32,000 nt of DNA from Burkholderiaceae bacterium (lineage in GTDB: Bacteria > Pseudomonadota > Gammaproteobacteria > Burkholderiales > Burkholderiaceae_B): NCBI GenBank assembly GCA_965234315.1, contig OZ248330.1, positions 3,704,688 to 3,736,687 of the forward strand. Direction: 5' to 3'. Position 1 is the stretch's first letter, and each line of letters opens with the position of its first letter. Of this stretch, positions 1-32,000 are shown piece after piece. The translations under genes and the position numbers were made by a program. The notes below the pieces were generated by a model. It was not told the DNA's origin, ran no database searches, and saw nothing but the letters and a program-made list of their open reading frames with translations.

Positions 1-554
1 CGCCCCATTTCCTGCTGCTCGAGCCAAGGCTCTAGCACATACGGAAAAGACAAAAGTGCCAAGAACGAACCCACATTAGACAAAGCATACAAACGGAAAA
101 CTGATGAGGAGTGTGCCGTGCTGGTGAACCAGTGCTGAACCAAAGGCCCGGTGGTCGCCAAACAAAAGTACGGCAAACCCACACTGGCACCCAAAATCAG
201 TAGCACCTGAAAAACAGGGGAATCAGGGGAATCAGGCCGAAGTTCTGTGCCGGGCAGTACTCTTGAGGCCAATAAAGCTGCCAGCACCAACAAGACCACA
301 TGGATACGCGCCTGAGTCTTGCGCGAGGGCAAGGAGGCCAAAGCATGGGCATAGAGATAGCCCAGGCACAACAGAGTCTGGAAAAACAGCATCGCCGTGG
401 TCCAGACTGCAGGGCTGCCGCCAAACCATGGCAGGATTTGTTTGCTCAACAGGGGCTGCACCTGAAACAACAAAAACGCGCTCGTAAAAATTGTTAGCGC
501 AAAGGGCAAAAAACTCCACGGATTGGGAGATTGACTAGGCAGGGGATGGGTCAT
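1..554 (-). CDS. Partial CDS (first 184 codons; continues past the left edge): polytopic membrane protein resembling the N-terminus of fused MFS/spermidine-synthase-like proteins
   Basis: Not in the supplied ORF track because there is no stop inside the window. My translation of the minus strand from ATG 554-552 gives MTHPLPSQSPNPWSFLPFALTIFTSAFLLFQVQPLLSKQILPWFGGSPAVWTTAMLFFQTLLCLGYLYAHAL..., open to position 1 and rich in hydrophobic helices. The FLLFQVQP..ILPWFGG.PAVWTT motif matches my memory of that family. Track ORFs 197..424, 232..519, 263..487 and 300..497 are other frames of this region. Confidence 0.6.
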   Translation of the reverse strand, partial: MTHPLPSQSPNPWSFLPFALTIFTSAFLLFQVQPLLSKQILPWFGGSPAVWTTAMLFFQTLLCLGYLYAHALASLPSRKTQARIHVVLLVLAALLASRVLPGTELRPDSPDSPVFQVLLILGASVGLPYFCLATTGPLVQHWFTSTAHSSSVFRLYALSNVGSFLALLSFPYVLEPWLEQQEMG

Positions 555-847
555 GTTCACGGATTGACTAGGGGCTGTCAGTTAATTTTTTTAGTTTTGG
601 CCGCCTATTAACCTCGTATTTGAGGAACCGTCATACTAGGCGCACACCGGATCGTACCAAACTTCGACCAAGTCTGAACCACCGACGTACTAAGCACCCA
701 AACAACCTATTTCGTCACGCCTAAAGGGCGCATGTGCACACACTGTCGTTTAATAGCCTCCCCGCCTTACAGAACGGGGCTTTCAGAGCAAAGAAACAAG
801 CACTTAACGCACCCGTTTTTTTGCACAGCAAGATTGGCTGGTTCAGT

Positions 848-1534
848 TCACTCGGTGCTCTGGTTAGCTTCGACAACGAGTTTCGGTAGCTTTAGAAGCC
901 AGCCAGTTTTGGCAGTAAAAGTGTTTAGGTCCTCAAGGCTATCCACATCAAACACAAAGTGCTCGTTGTCGGTCTCGTAAGGTGTCACCAACTTCGGATG
1001 TTGATCCATGAAATTTCTGCAAACCATGTTTCGACCAGATTCAATAATCTGACCCATGACAGCGCCACTTAAGACAATGGGGTTGCCCCGTTGTCCGTTG
1101 ACAACTGGCATCAGAATTTCACCACTCGGGCGATTTTTAAAAACCGCAATTAATTTTTTAATATCGTTGGCATTGATCAGAGGCTGATCTGACAAGGCCA
1201 TAATAATCGCGTCAAAATTACTGCCCAAGGCTTCAATACCCAGTCTGACTGACGAAGCCTGGCCATTTTCAGGATTAGGATTACGCACGATCTTGACGGG
1301 AAACTCTGCTACTGCGGGCTCAACTCGCTCATGGTGATAGCCCGTGACAACAACAACTTCGTCAACCTCCGCGCCGCTAAGCGCGATCAGTTGCCGATTG
1401 ATCAGGGGCACACCCTCTAACTCGAGCAGCGATTTCGGCACGCTACCCATACGGCTACCTTGGCCCGCCGCTAATAATATTGCCCCGATCCGGGCGCGGC
1501 TAACAAAGCCGCCTTGTTTTAAGTCGCAAGCCAT
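848..1534 (-). CDS. MobA-like NTP-transferase domain protein (MocA / molybdenum-cofactor cytidylyltransferase-like)
   Basis: 228-aa ORF with an LLAAGQGSRMG..PK nucleotide-binding loop, then DQP and NGQRGNPI motifs typical of MobA/MocA. GGAGG lies 4-5 nt upstream of the ATG. It is 70 nt downstream of the Bug gene on the same strand. Confidence 0.75.
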   Translation of the reverse strand: MACDLKQGGFVSRARIGAILLAAGQGSRMGSVPKSLLELEGVPLINRQLIALSGAEVDEVVVVTGYHHERVEPAVAEFPVKIVRNPNPENGQASSVRLGIEALGSNFDAIIMALSDQPLINANDIKKLIAVFKNRPSGEILMPVVNGQRGNPIVLSGAVMGQIIESGRNMVCRNFMDQHPKLVTPYETDNEHFVFDVDSLEDLNTFTAKTGWLLKLPKLVVEANQSTE

Positions 1535-1604
1535 TAAGCCTCCATTTGCTCACTCGTCTGTGACGGATGCTGCTCTCTCTATGTGTAGACTTTACAGTGA
1601 ATTT

Positions 1605-2588
1605 CTAATCCAACTGAATATTCAGGTCCTTGACTAAGGCGCCTAAACGAATTGCCTCTGAGTTAATCAGATCCGCGAATTGTTGCGGCGTACCAGCCAC
1701 GATTTCGCTTCCGATCCCTTCCCATTTTTTTCGAAAATCAGGATCATTGAAAATTTCAAGTAGCGTTTTGTTGTATCTATCGATAATGGCAGCGGGCGTC
1801 TTTGCGGGCGCGGCAATTCCGTGCCAGGCAAAGTAATCAAAACCTTTGATACCCGCTTCATCCATTGTGGGCACGTCGGGCAAGGCAGGTGAGCGCGTCG
1901 CAGTTGTGACCGCTAGGGGGCGCAACAAGCCCGCCTGGATGTATTTCATTGAGCCAGCAGTGATGTCGACCATACTGAAAATTTGACCACCCAGCAAATC
2001 GTTCGCCGCAGGCCCAGCACCTTTGTAAGGAACATGCTGCATCGATATCCCAGCCATTTTTTTCAATAACTCGGGCCCTAAATGTTGGGGCGAACCGCTA
2101 CCGGCTGAACCGAAAGTGACTTTATTAGGATTTGCCTTCGCATAGTCGATGAATTCTTGCAGTGTTTTTATCTTTGAATCTGCCTTAACCTCAAGGACCA
2201 GCGGAAATTTCGAAATTTGCGTAATGGGTGCAAAATCTTTGACCGGATCGTAAGCAAGATCCTTAAAGATCACTTTGTTGATGGTCATATTGCCGCTTGC
2301 CGCTAACAAGATTGTGTAACCATCGGGCTTCGCTCTGGCAACCTGAGCGGTACCGATATTTCCACTTGCCCCAGCTTTGTTCTCGACAACTACCGTCACA
2401 CCTAGCTTGGCACTCATCGGAACCGATAACAATCTGGCCATGACATCTGTTGGCCCACCCGGTGGGTAGGGCACAAGAAAAGTGATCGCTTGTGTCGGCC
2501 ATTTATCTTGAGCGTGGCTCGTCGGCGTTAAAAGTATGAATGCAGCTGCAATGATCCCAAGCATTGAAAACGTCTTTGGCAATGTCAT
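1605..2588 (-). CDS. Bug-family (TctC-like) tripartite tricarboxylate transporter periplasmic substrate-binding protein
   Basis: ORF 1605..2654. The likely start is the internal ATG at 2588, giving the signal peptide MTLPKTFSMLGIIAAAFILLTPTSHA. Family motifs are present: VPYPPGGPTD, ENKAGASG, FGSAGSGSPQHL, HVPYKGAGPA. Confidence 0.85.
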   Translation of the reverse strand: MTLPKTFSMLGIIAAAFILLTPTSHAQDKWPTQAITFLVPYPPGGPTDVMARLLSVPMSAKLGVTVVVENKAGASGNIGTAQVARAKPDGYTILLAASGNMTINKVIFKDLAYDPVKDFAPITQISKFPLVLEVKADSKIKTLQEFIDYAKANPNKVTFGSAGSGSPQHLGPELLKKMAGISMQHVPYKGAGPAANDLLGGQIFSMVDITAGSMKYIQAGLLRPLAVTTATRSPALPDVPTMDEAGIKGFDYFAWHGIAAPAKTPAAIIDRYNKTLLEIFNDPDFRKKWEGIGSEIVAGTPQQFADLINSEAIRLGALVKDLNIQLD

Positions 2589-2772
2589 TTTGACTCGCTT
2601 GTTTTTAGTGATGATGGATGTATGAAAGATTTTTGCCATATTAGGCGATTTCAATTAGTCTAGACCAACTACAAATCAGCAAATAGAAACACTTGTACCA
2701 AGCCTGATTGATCTGTCGTCTCTAAAAATACTAGAAATTTCCAAAAACCGTTTTATCTCGTTCACCCGGGAT

Positions 2773-4197
2773 ATGGATATCGAGGCAACTACCGTGAACC
2801 TTCTCAGCGCAACAGCAATTGAACTCGCCCAAGCCTATCGCGCCCGAACGCTCTCGCCAGTTGAAGCGACCAAAGCCATTCTAAAGGCCATCCCTGATTT
2901 CGAAAGTCTCAATGCTTTTTGTCACCTGAATCCAGAACTAGCGCTGAACGCAGCCCGTGCCTCTGAGCAACGCTACAACGAAGGCGCACCGCTTTCGGGT
3001 TTGGATGGGGTACCCATCGGCATCAAAGATTTGCTCGTCACAAAAGGCATGCCCACAAGACGAGGGTCGCTGACAACCTCGGCCGACGATCCCTGCGACG
3101 CGGATGCGCCGGCGGTGGCACGCTTGCGCGAGGCCGGCGCGGTGATCCTAGGCAAAACAACAACGCCAGAATTTGGCTGGAAAGGTATCACTGATTCTGC
3201 GCTTGCAGGTACAACAAGAAACCCTTGGAAGCCCACTCATACACCCGGCGGTTCTAGCGGTGGCTCTGCTGTGCAGGTTGCTTGCGGCCTAGGCCCCATC
3301 TCTATCGGCACGGATGGTGCCGGTTCGATTCGCATCCCATCAAGCTACACCGGAGTCTTTGGTCATAAGGCAAGTTATGGTCGAGTACCCGCCTGGCCCG
3401 CAAGTCAGGTCGGCACGCTTGCCAATATCGGCCCCATGACCAGAACGGTCGCCGACGCGGCGCTCACCTTGTCGATTATTTCAAAATGGGATGCCAGAGA
3501 CTGGTACGCGTTACCCCAGCAAGAGATGAATTGGGCTGATTTGCCTGGCACAGGGCTCAAGGGTCTGCGCATTGCCTACAGCCCCGACTTAGGCTTTGGC
3601 GGGGTCGACCCCGACGTCACTGGGCTTGTCAAAGCAGCCGTTGAAAAAATGGTTGCACTCGGTGCACACGTTACTGAAATCACCCCACCCATTGGCGACA
3701 TGAATGACACCATTGATGTGCTGTGGCAGTCGGGCTGTGCGTATGGTCAACGCCATATGACTGAAGCACAACTGAATGTCTTAGAGCCTGGGCTGCGCGA
3801 AGCGGCTGATCGAGGCCGTGCCTACACCTTGCCGCAATATTTGAAAGCGGTCGAAGAGCGCAGTGCGTTTGGTGCACGCATGCGTGAGTTTCATACTAAC
3901 TGGGATCTGCTTGTGCTGCCCACCATGCCGGGCACCGCATTTGAAGTCAATCAACTCGGCCCCAAACAGGCAGACGGCTCAATTGGAAGCGCCTGGCGCA
4001 TCTGGAATCCTTTTTGTTATCTGTTCAATCTGACCATGCAACCCGCGGCGAGCCTGCCTTGCGGGTTTACGGCTAAAGGATTGCCGGTTGGCTTGCAAGT
4101 GGTTGGGCGCATGCACGACGACCTCACCGTACTCAGAGCCTGCGCCGCGCTAGAGCCCCATGTGTCGCCGCTGAAGCTTGCGCCGCGGCCGAACTGA
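2773..4197 (+). CDS. Amidase-signature family amidase (GatA-like)
   Basis: 474-aa ORF with the GIKDL lysine region and the GGSSGGSA / GTDGAGSIRIPS amidase-signature block. Confidence 0.85.
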   Translation: MDIEATTVNLLSATAIELAQAYRARTLSPVEATKAILKAIPDFESLNAFCHLNPELALNAARASEQRYNEGAPLSGLDGVPIGIKDLLVTKGMPTRRGSLTTSADDPCDADAPAVARLREAGAVILGKTTTPEFGWKGITDSALAGTTRNPWKPTHTPGGSSGGSAVQVACGLGPISIGTDGAGSIRIPSSYTGVFGHKASYGRVPAWPASQVGTLANIGPMTRTVADAALTLSIISKWDARDWYALPQQEMNWADLPGTGLKGLRIAYSPDLGFGGVDPDVTGLVKAAVEKMVALGAHVTEITPPIGDMNDTIDVLWQSGCAYGQRHMTEAQLNVLEPGLREAADRGRAYTLPQYLKAVEERSAFGARMREFHTNWDLLVLPTMPGTAFEVNQLGPKQADGSIGSAWRIWNPFCYLFNLTMQPAASLPCGFTAKGLPVGLQVVGRMHDDLTVLRACAALEPHVSPLKLAPRPN

Positions 4198-4230
4198 ACA
4201 ATTTTTCTATTGTTACCAATCACGTACCGA

Positions 4231-4632
4231 TCAAACTTCCCAATCTTCGATTAGTAAGCCTTGGACTCTACTGAATTCGCCTGTATTGTGGGTGATCAGA
4301 GTTGCTTTATTGGCGCGTGCAATTGCGGCTATCAACAAGTCATTCGCCCCGATCAAATTGCCTTGGGTGGTAAGGTCTGCGCGAATCTGTGCGTAATGTT
4401 CAGCGGCGTTATCGTCAAACTCAAAACTACGTAACGGCGAAAATAGTTTTTGTAGTAATTGGTAATTACTTTCTTTTTGCTCGCTGCGTAGCGCACCAAA
4501 CAAAAGCTCAGCCTTCACCACGCTGCATAGCGCAATATCCTCAGGACGAAGTTGCATAATGTGGCTACGCACAGTGAGGTTTTTACGCTGCCATAACTGA
4601 ATGCAGGCGTTGGTATCGAGCAGGTACGTCAA
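4231..4632 (-). CDS. vapC: PIN-domain type II toxin VapC
   Basis: 133 aa. It starts M.YLLDTN and has later acidic residues typical of PIN nucleases. Its ATG overlaps the upstream antitoxin stop by 4 nt (ATGA). Confidence 0.85.
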   Translation of the reverse strand: MTYLLDTNACIQLWQRKNLTVRSHIMQLRPEDIALCSVVKAELLFGALRSEQKESNYQLLQKLFSPLRSFEFDDNAAEHYAQIRADLTTQGNLIGANDLLIAAIARANKATLITHNTGEFSRVQGLLIEDWEV

Positions 4633-4859
4633 TTAAAGCTCTGTCTTGTTTCGAGGTTTAATTCTGAGGGCCTTGTTTGTGACTCGCCTTGCCAAGCATC
4701 AAACAGCTCAAAGTAGCCTGCCGGCCACTGGTTTTGTACACCTGTTTCGCGCTTAATAATCTCTGCTAAATATTTAGACAGTGTTAACTTCGCTCGCTTT
4801 GCTTGAATGCGTATTTGCGCTTCGATTTCGTCTGGCACGTAAAAATGTAGCTGTGACAT
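4629..4859 (-). CDS. vapB: Type II antitoxin, ribbon-helix-helix-like (VapB-type partner of VapC)
   Basis: 76 aa. The N-terminal strand-helix-helix pattern is LHFYVPDEIEAQIRIQAKRAKLTLSKYLAEIIKRE. It is translationally coupled to vapC. Confidence 0.7.
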   Translation of the reverse strand: MSQLHFYVPDEIEAQIRIQAKRAKLTLSKYLAEIIKRETGVQNQWPAGYFELFDAWQGESQTRPSELNLETRQSFN

Positions 4860-4872
4860 GGCTCAATCCTCA

Positions 4873-4919
4873 GTGTATGTGGCATATGTGGTGTATGTGG
4901 TGTATGTGCATACTATGTG
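4873..4919. repeat. Tandem 9-bp repeats (GTGTATGTG / GCATATGTG x4 plus a degenerate fifth unit) directly upstream of vapB; putative operator/promoter
   Basis: Read directly: gtgtatgtg gcatatgtg gtgtatgtg gtgtatgtg catactatgtg. They lie 14-60 nt upstream of the vapB ATG (4859). Confidence 0.6.
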
Positions 4920-4993
4920 CAAAACATTTAAATGTCAATGCCCACAGCCGAAACCCACTGTTTTTTTCAAATTTCTGATTTTATTGATAATTT

Positions 4994-5038
4994 TGGTGGG
5001 CGGTACAAGTTTCGAACTTGTGACCCCTGCCGTGTGAA
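4994..5038 (-). repeat. Displaced 3' half of tRNA-Val (left att repeat of the island)
   Basis: Gap-free alignment to 17983-18027 with 37/45 identical, including a perfect 17-nt block at 5022-5038 that matches 18011-18027. It retains a foldable T-arm (ACAAG/TTCGAAA/CTTGT), the ACCGCCC acceptor strand and CCA. Confidence 0.8.
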
Positions 5039-5096
5039 TACTTCGAACTTAAATATAAACTGCAATATATATGGATAAAAAGCACGTTTTTTAAAA

Positions 5097-5130
5097 GTAG
5101 TACAAAAAAGTAGTACACACTTGACCTACT
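5097..5130. repeat. Putative integrase arm-type sites, left arm: 2 x GTAGTACA direct (5097, 5110) plus an inverted partial copy (5125-5130)
   Basis: The same block architecture recurs at 17884-17926. It lies 59 nt inside the left att repeat. Confidence 0.55.
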
Positions 5131-5318
5131 AAAAATATAATATTCAAGTGCTTTTTCATAGCGCAAATCGATTTTTTAATAACCAGCAAACCTCTGCTTC
5201 GCTTATTCGTCTTTCTTAAGTTTTACTAGCCCATACAGCCAACCCTCTTAAAGTTAACTGATTCATATGTTTGCTCTCTGCTTGCCCCCACTGTTTACGC
5301 CAACCTAAACACGAAACG

Positions 5319-5349
5319 ATCGCAACCAGCTAATGCTGCTGGTTGCGAT
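5319..5349 (-). terminator. Probable rho-independent terminator for the minus-strand operon ending at 5489
   Basis: Perfect 12-bp stem ATCGCAACCAGC / GCTGGTTGCGAT with a 7-nt loop. On the minus strand it is followed by a moderately T-rich tract (CGTTTCGTGTTT). Confidence 0.45.
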
Positions 5350-5472
5350 ATTGGGCTGACAACTTTGCATGTGCTTGATGGCGTTAGATACTGGTAGACA
5401 AGCACGACGAAGGCTATAGACTGAAAGTAGCGACTAAAATTTGTGTAGCCGCCAGCTTGCAATGCAATCCAA

Positions 5473-5492
5473 CGTCACCTAAGTTACGTTAC
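5473..5492. repeat. Copy of the island near-palindromic site (CGTCACCTAAGTTACGTTAC), same orientation as the 13138 copy
   Basis: 18/20 identical to the reverse complement of 14053-14072 (CGTTACCTAAGTAACGTTAC), or 20/24 with flanks. It overlaps the stop codon of CDS 5489..5938. Confidence 0.6.
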
Positions 5493-5938
5493 CCAACACC
5501 CCACTGCTTGCGTAAAGCCATGCCTGTGTACGGTCGCACTGGTTGCTGTGGCATCAGCTTGGTCTTAGCTGCGCTGGGCAGCTGTGCGACAGGCGATGCG
5601 TTAGGCATAGGTGGACGCACTTGAGATTGAGCTGGAACTGGCACTGACTGCTGTGCTGGCGCAGGTGTTTTGTTGCTCACAGCCATATTCGCAGCTGTCG
5701 CAGTATTTTTGGGCTTAGGCGGCATACGGGGTGCTGGTGGTGCTGAACGTGGGCTAGACGCTGTTTTCGTGCGTTTGCTACGTGGCTTTTTACTTGCCTT
5801 CAATCGCTCTTGCCGCTCTTGCTCTTTTTGTTCAGCAGCTTCATCAGCAATTGCAGTCCACGTGCTGTCGATAATTCGCCGTAGCAAACCCAATTGTTCG
5901 TCCGCATCAGTAAATTCTCTTAGTCGCATTGTCATCAC
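5489..5938 (-). CDS. Hypothetical protein with a short structured N-terminus and a long Pro/Ala/Ser/Lys-rich tail
   Basis: 149-aa ORF. AGGTGA is placed 5-6 nt before the fourth codon, so the likely start is ATG 5929 (MRLREFTDADEQLGLL...). It is the last gene of the minus-strand operon. No family recognised. Confidence 0.5.
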   Translation of the reverse strand: MMTMRLREFTDADEQLGLLRRIIDSTWTAIADEAAEQKEQERQERLKASKKPRSKRTKTASSPRSAPPAPRMPPKPKNTATAANMAVSNKTPAPAQQSVPVPAQSQVRPPMPNASPVAQLPSAAKTKLMPQQPVRPYTGMALRKQWGVG

Positions 5939-6013
5939 CTTTAGTTATATTTATAGATGACGACATGCAGCTAACTGACGACAATTTATAGATAATGCTA
6001 AGCGCAACTGCGA

Positions 6014-6211
6014 CTACTTTTGTATTACGCTTTTCACGTAGCAGCGTCGCTGTCCACCAAACATAGCCTCAACCATTGCACGTGCTTGGCTCATGCCTGA
6101 CGCCTGCACATCCATTTGCAGATTGTTTACAGTGGTGTTGCTTTGAAAAGCACTTGAATCCGTTGGATTTGGATCTGTATTGAGTTCGTATTGCACTGTG
6201 TATGTTTGCAT
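6014..6211 (-). CDS. Hypothetical 65-aa protein
   Basis: Its ATG (6211-6209) abuts the stop (6214-6212) of the preceding gene fragment, which suggests translational coupling. No family recognised. Confidence 0.5.
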   Translation of the reverse strand: MQTYTVQYELNTDPNPTDSSAFQSNTTVNNLQMDVQASGMSQARAMVEAMFGGQRRCYVKSVIQK

Positions 6212-6544
6212 TTATTTCTGCCGCTCTTGTTGCCGTTGAAAGCCTTTTAGTTCTGCCAGGTCTTTAGCGTTAACTTTGGAGTGTTGTAACGTAAATGCAC
6301 TTTTCTCATCAGTTAATCCTTTCAGCGCAATAATTTTTCCATGTCGATCCATTGCCTCTTGCATGTCAATTATTAGCTCTAAGTTAGTACTCAAACTACC
6401 TAGTATGCCTGTCCATCGCTCAATATTAGTATCCCTCCAAATCTCATATAAATAATTCCGAAACAGATCATTTAATTGATCCATATCGTCGAAACTATTG
6501 CTTGTTACAAGAGCTATGTATTTTCTAACTTCCTGTATTCCTAC
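6212..6544 (-). pseudogene. 3' fragment of the IS21-interrupted gene for a 246-aa N-terminally membrane-anchored protein
   Basis: Track ORF 6212..6607 starts inside the IS. From 6544 downward it reads VGIQEVRKY.... Removing the IS and one target-duplication copy joins it in frame to 9426..9012 (...DGESVG|IQEVRKY...). Confidence 0.8.
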
Positions 6545-6616
6545 TGTTAATTTGCGCTGAATCCTGACCCAGGATTTGCATCTAATTTTGACCCACCCAG
6601 TTTTCAAAATTCTAGG

Positions 6617-7393
6617 TCAATTTGTCACTGTTACGGGCTTTTTTCTCTCCTTTTTAGCTTGAGTTGAACTGTTCTTGAATCGATAGCTTTCATTTCCTGT
6701 CTCCACGATGTGGCAGTGATGGGTTAGCCGATCAAGCAGCGCAGTCGTCATCTTGGCATCGCCGAACACAGACGCCCATTCGGTAAAACTTAAATTAGTC
6801 GTAATGATGACACTGGTTCTTTCGTAGAGCTTGCTGAGTAGATGGAATAGCAAGGCGCCACCGTTCTGACTAAATGGTAAATATCCCAGCTCATCCAGAA
6901 TGACTAGGTCGGCATACATCAACCGTAGTGCAAGTTGCCCTGCTTTACCTGCAGCCTTCTCTTGCTCAAGTGCGTTTACCAATTCAATCGTGGAGAAGAA
7001 ACGTACACGCTGGCGATGGTGTTCAATGGCTTGAACGCCAATTGCAGTGGCTAGGTGTGTTTTACCGGTACCTGGTCCACCAACCAACACAACATTTTGA
7101 GACGATTCAATGAACTCACATCTGTGTAATTGTCGGATGAGCGCTTCGCTTGCATCGCTGCAACCAAAGTCAAACCCGGCAATGTCACGGTAGGCCGGGA
7201 ATCTTGCAGACTTCATTTGATACGCTTGTGACCGCACTTCACGCTCTGCGATCTCCGCCTTTAGTAATCCAGACAGCACCAGCGCAGCTGACTTGTACGC
7301 CGGTGAGTCCTGAGACGCTAAATCCTCTAGCGCTTGAGCCATGCCGTGTAGCTTTAACTTCTTTAGCATCTCTGCCATGACATTAGGCTGCAT
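6617..7393 (-). CDS. istB: IS21-family helper ATPase IstB
   Basis: Walker [11 protein letters not shown] and Walker [10 protein letters not shown], with DnaA/AAA-like IstB architecture. The likely start is ATG 7393 or 7378, overlapping the istA stop. Confidence 0.9.
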
Positions 7394-8897
7394 AGTGCTG
7401 CTCCCTGAGTGTGTCATAACGACCAACGTTGGCTTGTGGTTCGATGTTTAGAACGATGGCTGCCGGTGCCTCAATCGGTGGCACCGGTGCTGCGTCTAGC
7501 AGTCGGCTTAGAATATTTAGAATCGTTTGCTTTGAAGGCACACCGGCCTCTAGTGCCAACTCGACAGCTGTCAGAACTGCTTGTTCATCATGCAATAGAA
7601 CGAGCGCCAGGACCTCAACCATCTCGCGGTCACCACCGGGGTGCTTGATAAGCCGCGCCTGAAGCCGTTTGAAGGCCTCTGGAAACTCAGCAAAGGGTGC
7701 GCCGTTGCGCAAAGCTCCGGGCTTACGCTGCAGAACAGCCAAATAGTGCCGCCAATCGTAATAAGTAAATCCCGGACTGGCGTGGCTTCGGTTGATGTGT
7801 CGCTCATGTTCTGCAATGACTTGCCCCTCGGCAACAAACACCAAACGCCTCGGATAGACCTTCAAACTTACAGCTCGATTAGCAAACGAGGCGGGAACGC
7901 TGTAGCGATTGCGCTCGAAGGTTACTAAGCAAGTTGGTGAGACCCGTTTGGTGTTCTCTACATAGCCATCAAAGGGTTGCCCAACCTGCATCAAGTGTGG
8001 TCGCTCATCAGACCAGATGTTCCAGATCGTATCGTCCTGTTCGGGGTGTTGGATTTGCTGCCACAGCAACACGCACTGATCGGCCAACCAATCATTAAGT
8101 GCGTCAAGGGAACCAAACGGTGGAACCGTTTGCCATAGCCGGTGCCGGCTGTCACGAACGTTCTTCTCAATCTGTCCCTTCTCCCAACCCGAGGCGGGAT
8201 TACAGAACTCAGCATCGAAGAGGTAATGGCTGACCATGGCACTAAATTTGGCATTGACCTCACGCACTTTACCGGGCTTGACCCGATCAACGGCGGTCTT
8301 CATGTTGTCGTAGATGCCTCGCCTAGGGATTCCGCCCCAAGCCACAAAGGCATGGTGGTGAGCATCGAACAGCATCTCGTGCGTTTGAAGGAGATACGCC
8401 CTTAGAAAGAACGCCCGACTGTGGCTTAGTTTGAACTGGGCGACCTGCAGTTTGGTGCGCTCGCCGTTGATCACGGCCCAGTCTTCGCTCCAGTCGAACT
8501 GGAACGCTTCGCCCGGGCTAAAGCGCAGCGGCACAAAGGTGCCGAGGGATGCCGTACGCTCTCGCTCCCGCTCTTCTTGTCGCCACTTTCTAGCAAAGGC
8601 GGCCACCCGATCGTATGAACCAGTAAATCCTAAAGCACAGAGGTCTGCGTGGATTTGTTTTAAGGTGCGCCGTTGCTTGCGCGAACGAGAGGTCTCTTTC
8701 TTTAGCCACTCGCTTAGCTTGGCCGCAAAACCATCCAACTTGCTCGGACTTTGCCGTGACGGGTAGATCGGCAGCACCGCGTCGTTGCGTAAATACCGTC
8801 GGACGGTGTTTCGGGATATGCCAAGCCGGCTGGCGATCTCACGCAGAGAAACCTTGTCGCGCAGATGCCAGCGTCGTATTACGGTCAATATTGCCAT
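7383..8897 (-). CDS. istA: IS21-family transposase IstA
   Basis: N-terminal HTH ([20 protein letters not shown]), a DDE-type core, and about 500 aa length. The likely start is ATG 8897 ([10 protein letters not shown]...) within ORF 7383..8927. Confidence 0.9.
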
Positions 8898-9011
8898 GTC
8901 AATCACTCCAAATCTCCTGCTCAGCACCCCGAGCAGGTCAGTGTTCTACATGGGTCAATATTCGATGCAAATTACCCCTCTAAGTGGGTCAGTTTTCGGT
9001 GCAAATTAACA

Positions 9012-9426
9012 TTCCTACGCTTTCTCCATCAAACGTTTGATACGCACGGGTAGCTTTAACTAGACTGTCGTTGCTCAGAAATATATTTTCAATTTCCACA
9101 TTAGTTATTTTTTCCCAAGGATAGACTGCGTACTTGCTTGGGCGTGGATACAAATTGTTACCGGCAGCGTCTTCGCCTAAACATATCTCTCTAAATGCCC
9201 TAGCTTGTACATTTCGATTATCTACATCAAAACCAGCTATTTTGAGATCAGCCAAATGCTTTTTAAATTGAGCCTCAACTTGTTTGTCAAAGTCACCCCA
9301 AGCCTTTTTCGTAAAGTCTTTGTTGTATCCCTCTGCTTTTTCTTTACGCTTTCTTAAATAAATTACAACAACACAGCCCACTAGAAACAAAACCGAAATG
9401 ATTAGCTTTATGTTTTCAAAATCCAT
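9012..9426 (-). pseudogene. 5' fragment (codons 1-138) of the IS21-interrupted membrane-anchored protein gene
   Basis: GGAGG lies 5 nt upstream of ATG 9426. There is one N-terminal TM helix (IKLIISVLFLVGCVVVIYL). The reading frame runs into the IS and stops after 7 IS-encoded codons (track ORF 8989..9426). Confidence 0.8.
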
Positions 9427-9506
9427 ACTGTCCTCCGATTTTTCTTTGCGCTTGACACCATGTAAGCTGACGCCTACTTTGCGAATGCGTACAGATAATT
9501 AATAAA

Positions 9507-9671
9507 TTATTTTGTTGTTTTAAAAAGCGATCCGTTCCTTACGTCTAATCGAAAGTACTGACGGCAACTTGAACATTGAACAGGTGTTGTTCCATTGTTT
9601 GATGCAGACTTAAATGTGCCTGATGCACTGCAGTGGGGGCATGAAAGGACAAACTGTGGGGTCGAAGACAT
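9507..9671 (-). CDS. Unlisted 54-aa zinc-ribbon protein (CPHC...CSSC, MJ0042-type-like)
   Basis: My codon-by-codon translation gives MSSTPQFVLSCPHCSASGTFKSASNNGTTPVQCSSCRQYFRLDVRNGSLFKTTK*. AGGAG lies 7 nt upstream of the ATG. It is the first gene of the minus-strand operon, divergent from the XRE gene. It falls below the 60-aa cutoff of the track. Confidence 0.55.
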   Translation of the reverse strand: MSSTPQFVLSCPHCSASGTFKSASNNGTTPVQCSSCRQYFRLDVRNGSLFKTTK

Positions 9672-9683
9672 TCTTGCGCTCCT

Positions 9684-9698
9684 AGTTGTTACCTACGT
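9684..9698. repeat. Partial copy of the island site (AGTTGTTACCTAcgt) in the XRE / zinc-ribbon divergent control region
   Basis: The 12 nt AGTTGTTACCTA are identical to 13134-13145. The second half-site is degenerate. Confidence 0.45.
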
Positions 9699-9716
9699 TT
9701 ATTTGCAACATCGCTG

Positions 9717-9735
9717 ATATCCTAAATTGGGATAT
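9717..9735. promoter_or_regulatory. Palindrome ATATCC-N7-GGATAT 27 nt upstream of the XRE start; possible operator
   Basis: Read directly. It overlaps a TATACT -10-like hexamer. Function is inferred from position only. Confidence 0.3.
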
Positions 9736-9761
9736 ACTAGAACGGGATTCAAAATGTTGCA

Positions 9762-9992
9762 ATGTCCAAGTACATTCAACGTGAATCTACACTTCGTAAG
9801 CTATTGCGGGCTGGAAGATTGCGTTCTAATTTGAGACAAGTAGACGTTGCAAAGACGCTTGGTAAACCACAGTCGTACATTGCTAAGGTTGAAAACGGCG
9901 AAAGGCAATTGAGCTTTATAGAAGCGTTAGATTTTTGCGACGCCATCAAGTTAGATGCACACGAACTGGTGGACAAGCTAACTAAAGAATAA
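9762..9992 (+). CDS. XRE-family (Cro/CI-type) helix-turn-helix transcriptional regulator
   Basis: 76 aa. The LRQVDVAKTLGKPQSYIAKVENGERQLSFIE pattern is the canonical XRE HTH. Confidence 0.8.
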   Translation: MSKYIQRESTLRKLLRAGRLRSNLRQVDVAKTLGKPQSYIAKVENGERQLSFIEALDFCDAIKLDAHELVDKLTKE

Positions 9993-10010
9993 GCCTTAGC
10001 CAATCTAAAC

Positions 10011-10454
10011 CTACTTGCCAAATGCCTTGCGTGTACGCAAACTTGCTTCAGCAATCGCATCGTCCAGTTCGCCGTTAGCGGCAGCAGCCATCAGCACCTT
10101 CAGCGTATTAATCAATTCAGCTGTGTTGTTGAGCTCCACAGCATTCTTGCCACCTTTAGCCAGCGTCAGTGTGCTTGCGCCATACTTCACAGCCAAATTG
10201 ATTTTGCCAGTTTCTGCAGTCCAGTACCACTCACGCACACGCCGCTGCACTTCCACAACAGTTTTTGTACCTGTTGCTGCGTCCACAACTGTACGCAATC
10301 GTTTAGCCGTGTAAACGTCACCTGTCTGCTGTGCGTTACACAACTCCAATTGCTCTTGCAGTTTTGCACACAGCTTCATGCGCCGTTGTACCGCTGGACT
10401 AGCTGCACGACTTTTACGTGCTGCTACGAACTTCAAGTTTGCCAATGCACTCAT
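10011..10454 (-). CDS. Hypothetical protein (147 aa), of a kind I recall from genomic islands of other proteobacteria
   Basis: AGGAG lies 6 nt upstream of the ATG. The layout is a basic N-terminus (KFVAARKSRAASPAVQRR), a central beta-rich region, and a C-terminal helix. The family name is not confidently recalled. Confidence 0.6.
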   Translation of the reverse strand: MSALANLKFVAARKSRAASPAVQRRMKLCAKLQEQLELCNAQQTGDVYTAKRLRTVVDAATGTKTVVEVQRRVREWYWTAETGKINLAVKYGASTLTLAKGGKNAVELNNTAELINTLKVLMAAAANGELDDAIAEASLRTRKAFGK

Positions 10455-10604
10455 TTCCTGCTCCTGTGTATGTTTAAGCTACATACACAGTCTGCTGCCT
10501 GTCTTTTGCGATGTCGATGGCTTTTGGCAAGATTTTTTATGAATGCTTATGGAAAGATATGGAAAGGCAATAAAAAATTGGGTTTTATTAGGTGAAGACT
10601 AAAT

Positions 10605-11198
10605 ATGTGTATGACACAACATACACATTTGCAGCCACTTCAGCACAGCTACAGGCAATTCATTTACCCATATGCACAGCACATCACATTTGCGGTGACA
10701 CTGACAATGAAAATGCGGGCAAAGGTACGTGTTAAGCGATTTGATAATTATGGTGATGAATACTACGAATACTGGGTTACGTTGGACGATGAAAAAATAC
10801 GCAGCACAATTTGCAGATTTACAGCCAGACTCACAGCATTGCTTTATGGCAATCATGCACGACACAAAAACAAACGGGCGTGGGCAACGCCGCTGCTTAT
10901 AGTTGCTGTAGAGGGGCGCAATACACACAAGCGTCAGCACTTGCATTTGGCATTAGGCAACATACCTGATGCAAAACGCACACACATTGAATCGTTTATT
11001 AAGCAGGCTTGGGCTGATTGTGATTTTGGTTACAAGCAGACTGAAACAAAGTTGCTATTTGATGGTTATGGCTGGTTGGACTACATGACAAAAGAAGTGG
11101 GATATACGGACAACGATGCGCTAGACGTTGCATCCAGCACTATCCCAAAATTTATACAAGACAGCATTTGTACAGAAAGTCGCTTGCTCACTGCATAA
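10605..11198 (+). CDS. Candidate HUH-superfamily endonuclease (rolling-circle Rep / inovirus Gp2-like motif order)
   Basis: 197 aa with AGGTGA 9 nt upstream. The motif order is ITFAVTLT (motif-1-like), QHLHLALG (H-u-H) and WLDYMTKE (Y-x-x-K), with spacing typical of small RCR initiators. This is motif-level evidence only. Confidence 0.5.
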   Translation: MCMTQHTHLQPLQHSYRQFIYPYAQHITFAVTLTMKMRAKVRVKRFDNYGDEYYEYWVTLDDEKIRSTICRFTARLTALLYGNHARHKNKRAWATPLLIVAVEGRNTHKRQHLHLALGNIPDAKRTHIESFIKQAWADCDFGYKQTETKLLFDGYGWLDYMTKEVGYTDNDALDVASSTIPKFIQDSICTESRLLTA

Positions 11199-11554
11199 AT
11201 TAACAATTAGATTGCACTGCGATTGAGGTTGGAGACCTTTAAATACTATTGCTACGACTGCAATATTCAAATAGCTAACAATCAAGCTAATCAGTAAAAC
11301 TAGCCAGCACCTAAACCATATACGAATACATGATGACTATACAAAGTATAGAAAGCACCAGTTAGCTCACCATCGCAACAACCACAACGCTGTCATCAAG
11401 CTCATCAACTACTTCATCAGCTTGTCGCAGCGTACCCACATGTACTTCAGGCACTAAAAAACAACGAATCGCAGCTAAATACAAATATATGGAAATACAC
11501 AGAACGTTATATTTTTTGAGCAGAACGAACTGAAGCAGTTGAATTCATTGAGGA

Positions 11555-12232
11555 ATGTACTTGAACACAAGAATAAAAAAAAACATCGCAAAGAAAAAAA
11601 ATAATACTTATGCTTTTAATACAGCGAAATATTGGATTAAAGGCAAAAAAAACGCAATGAAGCAAGCGAAAACACTTACAGCACCTGAAATACGCAGAGT
11701 GCTGGACTACATAGCAACACGCAAGTACGCAGCCAGAAACAGAGCCATGTTGTTGATGACGCACTTGGCTGGCATGCGTGTTGGTGAGGTGGCAAGTTTG
11801 CGTTACAGAGACGTGATCAATACAGATCACACAGTACGTGCTGAGATACTGTTGAGTGCAGAGCAGACGAAAGGCAATGAAGCACGTACTGTGTACATAA
11901 ACGAACGACTACGCAAAGAGCTCACCACTTACATTCAGTCACAACGCTTCAGCACTCACCCACGTACTAAATTATTTGGCACACAGAAACGCCAGATCGA
12001 CGGGTTTAGCGCCAACTCACTAGCCCAGTACTTCCATCACTTGTACAAAGGCGCAGGCATCGCTGGTGCCAGCAGTCACAGCGGTCGTCGCAGCTTTATC
12101 ACCAACTTAGCCGGCAAAGGCGTTGGGGTGCGTGTGATTATGGGCTTGAGCGGGCATCGTGCGCTGAGCAGCGTACAGCACTACATTGACTGTAGCGATG
12201 ACATGAAACGGCGTGCTGTGGAATTGGTATAA
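11555..12232 (+). CDS. Small tyrosine recombinase with only the catalytic domain (FimB/FimE-sized)
   Basis: Catalytic boxes are AGMRVGEVASLRYRDV (Arg), SSHSGRRSF (H-x-x-R) and LSGHRALSSVQHYI (His...Tyr). The probable start is ATG 11657 (MKQAKTLTAPEIRRVL..., 191 aa), which parallels the FimB N-terminus. There is no N-terminal core-binding domain. Confidence 0.8.
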   Translation: MYLNTRIKKNIAKKKNNTYAFNTAKYWIKGKKNAMKQAKTLTAPEIRRVLDYIATRKYAARNRAMLLMTHLAGMRVGEVASLRYRDVINTDHTVRAEILLSAEQTKGNEARTVYINERLRKELTTYIQSQRFSTHPRTKLFGTQKRQIDGFSANSLAQYFHHLYKGAGIAGASSHSGRRSFITNLAGKGVGVRVIMGLSGHRALSSVQHYIDCSDDMKRRAVELV

Positions 12233-12234
12233 AA

Positions 12235-12260
12235 AAAGCGCAGCAATTACGCTGCGCTTT
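12235..12260. terminator. Bidirectional rho-independent terminator between the convergent genes
   Basis: Stem AAAGCGCAGC / GCTGCGCTTT with a 6-nt loop, flanked by an A-run on the left and a T-run on the right. Confidence 0.6.
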
Positions 12261-12275
12261 TCCTTAATGCCCTAC

Positions 12276-13115
12276 TTATGCAGCATCCGCATCTTTAGCT
12301 GCTTTGTTATCGTTTGCAGCCTTCGCAAATCTACTTACCTCCGCTTTTAGCTTGTTCTCAGCCGCATATTCCTGCTTAATTTTCTCATAGTGCTGCATCT
12401 CACCGTCTTTCATAAAATACTCCAAACCCGCTTTATAGTTTGCCAGCCTTGCAAGTAGCGTTTGTTCTAGCTCACTATCCATCGGCAAAATATCTACCAC
12501 GTTGTATTTGCTGCCATCGTGTGTACAAACCATATATCTAAATTTGCACCTATTTGCTGCGTCATGCATACGTGCACGTAGTTTTTCATCAATTTCAAAT
12601 GTCGCTAGTTTTTGCTGCCCCTCATCTGCAAGTAACTTCGCTACAAACGCACCCATATGCATATTGCCAACGTTATTTTTTTCCTCTTCTGCACGTTCTA
12701 CTTCACCCACACGCAACTTATCAATGCCGCCGTTAGCTTCAATGTAATCAGCTAGCCCGTCTGCACTAATACTATTGTTTATTGCTTGTTGCAGTACACG
12801 TTTGTAAGTAAAAATTGTTTTTCTATGTATTTTACGCAGCACTAATCGCACAATCACACCCAAGTCGCCTGTCTTAGCAGTTGTTTTAACTGTGTACGTT
12901 TCTTTAAGTACTTTACGCATTGCAAGTATTACTGCATCTTTGTCGCTGCGTTCAAGCACACCTTCTGCGTATCGCAAAATTTCTGCCAACATCGCATACA
13001 GCTCCTTGTTTGCTCTGTGCACATAAGTATCTACATATTGCTTGTACTGTTCGTGCACAACATTGCTGCTATCAATTACTGTCTTGTACTTCTCAACGTT
13101 CGCTTTCTTAGCCAT
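12276..13115 (-). CDS. Hypothetical protein (279 aa), helical with an acidic/Lys-rich C-terminus
   Basis: AAGGAAG RBS lies 5 nt upstream of the ATG. No family recognised. The 16-bp site lies 22 nt upstream of the start. Confidence 0.6.
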   Translation of the reverse strand: MAKKANVEKYKTVIDSSNVVHEQYKQYVDTYVHRANKELYAMLAEILRYAEGVLERSDKDAVILAMRKVLKETYTVKTTAKTGDLGVIVRLVLRKIHRKTIFTYKRVLQQAINNSISADGLADYIEANGGIDKLRVGEVERAEEEKNNVGNMHMGAFVAKLLADEGQQKLATFEIDEKLRARMHDAANRCKFRYMVCTHDGSKYNVVDILPMDSELEQTLLARLANYKAGLEYFMKDGEMQHYEKIKQEYAAENKLKAEVSRFAKAANDNKAAKDADAA

Positions 13116-13137
13116 TTTTACTTCCTTATTTAAAGTT

Positions 13138-13153
13138 GTTACCTAAGTAACGT
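13138..13153. repeat. 16-bp site GTTACCTAAGTAACGT (left member of the perfect inverted pair)
   Basis: Exact reverse complement of 14057-14072. It is internally a 14-bp near-palindrome, GTTAC-CTAA-GTAAC. Confidence 0.85.
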
Positions 13154-13265
13154 AGGGTTTGAAATATGCAAAAAACACTTTGTTTTCAGCATGTATCCAT
13201 TGTATTTTTTAGTGATTTTTGCTGATAATATCTGTTTGTAAACAATTGATAGTGTTAGCATTTAT

Positions 13266-14057
13266 ATGAACAAAATAACCACAGCTGTCAAGCAAGCCAA
13301 TTCAAAACGACGTGCATTTGCCACACGTCGCTATCCACTGTTTGGACGGGGCGTGTACAGCGATGCCAGCCCGCCTGCTAGCGTCATCAACAGTCCGTTT
13401 TATTGGTGGTTTAAGTTTCTACAACTTAACGATGAGTATGCAAAGGCTGTCGCAGGCAAAACCAGCCGTGTGTCACGTCGGGTTGCGAAGGATTTTGGTG
13501 ACGTGCGGAACACGGACTTTAAAAGCTGGTGGTACGCACACGTGGATTTGTTTGCTGAGCCGCCCAGCGATTACAAGATGGTTGTGGCAACCACAGCGGA
13601 TGAGCTAGTGGCGTTTGGTGACAGCACAGCCGTCAACTTGGTGGTGCCATTAACTTGGACTAATGTGGGGCTCAAACGCAGATTTGCTGAGATTATTGAC
13701 AAGCTGGTGGCTAAGACGCCAGCTGGAGTTCGTGCACACACAGCCAGTGAGGCCAAGTACAGGCTGGGACGCAAATGGAGCACAGTGGGCTTTCAACATG
13801 CGTACGATGTTTACGTTGCCAGACAAGCTGCGCAGGCAGAGATGGCAGAAACAGGCAAGAAAGTGGCTTGGGCTGATGTTGCTATACGTGCGGGATTGCC
13901 AGCTGCCAAGCGGATACAGAGAGGAGCTAGTGCGTTGGACACTGGGGAGGCCAGACGGGTTTTAACTATTTTGGCTGTCAGGCACTATCGGCAAGCTCAA
14001 GCCTTTATTGCTGCCAGTACCAGCACAGCGTTTCCTGCTGCTAAATCCATCAAGTAA
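13266..14057 (+). CDS. Hypothetical protein (263 aa), basic, Trp-rich N-terminal region (SPFYWWFKFLQLNDEY)
   Basis: Long ORF with coherent composition. It is divergent from 12276..13115. No family confidently recognised. Confidence 0.6.
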   Translation: MNKITTAVKQANSKRRAFATRRYPLFGRGVYSDASPPASVINSPFYWWFKFLQLNDEYAKAVAGKTSRVSRRVAKDFGDVRNTDFKSWWYAHVDLFAEPPSDYKMVVATTADELVAFGDSTAVNLVVPLTWTNVGLKRRFAEIIDKLVAKTPAGVRAHTASEAKYRLGRKWSTVGFQHAYDVYVARQAAQAEMAETGKKVAWADVAIRAGLPAAKRIQRGASALDTGEARRVLTILAVRHYRQAQAFIAASTSTAFPAAKSIK

Positions 14058-14072
14058 CGTTACTTAGGTAAC
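14057..14072. repeat. 16-bp site ACGTTACTTAGGTAAC (right member of the perfect inverted pair)
   Basis: Exact reverse complement of 13138-13153. It overlaps the last base of the TAA stop of CDS 13266..14057. Confidence 0.85.
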
Positions 14073-14107
14073 GATTGACTGCGGCTTTAATGTGACGCAT
14101 CGACGGA

Positions 14108-14599
14108 CTAACTACGAGGAACAATTACACCTGCTTGTGTCAACTCTTCTACCCGCTTGTCGTATCTAACACCGTGTTGGTTTTTATCTATTCCCCAAAC
14201 ATTTTCATTTAGTAATCGCTCTTCAGCAAGTTGCGCCGCACTACTCTTGCTTTGAGCATTTGCATGACTACGTATGTGCTCAACTGTCAAAACTAATTGC
14301 GGACCTTGTTCATCTACGGTCGTTTTCATTCTGTAACCTTCACTTATATTTTCGCTGAAAGATCGCCTCACAATTTGACCATCTGCGTTATAAGTTCTGC
14401 TGCTTTCATACTGGCGCTGAGCATCTAACAAATTTGCAAGCTCTTGCTTTGTTTTTGCACTCAGCGCCAAATACTGTTGTGCATCAACAAAATTTGTATG
14501 CTCTTGTGCTGTTTGTTCGCTGAACGCAGTGGCGCTAGTTTTTCTTGTAGAGCAAAACAGTTCTTGCCATTTATTTTTTAACCACTTGCTCAGTTGCAT
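14108..14599 (-). CDS. Hypothetical protein (163 aa)
   Basis: ORF 68 nt downstream of the Sel1 gene on the same strand. No signal peptide and no recognised motifs. Confidence 0.5.
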   Translation of the reverse strand: MQLSKWLKNKWQELFCSTRKTSATAFSEQTAQEHTNFVDAQQYLALSAKTKQELANLLDAQRQYESSRTYNADGQIVRRSFSENISEGYRMKTTVDEQGPQLVLTVEHIRSHANAQSKSSAAQLAEERLLNENVWGIDKNQHGVRYDKRVEELTQAGVIVPRS

Positions 14600-14667
14600 T
14601 CTCTATCCCCATCTGTTCATCAGCGGATTACTTGCGACTATGTAACTTAATGTTTAGTTTTACAACT

Positions 14668-16440
14668 TCAATCGCACTTTTTGAAGTTTTGTGCTTGGCA
14701 TTCTCTTGCAAGTTTTTGTGCCTCTGCTATTTGTTGCGGAGTCATTTTTTTTGCAACAATCATGCGATTTTTTGCTGCTTGGGCGTCGCCTTTTACTGCC
14801 GCTAAATTGAACCACATGTGCGCCCGCACGTAATCTTGTACAACACCTTTTCCGTCGCCGTACATAATGCCAATATTTAACTGAGCGCTTGCATTGCCTG
14901 CTTCTGCTGCCAACTTATACCAACGCATTGCTTCAGCGTAGTCTTGTACAACACCCTGTCCGTAGTTGTACATATATCCAATATTTGCATAAGCAACTGC
15001 TTGGCCTTGTGCTGCTGCCAACTTATACCAACGCATGGCTTCGGCGTAATCTTGCACAACACCTTTTTGGTTGTAGTACGTTGCACCAATGTTTAACTGA
15101 GCAACTGCATCACCCTGTGCTGCTGCCAGCTTATACCAACGCATGGCTTCAGCGTAGTCTTGTACAACACCCTGTCCGTTGTCATACATATATCCAATCG
15201 CAAACTGAGCACTTGCTTGACCTTGCGCTGCTGCCAATTTGTACCAACGCATGGCTTCAGCGTAGTCTTGTACGACACCCTGTCCGTAGTTGTACATCAC
15301 GCCAATGTTTAACTGAGCAACCGCATCACGCTGTGCTGCTGCCAACTTATACCAACGCATGGCTTCAGCGTAGTCTTGTACGACATTTTGTCCGTTGTTG
15401 TACATTCCGCCAATGTATAACTGAGCACTTGCATTGCCTTGTGTTGCTGCCAACTTATACCAACGCAATGCCTCTTCTACATTTTTGTTTGTCCCTAACC
15501 CTTCTAAATAAATTTTTCCCAAGTTCATTTGCGCAGCTGCGTCTGATTTGTCAGCTGCAAGTTTTGAAAGACGCATGGCTTCTGTGTAATTTTTTTCAAC
15601 CCCAGTACCTGTTGTGTAATTGAGAGCCAAATTACTTTGTGCAACTACAGAACCCCGCTCCGCCGCTAACTTGTACCGTCTATTCGCCTCTTTGTAGTCT
15701 TGCTTTACTCCCAACCCAGTAAAATACATATAGCCAATTGCAGATTGCGCATTTGGATCATCTTTCTCTGCCAATTTAAATAAACGCAATGCCTCCGTAA
15801 AATCTTTTCCAACACCCTCACCTTTTGCGTACATGTATCCCAACATTGTTTTGGCAGCTGCGTCTCCAGTCTCCGCAACCAGCCCAAACCATAGCATTGC
15901 CTCCCCAACATCTTTTTTTGTTCCAATGCCATCATAGTTATAGGCACCTACTTTTAGTTGAGCACTATAGTTACCCTTTTCCGCTGCTGCCAGGTATAAG
16001 TTGTAGGCCTCTTTGTCATCTTTCTTTAGCCCACCTTCTCCAGTTGCATACATGTCTGCCAAGTGTATTGATGCAGCAGCATCTCCGTTATTTGCAGCCA
16101 CTCTAAGCCATCGCACCGCTTCTACATTATTTTTTTCTGTACCATTTCCCCTGTAATAATTTATTCCCAAATTTGACTGCGCTGTTGTATTACCTTGCTC
16201 AGCTGCAAGTTTATATAACCTGTTCGCTTCTTTATAGTCCTGCTGTACTCCTATCCCGTTAAAGTACATATAACCAAGTGCTGACTGCGAATTTGCGTCG
16301 CCCAATTCAGTTGCAGTACGCCAATGCTTGATCGCCGCTGCGTAATCTTTTTTGTTGTAAGCAGCATGCCCATCCTCAAAACCGCTAGCCCACGCAGCAG
16401 AACTAAACATCAACAGCAGCGCAATCAATATTTTATTCAT
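14668..16440 (-). CDS. Secreted Sel1-like repeat (SLR/TPR-like) protein with about 15 repeats
   Basis: Signal peptide MNKILIALLLMFSSAAWA. It carries iterated 36-aa units of the form A..WY.KAA.QG.A.AQ..LG.MY..G.GV..D. AGGA RBS is present. Its start is 13 nt after the integrase stop. Confidence 0.9.
   Translation of the reverse strand: MNKILIALLLMFSSAAWASGFEDGHAAYNKKDYAAAIKHWRTATELGDANSQSALGYMYFNGIGVQQDYKEANRLYKLAAEQGNTTAQSNLGINYYRGNGTEKNNVEAVRWLRVAANNGDAAASIHLADMYATGEGGLKKDDKEAYNLYLAAAEKGNYSAQLKVGAYNYDGIGTKKDVGEAMLWFGLVAETGDAAAKTMLGYMYAKGEGVGKDFTEALRLFKLAEKDDPNAQSAIGYMYFTGLGVKQDYKEANRRYKLAAERGSVVAQSNLALNYTTGTGVEKNYTEAMRLSKLAADKSDAAAQMNLGKIYLEGLGTNKNVEEALRWYKLAATQGNASAQLYIGGMYNNGQNVVQDYAEAMRWYKLAAAQRDAVAQLNIGVMYNYGQGVVQDYAEAMRWYKLAAAQGQASAQFAIGYMYDNGQGVVQDYAEAMRWYKLAAAQGDAVAQLNIGATYYNQKGVVQDYAEAMRWYKLAAAQGQAVAYANIGYMYNYGQGVVQDYAEAMRWYKLAAEAGNASAQLNIGIMYGDGKGVVQDYVRAHMWFNLAAVKGDAQAAKNRMIVAKKMTPQQIAEAQKLARECQAQNFKKCD
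14845..15384. repeat. Five near-identical in-frame 108-bp tandem repeats inside the Sel1 gene (a sixth, more diverged unit runs to about 15492)
   Basis: The motif CAACTTATACCAACGCAT recurs at exactly 108-bp spacing (e.g. 14911 and 15019). It encodes VVQDYAEAMRWYKLAAAQG.A.AQ.NIG.MY..GQG. Confidence 0.85.
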
Positions 16441-16453
16441 CTCAATCCTTCAT

Positions 16454-17833
16454 TCATTTACCCTGTTCACCATCATAATCTTTACGTTTTCTATGCCGCT
16501 TGCTCTGCAGCATGCCAATATTCATCTCACCGCTTAAGGGCTTAGCGTAAAACCTGTCAATCATCTCCACACTAGTACGTGCGTTTCTTGCCAGCACTAA
16601 AGTATTCACACCCTCACCATACATCAACCTATACATAATACAAGTGTGCCGTAACGAATAAAGTGTTCTTGCTTCACCATTGCCGCCTATAGCCAATCCC
16701 GTATCCCACATCAATATTTCAAATTGTCGCTGTAGCTGTTTAAGTGCGTAATCTCTCTGCTTTTCGCCATATTCGGGCAAAAATACATAGTCATCGTCTT
16801 TGGCCATATTGCCATGCTCTGCGTGATATTTTTTATGCAGCAGGTACACATGGACTGCATATGGCATTGTTGTAATGGGATCGCTATGATTTTTAGTTGG
16901 CGGTATGCGTAAACGCAAATACTTGTAGTCAGCATCAATCACATCAATGTGTTTGTGCTTCATAAATTTAATATCAGTCGGTCGTATGTAGCTAGACGTC
17001 ATAAACACAATCAGCCTTCGCAAGTCTTCCGTCATAGTTACTCTACGCATCAAACTGCCCAGCTTTGTTTTTTTACTTTCTTTGTCTATGTATTGTGTCT
17101 GCGTTTCACCTTTGTTATTTTTATACTTACGAACCTCTATCGTTTTTCCTAAATATCTCTGTGCAGCATTCCACACCTTTCTATATTCGCCAGTCGTAAA
17201 CCATCCTCTTGCTTTATCTTTCACACGCACACTGGGAAACTCTGGCACTGACTGGATGAGCTTGTTACGATGTGCAAATGACAGCACTTTGCGAACTAAC
17301 CGCATGTAAGCACTGACGGTAGAAGTGCTTAGCTGTTGTTTACTCAGTTCGCTTAAATAATCGCCCAACACAGCGTAATCAACATCACTAACATTTAGAT
17401 GTCTAAAGTACGGCAGAACACTTTTGTCAAAACGGTACTTGGTATTGTCGTACGTAATTTGCGTCAGCTCACCACGTGCCAACTTGCCCTTCTCTTCCTT
17501 CAATAGCTCTTGTGTGCAAGTCTCAAAATTCGCCTTGCCACCAGCAGTAATTCCGTGCCTCAAGTTATACGTAACGGTGTCGTAAAAATCTTTAGCAAAA
17601 GCCAGTGCTTTGCGCTTGTCTGTTTGCTTAGTTGTTTTACGAATTGTCTTGCCACTCACATACAACCGCACCCACCAGTACTTGCTAGCTGGCAATGTGT
17701 ATATGAAAAGTGTTTGTGGAAAGCCAGGTACGTACGCTGTCTCCGTAGCAAGCGTTCTATGTCTTGTCTGCGTAGCAGTGCTTTTCGTAGCTGTTTTAGT
17801 CTTTTTCATCACAATCATCGCCTTGTAACCCAC
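16454..17833 (-). CDS. int: Tyrosine integrase (phage/island type with an N-terminal arm-binding-like domain)
   Basis: 459-aa ORF with C-terminal LYSLRHTCIMY (H-x-x-R region) and MIDRFYAKP (catalytic Tyr region). It lies 150 nt from the tRNA-Val 3' end. Confidence 0.9.
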   Translation of the reverse strand: MGYKAMIVMKKTKTATKSTATQTRHRTLATETAYVPGFPQTLFIYTLPASKYWWVRLYVSGKTIRKTTKQTDKRKALAFAKDFYDTVTYNLRHGITAGGKANFETCTQELLKEEKGKLARGELTQITYDNTKYRFDKSVLPYFRHLNVSDVDYAVLGDYLSELSKQQLSTSTVSAYMRLVRKVLSFAHRNKLIQSVPEFPSVRVKDKARGWFTTGEYRKVWNAAQRYLGKTIEVRKYKNNKGETQTQYIDKESKKTKLGSLMRRVTMTEDLRRLIVFMTSSYIRPTDIKFMKHKHIDVIDADYKYLRLRIPPTKNHSDPITTMPYAVHVYLLHKKYHAEHGNMAKDDDYVFLPEYGEKQRDYALKQLQRQFEILMWDTGLAIGGNGEARTLYSLRHTCIMYRLMYGEGVNTLVLARNARTSVEMIDRFYAKPLSGEMNIGMLQSKRHRKRKDYDGEQGK

Positions 17834-17883
17834 ATGCTACATAGCTTTAGGCGATTTTGCGATGAAAAGATAAGGAAAAAACA

Positions 17884-17926
17884 GTAGTACAAAATGAAAA
17901 AAGTAGTACACGCATTGTGCACTACT
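17884..17926. repeat. Putative integrase arm-type sites, right arm: 2 x GTAGTACA direct (17884, 17903) plus an inverted AGTAGTGC (17919-17926)
   Basis: Same architecture as 5097-5130. It lies 57 nt inside the right att repeat, between int and the tRNA. Confidence 0.55.
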
Positions 17927-17982
17927 TTTCTCTTTTAAAAAAATCCAAATCATCTGCAAGTGATTGATTTTACAGAGGAATT

Positions 17983-18057
17983 TGGTAGGCGGTATTGGTT
18001 TCGAACCAACGACCCCTGCCGTGTGAAGGCAGTGCTCTACCACTGAGCTAACCGCCC
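17983..18057 (-). tRNA. tRNA-Val: tRNA-Val (anticodon CAC), 75 nt with encoded CCA
   Basis: Hand-folded cloverleaf: GGGCGGT-TA-GCTC-AGTGGTA-GAGC-A-CTGCC-TTCACAC-GGCAG-GGGTC-GTTGG-TTCGAAA-CCAAT-ACCGCCT-A-CCA. It has U33, A37 and A73. There is a G1-U72 wobble. Confidence 0.9.
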
Positions 18058-18125
18058 GGTTTGATGCGCACTTTTGGTGGCTGGTTAAAATCTAGAAAAT
18101 TTTCTAGGAACCAAATTATACACAG

Positions 18126-18608
18126 TCAGCGTGTTGGCTCACGCTGAGCAGGACACAAGGAAAGGAAAAAAACTACAGCGAGGATTGGCATCACGGCCCA
18201 GTTGAGTGCCACGCCCGGGGCAACTCCCTCGGTTATCACTGGTTTTAAGTGGCCTACATAAGCTCGCAGGAACGGTTCAAGCATAAAAACAAGCAGTACA
18301 AGTGGTACAAATCCTCGGTAGCGTAATAAAAGCACCCAAAGCAACAACGCCAACAATAGCTGGATGGCACCCAATTGCCCGAGCATAGCGACAATATTCG
18401 CGCCGCCTGCAACAGATACGTCTATTGTTGCGATACTGTGTGCACCACTATCGTAAACAAGCATATGTATCAGACTGCGCACAGTAATCATGCACAGATA
18501 TAACAACGCGATCCACCAAGCTAGTGCTGGACCGCCTGCAGTAGAAGGATTGGCAGGAAGTAATGCGGCCAGATCAGGTCGCCAGACGTTGGGCAGCATA
18601 TTATTCAC
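18126..18608 (-). CDS. Hypothetical integral membrane protein (about 4 TM helices)
   Basis: 160-aa hydrophobic ORF. No family recognised. Confidence 0.6.
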   Translation of the reverse strand: MNNMLPNVWRPDLAALLPANPSTAGGPALAWWIALLYLCMITVRSLIHMLVYDSGAHSIATIDVSVAGGANIVAMLGQLGAIQLLLALLLWVLLLRYRGFVPLVLLVFMLEPFLRAYVGHLKPVITEGVAPGVALNWAVMPILAVVFFLSLCPAQREPTR

Positions 18609-18824
18609 AAGCGCTCCATCAATTTAAGTCTTACATTGGGCAAAGAGTTAATCATAAATCCACACGGCGCGTTATACACAGCCGCGCCCGACTACTTCAA
18701 CGACGGCAAGAGCGTTGAGATAGAAAGGCCGCCTCCCAGTGCAGAAACCGGTCAGTTTCCCTTAGATTTGCTCATGGACTGCAGTCCCCGCTGCAACACC
18801 ATATTTTGTACGACTTGCCAGCCC

Positions 18825-20120
18825 TTACCCCTTTGGGCAACCATTCTCTAATGGTTTTCCGGCAATACGATCCTTTACCCACTCAAGATACATAGGGGCA
18901 GAAACGCCGGGAGTTGTAAAGTGTGTTTGCTCACCTGGCAGCTGAACTCTCGCTACATTTGCCCCCATTGCACACATCTGCTTTTGATAAAGCTCATGCA
19001 TAACCGGAGGCACGACAGTATCTTTTGTACCCCAATAAATCGCGACGGGCGCGACTGGCTTTACAGGTTTGACGCTACCATCAACAAACGCCTTAATCCA
19101 TGCCGACGAGTTAGTGGCTTGGGGATTCACTAGAGATTTATATTTGTCTCCATAGGCATAGTTAAACGAATCACCCATCACATGAACGCATTTATTACTT
19201 GATAATTGATCCGCAACTTTTGCACCTTCTTCAGTCAGTAAATCAGTGAGCTTTAGATCGGGATAGGCGGCTTGAGTGCCCCAGAGCCCCATCATAAAGT
19301 GGGTAAATAAGAATACGTTCGAGACATTCGCCTCAATAAACTCTTTCATCACTTTGCCCGCACCAGCTGCATCGAGCTGAACCTTTGGAAGTACGGCTGC
19401 TAAATCCTCTGGCGCCAAGGCGACAAATCCAAGGTACTGCAGATTATCTGAAGCAGTACCTTGCAGAGCCTGATAGTCAGGCAGACTTGCCGCTGCAATC
19501 GTTGCACCCCCACCCTGTGACCAACCATAAACAACAGTCTTTTTACCCGCACCGACTTCTGTCATAGAGCTCACTGCTCGCGCAGAGTTAATGACATCTC
19601 TGCCATTAGTTTGTGCAACGGCATATTGATGCTTACCACCACCGCCAAGACCTTGGTAATCGGTGGCAACAACGACATAGCCTTCGTTAATAAACTCTTG
19701 ACCCTTCGGAATCCCATAGTCAGTCCAAGAGTTTCCATTCATTAGAAAGTACTCATTGAGCTCACGAGTTGGATCAATCACTTGGGAGGGGCCACAGTTT
19801 TGGGCAGAGCCTGTTGTGCCATGGGCCCAGGCCAAAATGGGCCTACCTTCTTTAGGGGCCAGGCCAACAGGGGCGATCACCAGTGCCGTAGCGATTGTCT
19901 TACGCTCACCGACATCAGATGAAATGTAGGCAATTTTCCAAGCCTGCGCGCCTTTGAGTGAGGTCTGAATCTGCTCTTTTTTGATCACTTGACCCAACAC
20001 TCCGGTAGGGCTCATTTGTATGACCGACTCATAAAAAGGCGCAACAGGAGGCGCTGCCAACGCATTAGAAAAAGCAAAACACAAACTCGCGACGGCTAGG
20101 TTTTGAACTAGTGATTTCAT
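18825..20120 (-). CDS. Secreted alpha/beta-hydrolase, secretory-lipase (LIP)-family-like
   Basis: Signal peptide ...AFSNALA|AP. It has the nucleophile elbow GWSQGG, and its 431-aa size and ATDYQGLGG motif are consistent with LIP-type lipases. Confidence 0.7.
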   Translation of the reverse strand: MKSLVQNLAVASLCFAFSNALAAPPVAPFYESVIQMSPTGVLGQVIKKEQIQTSLKGAQAWKIAYISSDVGERKTIATALVIAPVGLAPKEGRPILAWAHGTTGSAQNCGPSQVIDPTRELNEYFLMNGNSWTDYGIPKGQEFINEGYVVVATDYQGLGGGGKHQYAVAQTNGRDVINSARAVSSMTEVGAGKKTVVYGWSQGGGATIAAASLPDYQALQGTASDNLQYLGFVALAPEDLAAVLPKVQLDAAGAGKVMKEFIEANVSNVFLFTHFMMGLWGTQAAYPDLKLTDLLTEEGAKVADQLSSNKCVHVMGDSFNYAYGDKYKSLVNPQATNSSAWIKAFVDGSVKPVKPVAPVAIYWGTKDTVVPPVMHELYQKQMCAMGANVARVQLPGEQTHFTTPGVSAPMYLEWVKDRIAGKPLENGCPKG

Positions 20121-20340
20121 ATGTCATTCCTGTGGCTGTAAGTATATTAAGTGATACGTTCTTAAGCGGGCCATTTGTAAGCGCTCGCCAAGAATAAAGT
20201 TTCACTGACTCATCAAAGCACGCCGAAGCACTCAATGTCGTGCTTTACGGGAGTAAAATCCTAACATAATCTATATATTTGGGCTCCCAAACTAAGGGGC
20301 CAAAAACTTGAATAAACGAACTTTTTGAACCCTTTAAATC

Positions 20341-21123
20341 ATGAAAAAAACCGCCCTCATCGCCGCAACGTTATTCAGTGCATTTACCTCACTGAACGTA
20401 TATGCCCAAGATAAACCGGTTGCCGTCCCTCAAGTGACTAACGAGTGGCACGGCTCAATTTCTCCCTACCTATGGGGTGTCAATGTGAATGGGTCGCTCT
20501 ATTACGACCAGTCGAAACTCGGCACGGTCAGTATGGGAACAGGTCAATTGTTGCAAGATTTGAATGTTGGTGGCATGCTTTTTGCCGAATTACATAAAGG
20601 TAATTTCGGTGTCATGGCTGATTTGTTTTACGCAAAAATGACCCTGAACAAATCATCCGTTGTTCGCCAAGTGGATCTTGGCTCGAAGACTACGCTAGAA
20701 ACTGGGGTCTATACCTTGGCCGGTACCTATACTTTGCATAACACCAATAATAGTTATGTTGACGCGCTTGCAGGTGTTCGTGTTTTGTCCTTAAACACAA
20801 GAACCGACATCAGTATCGGGGATACACCCTATAACGCGGTTGCAAAGATGTCGTCGACCATCGCTGATCCAATCGTGGGTGTCAAAGGACGTTTTCGTAT
20901 TGCTGATACAGATTATTTTGTACCGTTTTACGTGGATGTGGGTGGTGGCAGCTCAAACACCGAGGTCACCTCGCAACAATTGCTTGGCATCGGTAAAGCT
21001 TACGGCTGGGGCGAAGCTACCCTCGCATTTAAGAATCTGTATTACAAACAAAAAAGTCAAAGCAACGCGACGGCCGACCTAAACATGTATGGCGTGATCG
21101 TGGGGGCAACGTTTAGATTCTGA
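20341..21123 (+). CDS. Outer-membrane beta-barrel protein
   Basis: Signal peptide MKKTALIAATLFSAFTSLNVYA. It shows alternating amphipathic strands and the C-terminal ...GATFRF signature. Confidence 0.7.
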   Translation: MKKTALIAATLFSAFTSLNVYAQDKPVAVPQVTNEWHGSISPYLWGVNVNGSLYYDQSKLGTVSMGTGQLLQDLNVGGMLFAELHKGNFGVMADLFYAKMTLNKSSVVRQVDLGSKTTLETGVYTLAGTYTLHNTNNSYVDALAGVRVLSLNTRTDISIGDTPYNAVAKMSSTIADPIVGVKGRFRIADTDYFVPFYVDVGGGSSNTEVTSQQLLGIGKAYGWGEATLAFKNLYYKQKSQSNATADLNMYGVIVGATFRF

Positions 21124-21319
21124 GGCGAACGTTGGCTGGACTTTTTCTGTACAAGCTCACTCAAGAAAACCCGCCAAGGCTATGTGCGTAAGCATATCCT
21201 CAAACCGGTGGGTTACTTTTTTGTGAAATCGAATTTTGCAGTGAACACACCCTGGTAACAACTAAACGGCTTTTCAAGAAACTCTCTACTTCTTGCGCGC
21301 AACAGGCAGCTCATCTTCA

Positions 21320-21469
21320 TCAAAAGGTTCTCCAAGGACCTAGTGGTAAACCAGCAAGCTCAACATCCGCATTGTAGGCAGACATAAATTCTGCATACTC
21401 AGATTGCCAACGCCGATCTTGTTCTTGCTGGGCGAGTTTTCGCAAAAACACATATTCTTTCTTTGACAT
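21320..21469 (-). CDS. Unlisted 49-aa ORF resembling only the C-terminal (toxin-binding) part of CcdA-family antitoxins
   Basis: My translation gives MSKKEYVFLRKLAQQEQDRRWQSEYAEFMSAYNADVELAGLPLGPWRTF*. It fits the W..E......YN..VE..G......R.F pattern I recall for CcdA C-termini. No RHH domain and no CcdB partner are present. Confidence 0.4.
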   Translation of the reverse strand: MSKKEYVFLRKLAQQEQDRRWQSEYAEFMSAYNADVELAGLPLGPWRTF

Positions 21470-21544
21470 ATTTATACTCAGTTAGTTTGCTTGATGGGCG
21501 GCTTTCAATCCGCATTAGCCCCCCTCGACACTAGCTGCTCCCAT

Positions 21545-22021
21545 TTACTTCAACGAGGGCCAAAGCGTTGTCACCATCAAGCCAAAAACGCTTAGGCACA
21601 TAGTTGCGACTCCTCCGCCAATCCAAAGAACAACCTTGTGCGAACTTGTAAGCACTGTGACATCAGCGCGCAAGCCAGCAAAGTCTGCACGCAAACCAAC
21701 AAATTCAGCTATGCAGCCATCAATCTTCGCTTCAAGGCGACCTGTCTTAGCCTCGAGCCGATCGGTTTTCTCTTCGAGCTGTTTGATCTCAGCCTTCACC
21801 TCGCTACCCAACGCAATTAAATCAGCCTTGGTTGCGTACTGCCCGCACTCTCGCTCAAGCACCTTTTGCAACTGTTTTAAATCAGCCTTGGTCGCATACT
21901 GCACGCACTCTCGTTCAAGAACCTCTTGCAATTCTTGTGCATGAACTTCAGCTTGGGCGCGAGGCAGGCCCGTATTAACCAGTTTTGTGGCGTAGGCCAA
22001 AGAATTAAACATAGTCATCAT
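21545..22021 (-). CDS. Coiled-coil protein with a C-terminal TM anchor (DUF1640/CCDC90-like)
   Basis: 158 aa with ATKADL..L motifs. It has three internal short duplications and the C-terminal TM segment VVLWIGGGVATMCLSVFGLMV. Confidence 0.55.
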   Translation of the reverse strand: MMTMFNSLAYATKLVNTGLPRAQAEVHAQELQEVLERECVQYATKADLKQLQKVLERECGQYATKADLIALGSEVKAEIKQLEEKTDRLEAKTGRLEAKIDGCIAEFVGLRADFAGLRADVTVLTSSHKVVLWIGGGVATMCLSVFGLMVTTLWPSLK

Positions 22022-22255
22022 GCATCCTTCAACATTGAATCTTTAGGCTAGACCGCCTGCAGTCTCCACTTTGAACTGCCGCAAAGTCAAACGCAATAGC
22101 CTGGGCCAAACTCTTACAAACACTTACATAAGCCTGCTAAAAAGAGCTATAAACCCGCCCTAATCGTCTGACGACAAAGCGAGCCAAGCCAGGCGTGCCA
22201 TCCCAACCAAAATCAGCCATAATCCTAGTCAAACAACATTGATACGAGACGAGCC

Positions 22256-23404
22256 TTGAAAATTACCGCAATCACTGCAATTCCCTTGTCCTTTCGACTT
22301 GATCAGGGCAAGACGGTCACGATGGGGATTGGCAGCACCACCAAGCGCGACACGATTATTGTTCGGGTCGAAACCTCTGAGGGCATTACGGGTTACGGCG
22401 AAGCCCACCCTGGCCGAAGCCCCGGAGCCGTGGTCAGCCTAATTCACAATACGCTGGCCCCCATGCTGATCGGCATGAAAGCGACTGACGTCATTGGCGT
22501 CTGGAAGCGGGTGCATCGTATGCAGCTTTCAAGCCACGGCGTAGGCTCGGGCGCCTCGCTTGGTTTATCGGGCATCGACATGGCGCTTTGGGATATTCGC
22601 GGCAAAGCCGCCAAGATGCCCTTGTATGAACTGCTGGGCGGTAGCAAGCGTCGTTTGCCCGCCTACGCTGGTGGCATCTCGTTAGGCTATCAACCCAAAG
22701 AGTCTCTGGCCGAAGAAGCCCAAGAGTATGTGGCGCAGGGTTACAAAGCGATCAAGCTCAGACTAGGCGATAGCGCAAAAGCCGATATTGAGCGTGTGCT
22801 GCACGTGCGCAAGGTACTGGGCGACGATATTGATATTTTGACTGATGCCAACACTGCCTACACCTTGGCTGACGTTCGACGTGTGTTGCCCGTGCTGGCA
22901 GATATCAAAGCGGGCTGGCTTGAAGAACCTTTTGCCTGTAACGATTTTTCGTCTTATCGCGAAGCGGCAAAGATTACGTCGCTTGTGCCGATCGCCGCCG
23001 GCGAAAACCATTATGGCCGCTTTGAGTTTGCGCAATTACGCGAAGCGGGTGCGGTGCAGATCTGGCAACCTGACTTATCAAAATGCGGCGGCATCACCGA
23101 AGGCCTAGCCATTGCAGCAATGGCATCGGCGTATCGTATCCCCATGCACACACACAGCTCAGCCACCGGCATTAACCATGCTGCCACCATTCACTTTATG
23201 GCGGCTATTGAAAATTCAGGCTATTTTGAGGCTTGCGTGTCGCACTTTAATCCCTTGCGCGATATGTTTGGCACCACCTTTGAGATTGGCGCAGACGGTT
23301 GCGTTGAACCGCTCGACAAACCTGGGATTGGGCTTGAGATTGATGAATCATTGTTTGCCAAGTATCCATTGATTGATGGGCCTGGCTATGTGGTGAAATT
23401 CTAG
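22256..23404 (+). CDS. Enolase-superfamily enzyme (mandelate racemase / muconate lactonizing enzyme family)
   Basis: 382 aa with a TTG start. It has the MR/MLE N-terminal capping domain and metal-ligand regions (LTDAN, WLEEP, AAGE). Confidence 0.85.
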   Translation: MKITAITAIPLSFRLDQGKTVTMGIGSTTKRDTIIVRVETSEGITGYGEAHPGRSPGAVVSLIHNTLAPMLIGMKATDVIGVWKRVHRMQLSSHGVGSGASLGLSGIDMALWDIRGKAAKMPLYELLGGSKRRLPAYAGGISLGYQPKESLAEEAQEYVAQGYKAIKLRLGDSAKADIERVLHVRKVLGDDIDILTDANTAYTLADVRRVLPVLADIKAGWLEEPFACNDFSSYREAAKITSLVPIAAGENHYGRFEFAQLREAGAVQIWQPDLSKCGGITEGLAIAAMASAYRIPMHTHSSATGINHAATIHFMAAIENSGYFEACVSHFNPLRDMFGTTFEIGADGCVEPLDKPGIGLEIDESLFAKYPLIDGPGYVVKF

Positions 23405-23516
23405 GGCTACAACGACTCGCCGACTGCATACTTGACTTGAAAGACAAAGAACTGCCGCTGCTTCATATCGCCGTCTAAGAGCTACAACACCACTTCTCTC
23501 ATTAACCGGAGGCATC

Positions 23517-24491
23517 ATGTTTAAAACTGTTGCAAAATTTTTCGCACCGCTCATTGCTGCTCTTGCAATGATCGCGCCGGCACACGCACAAACGTTTCCA
23601 GAGCGCTCAGTCAAAATCGTAGTGCCCTACCCACCAGGTGCCTTTAACGATTCGTTGGCACGTATGTCTAGCGAAAAGCTCACCAAGCTTTGGAACCAAA
23701 CCGTTGTGGTTGAAAACAAGCCCGGTGGCAATACCACCATTGGGAATAACTACGTGGCCAAGTCGGCTGGTGACGGCTACACGATTTTAGTTACGCCGCT
23801 ACCCTTCTCGGCCTTACCGGCCCTGTACGGAAGCAAACTTCCCTACGATGCGCTGAATGATTTTCAAGCGCTGATTTTGGCTGGCGTTGCCAACAACGTA
23901 CTGGCGACTCGCAAGGGTCTTGGTATCAAAGACGTCAATGAGTTAATTGCCTATGCCAAAAAGAATCCGGGCAAACTCAACTACGGCTCTACCGGCTCTG
24001 GCTCGTCAAACCATCTGTCGATGGAACTACTGATGAGTATGACTGGCATCAAACTCACGCACGTGCCCTACAAAGGCAGCGCCCCCGCAGTGGCAGCGCT
24101 GATGGCGGGTGAAATCGACGTACTCTTTGACAATATCCCAAACATTCTTGGGCAAATCAAAGCGGGCACTGTGACAGCGATTGCGGTCACAGGCTTAAAA
24201 CCTTCGCCACTTTTACCTGGCATCCCAACAGTTGCTGAAACCGGCGCCCCTGGTTTTGAAGTGAACGTCTGGTTTGGCATGCAAGTGCCTGCAGCAACAC
24301 CCAAAGCAGTTGTGGCTCAGGTTAATCGTCAACTCGCTGCAATCTTTCGCGAACCCGACATTACCAAACGCTTTACTGATGCCGGCGTAGAGGTGGTTGC
24401 AAGTACCCCTGAAGAATTTAGCGCGCTACTCAAAAGCGAAGTCGCTAAATGGGGCAAAGTCGTTAAAGACGCAAATATTAAAATTGAGTAA
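23517..24491 (+). CDS. Bug-family (TctC-like) periplasmic substrate-binding protein
   Basis: Signal peptide ending APAHA. Family motifs VPYPPGAFND, ENKPGGN, YGSTGSGSSNHL and HVPYKGSAPA are present. Confidence 0.85.
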   Translation: MFKTVAKFFAPLIAALAMIAPAHAQTFPERSVKIVVPYPPGAFNDSLARMSSEKLTKLWNQTVVVENKPGGNTTIGNNYVAKSAGDGYTILVTPLPFSALPALYGSKLPYDALNDFQALILAGVANNVLATRKGLGIKDVNELIAYAKKNPGKLNYGSTGSGSSNHLSMELLMSMTGIKLTHVPYKGSAPAVAALMAGEIDVLFDNIPNILGQIKAGTVTAIAVTGLKPSPLLPGIPTVAETGAPGFEVNVWFGMQVPAATPKAVVAQVNRQLAAIFREPDITKRFTDAGVEVVASTPEEFSALLKSEVAKWGKVVKDANIKIE

Positions 24492-24583
24492 AAGGGACTC
24501 GCGGGATATGACGAGGGTGAGTGAATACCGCCCTCGACGCGGGTCGACCTGTGAAGTATTGTGAAAAAAATTTGAGTCACCAA

Positions 24584-25693
24584 ATGAAAATTAAAGATGT
24601 CACCCTCACCTTGTTTAGCTGGGATGATATCCCTGCAACAAGCTATGGCGCACACACGGGTCGTTTCTCGGGCGGCAGCAAGCTTGGCCTGCTCGCCATT
24701 ACCACCGATCAAGGGATTACAGGTCACGCTTTTTTAGGCTCAGCGTTTTATCCTGCCGATATGGATGGCGCAAGCTTGATTAAGTATCTCAAGCCGATTC
24801 TGCTCAATCAAAATCCGCTTGATCGTGAACGTCTGTATAAGGCGATGTGGAAGCGCGTTCGCACCACGACCGCACGCGCCATTGGTGCGATGGATGTCGC
24901 CTTGTGGGACATCGCCGGAAAAATCGCGGACTTGCCGATTCATCAACTGCTCGGCTCTTATCGTGATCGCATTCCGGCCTATATCAGCTCAGCTGTCTTG
25001 GCGACCCCAGAGGCGTATGCCGAAGAGGCACAGCACTACCAGTCACTAAACATGGCCGCGTACAAAATTCACCCGCCACAAGTCTGGCGCGACGATATCA
25101 AGGTGTGCGAAGCTGTGCGCAAGGCAGTCGGAGACGACTACACCTTGATGCTGGATTCGGTCTGGAGCTACGACTACCCCGCCGCCTTGCGGGTTGGGCA
25201 GGCAATTGAAGCGCTTGGCTTTTATTGGTACGAAGATCCGTTAGCCGATGCGGATATCTATAATTACATTGAACTGAAAAAGCACCTGACAATCCCCATC
25301 ATGGCAACCGAATATCCAGCGGGGGGTTTGGATTCGTACGCCCCCTGGATTAAAGAACGTGCCACCGATTTCTTACGTGGCGATGTTGCCGTAAAGGGTG
25401 GCATCACAACGCTGATCAAGACTGCGCATTTAGCTGAAGCCTTTCATTTAAATTATGAAGTGCACCACGGTGGCAACTCGCTCAATAACTTCGCGAATTT
25501 ACACGTGATCATGGCGCTTCAAAACACCGAACTTTTTGAAGTACTGTTACCAGCCGAATCTCAAAAGTATGGGCTTTTGCAAGATATCGAAATCGATGCG
25601 CAGGGCATGATTCATGCACCCATGGCACCGGGTCTTGGCGCGCAAATCGATTTTGAACTGATCAAAAGAAAGACGCTGGGGGTGTTGACGTAA
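24584..25693 (+). CDS. Enolase-superfamily enzyme (MR/MLE family), second paralogue
   Basis: ORF 24521..25693. The likely start is ATG 24584 (MKIKDVTLTLF...). MR/MLE-type metal-ligand regions are present (MLDSV, WYEDP, ATEY). Confidence 0.85.
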   Translation: MKIKDVTLTLFSWDDIPATSYGAHTGRFSGGSKLGLLAITTDQGITGHAFLGSAFYPADMDGASLIKYLKPILLNQNPLDRERLYKAMWKRVRTTTARAIGAMDVALWDIAGKIADLPIHQLLGSYRDRIPAYISSAVLATPEAYAEEAQHYQSLNMAAYKIHPPQVWRDDIKVCEAVRKAVGDDYTLMLDSVWSYDYPAALRVGQAIEALGFYWYEDPLADADIYNYIELKKHLTIPIMATEYPAGGLDSYAPWIKERATDFLRGDVAVKGGITTLIKTAHLAEAFHLNYEVHHGGNSLNNFANLHVIMALQNTELFEVLLPAESQKYGLLQDIEIDAQGMIHAPMAPGLGAQIDFELIKRKTLGVLT

Positions 25694-25787
25694 CAGGATG
25701 TTTCAAGCGTCTCTGAGGCTCGCGTAAGACGATTACTGCAAACCAATTGACCGTCGTACGTTACTGAAAAATACCATTTGCAAGCGG

Positions 25788-26519
25788 TCAGGTCTTAATC
25801 TCATCGATTTGTGTCGCTTCATATTGCCGCCAGACACAAGCCCCTTTAGCAGCCTTGTCTAAAGCGGCGAGATATTTTTCGTGTGCAAATAGGTCATCGG
25901 CACTCGGCAAAATAACCGGCAAATTCAACGCTTCAAGTCGCTGCTCGTTTGCTGCCACGCTGGCGGTTTCTGGCACGTCAAAGTTGTCGATCATCAAACT
26001 GTCTTGACCGCGCGTCATGGCCAGCCAGACTTCAGCGAGCAGCCGTGAATCTAACAGCGCGCCATGCAACTGCCGGTGTGCGTTAGACACCCCATAGCGG
26101 TCACATAACGCATCAAGAGAATTACGCTTGCCCGGATGCAAGGTTTTTGCGTGTGCAAGAGAATCGGTGACGCCCGAGCAAACATTCGTAACAGGTTCTC
26201 GACCGATTTTCGCGAGTTCAGCATTTAGGAACTTCAAATCGAAAGGCGCATTGTGAATAATGAGTTCAGCGCCAGCAATAAAAGCCAGAAACTCGTCGAC
26301 CTGCTCTTCAAAACGCGGCTTCGTTGATAAAAAGTCTGTCGTCAATCCATGCACCTCAAGCGCCCCCGGATCGCTATCGCGGCCAGGGTTCAGATACGTA
26401 TGAAAATCGCGGCCAGTGATACCGCGGTTGAGTACCTCAATTGCTCCGATTTCAACGATACGATGCCCATAAGCAGGGTCAAGGCCTGTCGTTTCAGTAT
26501 CGAGAATAATCCAGCGCAT
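25788..26519 (-). CDS. dnaQ: DNA polymerase III epsilon subunit (3'-5' proofreading exonuclease)
   Basis: Starts MRWIILDTETTGLDP (Exo I). HNAPFD (Exo II) and HGALLDSRLLAEV (Exo III) are present. Confidence 0.9.
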   Translation of the reverse strand: MRWIILDTETTGLDPAYGHRIVEIGAIEVLNRGITGRDFHTYLNPGRDSDPGALEVHGLTTDFLSTKPRFEEQVDEFLAFIAGAELIIHNAPFDLKFLNAELAKIGREPVTNVCSGVTDSLAHAKTLHPGKRNSLDALCDRYGVSNAHRQLHGALLDSRLLAEVWLAMTRGQDSLMIDNFDVPETASVAANEQRLEALNLPVILPSADDLFAHEKYLAALDKAAKGACVWRQYEATQIDEIKT

Positions 26520-26679
26520 AGTTTGGGTGACCTAAAAAAAGGGCGAGCGAACGAAAGGTAATCGCTGAATAAAAAAGTGCAAATCTACTGTAAACGGTCG
26601 GCGAGCGAAGCGTGGAACCTTCCGTGCGTTCGAACAATCCGAACCCATACTGCAACTATAGCGTGAGCGGCGCGTTATC

Positions 26680-27132
26680 TCACATCCGCGATCGCGCATC
26701 CTCAACCCCACGGTTGGCCAGCAAGTCGGCCCGCTCGTTGCCCGGGTCTCCGGCGTGGCCCTTGACCCAATGCCAAGTGATGTCATGCTGGGCGACTAAA
26801 CGGTCTAGCAACAACCACAAGTCAGCATTTTTTACGGGTTTTTTGTCGGCCGTGCGCCAGCCGCGCTGCTTCCAACCGTGAATCCACTCGGTCATCCCCT
26901 TCATGACGTATTGCGAGTCGATGTGCAGGGTCACTTTGCACGGGCGCGTCAGGGCACGCAAGGCCTCAATCACGGCCATCATTTCCATACGGTTGTTGGT
27001 GGTTAAAGGTTCGCCGCCGTGCAGCGTTTTTTCAACGTTGCCGCGCTTTAACAAAACACCCCAACCGCCCGGGCCCGGATTGCCTTTGCATGCGCCATCT
27101 GTCCAAATTTCTACGGTGTCTTCAGTATTCAT
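26680..27132 (-). CDS. rnhA: Ribonuclease HI
   Basis: 150 aa with [26 protein letters not shown] and WVKGHAG..GNERAD motifs. Confidence 0.95.
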
Positions 27133-27250
27133 GACAAGTTTCTTAAGATTAGTGTTCTCGCCACCACAAAGAGCGAGGCGTAGTCGAGCGCATCCTGTTA
27201 TTCGCGCTATTTATCCTTCGCCTGTTCGGGGAGGATTTTCTTGCATTCGG

Positions 27251-28042
27251 CTAAACAGAGTCGTCCAGCGACTTTGAGCTGGTCTTTTGCTGCAACGTTG
27301 CGCCAGCGGTCTGGCGTGCACCTTTGCGCACCGCCGCGGCAGTTTTCCAACGCGGCTTAATCAGTCGCATGCCAGCCACGCGCTTCACAGCTGAAACAAC
27401 ATAGACAGCGCCACAGACCGGCCACCAACGGTTGCCGGCCGCCTCGGCAAACGCAAAGCGATCTAGCCATTTTTGTGAGCGAAGTGGGGGAACATAACAG
27501 CCAAAGTGCCCTAACTCGATTTCAAACGACAACAACTTGAGCCAATCCTTCAACCGGGGCAGCGACACCTGAGCCTGAACAGGTCGCGGTAACCAAGGTG
27601 CCAAATATGGGATTCGTTGGCGTACGCCCCAAAGACTCCAGGGGTTAAATCCTGAAATAACGACCCGGCCTTCAGGCACTAGAACACGCTCAACCTCGCG
27701 CAAGACTTGATGTGGGTGAGCACTTGCTTCTAAGCCATGCGGCAATACTAATAGGTCTACACTCTGTGAGTCAAAAGGCAAGAACTCTGGTTCGGCCAAG
27801 ACCATGCCCGCCCAATCTGCCGCAGGTAACAGCGGTAACTCGGCACCGGCGTAGGCCTTAAAGGGCATACGGTTGGCGCGCAAAAGGTCAAGATTAGGTT
27901 GCCCCAGTTGCAACGCGTGATAGCCAAACACGTCGGCGACCATCTTATCGAAGCAGGTTTGCTCAAAGCGCTGCACATACTGGCCGAGTTCGCTCTGTCG
28001 CCACTGCTCAAAGTCTACAATAGGGGATCTTGGTTTCGACAC
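27251..28042 (-). CDS. Class I SAM-dependent methyltransferase-like protein, as conserved next to gloB/rnhA in betaproteobacteria
   Basis: 263 aa with a GTG start. The call rests on the VADVFGYHALQLG region, synteny and length. The SAM motif itself is weak by eye. Confidence 0.65.
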   Translation of the reverse strand: MSKPRSPIVDFEQWRQSELGQYVQRFEQTCFDKMVADVFGYHALQLGQPNLDLLRANRMPFKAYAGAELPLLPAADWAGMVLAEPEFLPFDSQSVDLLVLPHGLEASAHPHQVLREVERVLVPEGRVVISGFNPWSLWGVRQRIPYLAPWLPRPVQAQVSLPRLKDWLKLLSFEIELGHFGCYVPPLRSQKWLDRFAFAEAAGNRWWPVCGAVYVVSAVKRVAGMRLIKPRWKTAAAVRKGARQTAGATLQQKTSSKSLDDSV

Positions 28043-28055
28043 GTGTTCTCAAAAA

Positions 28056-28874
28056 ATGAATAAAACTCAGCGCCATCCTGACTTTGCACAGCCAAGCCCC
28101 GGCATCTCTCCGATCTCGGCCTTCAGCGACAACTATATATGGTTAGTCTCTAATGGCCGCCAAGCCTTGGTGGTTGATCCTGGTCAAGCCCAGCCAGTGT
28201 TGCAGGTTCTAAAAGAACAACAACTCTCACTGAACGCTATTTTACTCACCCATCACCACGACGACCACGTTGGCGGGGTTGCTGAACTAGTGGCACAAAC
28301 GGGTGCCAAGGTTTGGGGGCCCGCTGGCGAGGTCTTGCCGGTGTGCGACGTAGCGTTGGTCGAAGGCGACACCTTCGAAGATACTTCGCTTGAGCTAAAA
28401 CTCTCGGTTTTGGATATTCCTGGCCATACTGGGGGGCATATTGCATTTTTTGGAACTTTCGGCACCACCCCAGTTGTGTTTTGTGGCGATACACTCTTTG
28501 CAGCAGGCTGTGGGCGCGTATTTGAAGGAACCCCCGCTATGATGGAAGCGTCGCTGGCAAAACTGGCAGCACTGCCAGTGGACTCGAGGGTGTACTGCGC
28601 CCATGAGTACACACTGTCCAATATGCGCTGGGCCAGTGTGGTTGAACCCGATAACCTTGCGCTGCAAAGTTGGCAAGAACACGCTAACGAGCAACGCCGG
28701 TTAAATCAGCCTACCCTTCCCAGCTCGATCGAACTTGAGTTGGCCTGTAACCCGTTTTTGCGCGTGCGGCAGCCCAGTATTGTGCAGGCCGCCACCAACT
28801 GGGCGCAACGCGAACTCACCACCCCGGTTGAGGTATTCGCGGCGCTCAGAGAGTGGAAAAACAACTTCCGTTGA
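28056..28874 (+). CDS. gloB: Hydroxyacylglutathione hydrolase (glyoxalase II)
   Basis: It has the metallo-beta-lactamase fold motif THHHDDHVGG. FSDNYIW lies near the N-terminus and CAHEYT is also present. Confidence 0.9.
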   Translation: MNKTQRHPDFAQPSPGISPISAFSDNYIWLVSNGRQALVVDPGQAQPVLQVLKEQQLSLNAILLTHHHDDHVGGVAELVAQTGAKVWGPAGEVLPVCDVALVEGDTFEDTSLELKLSVLDIPGHTGGHIAFFGTFGTTPVVFCGDTLFAAGCGRVFEGTPAMMEASLAKLAALPVDSRVYCAHEYTLSNMRWASVVEPDNLALQSWQEHANEQRRLNQPTLPSSIELELACNPFLRVRQPSIVQAATNWAQRELTTPVEVFAALREWKNNFR

Positions 28875-28879
28875 AGCCC

Positions 28880-30214
28880 ATGCGTTTGTTTCGTTTATTG
28901 TGCGTGCTCAGTCTGCTGGCCTTGGTGGGCTGCGCTGCCACGGATCAAAAAAGCCGTTACGTCGCTGCGGACACCTCGCGCACAATCGATTTAACGATCC
29001 CACCGCTTGACGTCTGGGAACGCATCCGTCGCGGTTTTGCCATCCCCAACCTCAACACGCCCCTCTCGGCCAAGTGGACAGCCTATTACGCCTCGCACCC
29101 TGAAGCGATGCAACGCATGGCCGAACGGGCTGGCAAATATTTGTATTACATTGTTGACGAAATCAACCGACGCGGCCTGCCCACCGAGTTAGCCCTGCTG
29201 CCGTTTGTCGAAAGTGCCTATAACCCGGTCGCCTATTCAAGCGCCCGCGCCTCAGGGCTTTGGCAATTTATCCCAAGCACCGGCACGCAGTTCAAGCTCA
29301 AGCAAGACTGGTGGCACGATCAACGGCGTGACCCCATCGCCTCGACGAACGCGGCACTCGACTACCTAGAATATCTGTTCGAGTTTCAAGGCGACTGGTA
29401 TCTGGCACTTGCCTCGTACAACTGGGGTGAAGGCTCGGTCAAACGCGCGGTCACACGCAATATGGCGATGGGCAAGTCAACCGACTATCTGTCTCTTAGC
29501 ATGCCCAACGAGACCCTGAACTACGTGCCCAAGTTGCAGGCAATTAAAAATATCGTGGCCGACCCCGAACGCTACGCCGTCGTTCTACCTCAAGTCGATA
29601 ACAGCCCTTACTTTGTTGCGGTGCAAAAGAAGGTCAACATCGACTTCACAATTGCAGCACAGTTAGCTGAAATGCCGATTGCTGACTTTCACGCGTTAAA
29701 CCCCTCGTTTAACCAGCCGGTTATTTCAGCGCAAGAAGAGCATGTCGTCATCTTGCCTCGCAATAAAGTTGATATTTTCAATGCCAACCTCTTGCAGTAT
29801 CAAGGCGAACTCTCATCCTGGAAAACCTACGAAGCCAAGACGGGCGATACCTTTAGCTCAATTGCTGCCAAGTTTGGCGTCGCCGAGGCCCGTTTGCGTC
29901 AAGCGAATCGCATTGAACCAAACGCGCGCGTCACTGCAGAGCAAATCGTCATTATTCCTGGCCCGGCCGGACAAGGGCTGCAGCTTGCGCCACCCAGCGC
30001 CTCGGGGGTGCCGCAAGTTGCAGGGCGACAGCCCAGTGCCACAACCAGCCAACAAGTACGCATCCATGTTGTACGCAAAGGCGAATCCCTCGAATCGATC
30101 GCTCGCCAATACAATACGACGATCGTGAGCTTGCGCGCGCTGAACAGCCTAAAAACTGATACCGTTCAAGTCGGCGCTAAACTGCGTGTTCCCGGCACGG
30201 GTAATCGCAGTTGA
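28880..30214 (+). CDS. mltD: Membrane-bound lytic murein transglycosylase D-like lipoprotein (SLT domain plus 2 LysM)
   Basis: Likely start ATG 28880 with lipobox LALVGC. The SLT catalytic region is PFVESAYNP...SGLWQF. There are two C-terminal LysM repeats (YEAKTGDTFSSIAAKF..., HVVRKGESLESIARQY...). Confidence 0.85.
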   Translation: MRLFRLLCVLSLLALVGCAATDQKSRYVAADTSRTIDLTIPPLDVWERIRRGFAIPNLNTPLSAKWTAYYASHPEAMQRMAERAGKYLYYIVDEINRRGLPTELALLPFVESAYNPVAYSSARASGLWQFIPSTGTQFKLKQDWWHDQRRDPIASTNAALDYLEYLFEFQGDWYLALASYNWGEGSVKRAVTRNMAMGKSTDYLSLSMPNETLNYVPKLQAIKNIVADPERYAVVLPQVDNSPYFVAVQKKVNIDFTIAAQLAEMPIADFHALNPSFNQPVISAQEEHVVILPRNKVDIFNANLLQYQGELSSWKTYEAKTGDTFSSIAAKFGVAEARLRQANRIEPNARVTAEQIVIIPGPAGQGLQLAPPSASGVPQVAGRQPSATTSQQVRIHVVRKGESLESIARQYNTTIVSLRALNSLKTDTVQVGAKLRVPGTGNRS

Positions 30215-30269
30215 CGCCCTACCCGCTTTTGTAGATTCGCTTCGTTGACTTTTTATTTCTAGGATTTTT

Positions 30270-31055
30270 ATGGGCTTTCTTTCTGGCAAACGCATTTTAA
30301 TTACAGGCGTCATCTCTAATCGGTCGATTGCCTACGGCATTGCCAAAGCCTGCCACGAGCAAGGTGCCACATTGGCGTTCACCTACGTTGGCGAACGTTT
30401 TGAAGAACGAGTCAAAGAATTTGCGGCCGATTTTGGTAGCAATATCGTGTTGCCCTGTGATGTCGCCGAAGACAGTCAAATCGAAGCCACCTTTACCGAG
30501 CTTGCTAAACATTGGGATGGACTAGAGGGCTTGGTTCACTCGATTGGCTTTGCACCACGCGAAGCCATTGCCGGCGAATTTCTAGAGGGCCTCTCGCGTG
30601 AAGCCTTTCGAATCGCTCACGACATTTCTTCGTACAGCTTTCCGGCTTTAGCTAAAGCCGCTCGGCCAATGATGCAAGGGCGCAATGGCGCCCTGATCAC
30701 GCTGACCTACCTGGGTGCCGAACGCGTTCTTGCCAACTACAACACCATGGGGCTGGCCAAAGCTTCGCTTGAGGCCTCAGTGCGCTACTTAGCCGCCAAC
30801 CTTGGGCCCGAAGGCATTCGTGCCAACGGTATTTCAGCCGGTCCGATTAAAACATTGGCCGCAAGTGGCATTAAAGATTTTTCAAGCATCTTGAAATTTG
30901 TCGAAGCCAGCGCACCCTTGCGTCGCAATGTCACCATCGAGCAAGTCGGTAACGTCGCTGCCTTTTTGCTGTCAGACTTAGCCTCGGGCGTGACTGGCGA
31001 AATCCTGCATGTCGACTCAGGTTTTTCAAATGTTGTGGCTGGTCTAGTCGAGTAA
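30270..31055 (+). CDS. fabI: Enoyl-[acyl-carrier-protein] reductase (NADH) FabI
   Basis: Starts [26 protein letters not shown]. The SDR-type Y-x6-K region ([12 protein letters not shown]) is present and the length is 261 aa. Confidence 0.95.
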
Positions 31056-31072
31056 GCGTTTTAGCCGAAAGA

Positions 31073-32000
31073 CTACCGGGCACCTAACTGCAAGATTTCG
31101 GCGGCACTATTCACGCTGGCCATATCTAAAGATTTAGCCAATAGCGATCGTGCGCGGCGTTCACCCAACACGGGTATGACAAGCTCAAGAAACTTTGCCG
31201 CGAGTTGTTGATCATTCATCGGATTAGTCACGCTACCCGTCGCATCACGCGTGAAGTGTTCGACTTCGCGGCCATCATGCAACCGAATGCTCACCACTGC
31301 CTGGTTATCTTGCAGCGCTGAATCTGCGACCACCTCAGCATGCTCTTGCAAGCTACGAACCGAGGGATCCATGACACTACTTAATGTGCCTTGTGCAATC
31401 CCAGCGGCGCCGTAAACTAAACTTGCCCCCACCCAGTGATATAAGCTCACCTGAGCATCTAAAACAGTTTCGGGCAGTTTGCGCCAACACAATGTCAGCG
31501 CATCTGGATGTACCCGCAGCGAGATGTTTGCAATATCTTGATGACTAATACTGTGGGTGCGCTGCAAGTGTAAGCACGCATCAATTGCTGGGTGAACCAC
31601 GATGCCGCAAGGATAAGGTTTGAAAGCATTATTCAAGGATTCGAAACGCTCGCCGAGCTGATCTCGTATCAAACTCGCATCATGACCCCCCGTTAAAACT
31701 TGCAGTAAGCCGTTACGACCATCGATCGCAATTGCGCTACACGCATAATTGGCAGCAGCCAGATGAGCCGCCACCACACCGTCGCGCGCAGCGAGCCCCG
31801 GCACAAAGGTGATAGCCATGCTGCCGTGTGCCGCACGCAGGCCACCCGCCTGACTTGCGGCGAGCCCAAGCGCCGACACCATTTGAGGCTGCGTCAAATT
31901 CAACAAACGACCGACCGCAGCAGCGGCTCCGATCGCCCCCGATAAGCCCGTCATGTACCAACCCATGTTGGCGCCGCCGGCCTTGATCGCGCAACTCACA
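31073..32000 (-). CDS. MmgE/PrpD-family protein, C-terminal ~308 codons (N-terminus beyond the right edge)
   Basis: The ORF is open to the window end; the first codon in the track is an internal GTG. Composition and length fit the C-terminal two-thirds of PrpD-family dehydratases. Confidence 0.7.
   Translation of the reverse strand, partial: VSCAIKAGGANMGWYMTGLSGAIGAAAAVGRLLNLTQPQMVSALGLAASQAGGLRAAHGSMAITFVPGLAARDGVVAAHLAAANYACSAIAIDGRNGLLQVLTGGHDASLIRDQLGERFESLNNAFKPYPCGIVVHPAIDACLHLQRTHSISHQDIANISLRVHPDALTLCWRKLPETVLDAQVSLYHWVGASLVYGAAGIAQGTLSSVMDPSVRSLQEHAEVVADSALQDNQAVVSIRLHDGREVEHFTRDATGSVTNPMNDQQLAAKFLELVIPVLGERRARSLLAKSLDMASVNSAAEILQLGAR

Follow-up and report, generated by a model that had tools for sequence, protein, structure and literature searches.

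An orphan protein of 279 amino acids (P279) and a short palindrome, GTTAC-N4-GTAAC, are tightly linked and together mark the borders of modules in a previously undescribed family of tRNA-integrated islands of freshwater Burkholderiales and their relatives. Because the palindrome is found at gene borders in related islands, and there always alongside P279, it is most likely the DNA-binding site of this protein; our preferred reading, put forward tentatively, is that the palindromes may serve as cognate double-stranded DNA sites of the P279 family, with the role of autoregulatory or boundary elements. The motif, its conservation across hosts, the rules of its placement and its exclusive co-occurrence with P279 are directly observed. 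P279 itself has no recognisable fold, and we therefore infer its binding of the palindrome, and the effect of binding, from co-occurrence and placement. Core genes of the island family encode an integrase, a DUF6641 protein, a small tyrosine recombinase and an orphan 263-aa protein (P263), and variable cargo, including restriction-modification genes, is swapped directly after the P263 gene from one island to the next.

Palindromic sites in the tRNA-Val island

The window, which is the whole stretch of 32,000 nucleotides analysed, carries an island of 13 kb that has integrated at a tRNA-Val gene (Table 1), and all copies of the palindrome fall within it (~5038-17965). Two of these are strong (13137-13152 and 14058-14073) and take the form (C)GTTAC-YKMR-GTAAC(G), while weaker copies comprise one degenerate site (5473-5488) and one half-site relic. 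That such a family of palindromes exists, as a sequence-only reading had claimed, is upheld by direct reading and by a search with the 14-mer GTTACCTAAGTAAC, which at up to two mismatches recovers three loci in the window versus 0.10 expected from shuffles. The same reading had counted at least three sites and a half-site. With a weight matrix made solely of sites from other loci, the copies at 13137 and 14058 score far above 50 shuffles (top 16.0, mean 10.2) and are thus unequivocal, the copy at 5473 scores barely above the shuffle maximum and is accordingly degenerate, and the half-site at 9684 gives no matrix hit.

Table 1. Coordinates of the island, its genes and the palindromic sites in the window
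Feature	Position	Strand	Remarks
Island	4976..18057	.	From copy of tRNA 3' half (4976-5038) to tRNA-Val (17983-18057); all sites inside
Site A	5473..5492	-	Degenerate, one mismatch per arm; matrix score 16.1 (start 5473)
149-aa gene	5489..5938	-	Stop codon inside site A; homologues in L026, L062, L063
IS21 insertion	6545-9011		Within island
Half-site relic	9684..9695	+	AGTTGTTACCTA; left flank and left arm of site C and 3 nt of centre, right arm missing
XRE-family protein	9762-9992		Clear helix-turn-helix protein
Small tyrosine recombinase, 225 aa	11555..12232	+	Context gene, does not track motif
P279, orphan 279-aa protein	12276..13115	-	Proposed binder of palindrome; its presence predicts motif
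Site C	13137..13152	.	tGTTAC-CTAA-GTAACg; divergent intergenic region; matrix score 23.7 (start 13137)
Divergent intergenic region	13153..13265	.	Promoter-like hexamers for leftward gene and conserved P263 leader
P263, 263-aa hallmark protein of island family	13266..14057	+	Divergent from P279; stop codon inside site D
Site D	14054..14073	+	Strongest copy, G-TAA-CGTTAC-TTAG-GTAACG; matrix score 25.1 (start 14058)
Integrase	16454-17833		Within island

Direct reading gives CGTCACCTAAGTTACGTTAC at 5473-5492 and GTTACCTAAGTAACGT at 13138-13153, the latter forming a perfect 16-nt inverted repeat with 14057-14072. The fourth site had been quoted with the right letters but one base off, its reverse complement being that of 14054-14073, not 14053-14072. 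When sites A and D are each read in the direction of their own gene, both give G-TAA-CGTWACTTAGGTRACG and 18/20 positions are identical, in agreement with the match reported earlier for the copies at 5473 and 14053; on the minus strand, site A reads G-TAA-CGTAAC-TTAG-GTGACG. The centre CTAA is common to all three window sites. The half-site has the same letters as 13134-13145, so that the 12-nt identity noted before holds on rereading, and a match of this length to a specified 12-mer would arise by chance in 32 kb with a probability of ~0.004 (hand calculation, 2 x 32000 / 4^12). The half-site also preserves the left flank (4 nt) of the 13138 site, which gives it the look of a relic copy interrupted at the centre of the palindrome; it is located between an IS-disrupted gene and the XRE gene.

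The placement of the sites relative to genes was also described correctly at the outset. Sites A and D hold the stop codons of the 149-aa and 263-aa genes, respectively, site A being near the left end of the island and site D between the convergent 263-aa and 163-aa genes, and site C, which had been said to sit in front of the 279-aa gene, ends 22 nt upstream of its ATG, just before the Shine-Dalgarno sequence. Site D has a counterpart at the equivalent place in L028, L068/69, L075, L078 and L086, and equivalents of site C are found 16-22 nt ahead of the P279 starts in L028, L030, L074, L078, L081 and L086.

Co-occurrence of the motif with P279

A motif search over homologous islands, as advised in the sequence-only reading, separates them by P279. 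Related loci with a close homologue of the 279-aa protein contain 23 exact copies of GTTAC-N4-GTAAC in 153 kb (15 non-redundant loci; 0.15 expected), against one in 299 kb for the 37 related loci that lack it (Fisher test at locus level, p = 1.6e-5). On the P263 tree the motif is polyphyletic and follows P279 instead of other core genes. L035 has both P279 and a site, its sisters L032 and L034 have neither, and the indel by which they differ consists of the site, a terminator and P279. Two new P279 loci fetched later as a prospective test, L084 and L086, carried one and four sites in the expected places. The P279-bearing loci represent only about 4-5 independent lineages, and the co-occurrence could reflect linkage of site and P279 in one mobile module rather than binding.

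A weight matrix of 28 sites holds ~2 bits in both 5-bp arms (5(-6)-bp) and ~1 bit in the 4-bp centre; information beyond 16 bp is low to nil, leaving an informative span of 14-16 bp, an architecture like that of an operator. The repeat unit does not extend past 14-22 bp, its flanks being unrelated. Coding sequence makes up 79% of the DNA, yet 22 of the 23 exact sites are noncoding (P = 1.7e-14), the exception lying in a spurious ORF. The recurring placements are 12-22 nt ahead of the start codon (of P279 or of an adjoining accessory gene), at or immediately past the stop codon of P263, shortly beyond P279's own terminator (an intrinsic one in L035, L036 and L068), and on either side of cargo. 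About half of the sites occupy gene 3' ends or convergent gaps, locations at which one would not expect a promoter, and the 5' sites are ~40 nt downstream of the predicted promoter, not over it, which makes any regulatory logic unconventional.

Searches of P279 against Pfam, NCBIfam, PHROG and PADLOC gave no match, nor did PDB sequences or a Foldseek search with a structural model of moderate quality (pLDDT 68.5). That the protein has no recognisable DNA-binding domain counts against the proposed role. Tyrosines Y40 and Y104 are conserved in every aligned family member, and several lineages have P279 in one operon with a clamp-loader-like AAA+ ATPase, a setting suggestive of DNA transactions. 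The AF2 model of P263 (pLDDT 82.5) likewise has no fold match. The earlier proposal that one island protein binds the sites, either as operators or as centromere-like elements, fits the data best among those offered, with the amendment that the protein tracking the sites is P279 and not the XRE protein.

Possible recombination joints and lesser alternatives

The main rival is that the palindromes are recombination or mobility joints, serving as module ends or crossover sites for exchange between islands, since homology between islands breaks at most 5 nt from sites in three cases; we consider it doubtful. The modules would be the P279-P263 pair, accessory genes and defence cargo, and their exchange would be carried out either by P279, perhaps together with the AAA+ protein that accompanies it in other lineages, or by a different recombinase. 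In each of three independent comparisons, a long block of homology stops no more than 5 nt from a site's outer edge: between the window and L028 homology stops 3-4 nt beyond site D, L068 and L069 share 3.4 kb (92% identity) but have unlike left neighbours from the site 3' of P279 onwards, and L068 and L075 part at the P263 stop. Such breaks fit recombination at least as well as binding by P279. Block ends are 4-fold enriched near sites (20/480 vs 1.1% expected), two sites flank accessory genes in L028 and L030, and restriction cargo lies between two sites in L078 and L086. A joint would also be consistent with the half-site at 9684, which resembles a copy broken at the palindrome centre, and with the homogeneity of the centre within an island (TTAA in 4/4 sites of L078). 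Against this, only 14-16 informative bp surround a 4-bp centre, and we know of no tyrosine or serine recombinase site so short. The two sites that flank one accessory gene have unequal centres in L030 (ATAG vs AGAA) and L028 (TTAC vs CTAA), P279 has no recombinase or nuclease fold, and three near-identical metagenome contigs (L018-L020) all keep the arrangement of the window. In L028 and L030 the insertions also duplicate ~120 bp of promoter region, the counterpart of 13153..13265 recurring with a site beside the accessory genes, which points to homologous exchange between regulatory regions.

The specific form of this idea first put forward, in which the sites are those of the small recombinase and delimit a 7.7-kb excisable module, is not supported. 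Homologues of the recombinase (45-66% identity) occur in more than 20 related loci without the motif, and L068 presents the reverse case, with six sites and no small recombinase gene in 19.7 kb. Core sites of tyrosine recombinases (dif/lox/att), whose partners share one overlap sequence, have two arms of ~11-13 bp around an overlap region of 6-8 bp, for which the arms of 5(-6) bp and the 4-bp centre of the 28-site matrix are too short, and the partner at 5473 is degenerate. The sites coincide with module borders and homology breakpoints, and so a recombination role might belong to another enzyme. In the boldest version, which we regard as improbable, P279 would be a new kind of site-specific recombinase or transposition protein of no known fold, with Y40/Y104 conserved and an AAA+ partner in some lineages, and the 14-16-bp palindromes would be module ends through which defence cargo and accessory genes are shuffled among tRNA-integrated islands of freshwater Betaproteobacteria. 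As recombination joints, the sites would constitute a new module-exchange system for defence genes.

Two known systems invite comparison here. Integron attC sites, the substrates of IntI, are 55-140 bp long and have extrahelical bases as well as R''/L''/L'/R' boxes. The island sites resemble them as lineage-specific imperfect palindromes at or just past stop codons, with promoter-proximal accessory genes between two sites and a tyrosine recombinase gene nearby, but identity with attC was rejected given a repeat unit of 14-22 bp, an informative core of 14-16 bp and a 225-aa recombinase that scores 36 bits against the 265-bit integron-integrase cut-off and does not track the motif. In the dif (pdif) modules of Acinetobacter plasmids, short inverted-repeat sites flank accessory modules in varied contexts (PMC6449649, PMC13141974). 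Here too, sites bracket cargo or accessory genes and homology breaks at them; however, pdif sites are 28 bp (11 + 6 + 11) and are acted upon by host XerC/XerD, whereas the present sites have 14-16 informative bp with a 4-bp centre and track an orphan protein, not an Xer-type recombinase.

It is quite improbable that the palindromes are centromere-like (parS-type) sites, bound by P279 and segregating or pairing the excised island. OB sites on plasmids such as RK2 occur in several copies, some near promoters and some far from them, and a ParB-family binder has a helix-turn-helix and a CTP-binding N-domain, usually with a ParA partner. KorB OB sites are short palindromes on one mobile element that are bound by the element-encoded KorB (PMC11790492). 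The island sites resemble those of KorB-OB and ParB-parS (and sopC) in being palindromes of 13-16 bp dispersed in several copies over one mobile element, with one copy beside the gene of the putative binder (5' or 3'), and they are associated with P279. The differences are that those systems belong to plasmids and this one to a tRNA-integrated island, that P279 has no ParB/KorB domain, helix-turn-helix, CTPase domain or matching fold, and that binding is something we infer here. No island protein matches ParBc, KorB or ParA, the partner ATPase seen elsewhere is clamp-loader-like and not ParA-like, and no replication module has been demonstrated.

Very little speaks for RNA hairpins, acting as terminators or mRNA-stabilising stem-loops at gene ends, beyond the facts that the sites are palindromic, lie at 3' ends and in 5' leaders, and in some cases separate convergent genes that have no other terminator. 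Intrinsic (rho-independent) termination requires a stable G+C-rich stem and a U-tract, and was rejected as the hairpins come out weak in folding predictions (mostly -3 to -8 kcal/mol) and have no T-rich tails, compared with -17.9 kcal/mol and a U-tract for the real terminator of the island. The arm sequence itself is kept, beyond pairing, across lineages in which P263 (40%) and P279 (27-33%) have strongly diverged, imperfect copies break pairing (C.T in site A, C.A in L068 8750), and several sites follow a good intrinsic terminator. There is no Rfam match to the sites, an Rfam 15 scan of 4800-18200 at E <= 1 finding tRNA-Val alone. The location of sites beyond P279's terminator and the failure of mismatched copies to preserve pairing indicate that the sites function as DNA and not as RNA.

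Slimmer still is the prospect that the sites are operators of the XRE protein or of another island regulator, forming one regulon. The protein is a clear helix-turn-helix protein and starts 67 nt downstream of the half-site; an XRE/Cro-type operator was nevertheless rejected because its control region has just this half-site, because the inverted repeat GATATCC-N7-GGATATA (9716-9736) is better placed as its own candidate operator, and because the regulator is not conserved with the sites: none of the other loci with the motif has a detected XRE homologue.

A generic host repeat or chance match is scarcely credible: exact 17-mer matches in unrelated genomes are at chance level, but the excess of matches in the window lies entirely in the island, with no motif or matrix site in the 19 kb of flanks, sites in L028 and L084 are absent from the non-island parts, and the motif is tied to P279 across hosts. 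REPs, which occur genome-wide in their hosts, are longer, imperfect and associated with HUH/Y1 RAYTs, share with these sites a position at gene ends and between convergent genes; the present sites differ in being island-confined in every locus with flanks and in not tracking the HUH-like 197-aa protein (P197), whose loci L023, L040, L043, L056, L060 and L062 have no motif.

Proposed action of P279

Under the preferred reading of the palindromes as P279 sites, the protein would presumably bind as a dimer, with a GTTAC arm recognised by each subunit. P279's own transcription unit always has a site next to it, and at the leader site of the window the bound protein may throttle its own expression by acting as a roadblock. 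Further copies at the borders of neighbouring units, namely the ends of the 149-aa and 263-aa genes, convergent gaps, positions between cistrons and the surroundings of cargo, would let bound P279 serve as a boundary or insulator that substitutes for an intrinsic terminator. Should P279 indeed bind the sites, its fold would be a new one for DNA binding, with the target sequence already known, and the pair would offer a simple model for the insulation or co-regulation of exchangeable modules by a mobile element. In favour of this reading, other P279 subfamilies have different recurring palindromes at matching structural positions: TTGTCC-N8-GGACAA in L025, L052 and L053, and AAGCGTCTCGTTACGAGACGCTT, present six times, in L050.

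Palindromic sites in the window and in related islands

The short palindromes of the 13-kb tRNA-Val island form a real, conserved and non-random motif family whose positions obey clear rules and which goes with one specific protein. The sequence-only reading had described at least three near-palindromic sites and one half-site at gene boundaries, with recombination sites, operators or centromere-like sites as options. All four are present on direct reading of the window and the palindrome family is borne out; the inverted copy (site D) was correct in sequence but lies one base to the right, at 14054-14073. The core is a GTTAC/GTAAC inverted repeat with four bases between, and its duplex form as a candidate target of P279, a 279-aa orphan protein of the island, is GTTACCTAAGTAAC. 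With up to two mismatches to the 14-mer, a scan of the window matched three loci against 0.10 expected, and a perfect 16-nt inverted repeat occurs at 13138-13153 and 14057-14072. A weight matrix trained solely on sites from other loci gave scores of 25.1 (14058), 23.7 (13137) and 16.1 (5473); because the highest value in 50 shuffles was 16.0, two copies count as strong and the one at 5473 as degenerate. The half-site at 9684-9695 gave no matrix match; its 12 nt, left flank included, are shared with the 13138 site up to the palindrome centre, where the two diverge, and the chance of such an identity is about 0.004 by hand arithmetic. Read in gene direction, sites A and D both take the form G-TAA-CGTWACTTAGGTRACG.

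P263, the 263-aa hallmark protein of the island, has hundreds of unnamed homologues, chiefly in freshwater metagenomes and in Polynucleobacter, Limnohabitans and similar genomes. About 60 related loci (L numbers) were gathered via P263 and via P279. Their conserved core consists of DUF6641, the small (225-aa) tyrosine recombinase and P263. Gene content varies from the recombinase up to P263, as does the cargo downstream of P263, which includes type I restriction-modification, MmeI, Mrr, DUF1643 and Sel1 genes. The motif search in homologous islands that had been proposed recovered conserved copies well beyond the window: in the 15 non-redundant loci that encode a close homologue of P279, 153 kb together, exact GTTAC-N4-GTAAC occurs 23 times where 0.15 is expected, and in the 37 loci lacking P279, 299 kb together, it occurs once. 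The arms are near-invariant, the centre follows YKMR (CTAA, TTAA, TGCA, CGCA and others), and information is low to nil beyond 16 bp. The exact 17-mer had 17 matches in representative genomes, which are attributed to chance because none was accompanied by island homologues. No P263 homologues were found in viral contigs and no close P279 homologues in representative genomes; a near-identity search of 9400-14700 against E. coli genomes and plasmids returned nothing, and literature searches on DUF6641 or on islands of this type in Polynucleobacter gave no relevant results. The island family is undescribed.

Placement of the sites and the gene that accompanies them

Although coding sequence makes up 79% of the DNA, 22 of the 23 exact sites are noncoding (P = 1.7e-14), and the sole coding-located site falls in a spurious ORF. 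Four placements recur. Sites are found 12-22 nt ahead of a start codon, which belongs to P279 or to an accessory gene of the same leftward array (window, L028 and L030 with two each, L074, L077, L078, L081, and L086 with three); at or just past the P263 stop codon (window, L028, L068/69, L075, L077, L078, L080, L086); about 50-60 nt past the P279 stop, beyond the P279 intrinsic terminator (L035-37, L068/69); or at other 3' borders, including the flanks of restriction cargo on both sides in L078 and L086. In L028 a site takes up all 7 nt that separate a pair of convergent stop codons.

The motif tracks P279. No locus that has a close homologue of P279 and enough sequence lacks it. Two P279 loci added later as a test contain one site and four sites, positioned as expected. 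Between L035, which has a site, and its sisters L032 and L034, which have none, the indel comprises the site, the terminator and P279. The small recombinase is carried by more than 20 loci (45-66% identity) without any site and is missing from L068, which has six; XRE is found in no other locus and has an inverted repeat of its own that is better placed. P197, the 197-aa HUH-like protein, was rejected as the binder since there are P197 loci without the motif, as was P263, on whose tree the motif is polyphyletic and whose close relatives include some without sites.

Distant members of the P279 family are accompanied by other recurring palindromes in the same structural positions (P263 stop, 3' end of the P279 operon), with TTGTCC-N8-GGACAA in L025, L052 and L053; L050 has six copies of a 23-bp palindrome. 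The apparent lack of P279 in L052 and L053 was an ORF-calling artefact, the gene being found on the other strand; L066 and L073 also have repeated palindromes, but these are bidirectional terminators of the ordinary type and do not count as members of the family. In several lineages, including those with other palindromes, a 230-270-aa AAA+ ATPase closest to clamp-loader subunits (RFC small subunit, DnaX) follows the P279-family gene in the same operon; it is absent from the window's lineage.

Several further signals were observed around these genes. P263 genes are without a Shine-Dalgarno sequence and have instead a conserved AAAGTGYTAGYAT 4-8 nt before the ATG (about 40 loci; TGtTAGCAT in the window). 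This leader looks like an extended -10 promoter, which would yield a leaderless mRNA, and orphan copies adjoin accessory genes in L028, L030, L034 and L035. P279 and accessory proteins of 162 aa (L028), 177 aa (L030) and 129 aa (L078) end in Ala-Ala. Downstream of P279 in the window, L028 and L077 comes a related bidirectional terminator, AGCGCAGC...GCTGCGCT, of which L028 has a further copy after the 162-aa gene. A second palindrome of L068, CTAGTTTGCAAACTAG, is unrelated to the first and recurs at gene ends, six times in all (3454, 3987, 4813, 17324, 18797, 19204); it may be a repeat of some other type, belonging to the host or to the island.

Proposed function and alternative readings

The palindrome consists of two 5-bp half-sites around a semi-conserved 4-bp centre, with no further elements, which is the build of a site bound by a protein dimer. 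We infer that P279 binds the palindrome. Binding in the P279 leader, where the site lies about 40 nt downstream of promoter-like hexamers, would allow autoregulation through blocked elongation, and sites between convergent or successive units may serve as protein roadblocks or boundaries where a terminator is absent. P279 and P263 are without a family, PDB or fold match: searches of the orphan proteins against Pfam, NCBIfam, PHROGs and PADLOC gave nothing useful, and for these two, PDB sequence searches and Foldseek comparison of models with PDB and BFVD gave no significant match. A weak Replitron_HUH match of P279 (E = 0.0078) was discarded, only 1 of 15 family members showing it.

The closest systems in working are the KorB OB and parS sites of plasmids, dispersed short palindromes served by one element protein (here the proposed binder), with some KorB OB/parS sites located far from promoters (PMC11790492); unlike these, the island has no fitting ParB or KorB protein. 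The bracketing of modules resembles dif modules of Acinetobacter plasmids (PMC6449649, PMC13141974), but dif modules combine XerC/D with 28-bp sites, which are absent or do not fit here. The motif system belongs to neither. Its palindromes are best read as binding or boundary sites scattered over a mobile element, with a putative mechanism.

That the palindromes are recombination joints, with P279 in one form a novel recombinase, is the main alternative, less likely than binding by P279 but with several observations in its favor. Inter-island homology repeatedly stops at the outer edge of a site: sequence shared by the window and L028 stops 3-4 nt past site D, that shared by L068 and L075 stops 5 nt past the P263-stop site, and a 3.4-kb block (92% identity) common to L068 and L069 begins 5 nt ahead of the site that lies 3' of P279 and has different left neighbours in the two. 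Homology-block ends are four-fold enriched near sites, and the 9684 half-site resembles a broken copy. Two sites flank accessory genes in both L028 and L030; however, their centres differ, and about 120 bp of promoter region is duplicated along with these insertions, suggestive of homologous exchange. Furthermore, no recombinase-fold enzyme tracks the sites, and no rearranged variant was seen among near-identical contigs. Action as RNA is unlikely because several sites lie beyond a good terminator, arm sequence rather than pairing is conserved, and imperfect copies unpair; the sites match no known RNA family. Intrinsic terminators were rejected, the hairpins being weak and without U-tracts against -17.9 kcal/mol for the island's real terminator. 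In length or architecture the sites do not conform to known tyrosine-recombinase, integron or dif types.

Other features of the island and its relatives

Coordinates of features in the window and, where named, in related loci
Feature	Position	Remark
Island		13 kb, from tRNA 3'-half copy to tRNA-Val
tRNA 3'-half copy	4976-5038
tRNA-Val	17983-18057
Integrase	16454-17833
Gene order, left to right		149-aa gene, IS-split gene, XRE, DUF6641, 197-aa HUH-like, 225-aa tyrosine recombinase, P279 (-), P263 (+), 163-aa gene, Sel1-repeat gene
Site A	5473-5492	overlaps stop codon of outward-facing 149-aa gene
Site C	13137-13152	P279/P263 divergent region; ends 22 nt before P279 ATG
Site D	14054-14073	overlaps stop codon of outward-facing 263-aa gene
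IS21	6545-9011	IRs 6545-6571, 8985-9011; istA 7383-8927, istB 6617-7426
IS-split gene	8989-9426; 6212-6607	N-terminal part; C-terminal part
Direct repeats	5093-5120; 17878-17911	near both island ends
Inverted repeat before XRE	9716-9736	GATATCC-N7-GGATATA
P197	10605-11198
P263 leader	13253-13261	region 13250-13268
Terminator after P279	12233-12275; L028 2313-2352, 3405-3440; L077 6793-6822
Sel1-repeat gene	14668-16440	repeat units 14721-15668
PIN-domain toxin gene, small upstream gene and 9-bp tandem repeats	4231-4859, 4873-4908	outside island left end
P279-family gene + AAA+ ATPase	L025 318-1016; L050 7044-7763; L027 223-1029; L065 8040-8756; L053 8271-8954

The IS21 insertion separates one island gene into two parts. 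L077 is a second island of this family, recovered from the sequencing run that also yielded a window-identical contig (L019). Another IS21 (648-2947) interrupts the P263-like gene of L077, and the P279 paralogue of L077 is P0124. The tRNA 3'-half copy shares only 79% identity with the 3' half of tRNA-Val (17965-18027), the differences being compensatory T-arm changes, as if from another tRNA allele. The direct repeats, AAAAGTAGTACA(A/C), plausibly serve the integrase as arm-type binding sites. P197 has the HUH Rep motifs uuTuT (AVTLTM), HUH (HLHLAL) and YxxK (YMTK), all three kept in homologues from six other loci, and matches no database family. The inverted repeat before XRE, 26-46 nt from its start codon, is a different element from the GTTAC palindrome and is likely the XRE operator.

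A cargo hot spot lies directly after P263 (window 14058 onward; L021, L028, L029, L035, L078, L086). It holds type I restriction-modification operons, which often begin 14 nt past the P263 stop, an MmeI-type enzyme with DUF5655, an Mrr-like nuclease or DUF1643; in the window it holds the 163-aa gene and the Sel1-repeat protein gene, whose seven tandem 108-bp units encode 36-aa Sel1 repeats and are 62-81% identical to the reference unit. The small gene upstream of the PIN-domain toxin gene has a weak NikA-like (ribbon-helix-helix) match, and the two look like a VapBC-like pair, after which come three tandem 9-bp repeats, GTGTATGTG.

Follow-up and report, generated by a model that had tools for sequence, protein, structure and literature searches.

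A composite operon divergent from an XRE-family gene, interrupted by an IS21 element, in a tRNA-Val island of a freshwater Burkholderiaceae isolate

In the freshwater Burkholderiaceae isolate MCERE10, an element integrated at tRNA-Val carries a gene for a small XRE-family protein that faces, across a 90-bp control region, a minus-strand operon of four genes. These four genes do not form one evolutionary unit; the operon is a composite of two origins. A 1.6-kb cassette, consisting of the XRE gene, the operator, a Zn-ribbon gene, the gene for a 246-aa protein and a phage-like 65-aa version of a small gene, fills a slot between the DUF6641 and Pro-rich genes of the island backbone, where three sister islands have AlpA. 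We tentatively favor the reading that the cassette serves the activation phase of the island under the control of a repressor, and assign this a probability of roughly 45 per cent. All coordinates refer to the window, which is the whole 32,000-nucleotide stretch that was analysed (GCA_965234315.1 OZ248330.1:3704688-3736687).

The XRE gene, the control region and the interrupted operon

Every feature reported in the initial annotation (the XRE gene, the 90-bp region, the 54-aa Zn-ribbon, the split 246-aa gene, the 65-aa open reading frame [ORF], the Pro-rich gene and the hairpin) is present:

5319..5349, minus strand: hairpin, 140 nt past the last gene; terminator candidate with a weak U tract
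5489..5929, minus strand: Pro-rich protein gene, 146 aa (MCERE10_03301); island backbone gene
6014..6211, minus strand: gene for a 65-aa beta-beta-alpha-beta protein (MCERE10_03302); starts with an ATG immediately after the TAA of the 246-aa gene
6212..6537, minus strand: 3' part of the 246-aa gene, codons 139-246; helical C-terminal half, two alleles
6545..9011, minus strand: IS21-family insertion sequence, 2467 bp (istA 7383-8927, istB 6617-7426)
9012..9426, minus strand: 5' part of the 246-aa gene, codons 1-138; membrane anchor and conserved membrane-proximal half
9507..9671, minus strand: Zn-ribbon ORF, 54 aa, CPHC...CSSC; first operon gene, unannotated in the public record
9672..9761, no strand: divergent control region of exactly 90 bp between the XRE gene and the Zn-ribbon ORF
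9762..9992, plus strand: XRE-family HTH (putative repressor) gene, 76 aa; HTH_3 (public annotation CAN1558275.1)
10011..10454, minus strand: DUF6641 gene, 147 aa; backbone (PF20346, E 1.9e-6; phrog_31551, E 3.8e-22)

The XRE protein matches HTH_3 (PF01381) with 38.1 bits (cut-off 23; E 1.6e-9) and belongs to the XRE/HTH_3 regulators. It is 95–99 per cent identical in L001–L004, L009 and L010 and 75 per cent identical in L005 and L006, with a dN/dS of 0.03–0.05 against relatives. The control region contains a palindrome, ATATCC-N7-GGATAT (9717–9735), and an inverted repeat, TTGCAACAT/ATGTTGCAA (9703–9711 / 9754–9762). The arms of the palindrome and the adjacent AATCCCGTT are invariant in five loci, including the 49-per-cent-identity relative L005, while the centre and the flanks vary; the palindrome is kept where the proteins of relatives reach only 49–75 per cent identity. 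A scan with the sigma-70 consensus found no promoter in the 90 bp.

The Zn-ribbon ORF, with AGGAG 7 nt upstream of its ATG, is kept in eight loci at 75–98 per cent identity and has a dN/dS of 0.04–0.14 across relatives (0.04 against L001, from seven synonymous differences and one non-synonymous difference). In L005, it and the XRE gene are the best-conserved parts of the cassette (75 per cent each, versus 51 per cent for the 246-aa and 49 per cent for the 65-aa protein). The exact protein sequence was not found in the protein collection. Membership in the MJ0042-type or Zn_ribbon_4 families is defined by a profile match above the gathering threshold, and the generic matches of this protein fall below it (PF13717, 20.8 bits with a cut-off of 30.3; TIGR02098, 15.8 bits with a cut-off of 20.9). 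The Pfam, PHROG and NCBIfam profiles gave no HTH match for this C4 ribbon, and none of its relatives is known to bind DNA.

The insertion has all the marks by which an IS21 element is recognised, namely genes for a transposase (istA) and a helper ATPase (istB), inverted repeats at its termini and a target duplication of 4–8 bp. Its IstB matches IstB_IS21 (E 1.5e-81) and its IstA matches Mu-transpos_C_2 (E 1.4e-16); the terminal inverted repeats are 27 nt long and the 7-bp target duplication is GTAGGAA (6538–6544 and 9012–9018). The element is intact and shares 72–77 per cent identity with annotated IS21 elements on plasmids. The reported knock-out of the largest gene is borne out, as the 246-aa gene is split here and intact in all other contigs that contain its full length. 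The further suggestion of selection against a costly gene does not follow, since one insertion in one genome cannot show selection. The element lies at codon 138 and probably has a polar effect on both genes downstream, so that the cassette is currently non-functional.

Joining 9426..9012 to 6537..6212 restores 741 nt (246 aa plus stop), preceded by GGAGG 5 nt upstream of the ATG. This repair is confirmed by the existence of intact homologues of 242–248 aa, which the repaired protein matches. Residues 8–24 have a mean Kyte-Doolittle value of 3.09; with RKRKEK after them, the predicted topology is N-out, C-in. The N-terminal half of the gene has a dN/dS of 0.11–0.31 against relatives. The C-terminal half occurs as two exchanged alleles, with 62–70 per cent nucleotide identity inside flanks of 90–98 per cent; with only two alleles, this amounts to one exchange event, not a demonstrated arms race. 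In the AF2 model, pLDDT is 74–88 over most of residues 141–246, with a dip to ~61 at 171–190. The model as a whole is poor, and the structure search proposed in the initial annotation returned no significant Foldseek match. The orphan status that had been given to the 246-aa, 65-aa and Pro-rich proteins withstood searches of Pfam, PHROGs, PADLOC and NCBIfam, in which none of the three has a family; the 246-aa protein also has no match in the PDB, and its family is extremely rare: 5.8 billion proteins contain only five clusters of it.

The tRNA-Val island and its sister islands

A tRNA-integrated genomic island is recognised by a tyrosine integrase beside a tRNA gene and a distal direct repeat of the 3' part of the tRNA, and the mobile-island location claimed in the initial annotation is upheld by the presence of all of these:

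4976-5038, no strand: opposite end of the island, where 63 nt repeat the 3' part of tRNA-Val and its flank at 79 per cent identity
16454-17833, minus strand: tyrosine integrase, 459 aa, adjoining tRNA-Val
17983-18057, minus strand: tRNA-Val, one island end, beside the integrase gene

The 63-nt direct repeats lie at 4976–5038 and 17965–18027, and pairing in the T-arm of the former copy is kept through compensatory changes. The island measures ~10.5 kb without the IS and 13 kb with it, and the cassette region is its distal arm.

Co-localisation of homologues elsewhere, which had been set as a check, was found: the order of a divergent XRE gene followed by the Zn-ribbon, 246-aa, 65-aa and Pro-rich genes recurs in L001–L006 and L009–L011. 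Synteny is seen in about ten metagenomic contigs and is fixed in relatives at 49–91 per cent identity, and dN/dS against relatives indicates purifying selection on every ORF.

In sister islands, the operon is headed by the DUF6641 gene, which in the window is convergent with the XRE gene. The DUF6641 gene shares 89.6 per cent nucleotide identity with L015 and L016; the similarity ends at its stop codon. In a blastn comparison with L015, 1.6 kb of the window then replaces 204 bp, and similarity returns at the start of the Pro-rich gene. The backbone of L015 reads DUF6641, 51-aa gene, Pro-rich gene, with no AlpA; that of L017 reads DUF6641, AlpA, 52-aa gene, Pro-rich gene; and L016 and L018 have DUF6641, AlpA and the 52-aa gene without the Pro-rich gene. 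An identical DUF6641 protein sequence adjoins both cassette types, and both types were found in one sample. Because sister islands hold AlpA with the 52-aa gene, or only the 51-aa gene, at this position, followed by the same Pro-rich gene, the cassette sits in the regulatory slot of the island. The Pro-rich gene is part of the backbone operon, and the third (65-aa) gene probably belongs to the backbone as well, by position. The initial annotation's independent four-gene module was therefore not upheld. Homology of the 65-aa protein to the 51/52-aa proteins is weak, with an hhalign probability of 30 per cent over 22 columns, and their equivalence rests mainly on position.

The presence of AlpA exactly at the cassette position in sister islands with near-identical backbones recalls AlpA-regulated islands (CP4-57, P4-like and PICI-type; Phage_AlpA, PF05930). 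Unlike these, the window has no AlpA homologue in a tblastn search with the L016 AlpA; the gene is present in L016–L018. The backbone also differs from that of P4 or PICI, being made up of DUF6641, an HUH-like protein of roughly 190 aa and a short recombinase of 222 aa. The HUH-like protein (197 aa) has no Pfam, PHROG or NCBIfam match; the motifs TLT, HLHLALGN and YMTKE can be made out by eye in the window and in L005, and L017 has HFNIALGN in place of HLHLALGN. An HUH endonuclease is defined by an HUH motif and a catalytic Tyr motif backed by profile or fold evidence.

Candidate roles of the cassette

Temperate phages and ICEs have immunity switches in which the gene for an XRE/CI-type repressor diverges from an early operon (lambda cI/cro, ICEBs1 immR-xis). 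The cassette is similarly arranged, with a small HTH_3 repressor divergent from an operon, a short region with a conserved palindrome and a tRNA-adjacent element with its own integrase. ATATCC-N7-GGATAT, invariant in five loci, lies between two divergent genes, as conserved operator palindromes do in CI/Cro-type switches, and is a putative repressor site. The cassette differs from such switches in its first operon gene, which encodes a C4 Zn ribbon and not a second small HTH (Cro or Xis), in having no recognisable ImmA-type protease or antirepressor, and in its subsequent genes, none of which is homologous to a known early, replication or transfer gene. If the cassette serves island activation, XRE would bind the palindrome and hold the divergent operon off during the integrated state. 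Derepression would then yield the Zn-ribbon, the 246-aa protein and the two backbone proteins together, as the activation-phase operon of the island. The Zn-ribbon protein, with XRE the most conserved in the cassette, may bind DNA as a small Cro-, activator- or excision-factor-like protein. The 246-aa protein would be tethered at the inner membrane and face the cytoplasm; its membrane-proximal half is conserved, and its exchangeable helical C-terminal half is a putative partner-recognition domain.

A defence or exclusion payload would fit several observations just as well. The cassette is an accessory one, present in some islands of the family and absent from others; its largest gene shows sharp allele exchange; and restriction-modification systems are carried by all four sister islands with enough sequence (4/4). 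In L001 and L002, a 7-kb deletion took the rest of the island and left the cassette intact, which is unexpected if island activation were its sole role. The 246-aa protein could act as sensor or effector in an anti-phage system not yet described, working by abortive infection or superinfection exclusion, or it could exclude competing mobile elements, with specificity set by its C-terminal half and regulation by XRE and the Zn-ribbon. The phage homologues of its 65-aa partner point the same way, as does a weak likeness of XRE to the PADLOC Control_protein and capH models (E 8e-5 to 7e-3), which reflects the generic HTH fold. In C-protein restriction-modification and CapH-regulated systems, unlike here, the operon holds restriction-modification or CBASS genes. 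Membrane-anchored prophage exclusion and abortive-infection proteins (Sie2009, P22 SieA, lambda RexB) are likewise single-pass or small membrane proteins encoded beside the repressor gene of an integrated element. The 246-aa protein, however, has no sequence or fold similarity to them, its bulk is predicted to be cytoplasmic, and the layout would put its gene under repression rather than have it expressed alongside the repressor. A known system in PADLOC-DB v2 is called when one or more of its non-regulatory components match a profile, and there is no such match for the Zn-ribbon, 246-aa, 65-aa or Pro-rich protein; XRE is matched only as a generic HTH. The rarity of the 246-aa family, the mere two alleles from one exchange, the absence of a Pfam or fold match for any effector candidate, and the position of the cassette in the AlpA slot also count against a payload, given that the restriction-modification cargo sits elsewhere, past the short recombinase gene. 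We consider a defence or exclusion role possible, if on the unlikely side. More doubtful is its fuller form, in which the XRE/Zn-ribbon/246-aa cassette is an undescribed repressor-controlled system against phages or rival elements, has a swappable helical C-terminal domain that sets specificity, and occupies the regulatory slot in small tRNA-integrating islands of freshwater Burkholderiaceae, an undescribed family that also shuttles restriction-modification systems.

The initial annotation's toxin- or defence-like identity found no backing, in that no protein could be linked to either class. An addiction module that stabilises the island, with one toxic product (e.g. the membrane protein) neutralised by XRE repression or by the 65-aa protein, would fit the layout of a small repressor plus a membrane protein, the retention of the cassette in the decayed copies L001 and L002, and an IS knock-out compatible with cost. 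Yet type II toxin-antitoxin systems are co-transcribed pairs with a recognisable toxin or antitoxin domain, whereas the XRE gene is divergent and no such domain was found in Pfam, NCBIfam or PADLOC. Moreover, the 246-aa and 65-aa genes do not abut stop to start in all relatives (62–71 nt separate them in L005 and L007), the 65-aa protein shows no co-variation with the 246-aa allele, and its family occurs alone in phage-like contigs, all of which makes an addiction module very improbable. Those contigs (L012–L014), whose proteins are ~50 per cent identical to the 65-aa protein, would also be expected if the genes were neutral or host-adaptive passengers from phage, with no role in island biology or phage conflict, and the whole cassette could stem from the immunity region of a temperate phage. 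With purifying selection on every ORF, a conserved operator and fixed synteny, we judge mere passengers improbable.

The last two genes and the terminator candidate

The 65-aa protein is modelled by AF2 with a pLDDT of 81.8 and has a dN/dS of 0.08–0.11 against relatives; among BFVD entries, a protein of uncultured Caudovirales matches it best (E 1.5e-4, TM 0.80). The Pro-rich ORF extends to a GTG at 5938, and both its homologues and the public annotation begin at the ATG at 5929. In the Pro-rich protein, an acidic helix at the N-terminus and a short C-terminal motif, PVRPYxG..RK, are conserved, and a disordered, basic Pro/Ala/Ser/Lys linker joins the two; the dN/dS of the N-terminus is 0.03, and the tail has a net charge of +17 and 20 per cent Pro. 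The hairpin beyond it has a 12-bp stem and a folding energy of -24.5 kcal/mol (z = -3.3 versus shuffles).

Cassette anatomy and conservation

All features listed in the initial annotation were recovered in the window at the same positions.

Features of the cassette region in the window (coordinates, strand where assigned, feature)
9762–9992, +, XRE gene (HTH_3, E = 1.6e-9)
9507–9671, -, 54-aa Zn-ribbon ORF (CPHC...CSSC), with AGGAG 7 nt before the ATG
9426..9012 joined to 6537..6212, -, repaired 246-aa gene (741-nt frame after removal of the IS and one duplication copy)
6545–9011, IS21-family element inside the 246-aa gene (2467 bp, 27-nt terminal inverted repeats)
6014–6211, -, 65-aa ORF, whose start abuts the TAA of the 246-aa gene
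ATG at 5929 (start), -, Pro-rich gene MCERE10_03301 (146 aa)
5319–5349, hairpin

The gap between the XRE gene and the 54-aa ORF, which lacks annotation in the public record, is exactly 90 bp. For the Pro-rich gene, the ATG at 5929 is the most likely start; its homologues and the public annotation use it. The hairpin is real (z = -3.3 against shuffles).

As originally proposed, the largest gene is knocked out: the IS21 element, which encodes istA and istB (IstB_IS21, E = 1.5e-81) and has a 7-bp GTAGGAA duplication on both sides, splits the 246-aa gene. The insertion was also noted to be compatible with selection against a costly gene, but a single insertion says nothing on cost. The target duplication (nucleotides 409–415 of the 246-aa gene) lies within ~10 nt of an allele breakpoint (from nucleotide ~405, in a comparison with L001, L002 and L009), a proximity that we treat as a coincidence. 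When the island was compared to plasmids with megablast, the IS alone matched.

Intact homologues of the 246-aa protein, 242–248 aa in length, have 91, 74, 49 and 29 per cent identity to it. The divergent arrangement of XRE and the Zn-ribbon, 246-aa, 65-aa and Pro-rich genes recurs in loci L001–L006 and L009–L011, that is, in all contigs long enough, which bears out the predicted co-localization of homologues elsewhere. Purifying selection acts on every ORF, the Zn-ribbon ORF included, as judged by dN/dS. This conservation and the dN/dS values rule out chance ORFs.

Proteins encoded by the cassette

The genes are orphans, as the initial annotation held: neither Pfam, PHROGs, PADLOC nor NCBIfam assigned a family to the 246-aa, 65-aa or Pro-rich protein. 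The 246-aa family comprises five 90-per-cent-identity clusters among 5.8 billion proteins, and when 1.84 billion representatives were all scanned with HMMER, only two relatives beyond the close ones emerged. An iterated profile search added no members, and no member turned up in pattern scans of GTDB representative genomes, IMG/VR or JGI metagenomes. Because it is so extremely rare, the family has limited general reach.

The 246-aa protein has one strongly hydrophobic N-terminal segment (residues 8–24) followed by RKRKEK; most of the protein is therefore predicted to be cytoplasmic, with a short N-terminal stretch outside. In close relatives the gene has a mosaic structure: identity is 90–98 per cent in codons 1–134 and in all flanking genes, and from nucleotide 405 onwards, up to the stop codon, the gene occurs as two alleles, A and B, with 62–70 per cent nucleotide and ~54 per cent amino-acid identity. 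An apparent third C-terminal allele, in locus L011, translates as allele B. Such a build, in two parts with an anchor and a C-terminal half that can be exchanged, suggests that the protein may recognize a variable partner. AF2, run on an alignment of four sequences, modelled the repaired protein as all-helical but poorly (pLDDT 58.6), with confidence confined to most of the C-terminal half. A Foldseek search of this model against PDB, one of the structural checks originally envisaged, returned no match below E = 1.

For the 65-aa protein, a confident beta-beta-alpha-beta fold was predicted (pLDDT 81.8). Its best structural matches are uncharacterized proteins of uncultured Caudovirales (E = 1.5e-4, TM 0.80); against PDB, Foldseek returned only generic small alpha/beta matches (E >= 0.1). 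Profile searches of PDB sequences with both the 246-aa and the 65-aa families found nothing, as did pattern scans for the 65-aa family in GTDB representative genomes and IMG/VR. Homologues with ~50 per cent identity are encoded amid unannotated small genes in three phage-like contigs (L012, 8970–9164; L014, 10001–10201; L013, 374–568), which lack a 246-aa relative and encode holin, endolysin, radical-SAM enzymes, amidoligases and DNA ligase.

The XRE and Zn-ribbon proteins are the best-conserved cassette parts in L005, the locus of the 49-per-cent-identity relative (75 per cent each), and the control-region palindrome ATATCC-N7-GGATAT is invariant there. We rejected an assignment of the Zn-ribbon protein to Ogr/Delta-type Zn-finger activators: it has no Pfam match, and its cysteine spacing differs from that of the family. 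The Pro-rich protein consists of a strongly conserved acidic N-terminal helix, a variable basic linker (net charge +17) and a short conserved C-terminal motif.

Alternative cassettes in sister islands

Sister islands were recovered by looking up two neighbouring proteins, DUF6641 and the 197-aa protein.

Gene order in the sister islands (arrows give gene direction)
L015: tRNA-Leu, integrase, Pro-rich (125 aa) <- 51 aa <- DUF6641, 197-aa protein -> 222-aa recombinase -> cargo with MmeI-type enzyme
L017: DUF6641 -> AlpA -> 52 aa -> Pro-rich
L016 and L018: DUF6641 -> AlpA -> 52 aa, without the Pro-rich gene

In blastn, the repaired window module is 89.6 per cent identical to L015 through DUF6641, up to its stop codon. 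Past this point, 1.6 kb in the window (the XRE, Zn-ribbon, 246-aa and 65-aa genes) replaces 204 bp in L015 (the 51-aa gene), and similarity restarts at the start of the Pro-rich gene. The same DUF6641 protein sequence adjoins an AlpA cassette in L017 and L018 and an XRE cassette in L003; L018, of the AlpA type, and L009, of the XRE type, come from one sample. AlpA was not found in the window. From this comparison, DUF6641 and the Pro-rich gene belong to the island backbone, as does, by position, the small beta-alpha-beta gene. The sister islands thus rule out the four genes as a single unit, as which they had initially been presented; the operon is composite. The slot that the regulator AlpA occupies in three sister islands is filled here by an alternative cassette of the XRE, Zn-ribbon and 246-aa genes (with the 65-aa gene). 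There is only a hint that the 65-aa protein is homologous to the 51/52-aa proteins (hhalign probability 30 per cent, E = 5.6e-4, 22 columns).

These observations fit a repressor-controlled cassette in the regulatory slot of the island, driving two backbone genes together with cassette-specific genes. XRE would repress the operon via the palindrome, the Zn-ribbon protein would be a small regulatory DNA binder, and the operon would be expressed on island activation. On this reading, the module would be a regulatory cassette of an integrative element whose proteins are orphans. If the reading is true, islands with near-identical backbones can swap their master-regulator cassette (AlpA versus XRE/Zn-ribbon); this would be a clean example from nature of how the control of a mobile element is rewired in modules.

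Alternatively, the 246-aa protein may be a defence or exclusion factor, closer to the toxin/defence function first proposed. The cassette is accessory, it has undergone an allele exchange, and it is intact in an island deletion derivative (L001 and L002). In each of the four sister loci whose sequence is long enough, the island family also carries restriction–modification systems (EcoRI-like MTase with GmrSD/HNH; MmeI; Eco29kI with C5 MTase and T5orf172; type I HsdRSM). However, this cargo occupies a different slot from the cassette, and no cassette component matches a known defence or toxin family; the proposed toxin or defence role is unsupported. Should the 246-aa protein nevertheless prove to be such a factor, it would be a membrane-tethered one of a new type, in which the domain that sets specificity can be swapped.

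Island borders, backbone and cargo

The module lies on a mobile island, as the initial annotation had it. It spans 12,989 bp, IS included. One end is marked by tRNA-Val and a 459-aa integrase, the other by a diverged 63-nt copy of the 3' part of the tRNA (4976–5038). By exact sequence matches, the window belongs to a 4.5-Mb contig of "Burkholderiaceae bacterium" MCERE10, and the flanking genes TctC, dnaQ and rnhA are consistent with that taxon. Rfam matched only the tRNA. The two 3' copies share an identical 17-nt core, GACCCCTGCCGTGTGAA. The T-arm of the displaced copy, compared to that at 17965–18027, is perfectly paired through compensatory changes (ACAAG/CTTGT versus GTTGG/CCAAT); therefore, one of the two copies derives from another tRNA-Val allele and arrived with the island. 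Just outside the direct repeat lies a VapBC-like pair (4231–4859, -), a 133-aa PIN-domain toxin with an overlapping 76-aa RHH/NikA-like partner.

A small family of tRNA-integrating islands in freshwater Burkholderiaceae, apparently not described before, emerges from this work, with loci in the window (10011–17833), L005 and L015–L018 and sites at tRNA-Val, tRNA-Asn and tRNA-Leu. The shared backbone comprises the integrase, the basic Pro-rich protein, the small beta-alpha-beta protein, DUF6641, an HUH-like protein of ~190 aa and a short tyrosine recombinase of 222–225 aa. The HUH-like protein (197 aa in the window; 10605–11198, +) matched no profile library and has motifs (TLT, HLHLALGN, YMTKE) like those of HUH rolling-circle Rep/relaxase proteins; in the homologue from L017, Asn takes the place of the second His. 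Neither DUF6641 nor the 197-aa protein was found in GenBank phages by tblastn, and literature searches for DUF6641 and MCERE10 found nothing. An inovirus-like prophage was considered and rejected, no Zot-like ATPase or coat-like genes being recognized.

In the deletion derivative (L001, 3–754; L002, 3–733), a fusion joins the N-terminal ~176 codons of an integrase of the window type to the last ~90 codons of DUF6641; therefore, ~7 kb is missing from the island. The XRE, Zn-ribbon, 246-aa, 65-aa and Pro-rich genes are all intact in both loci; the two loci differ in their allele for the C-terminal half of the 246-aa protein.

Where sister islands hold restriction–modification systems, the window has three cargo ORFs of 279, 263 and 163 aa (12276–14599), for which Pfam, PHROGs, PADLOC and NCBIfam gave no assignment. 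The cargo region also encodes a secreted 590-aa protein (14668–16440, -) with 13 Sel1 units, for which 108-nt tandem repeats (14721–15668) code. A 662-aa Sel1 protein adjoins the AlpA cassette in L018.
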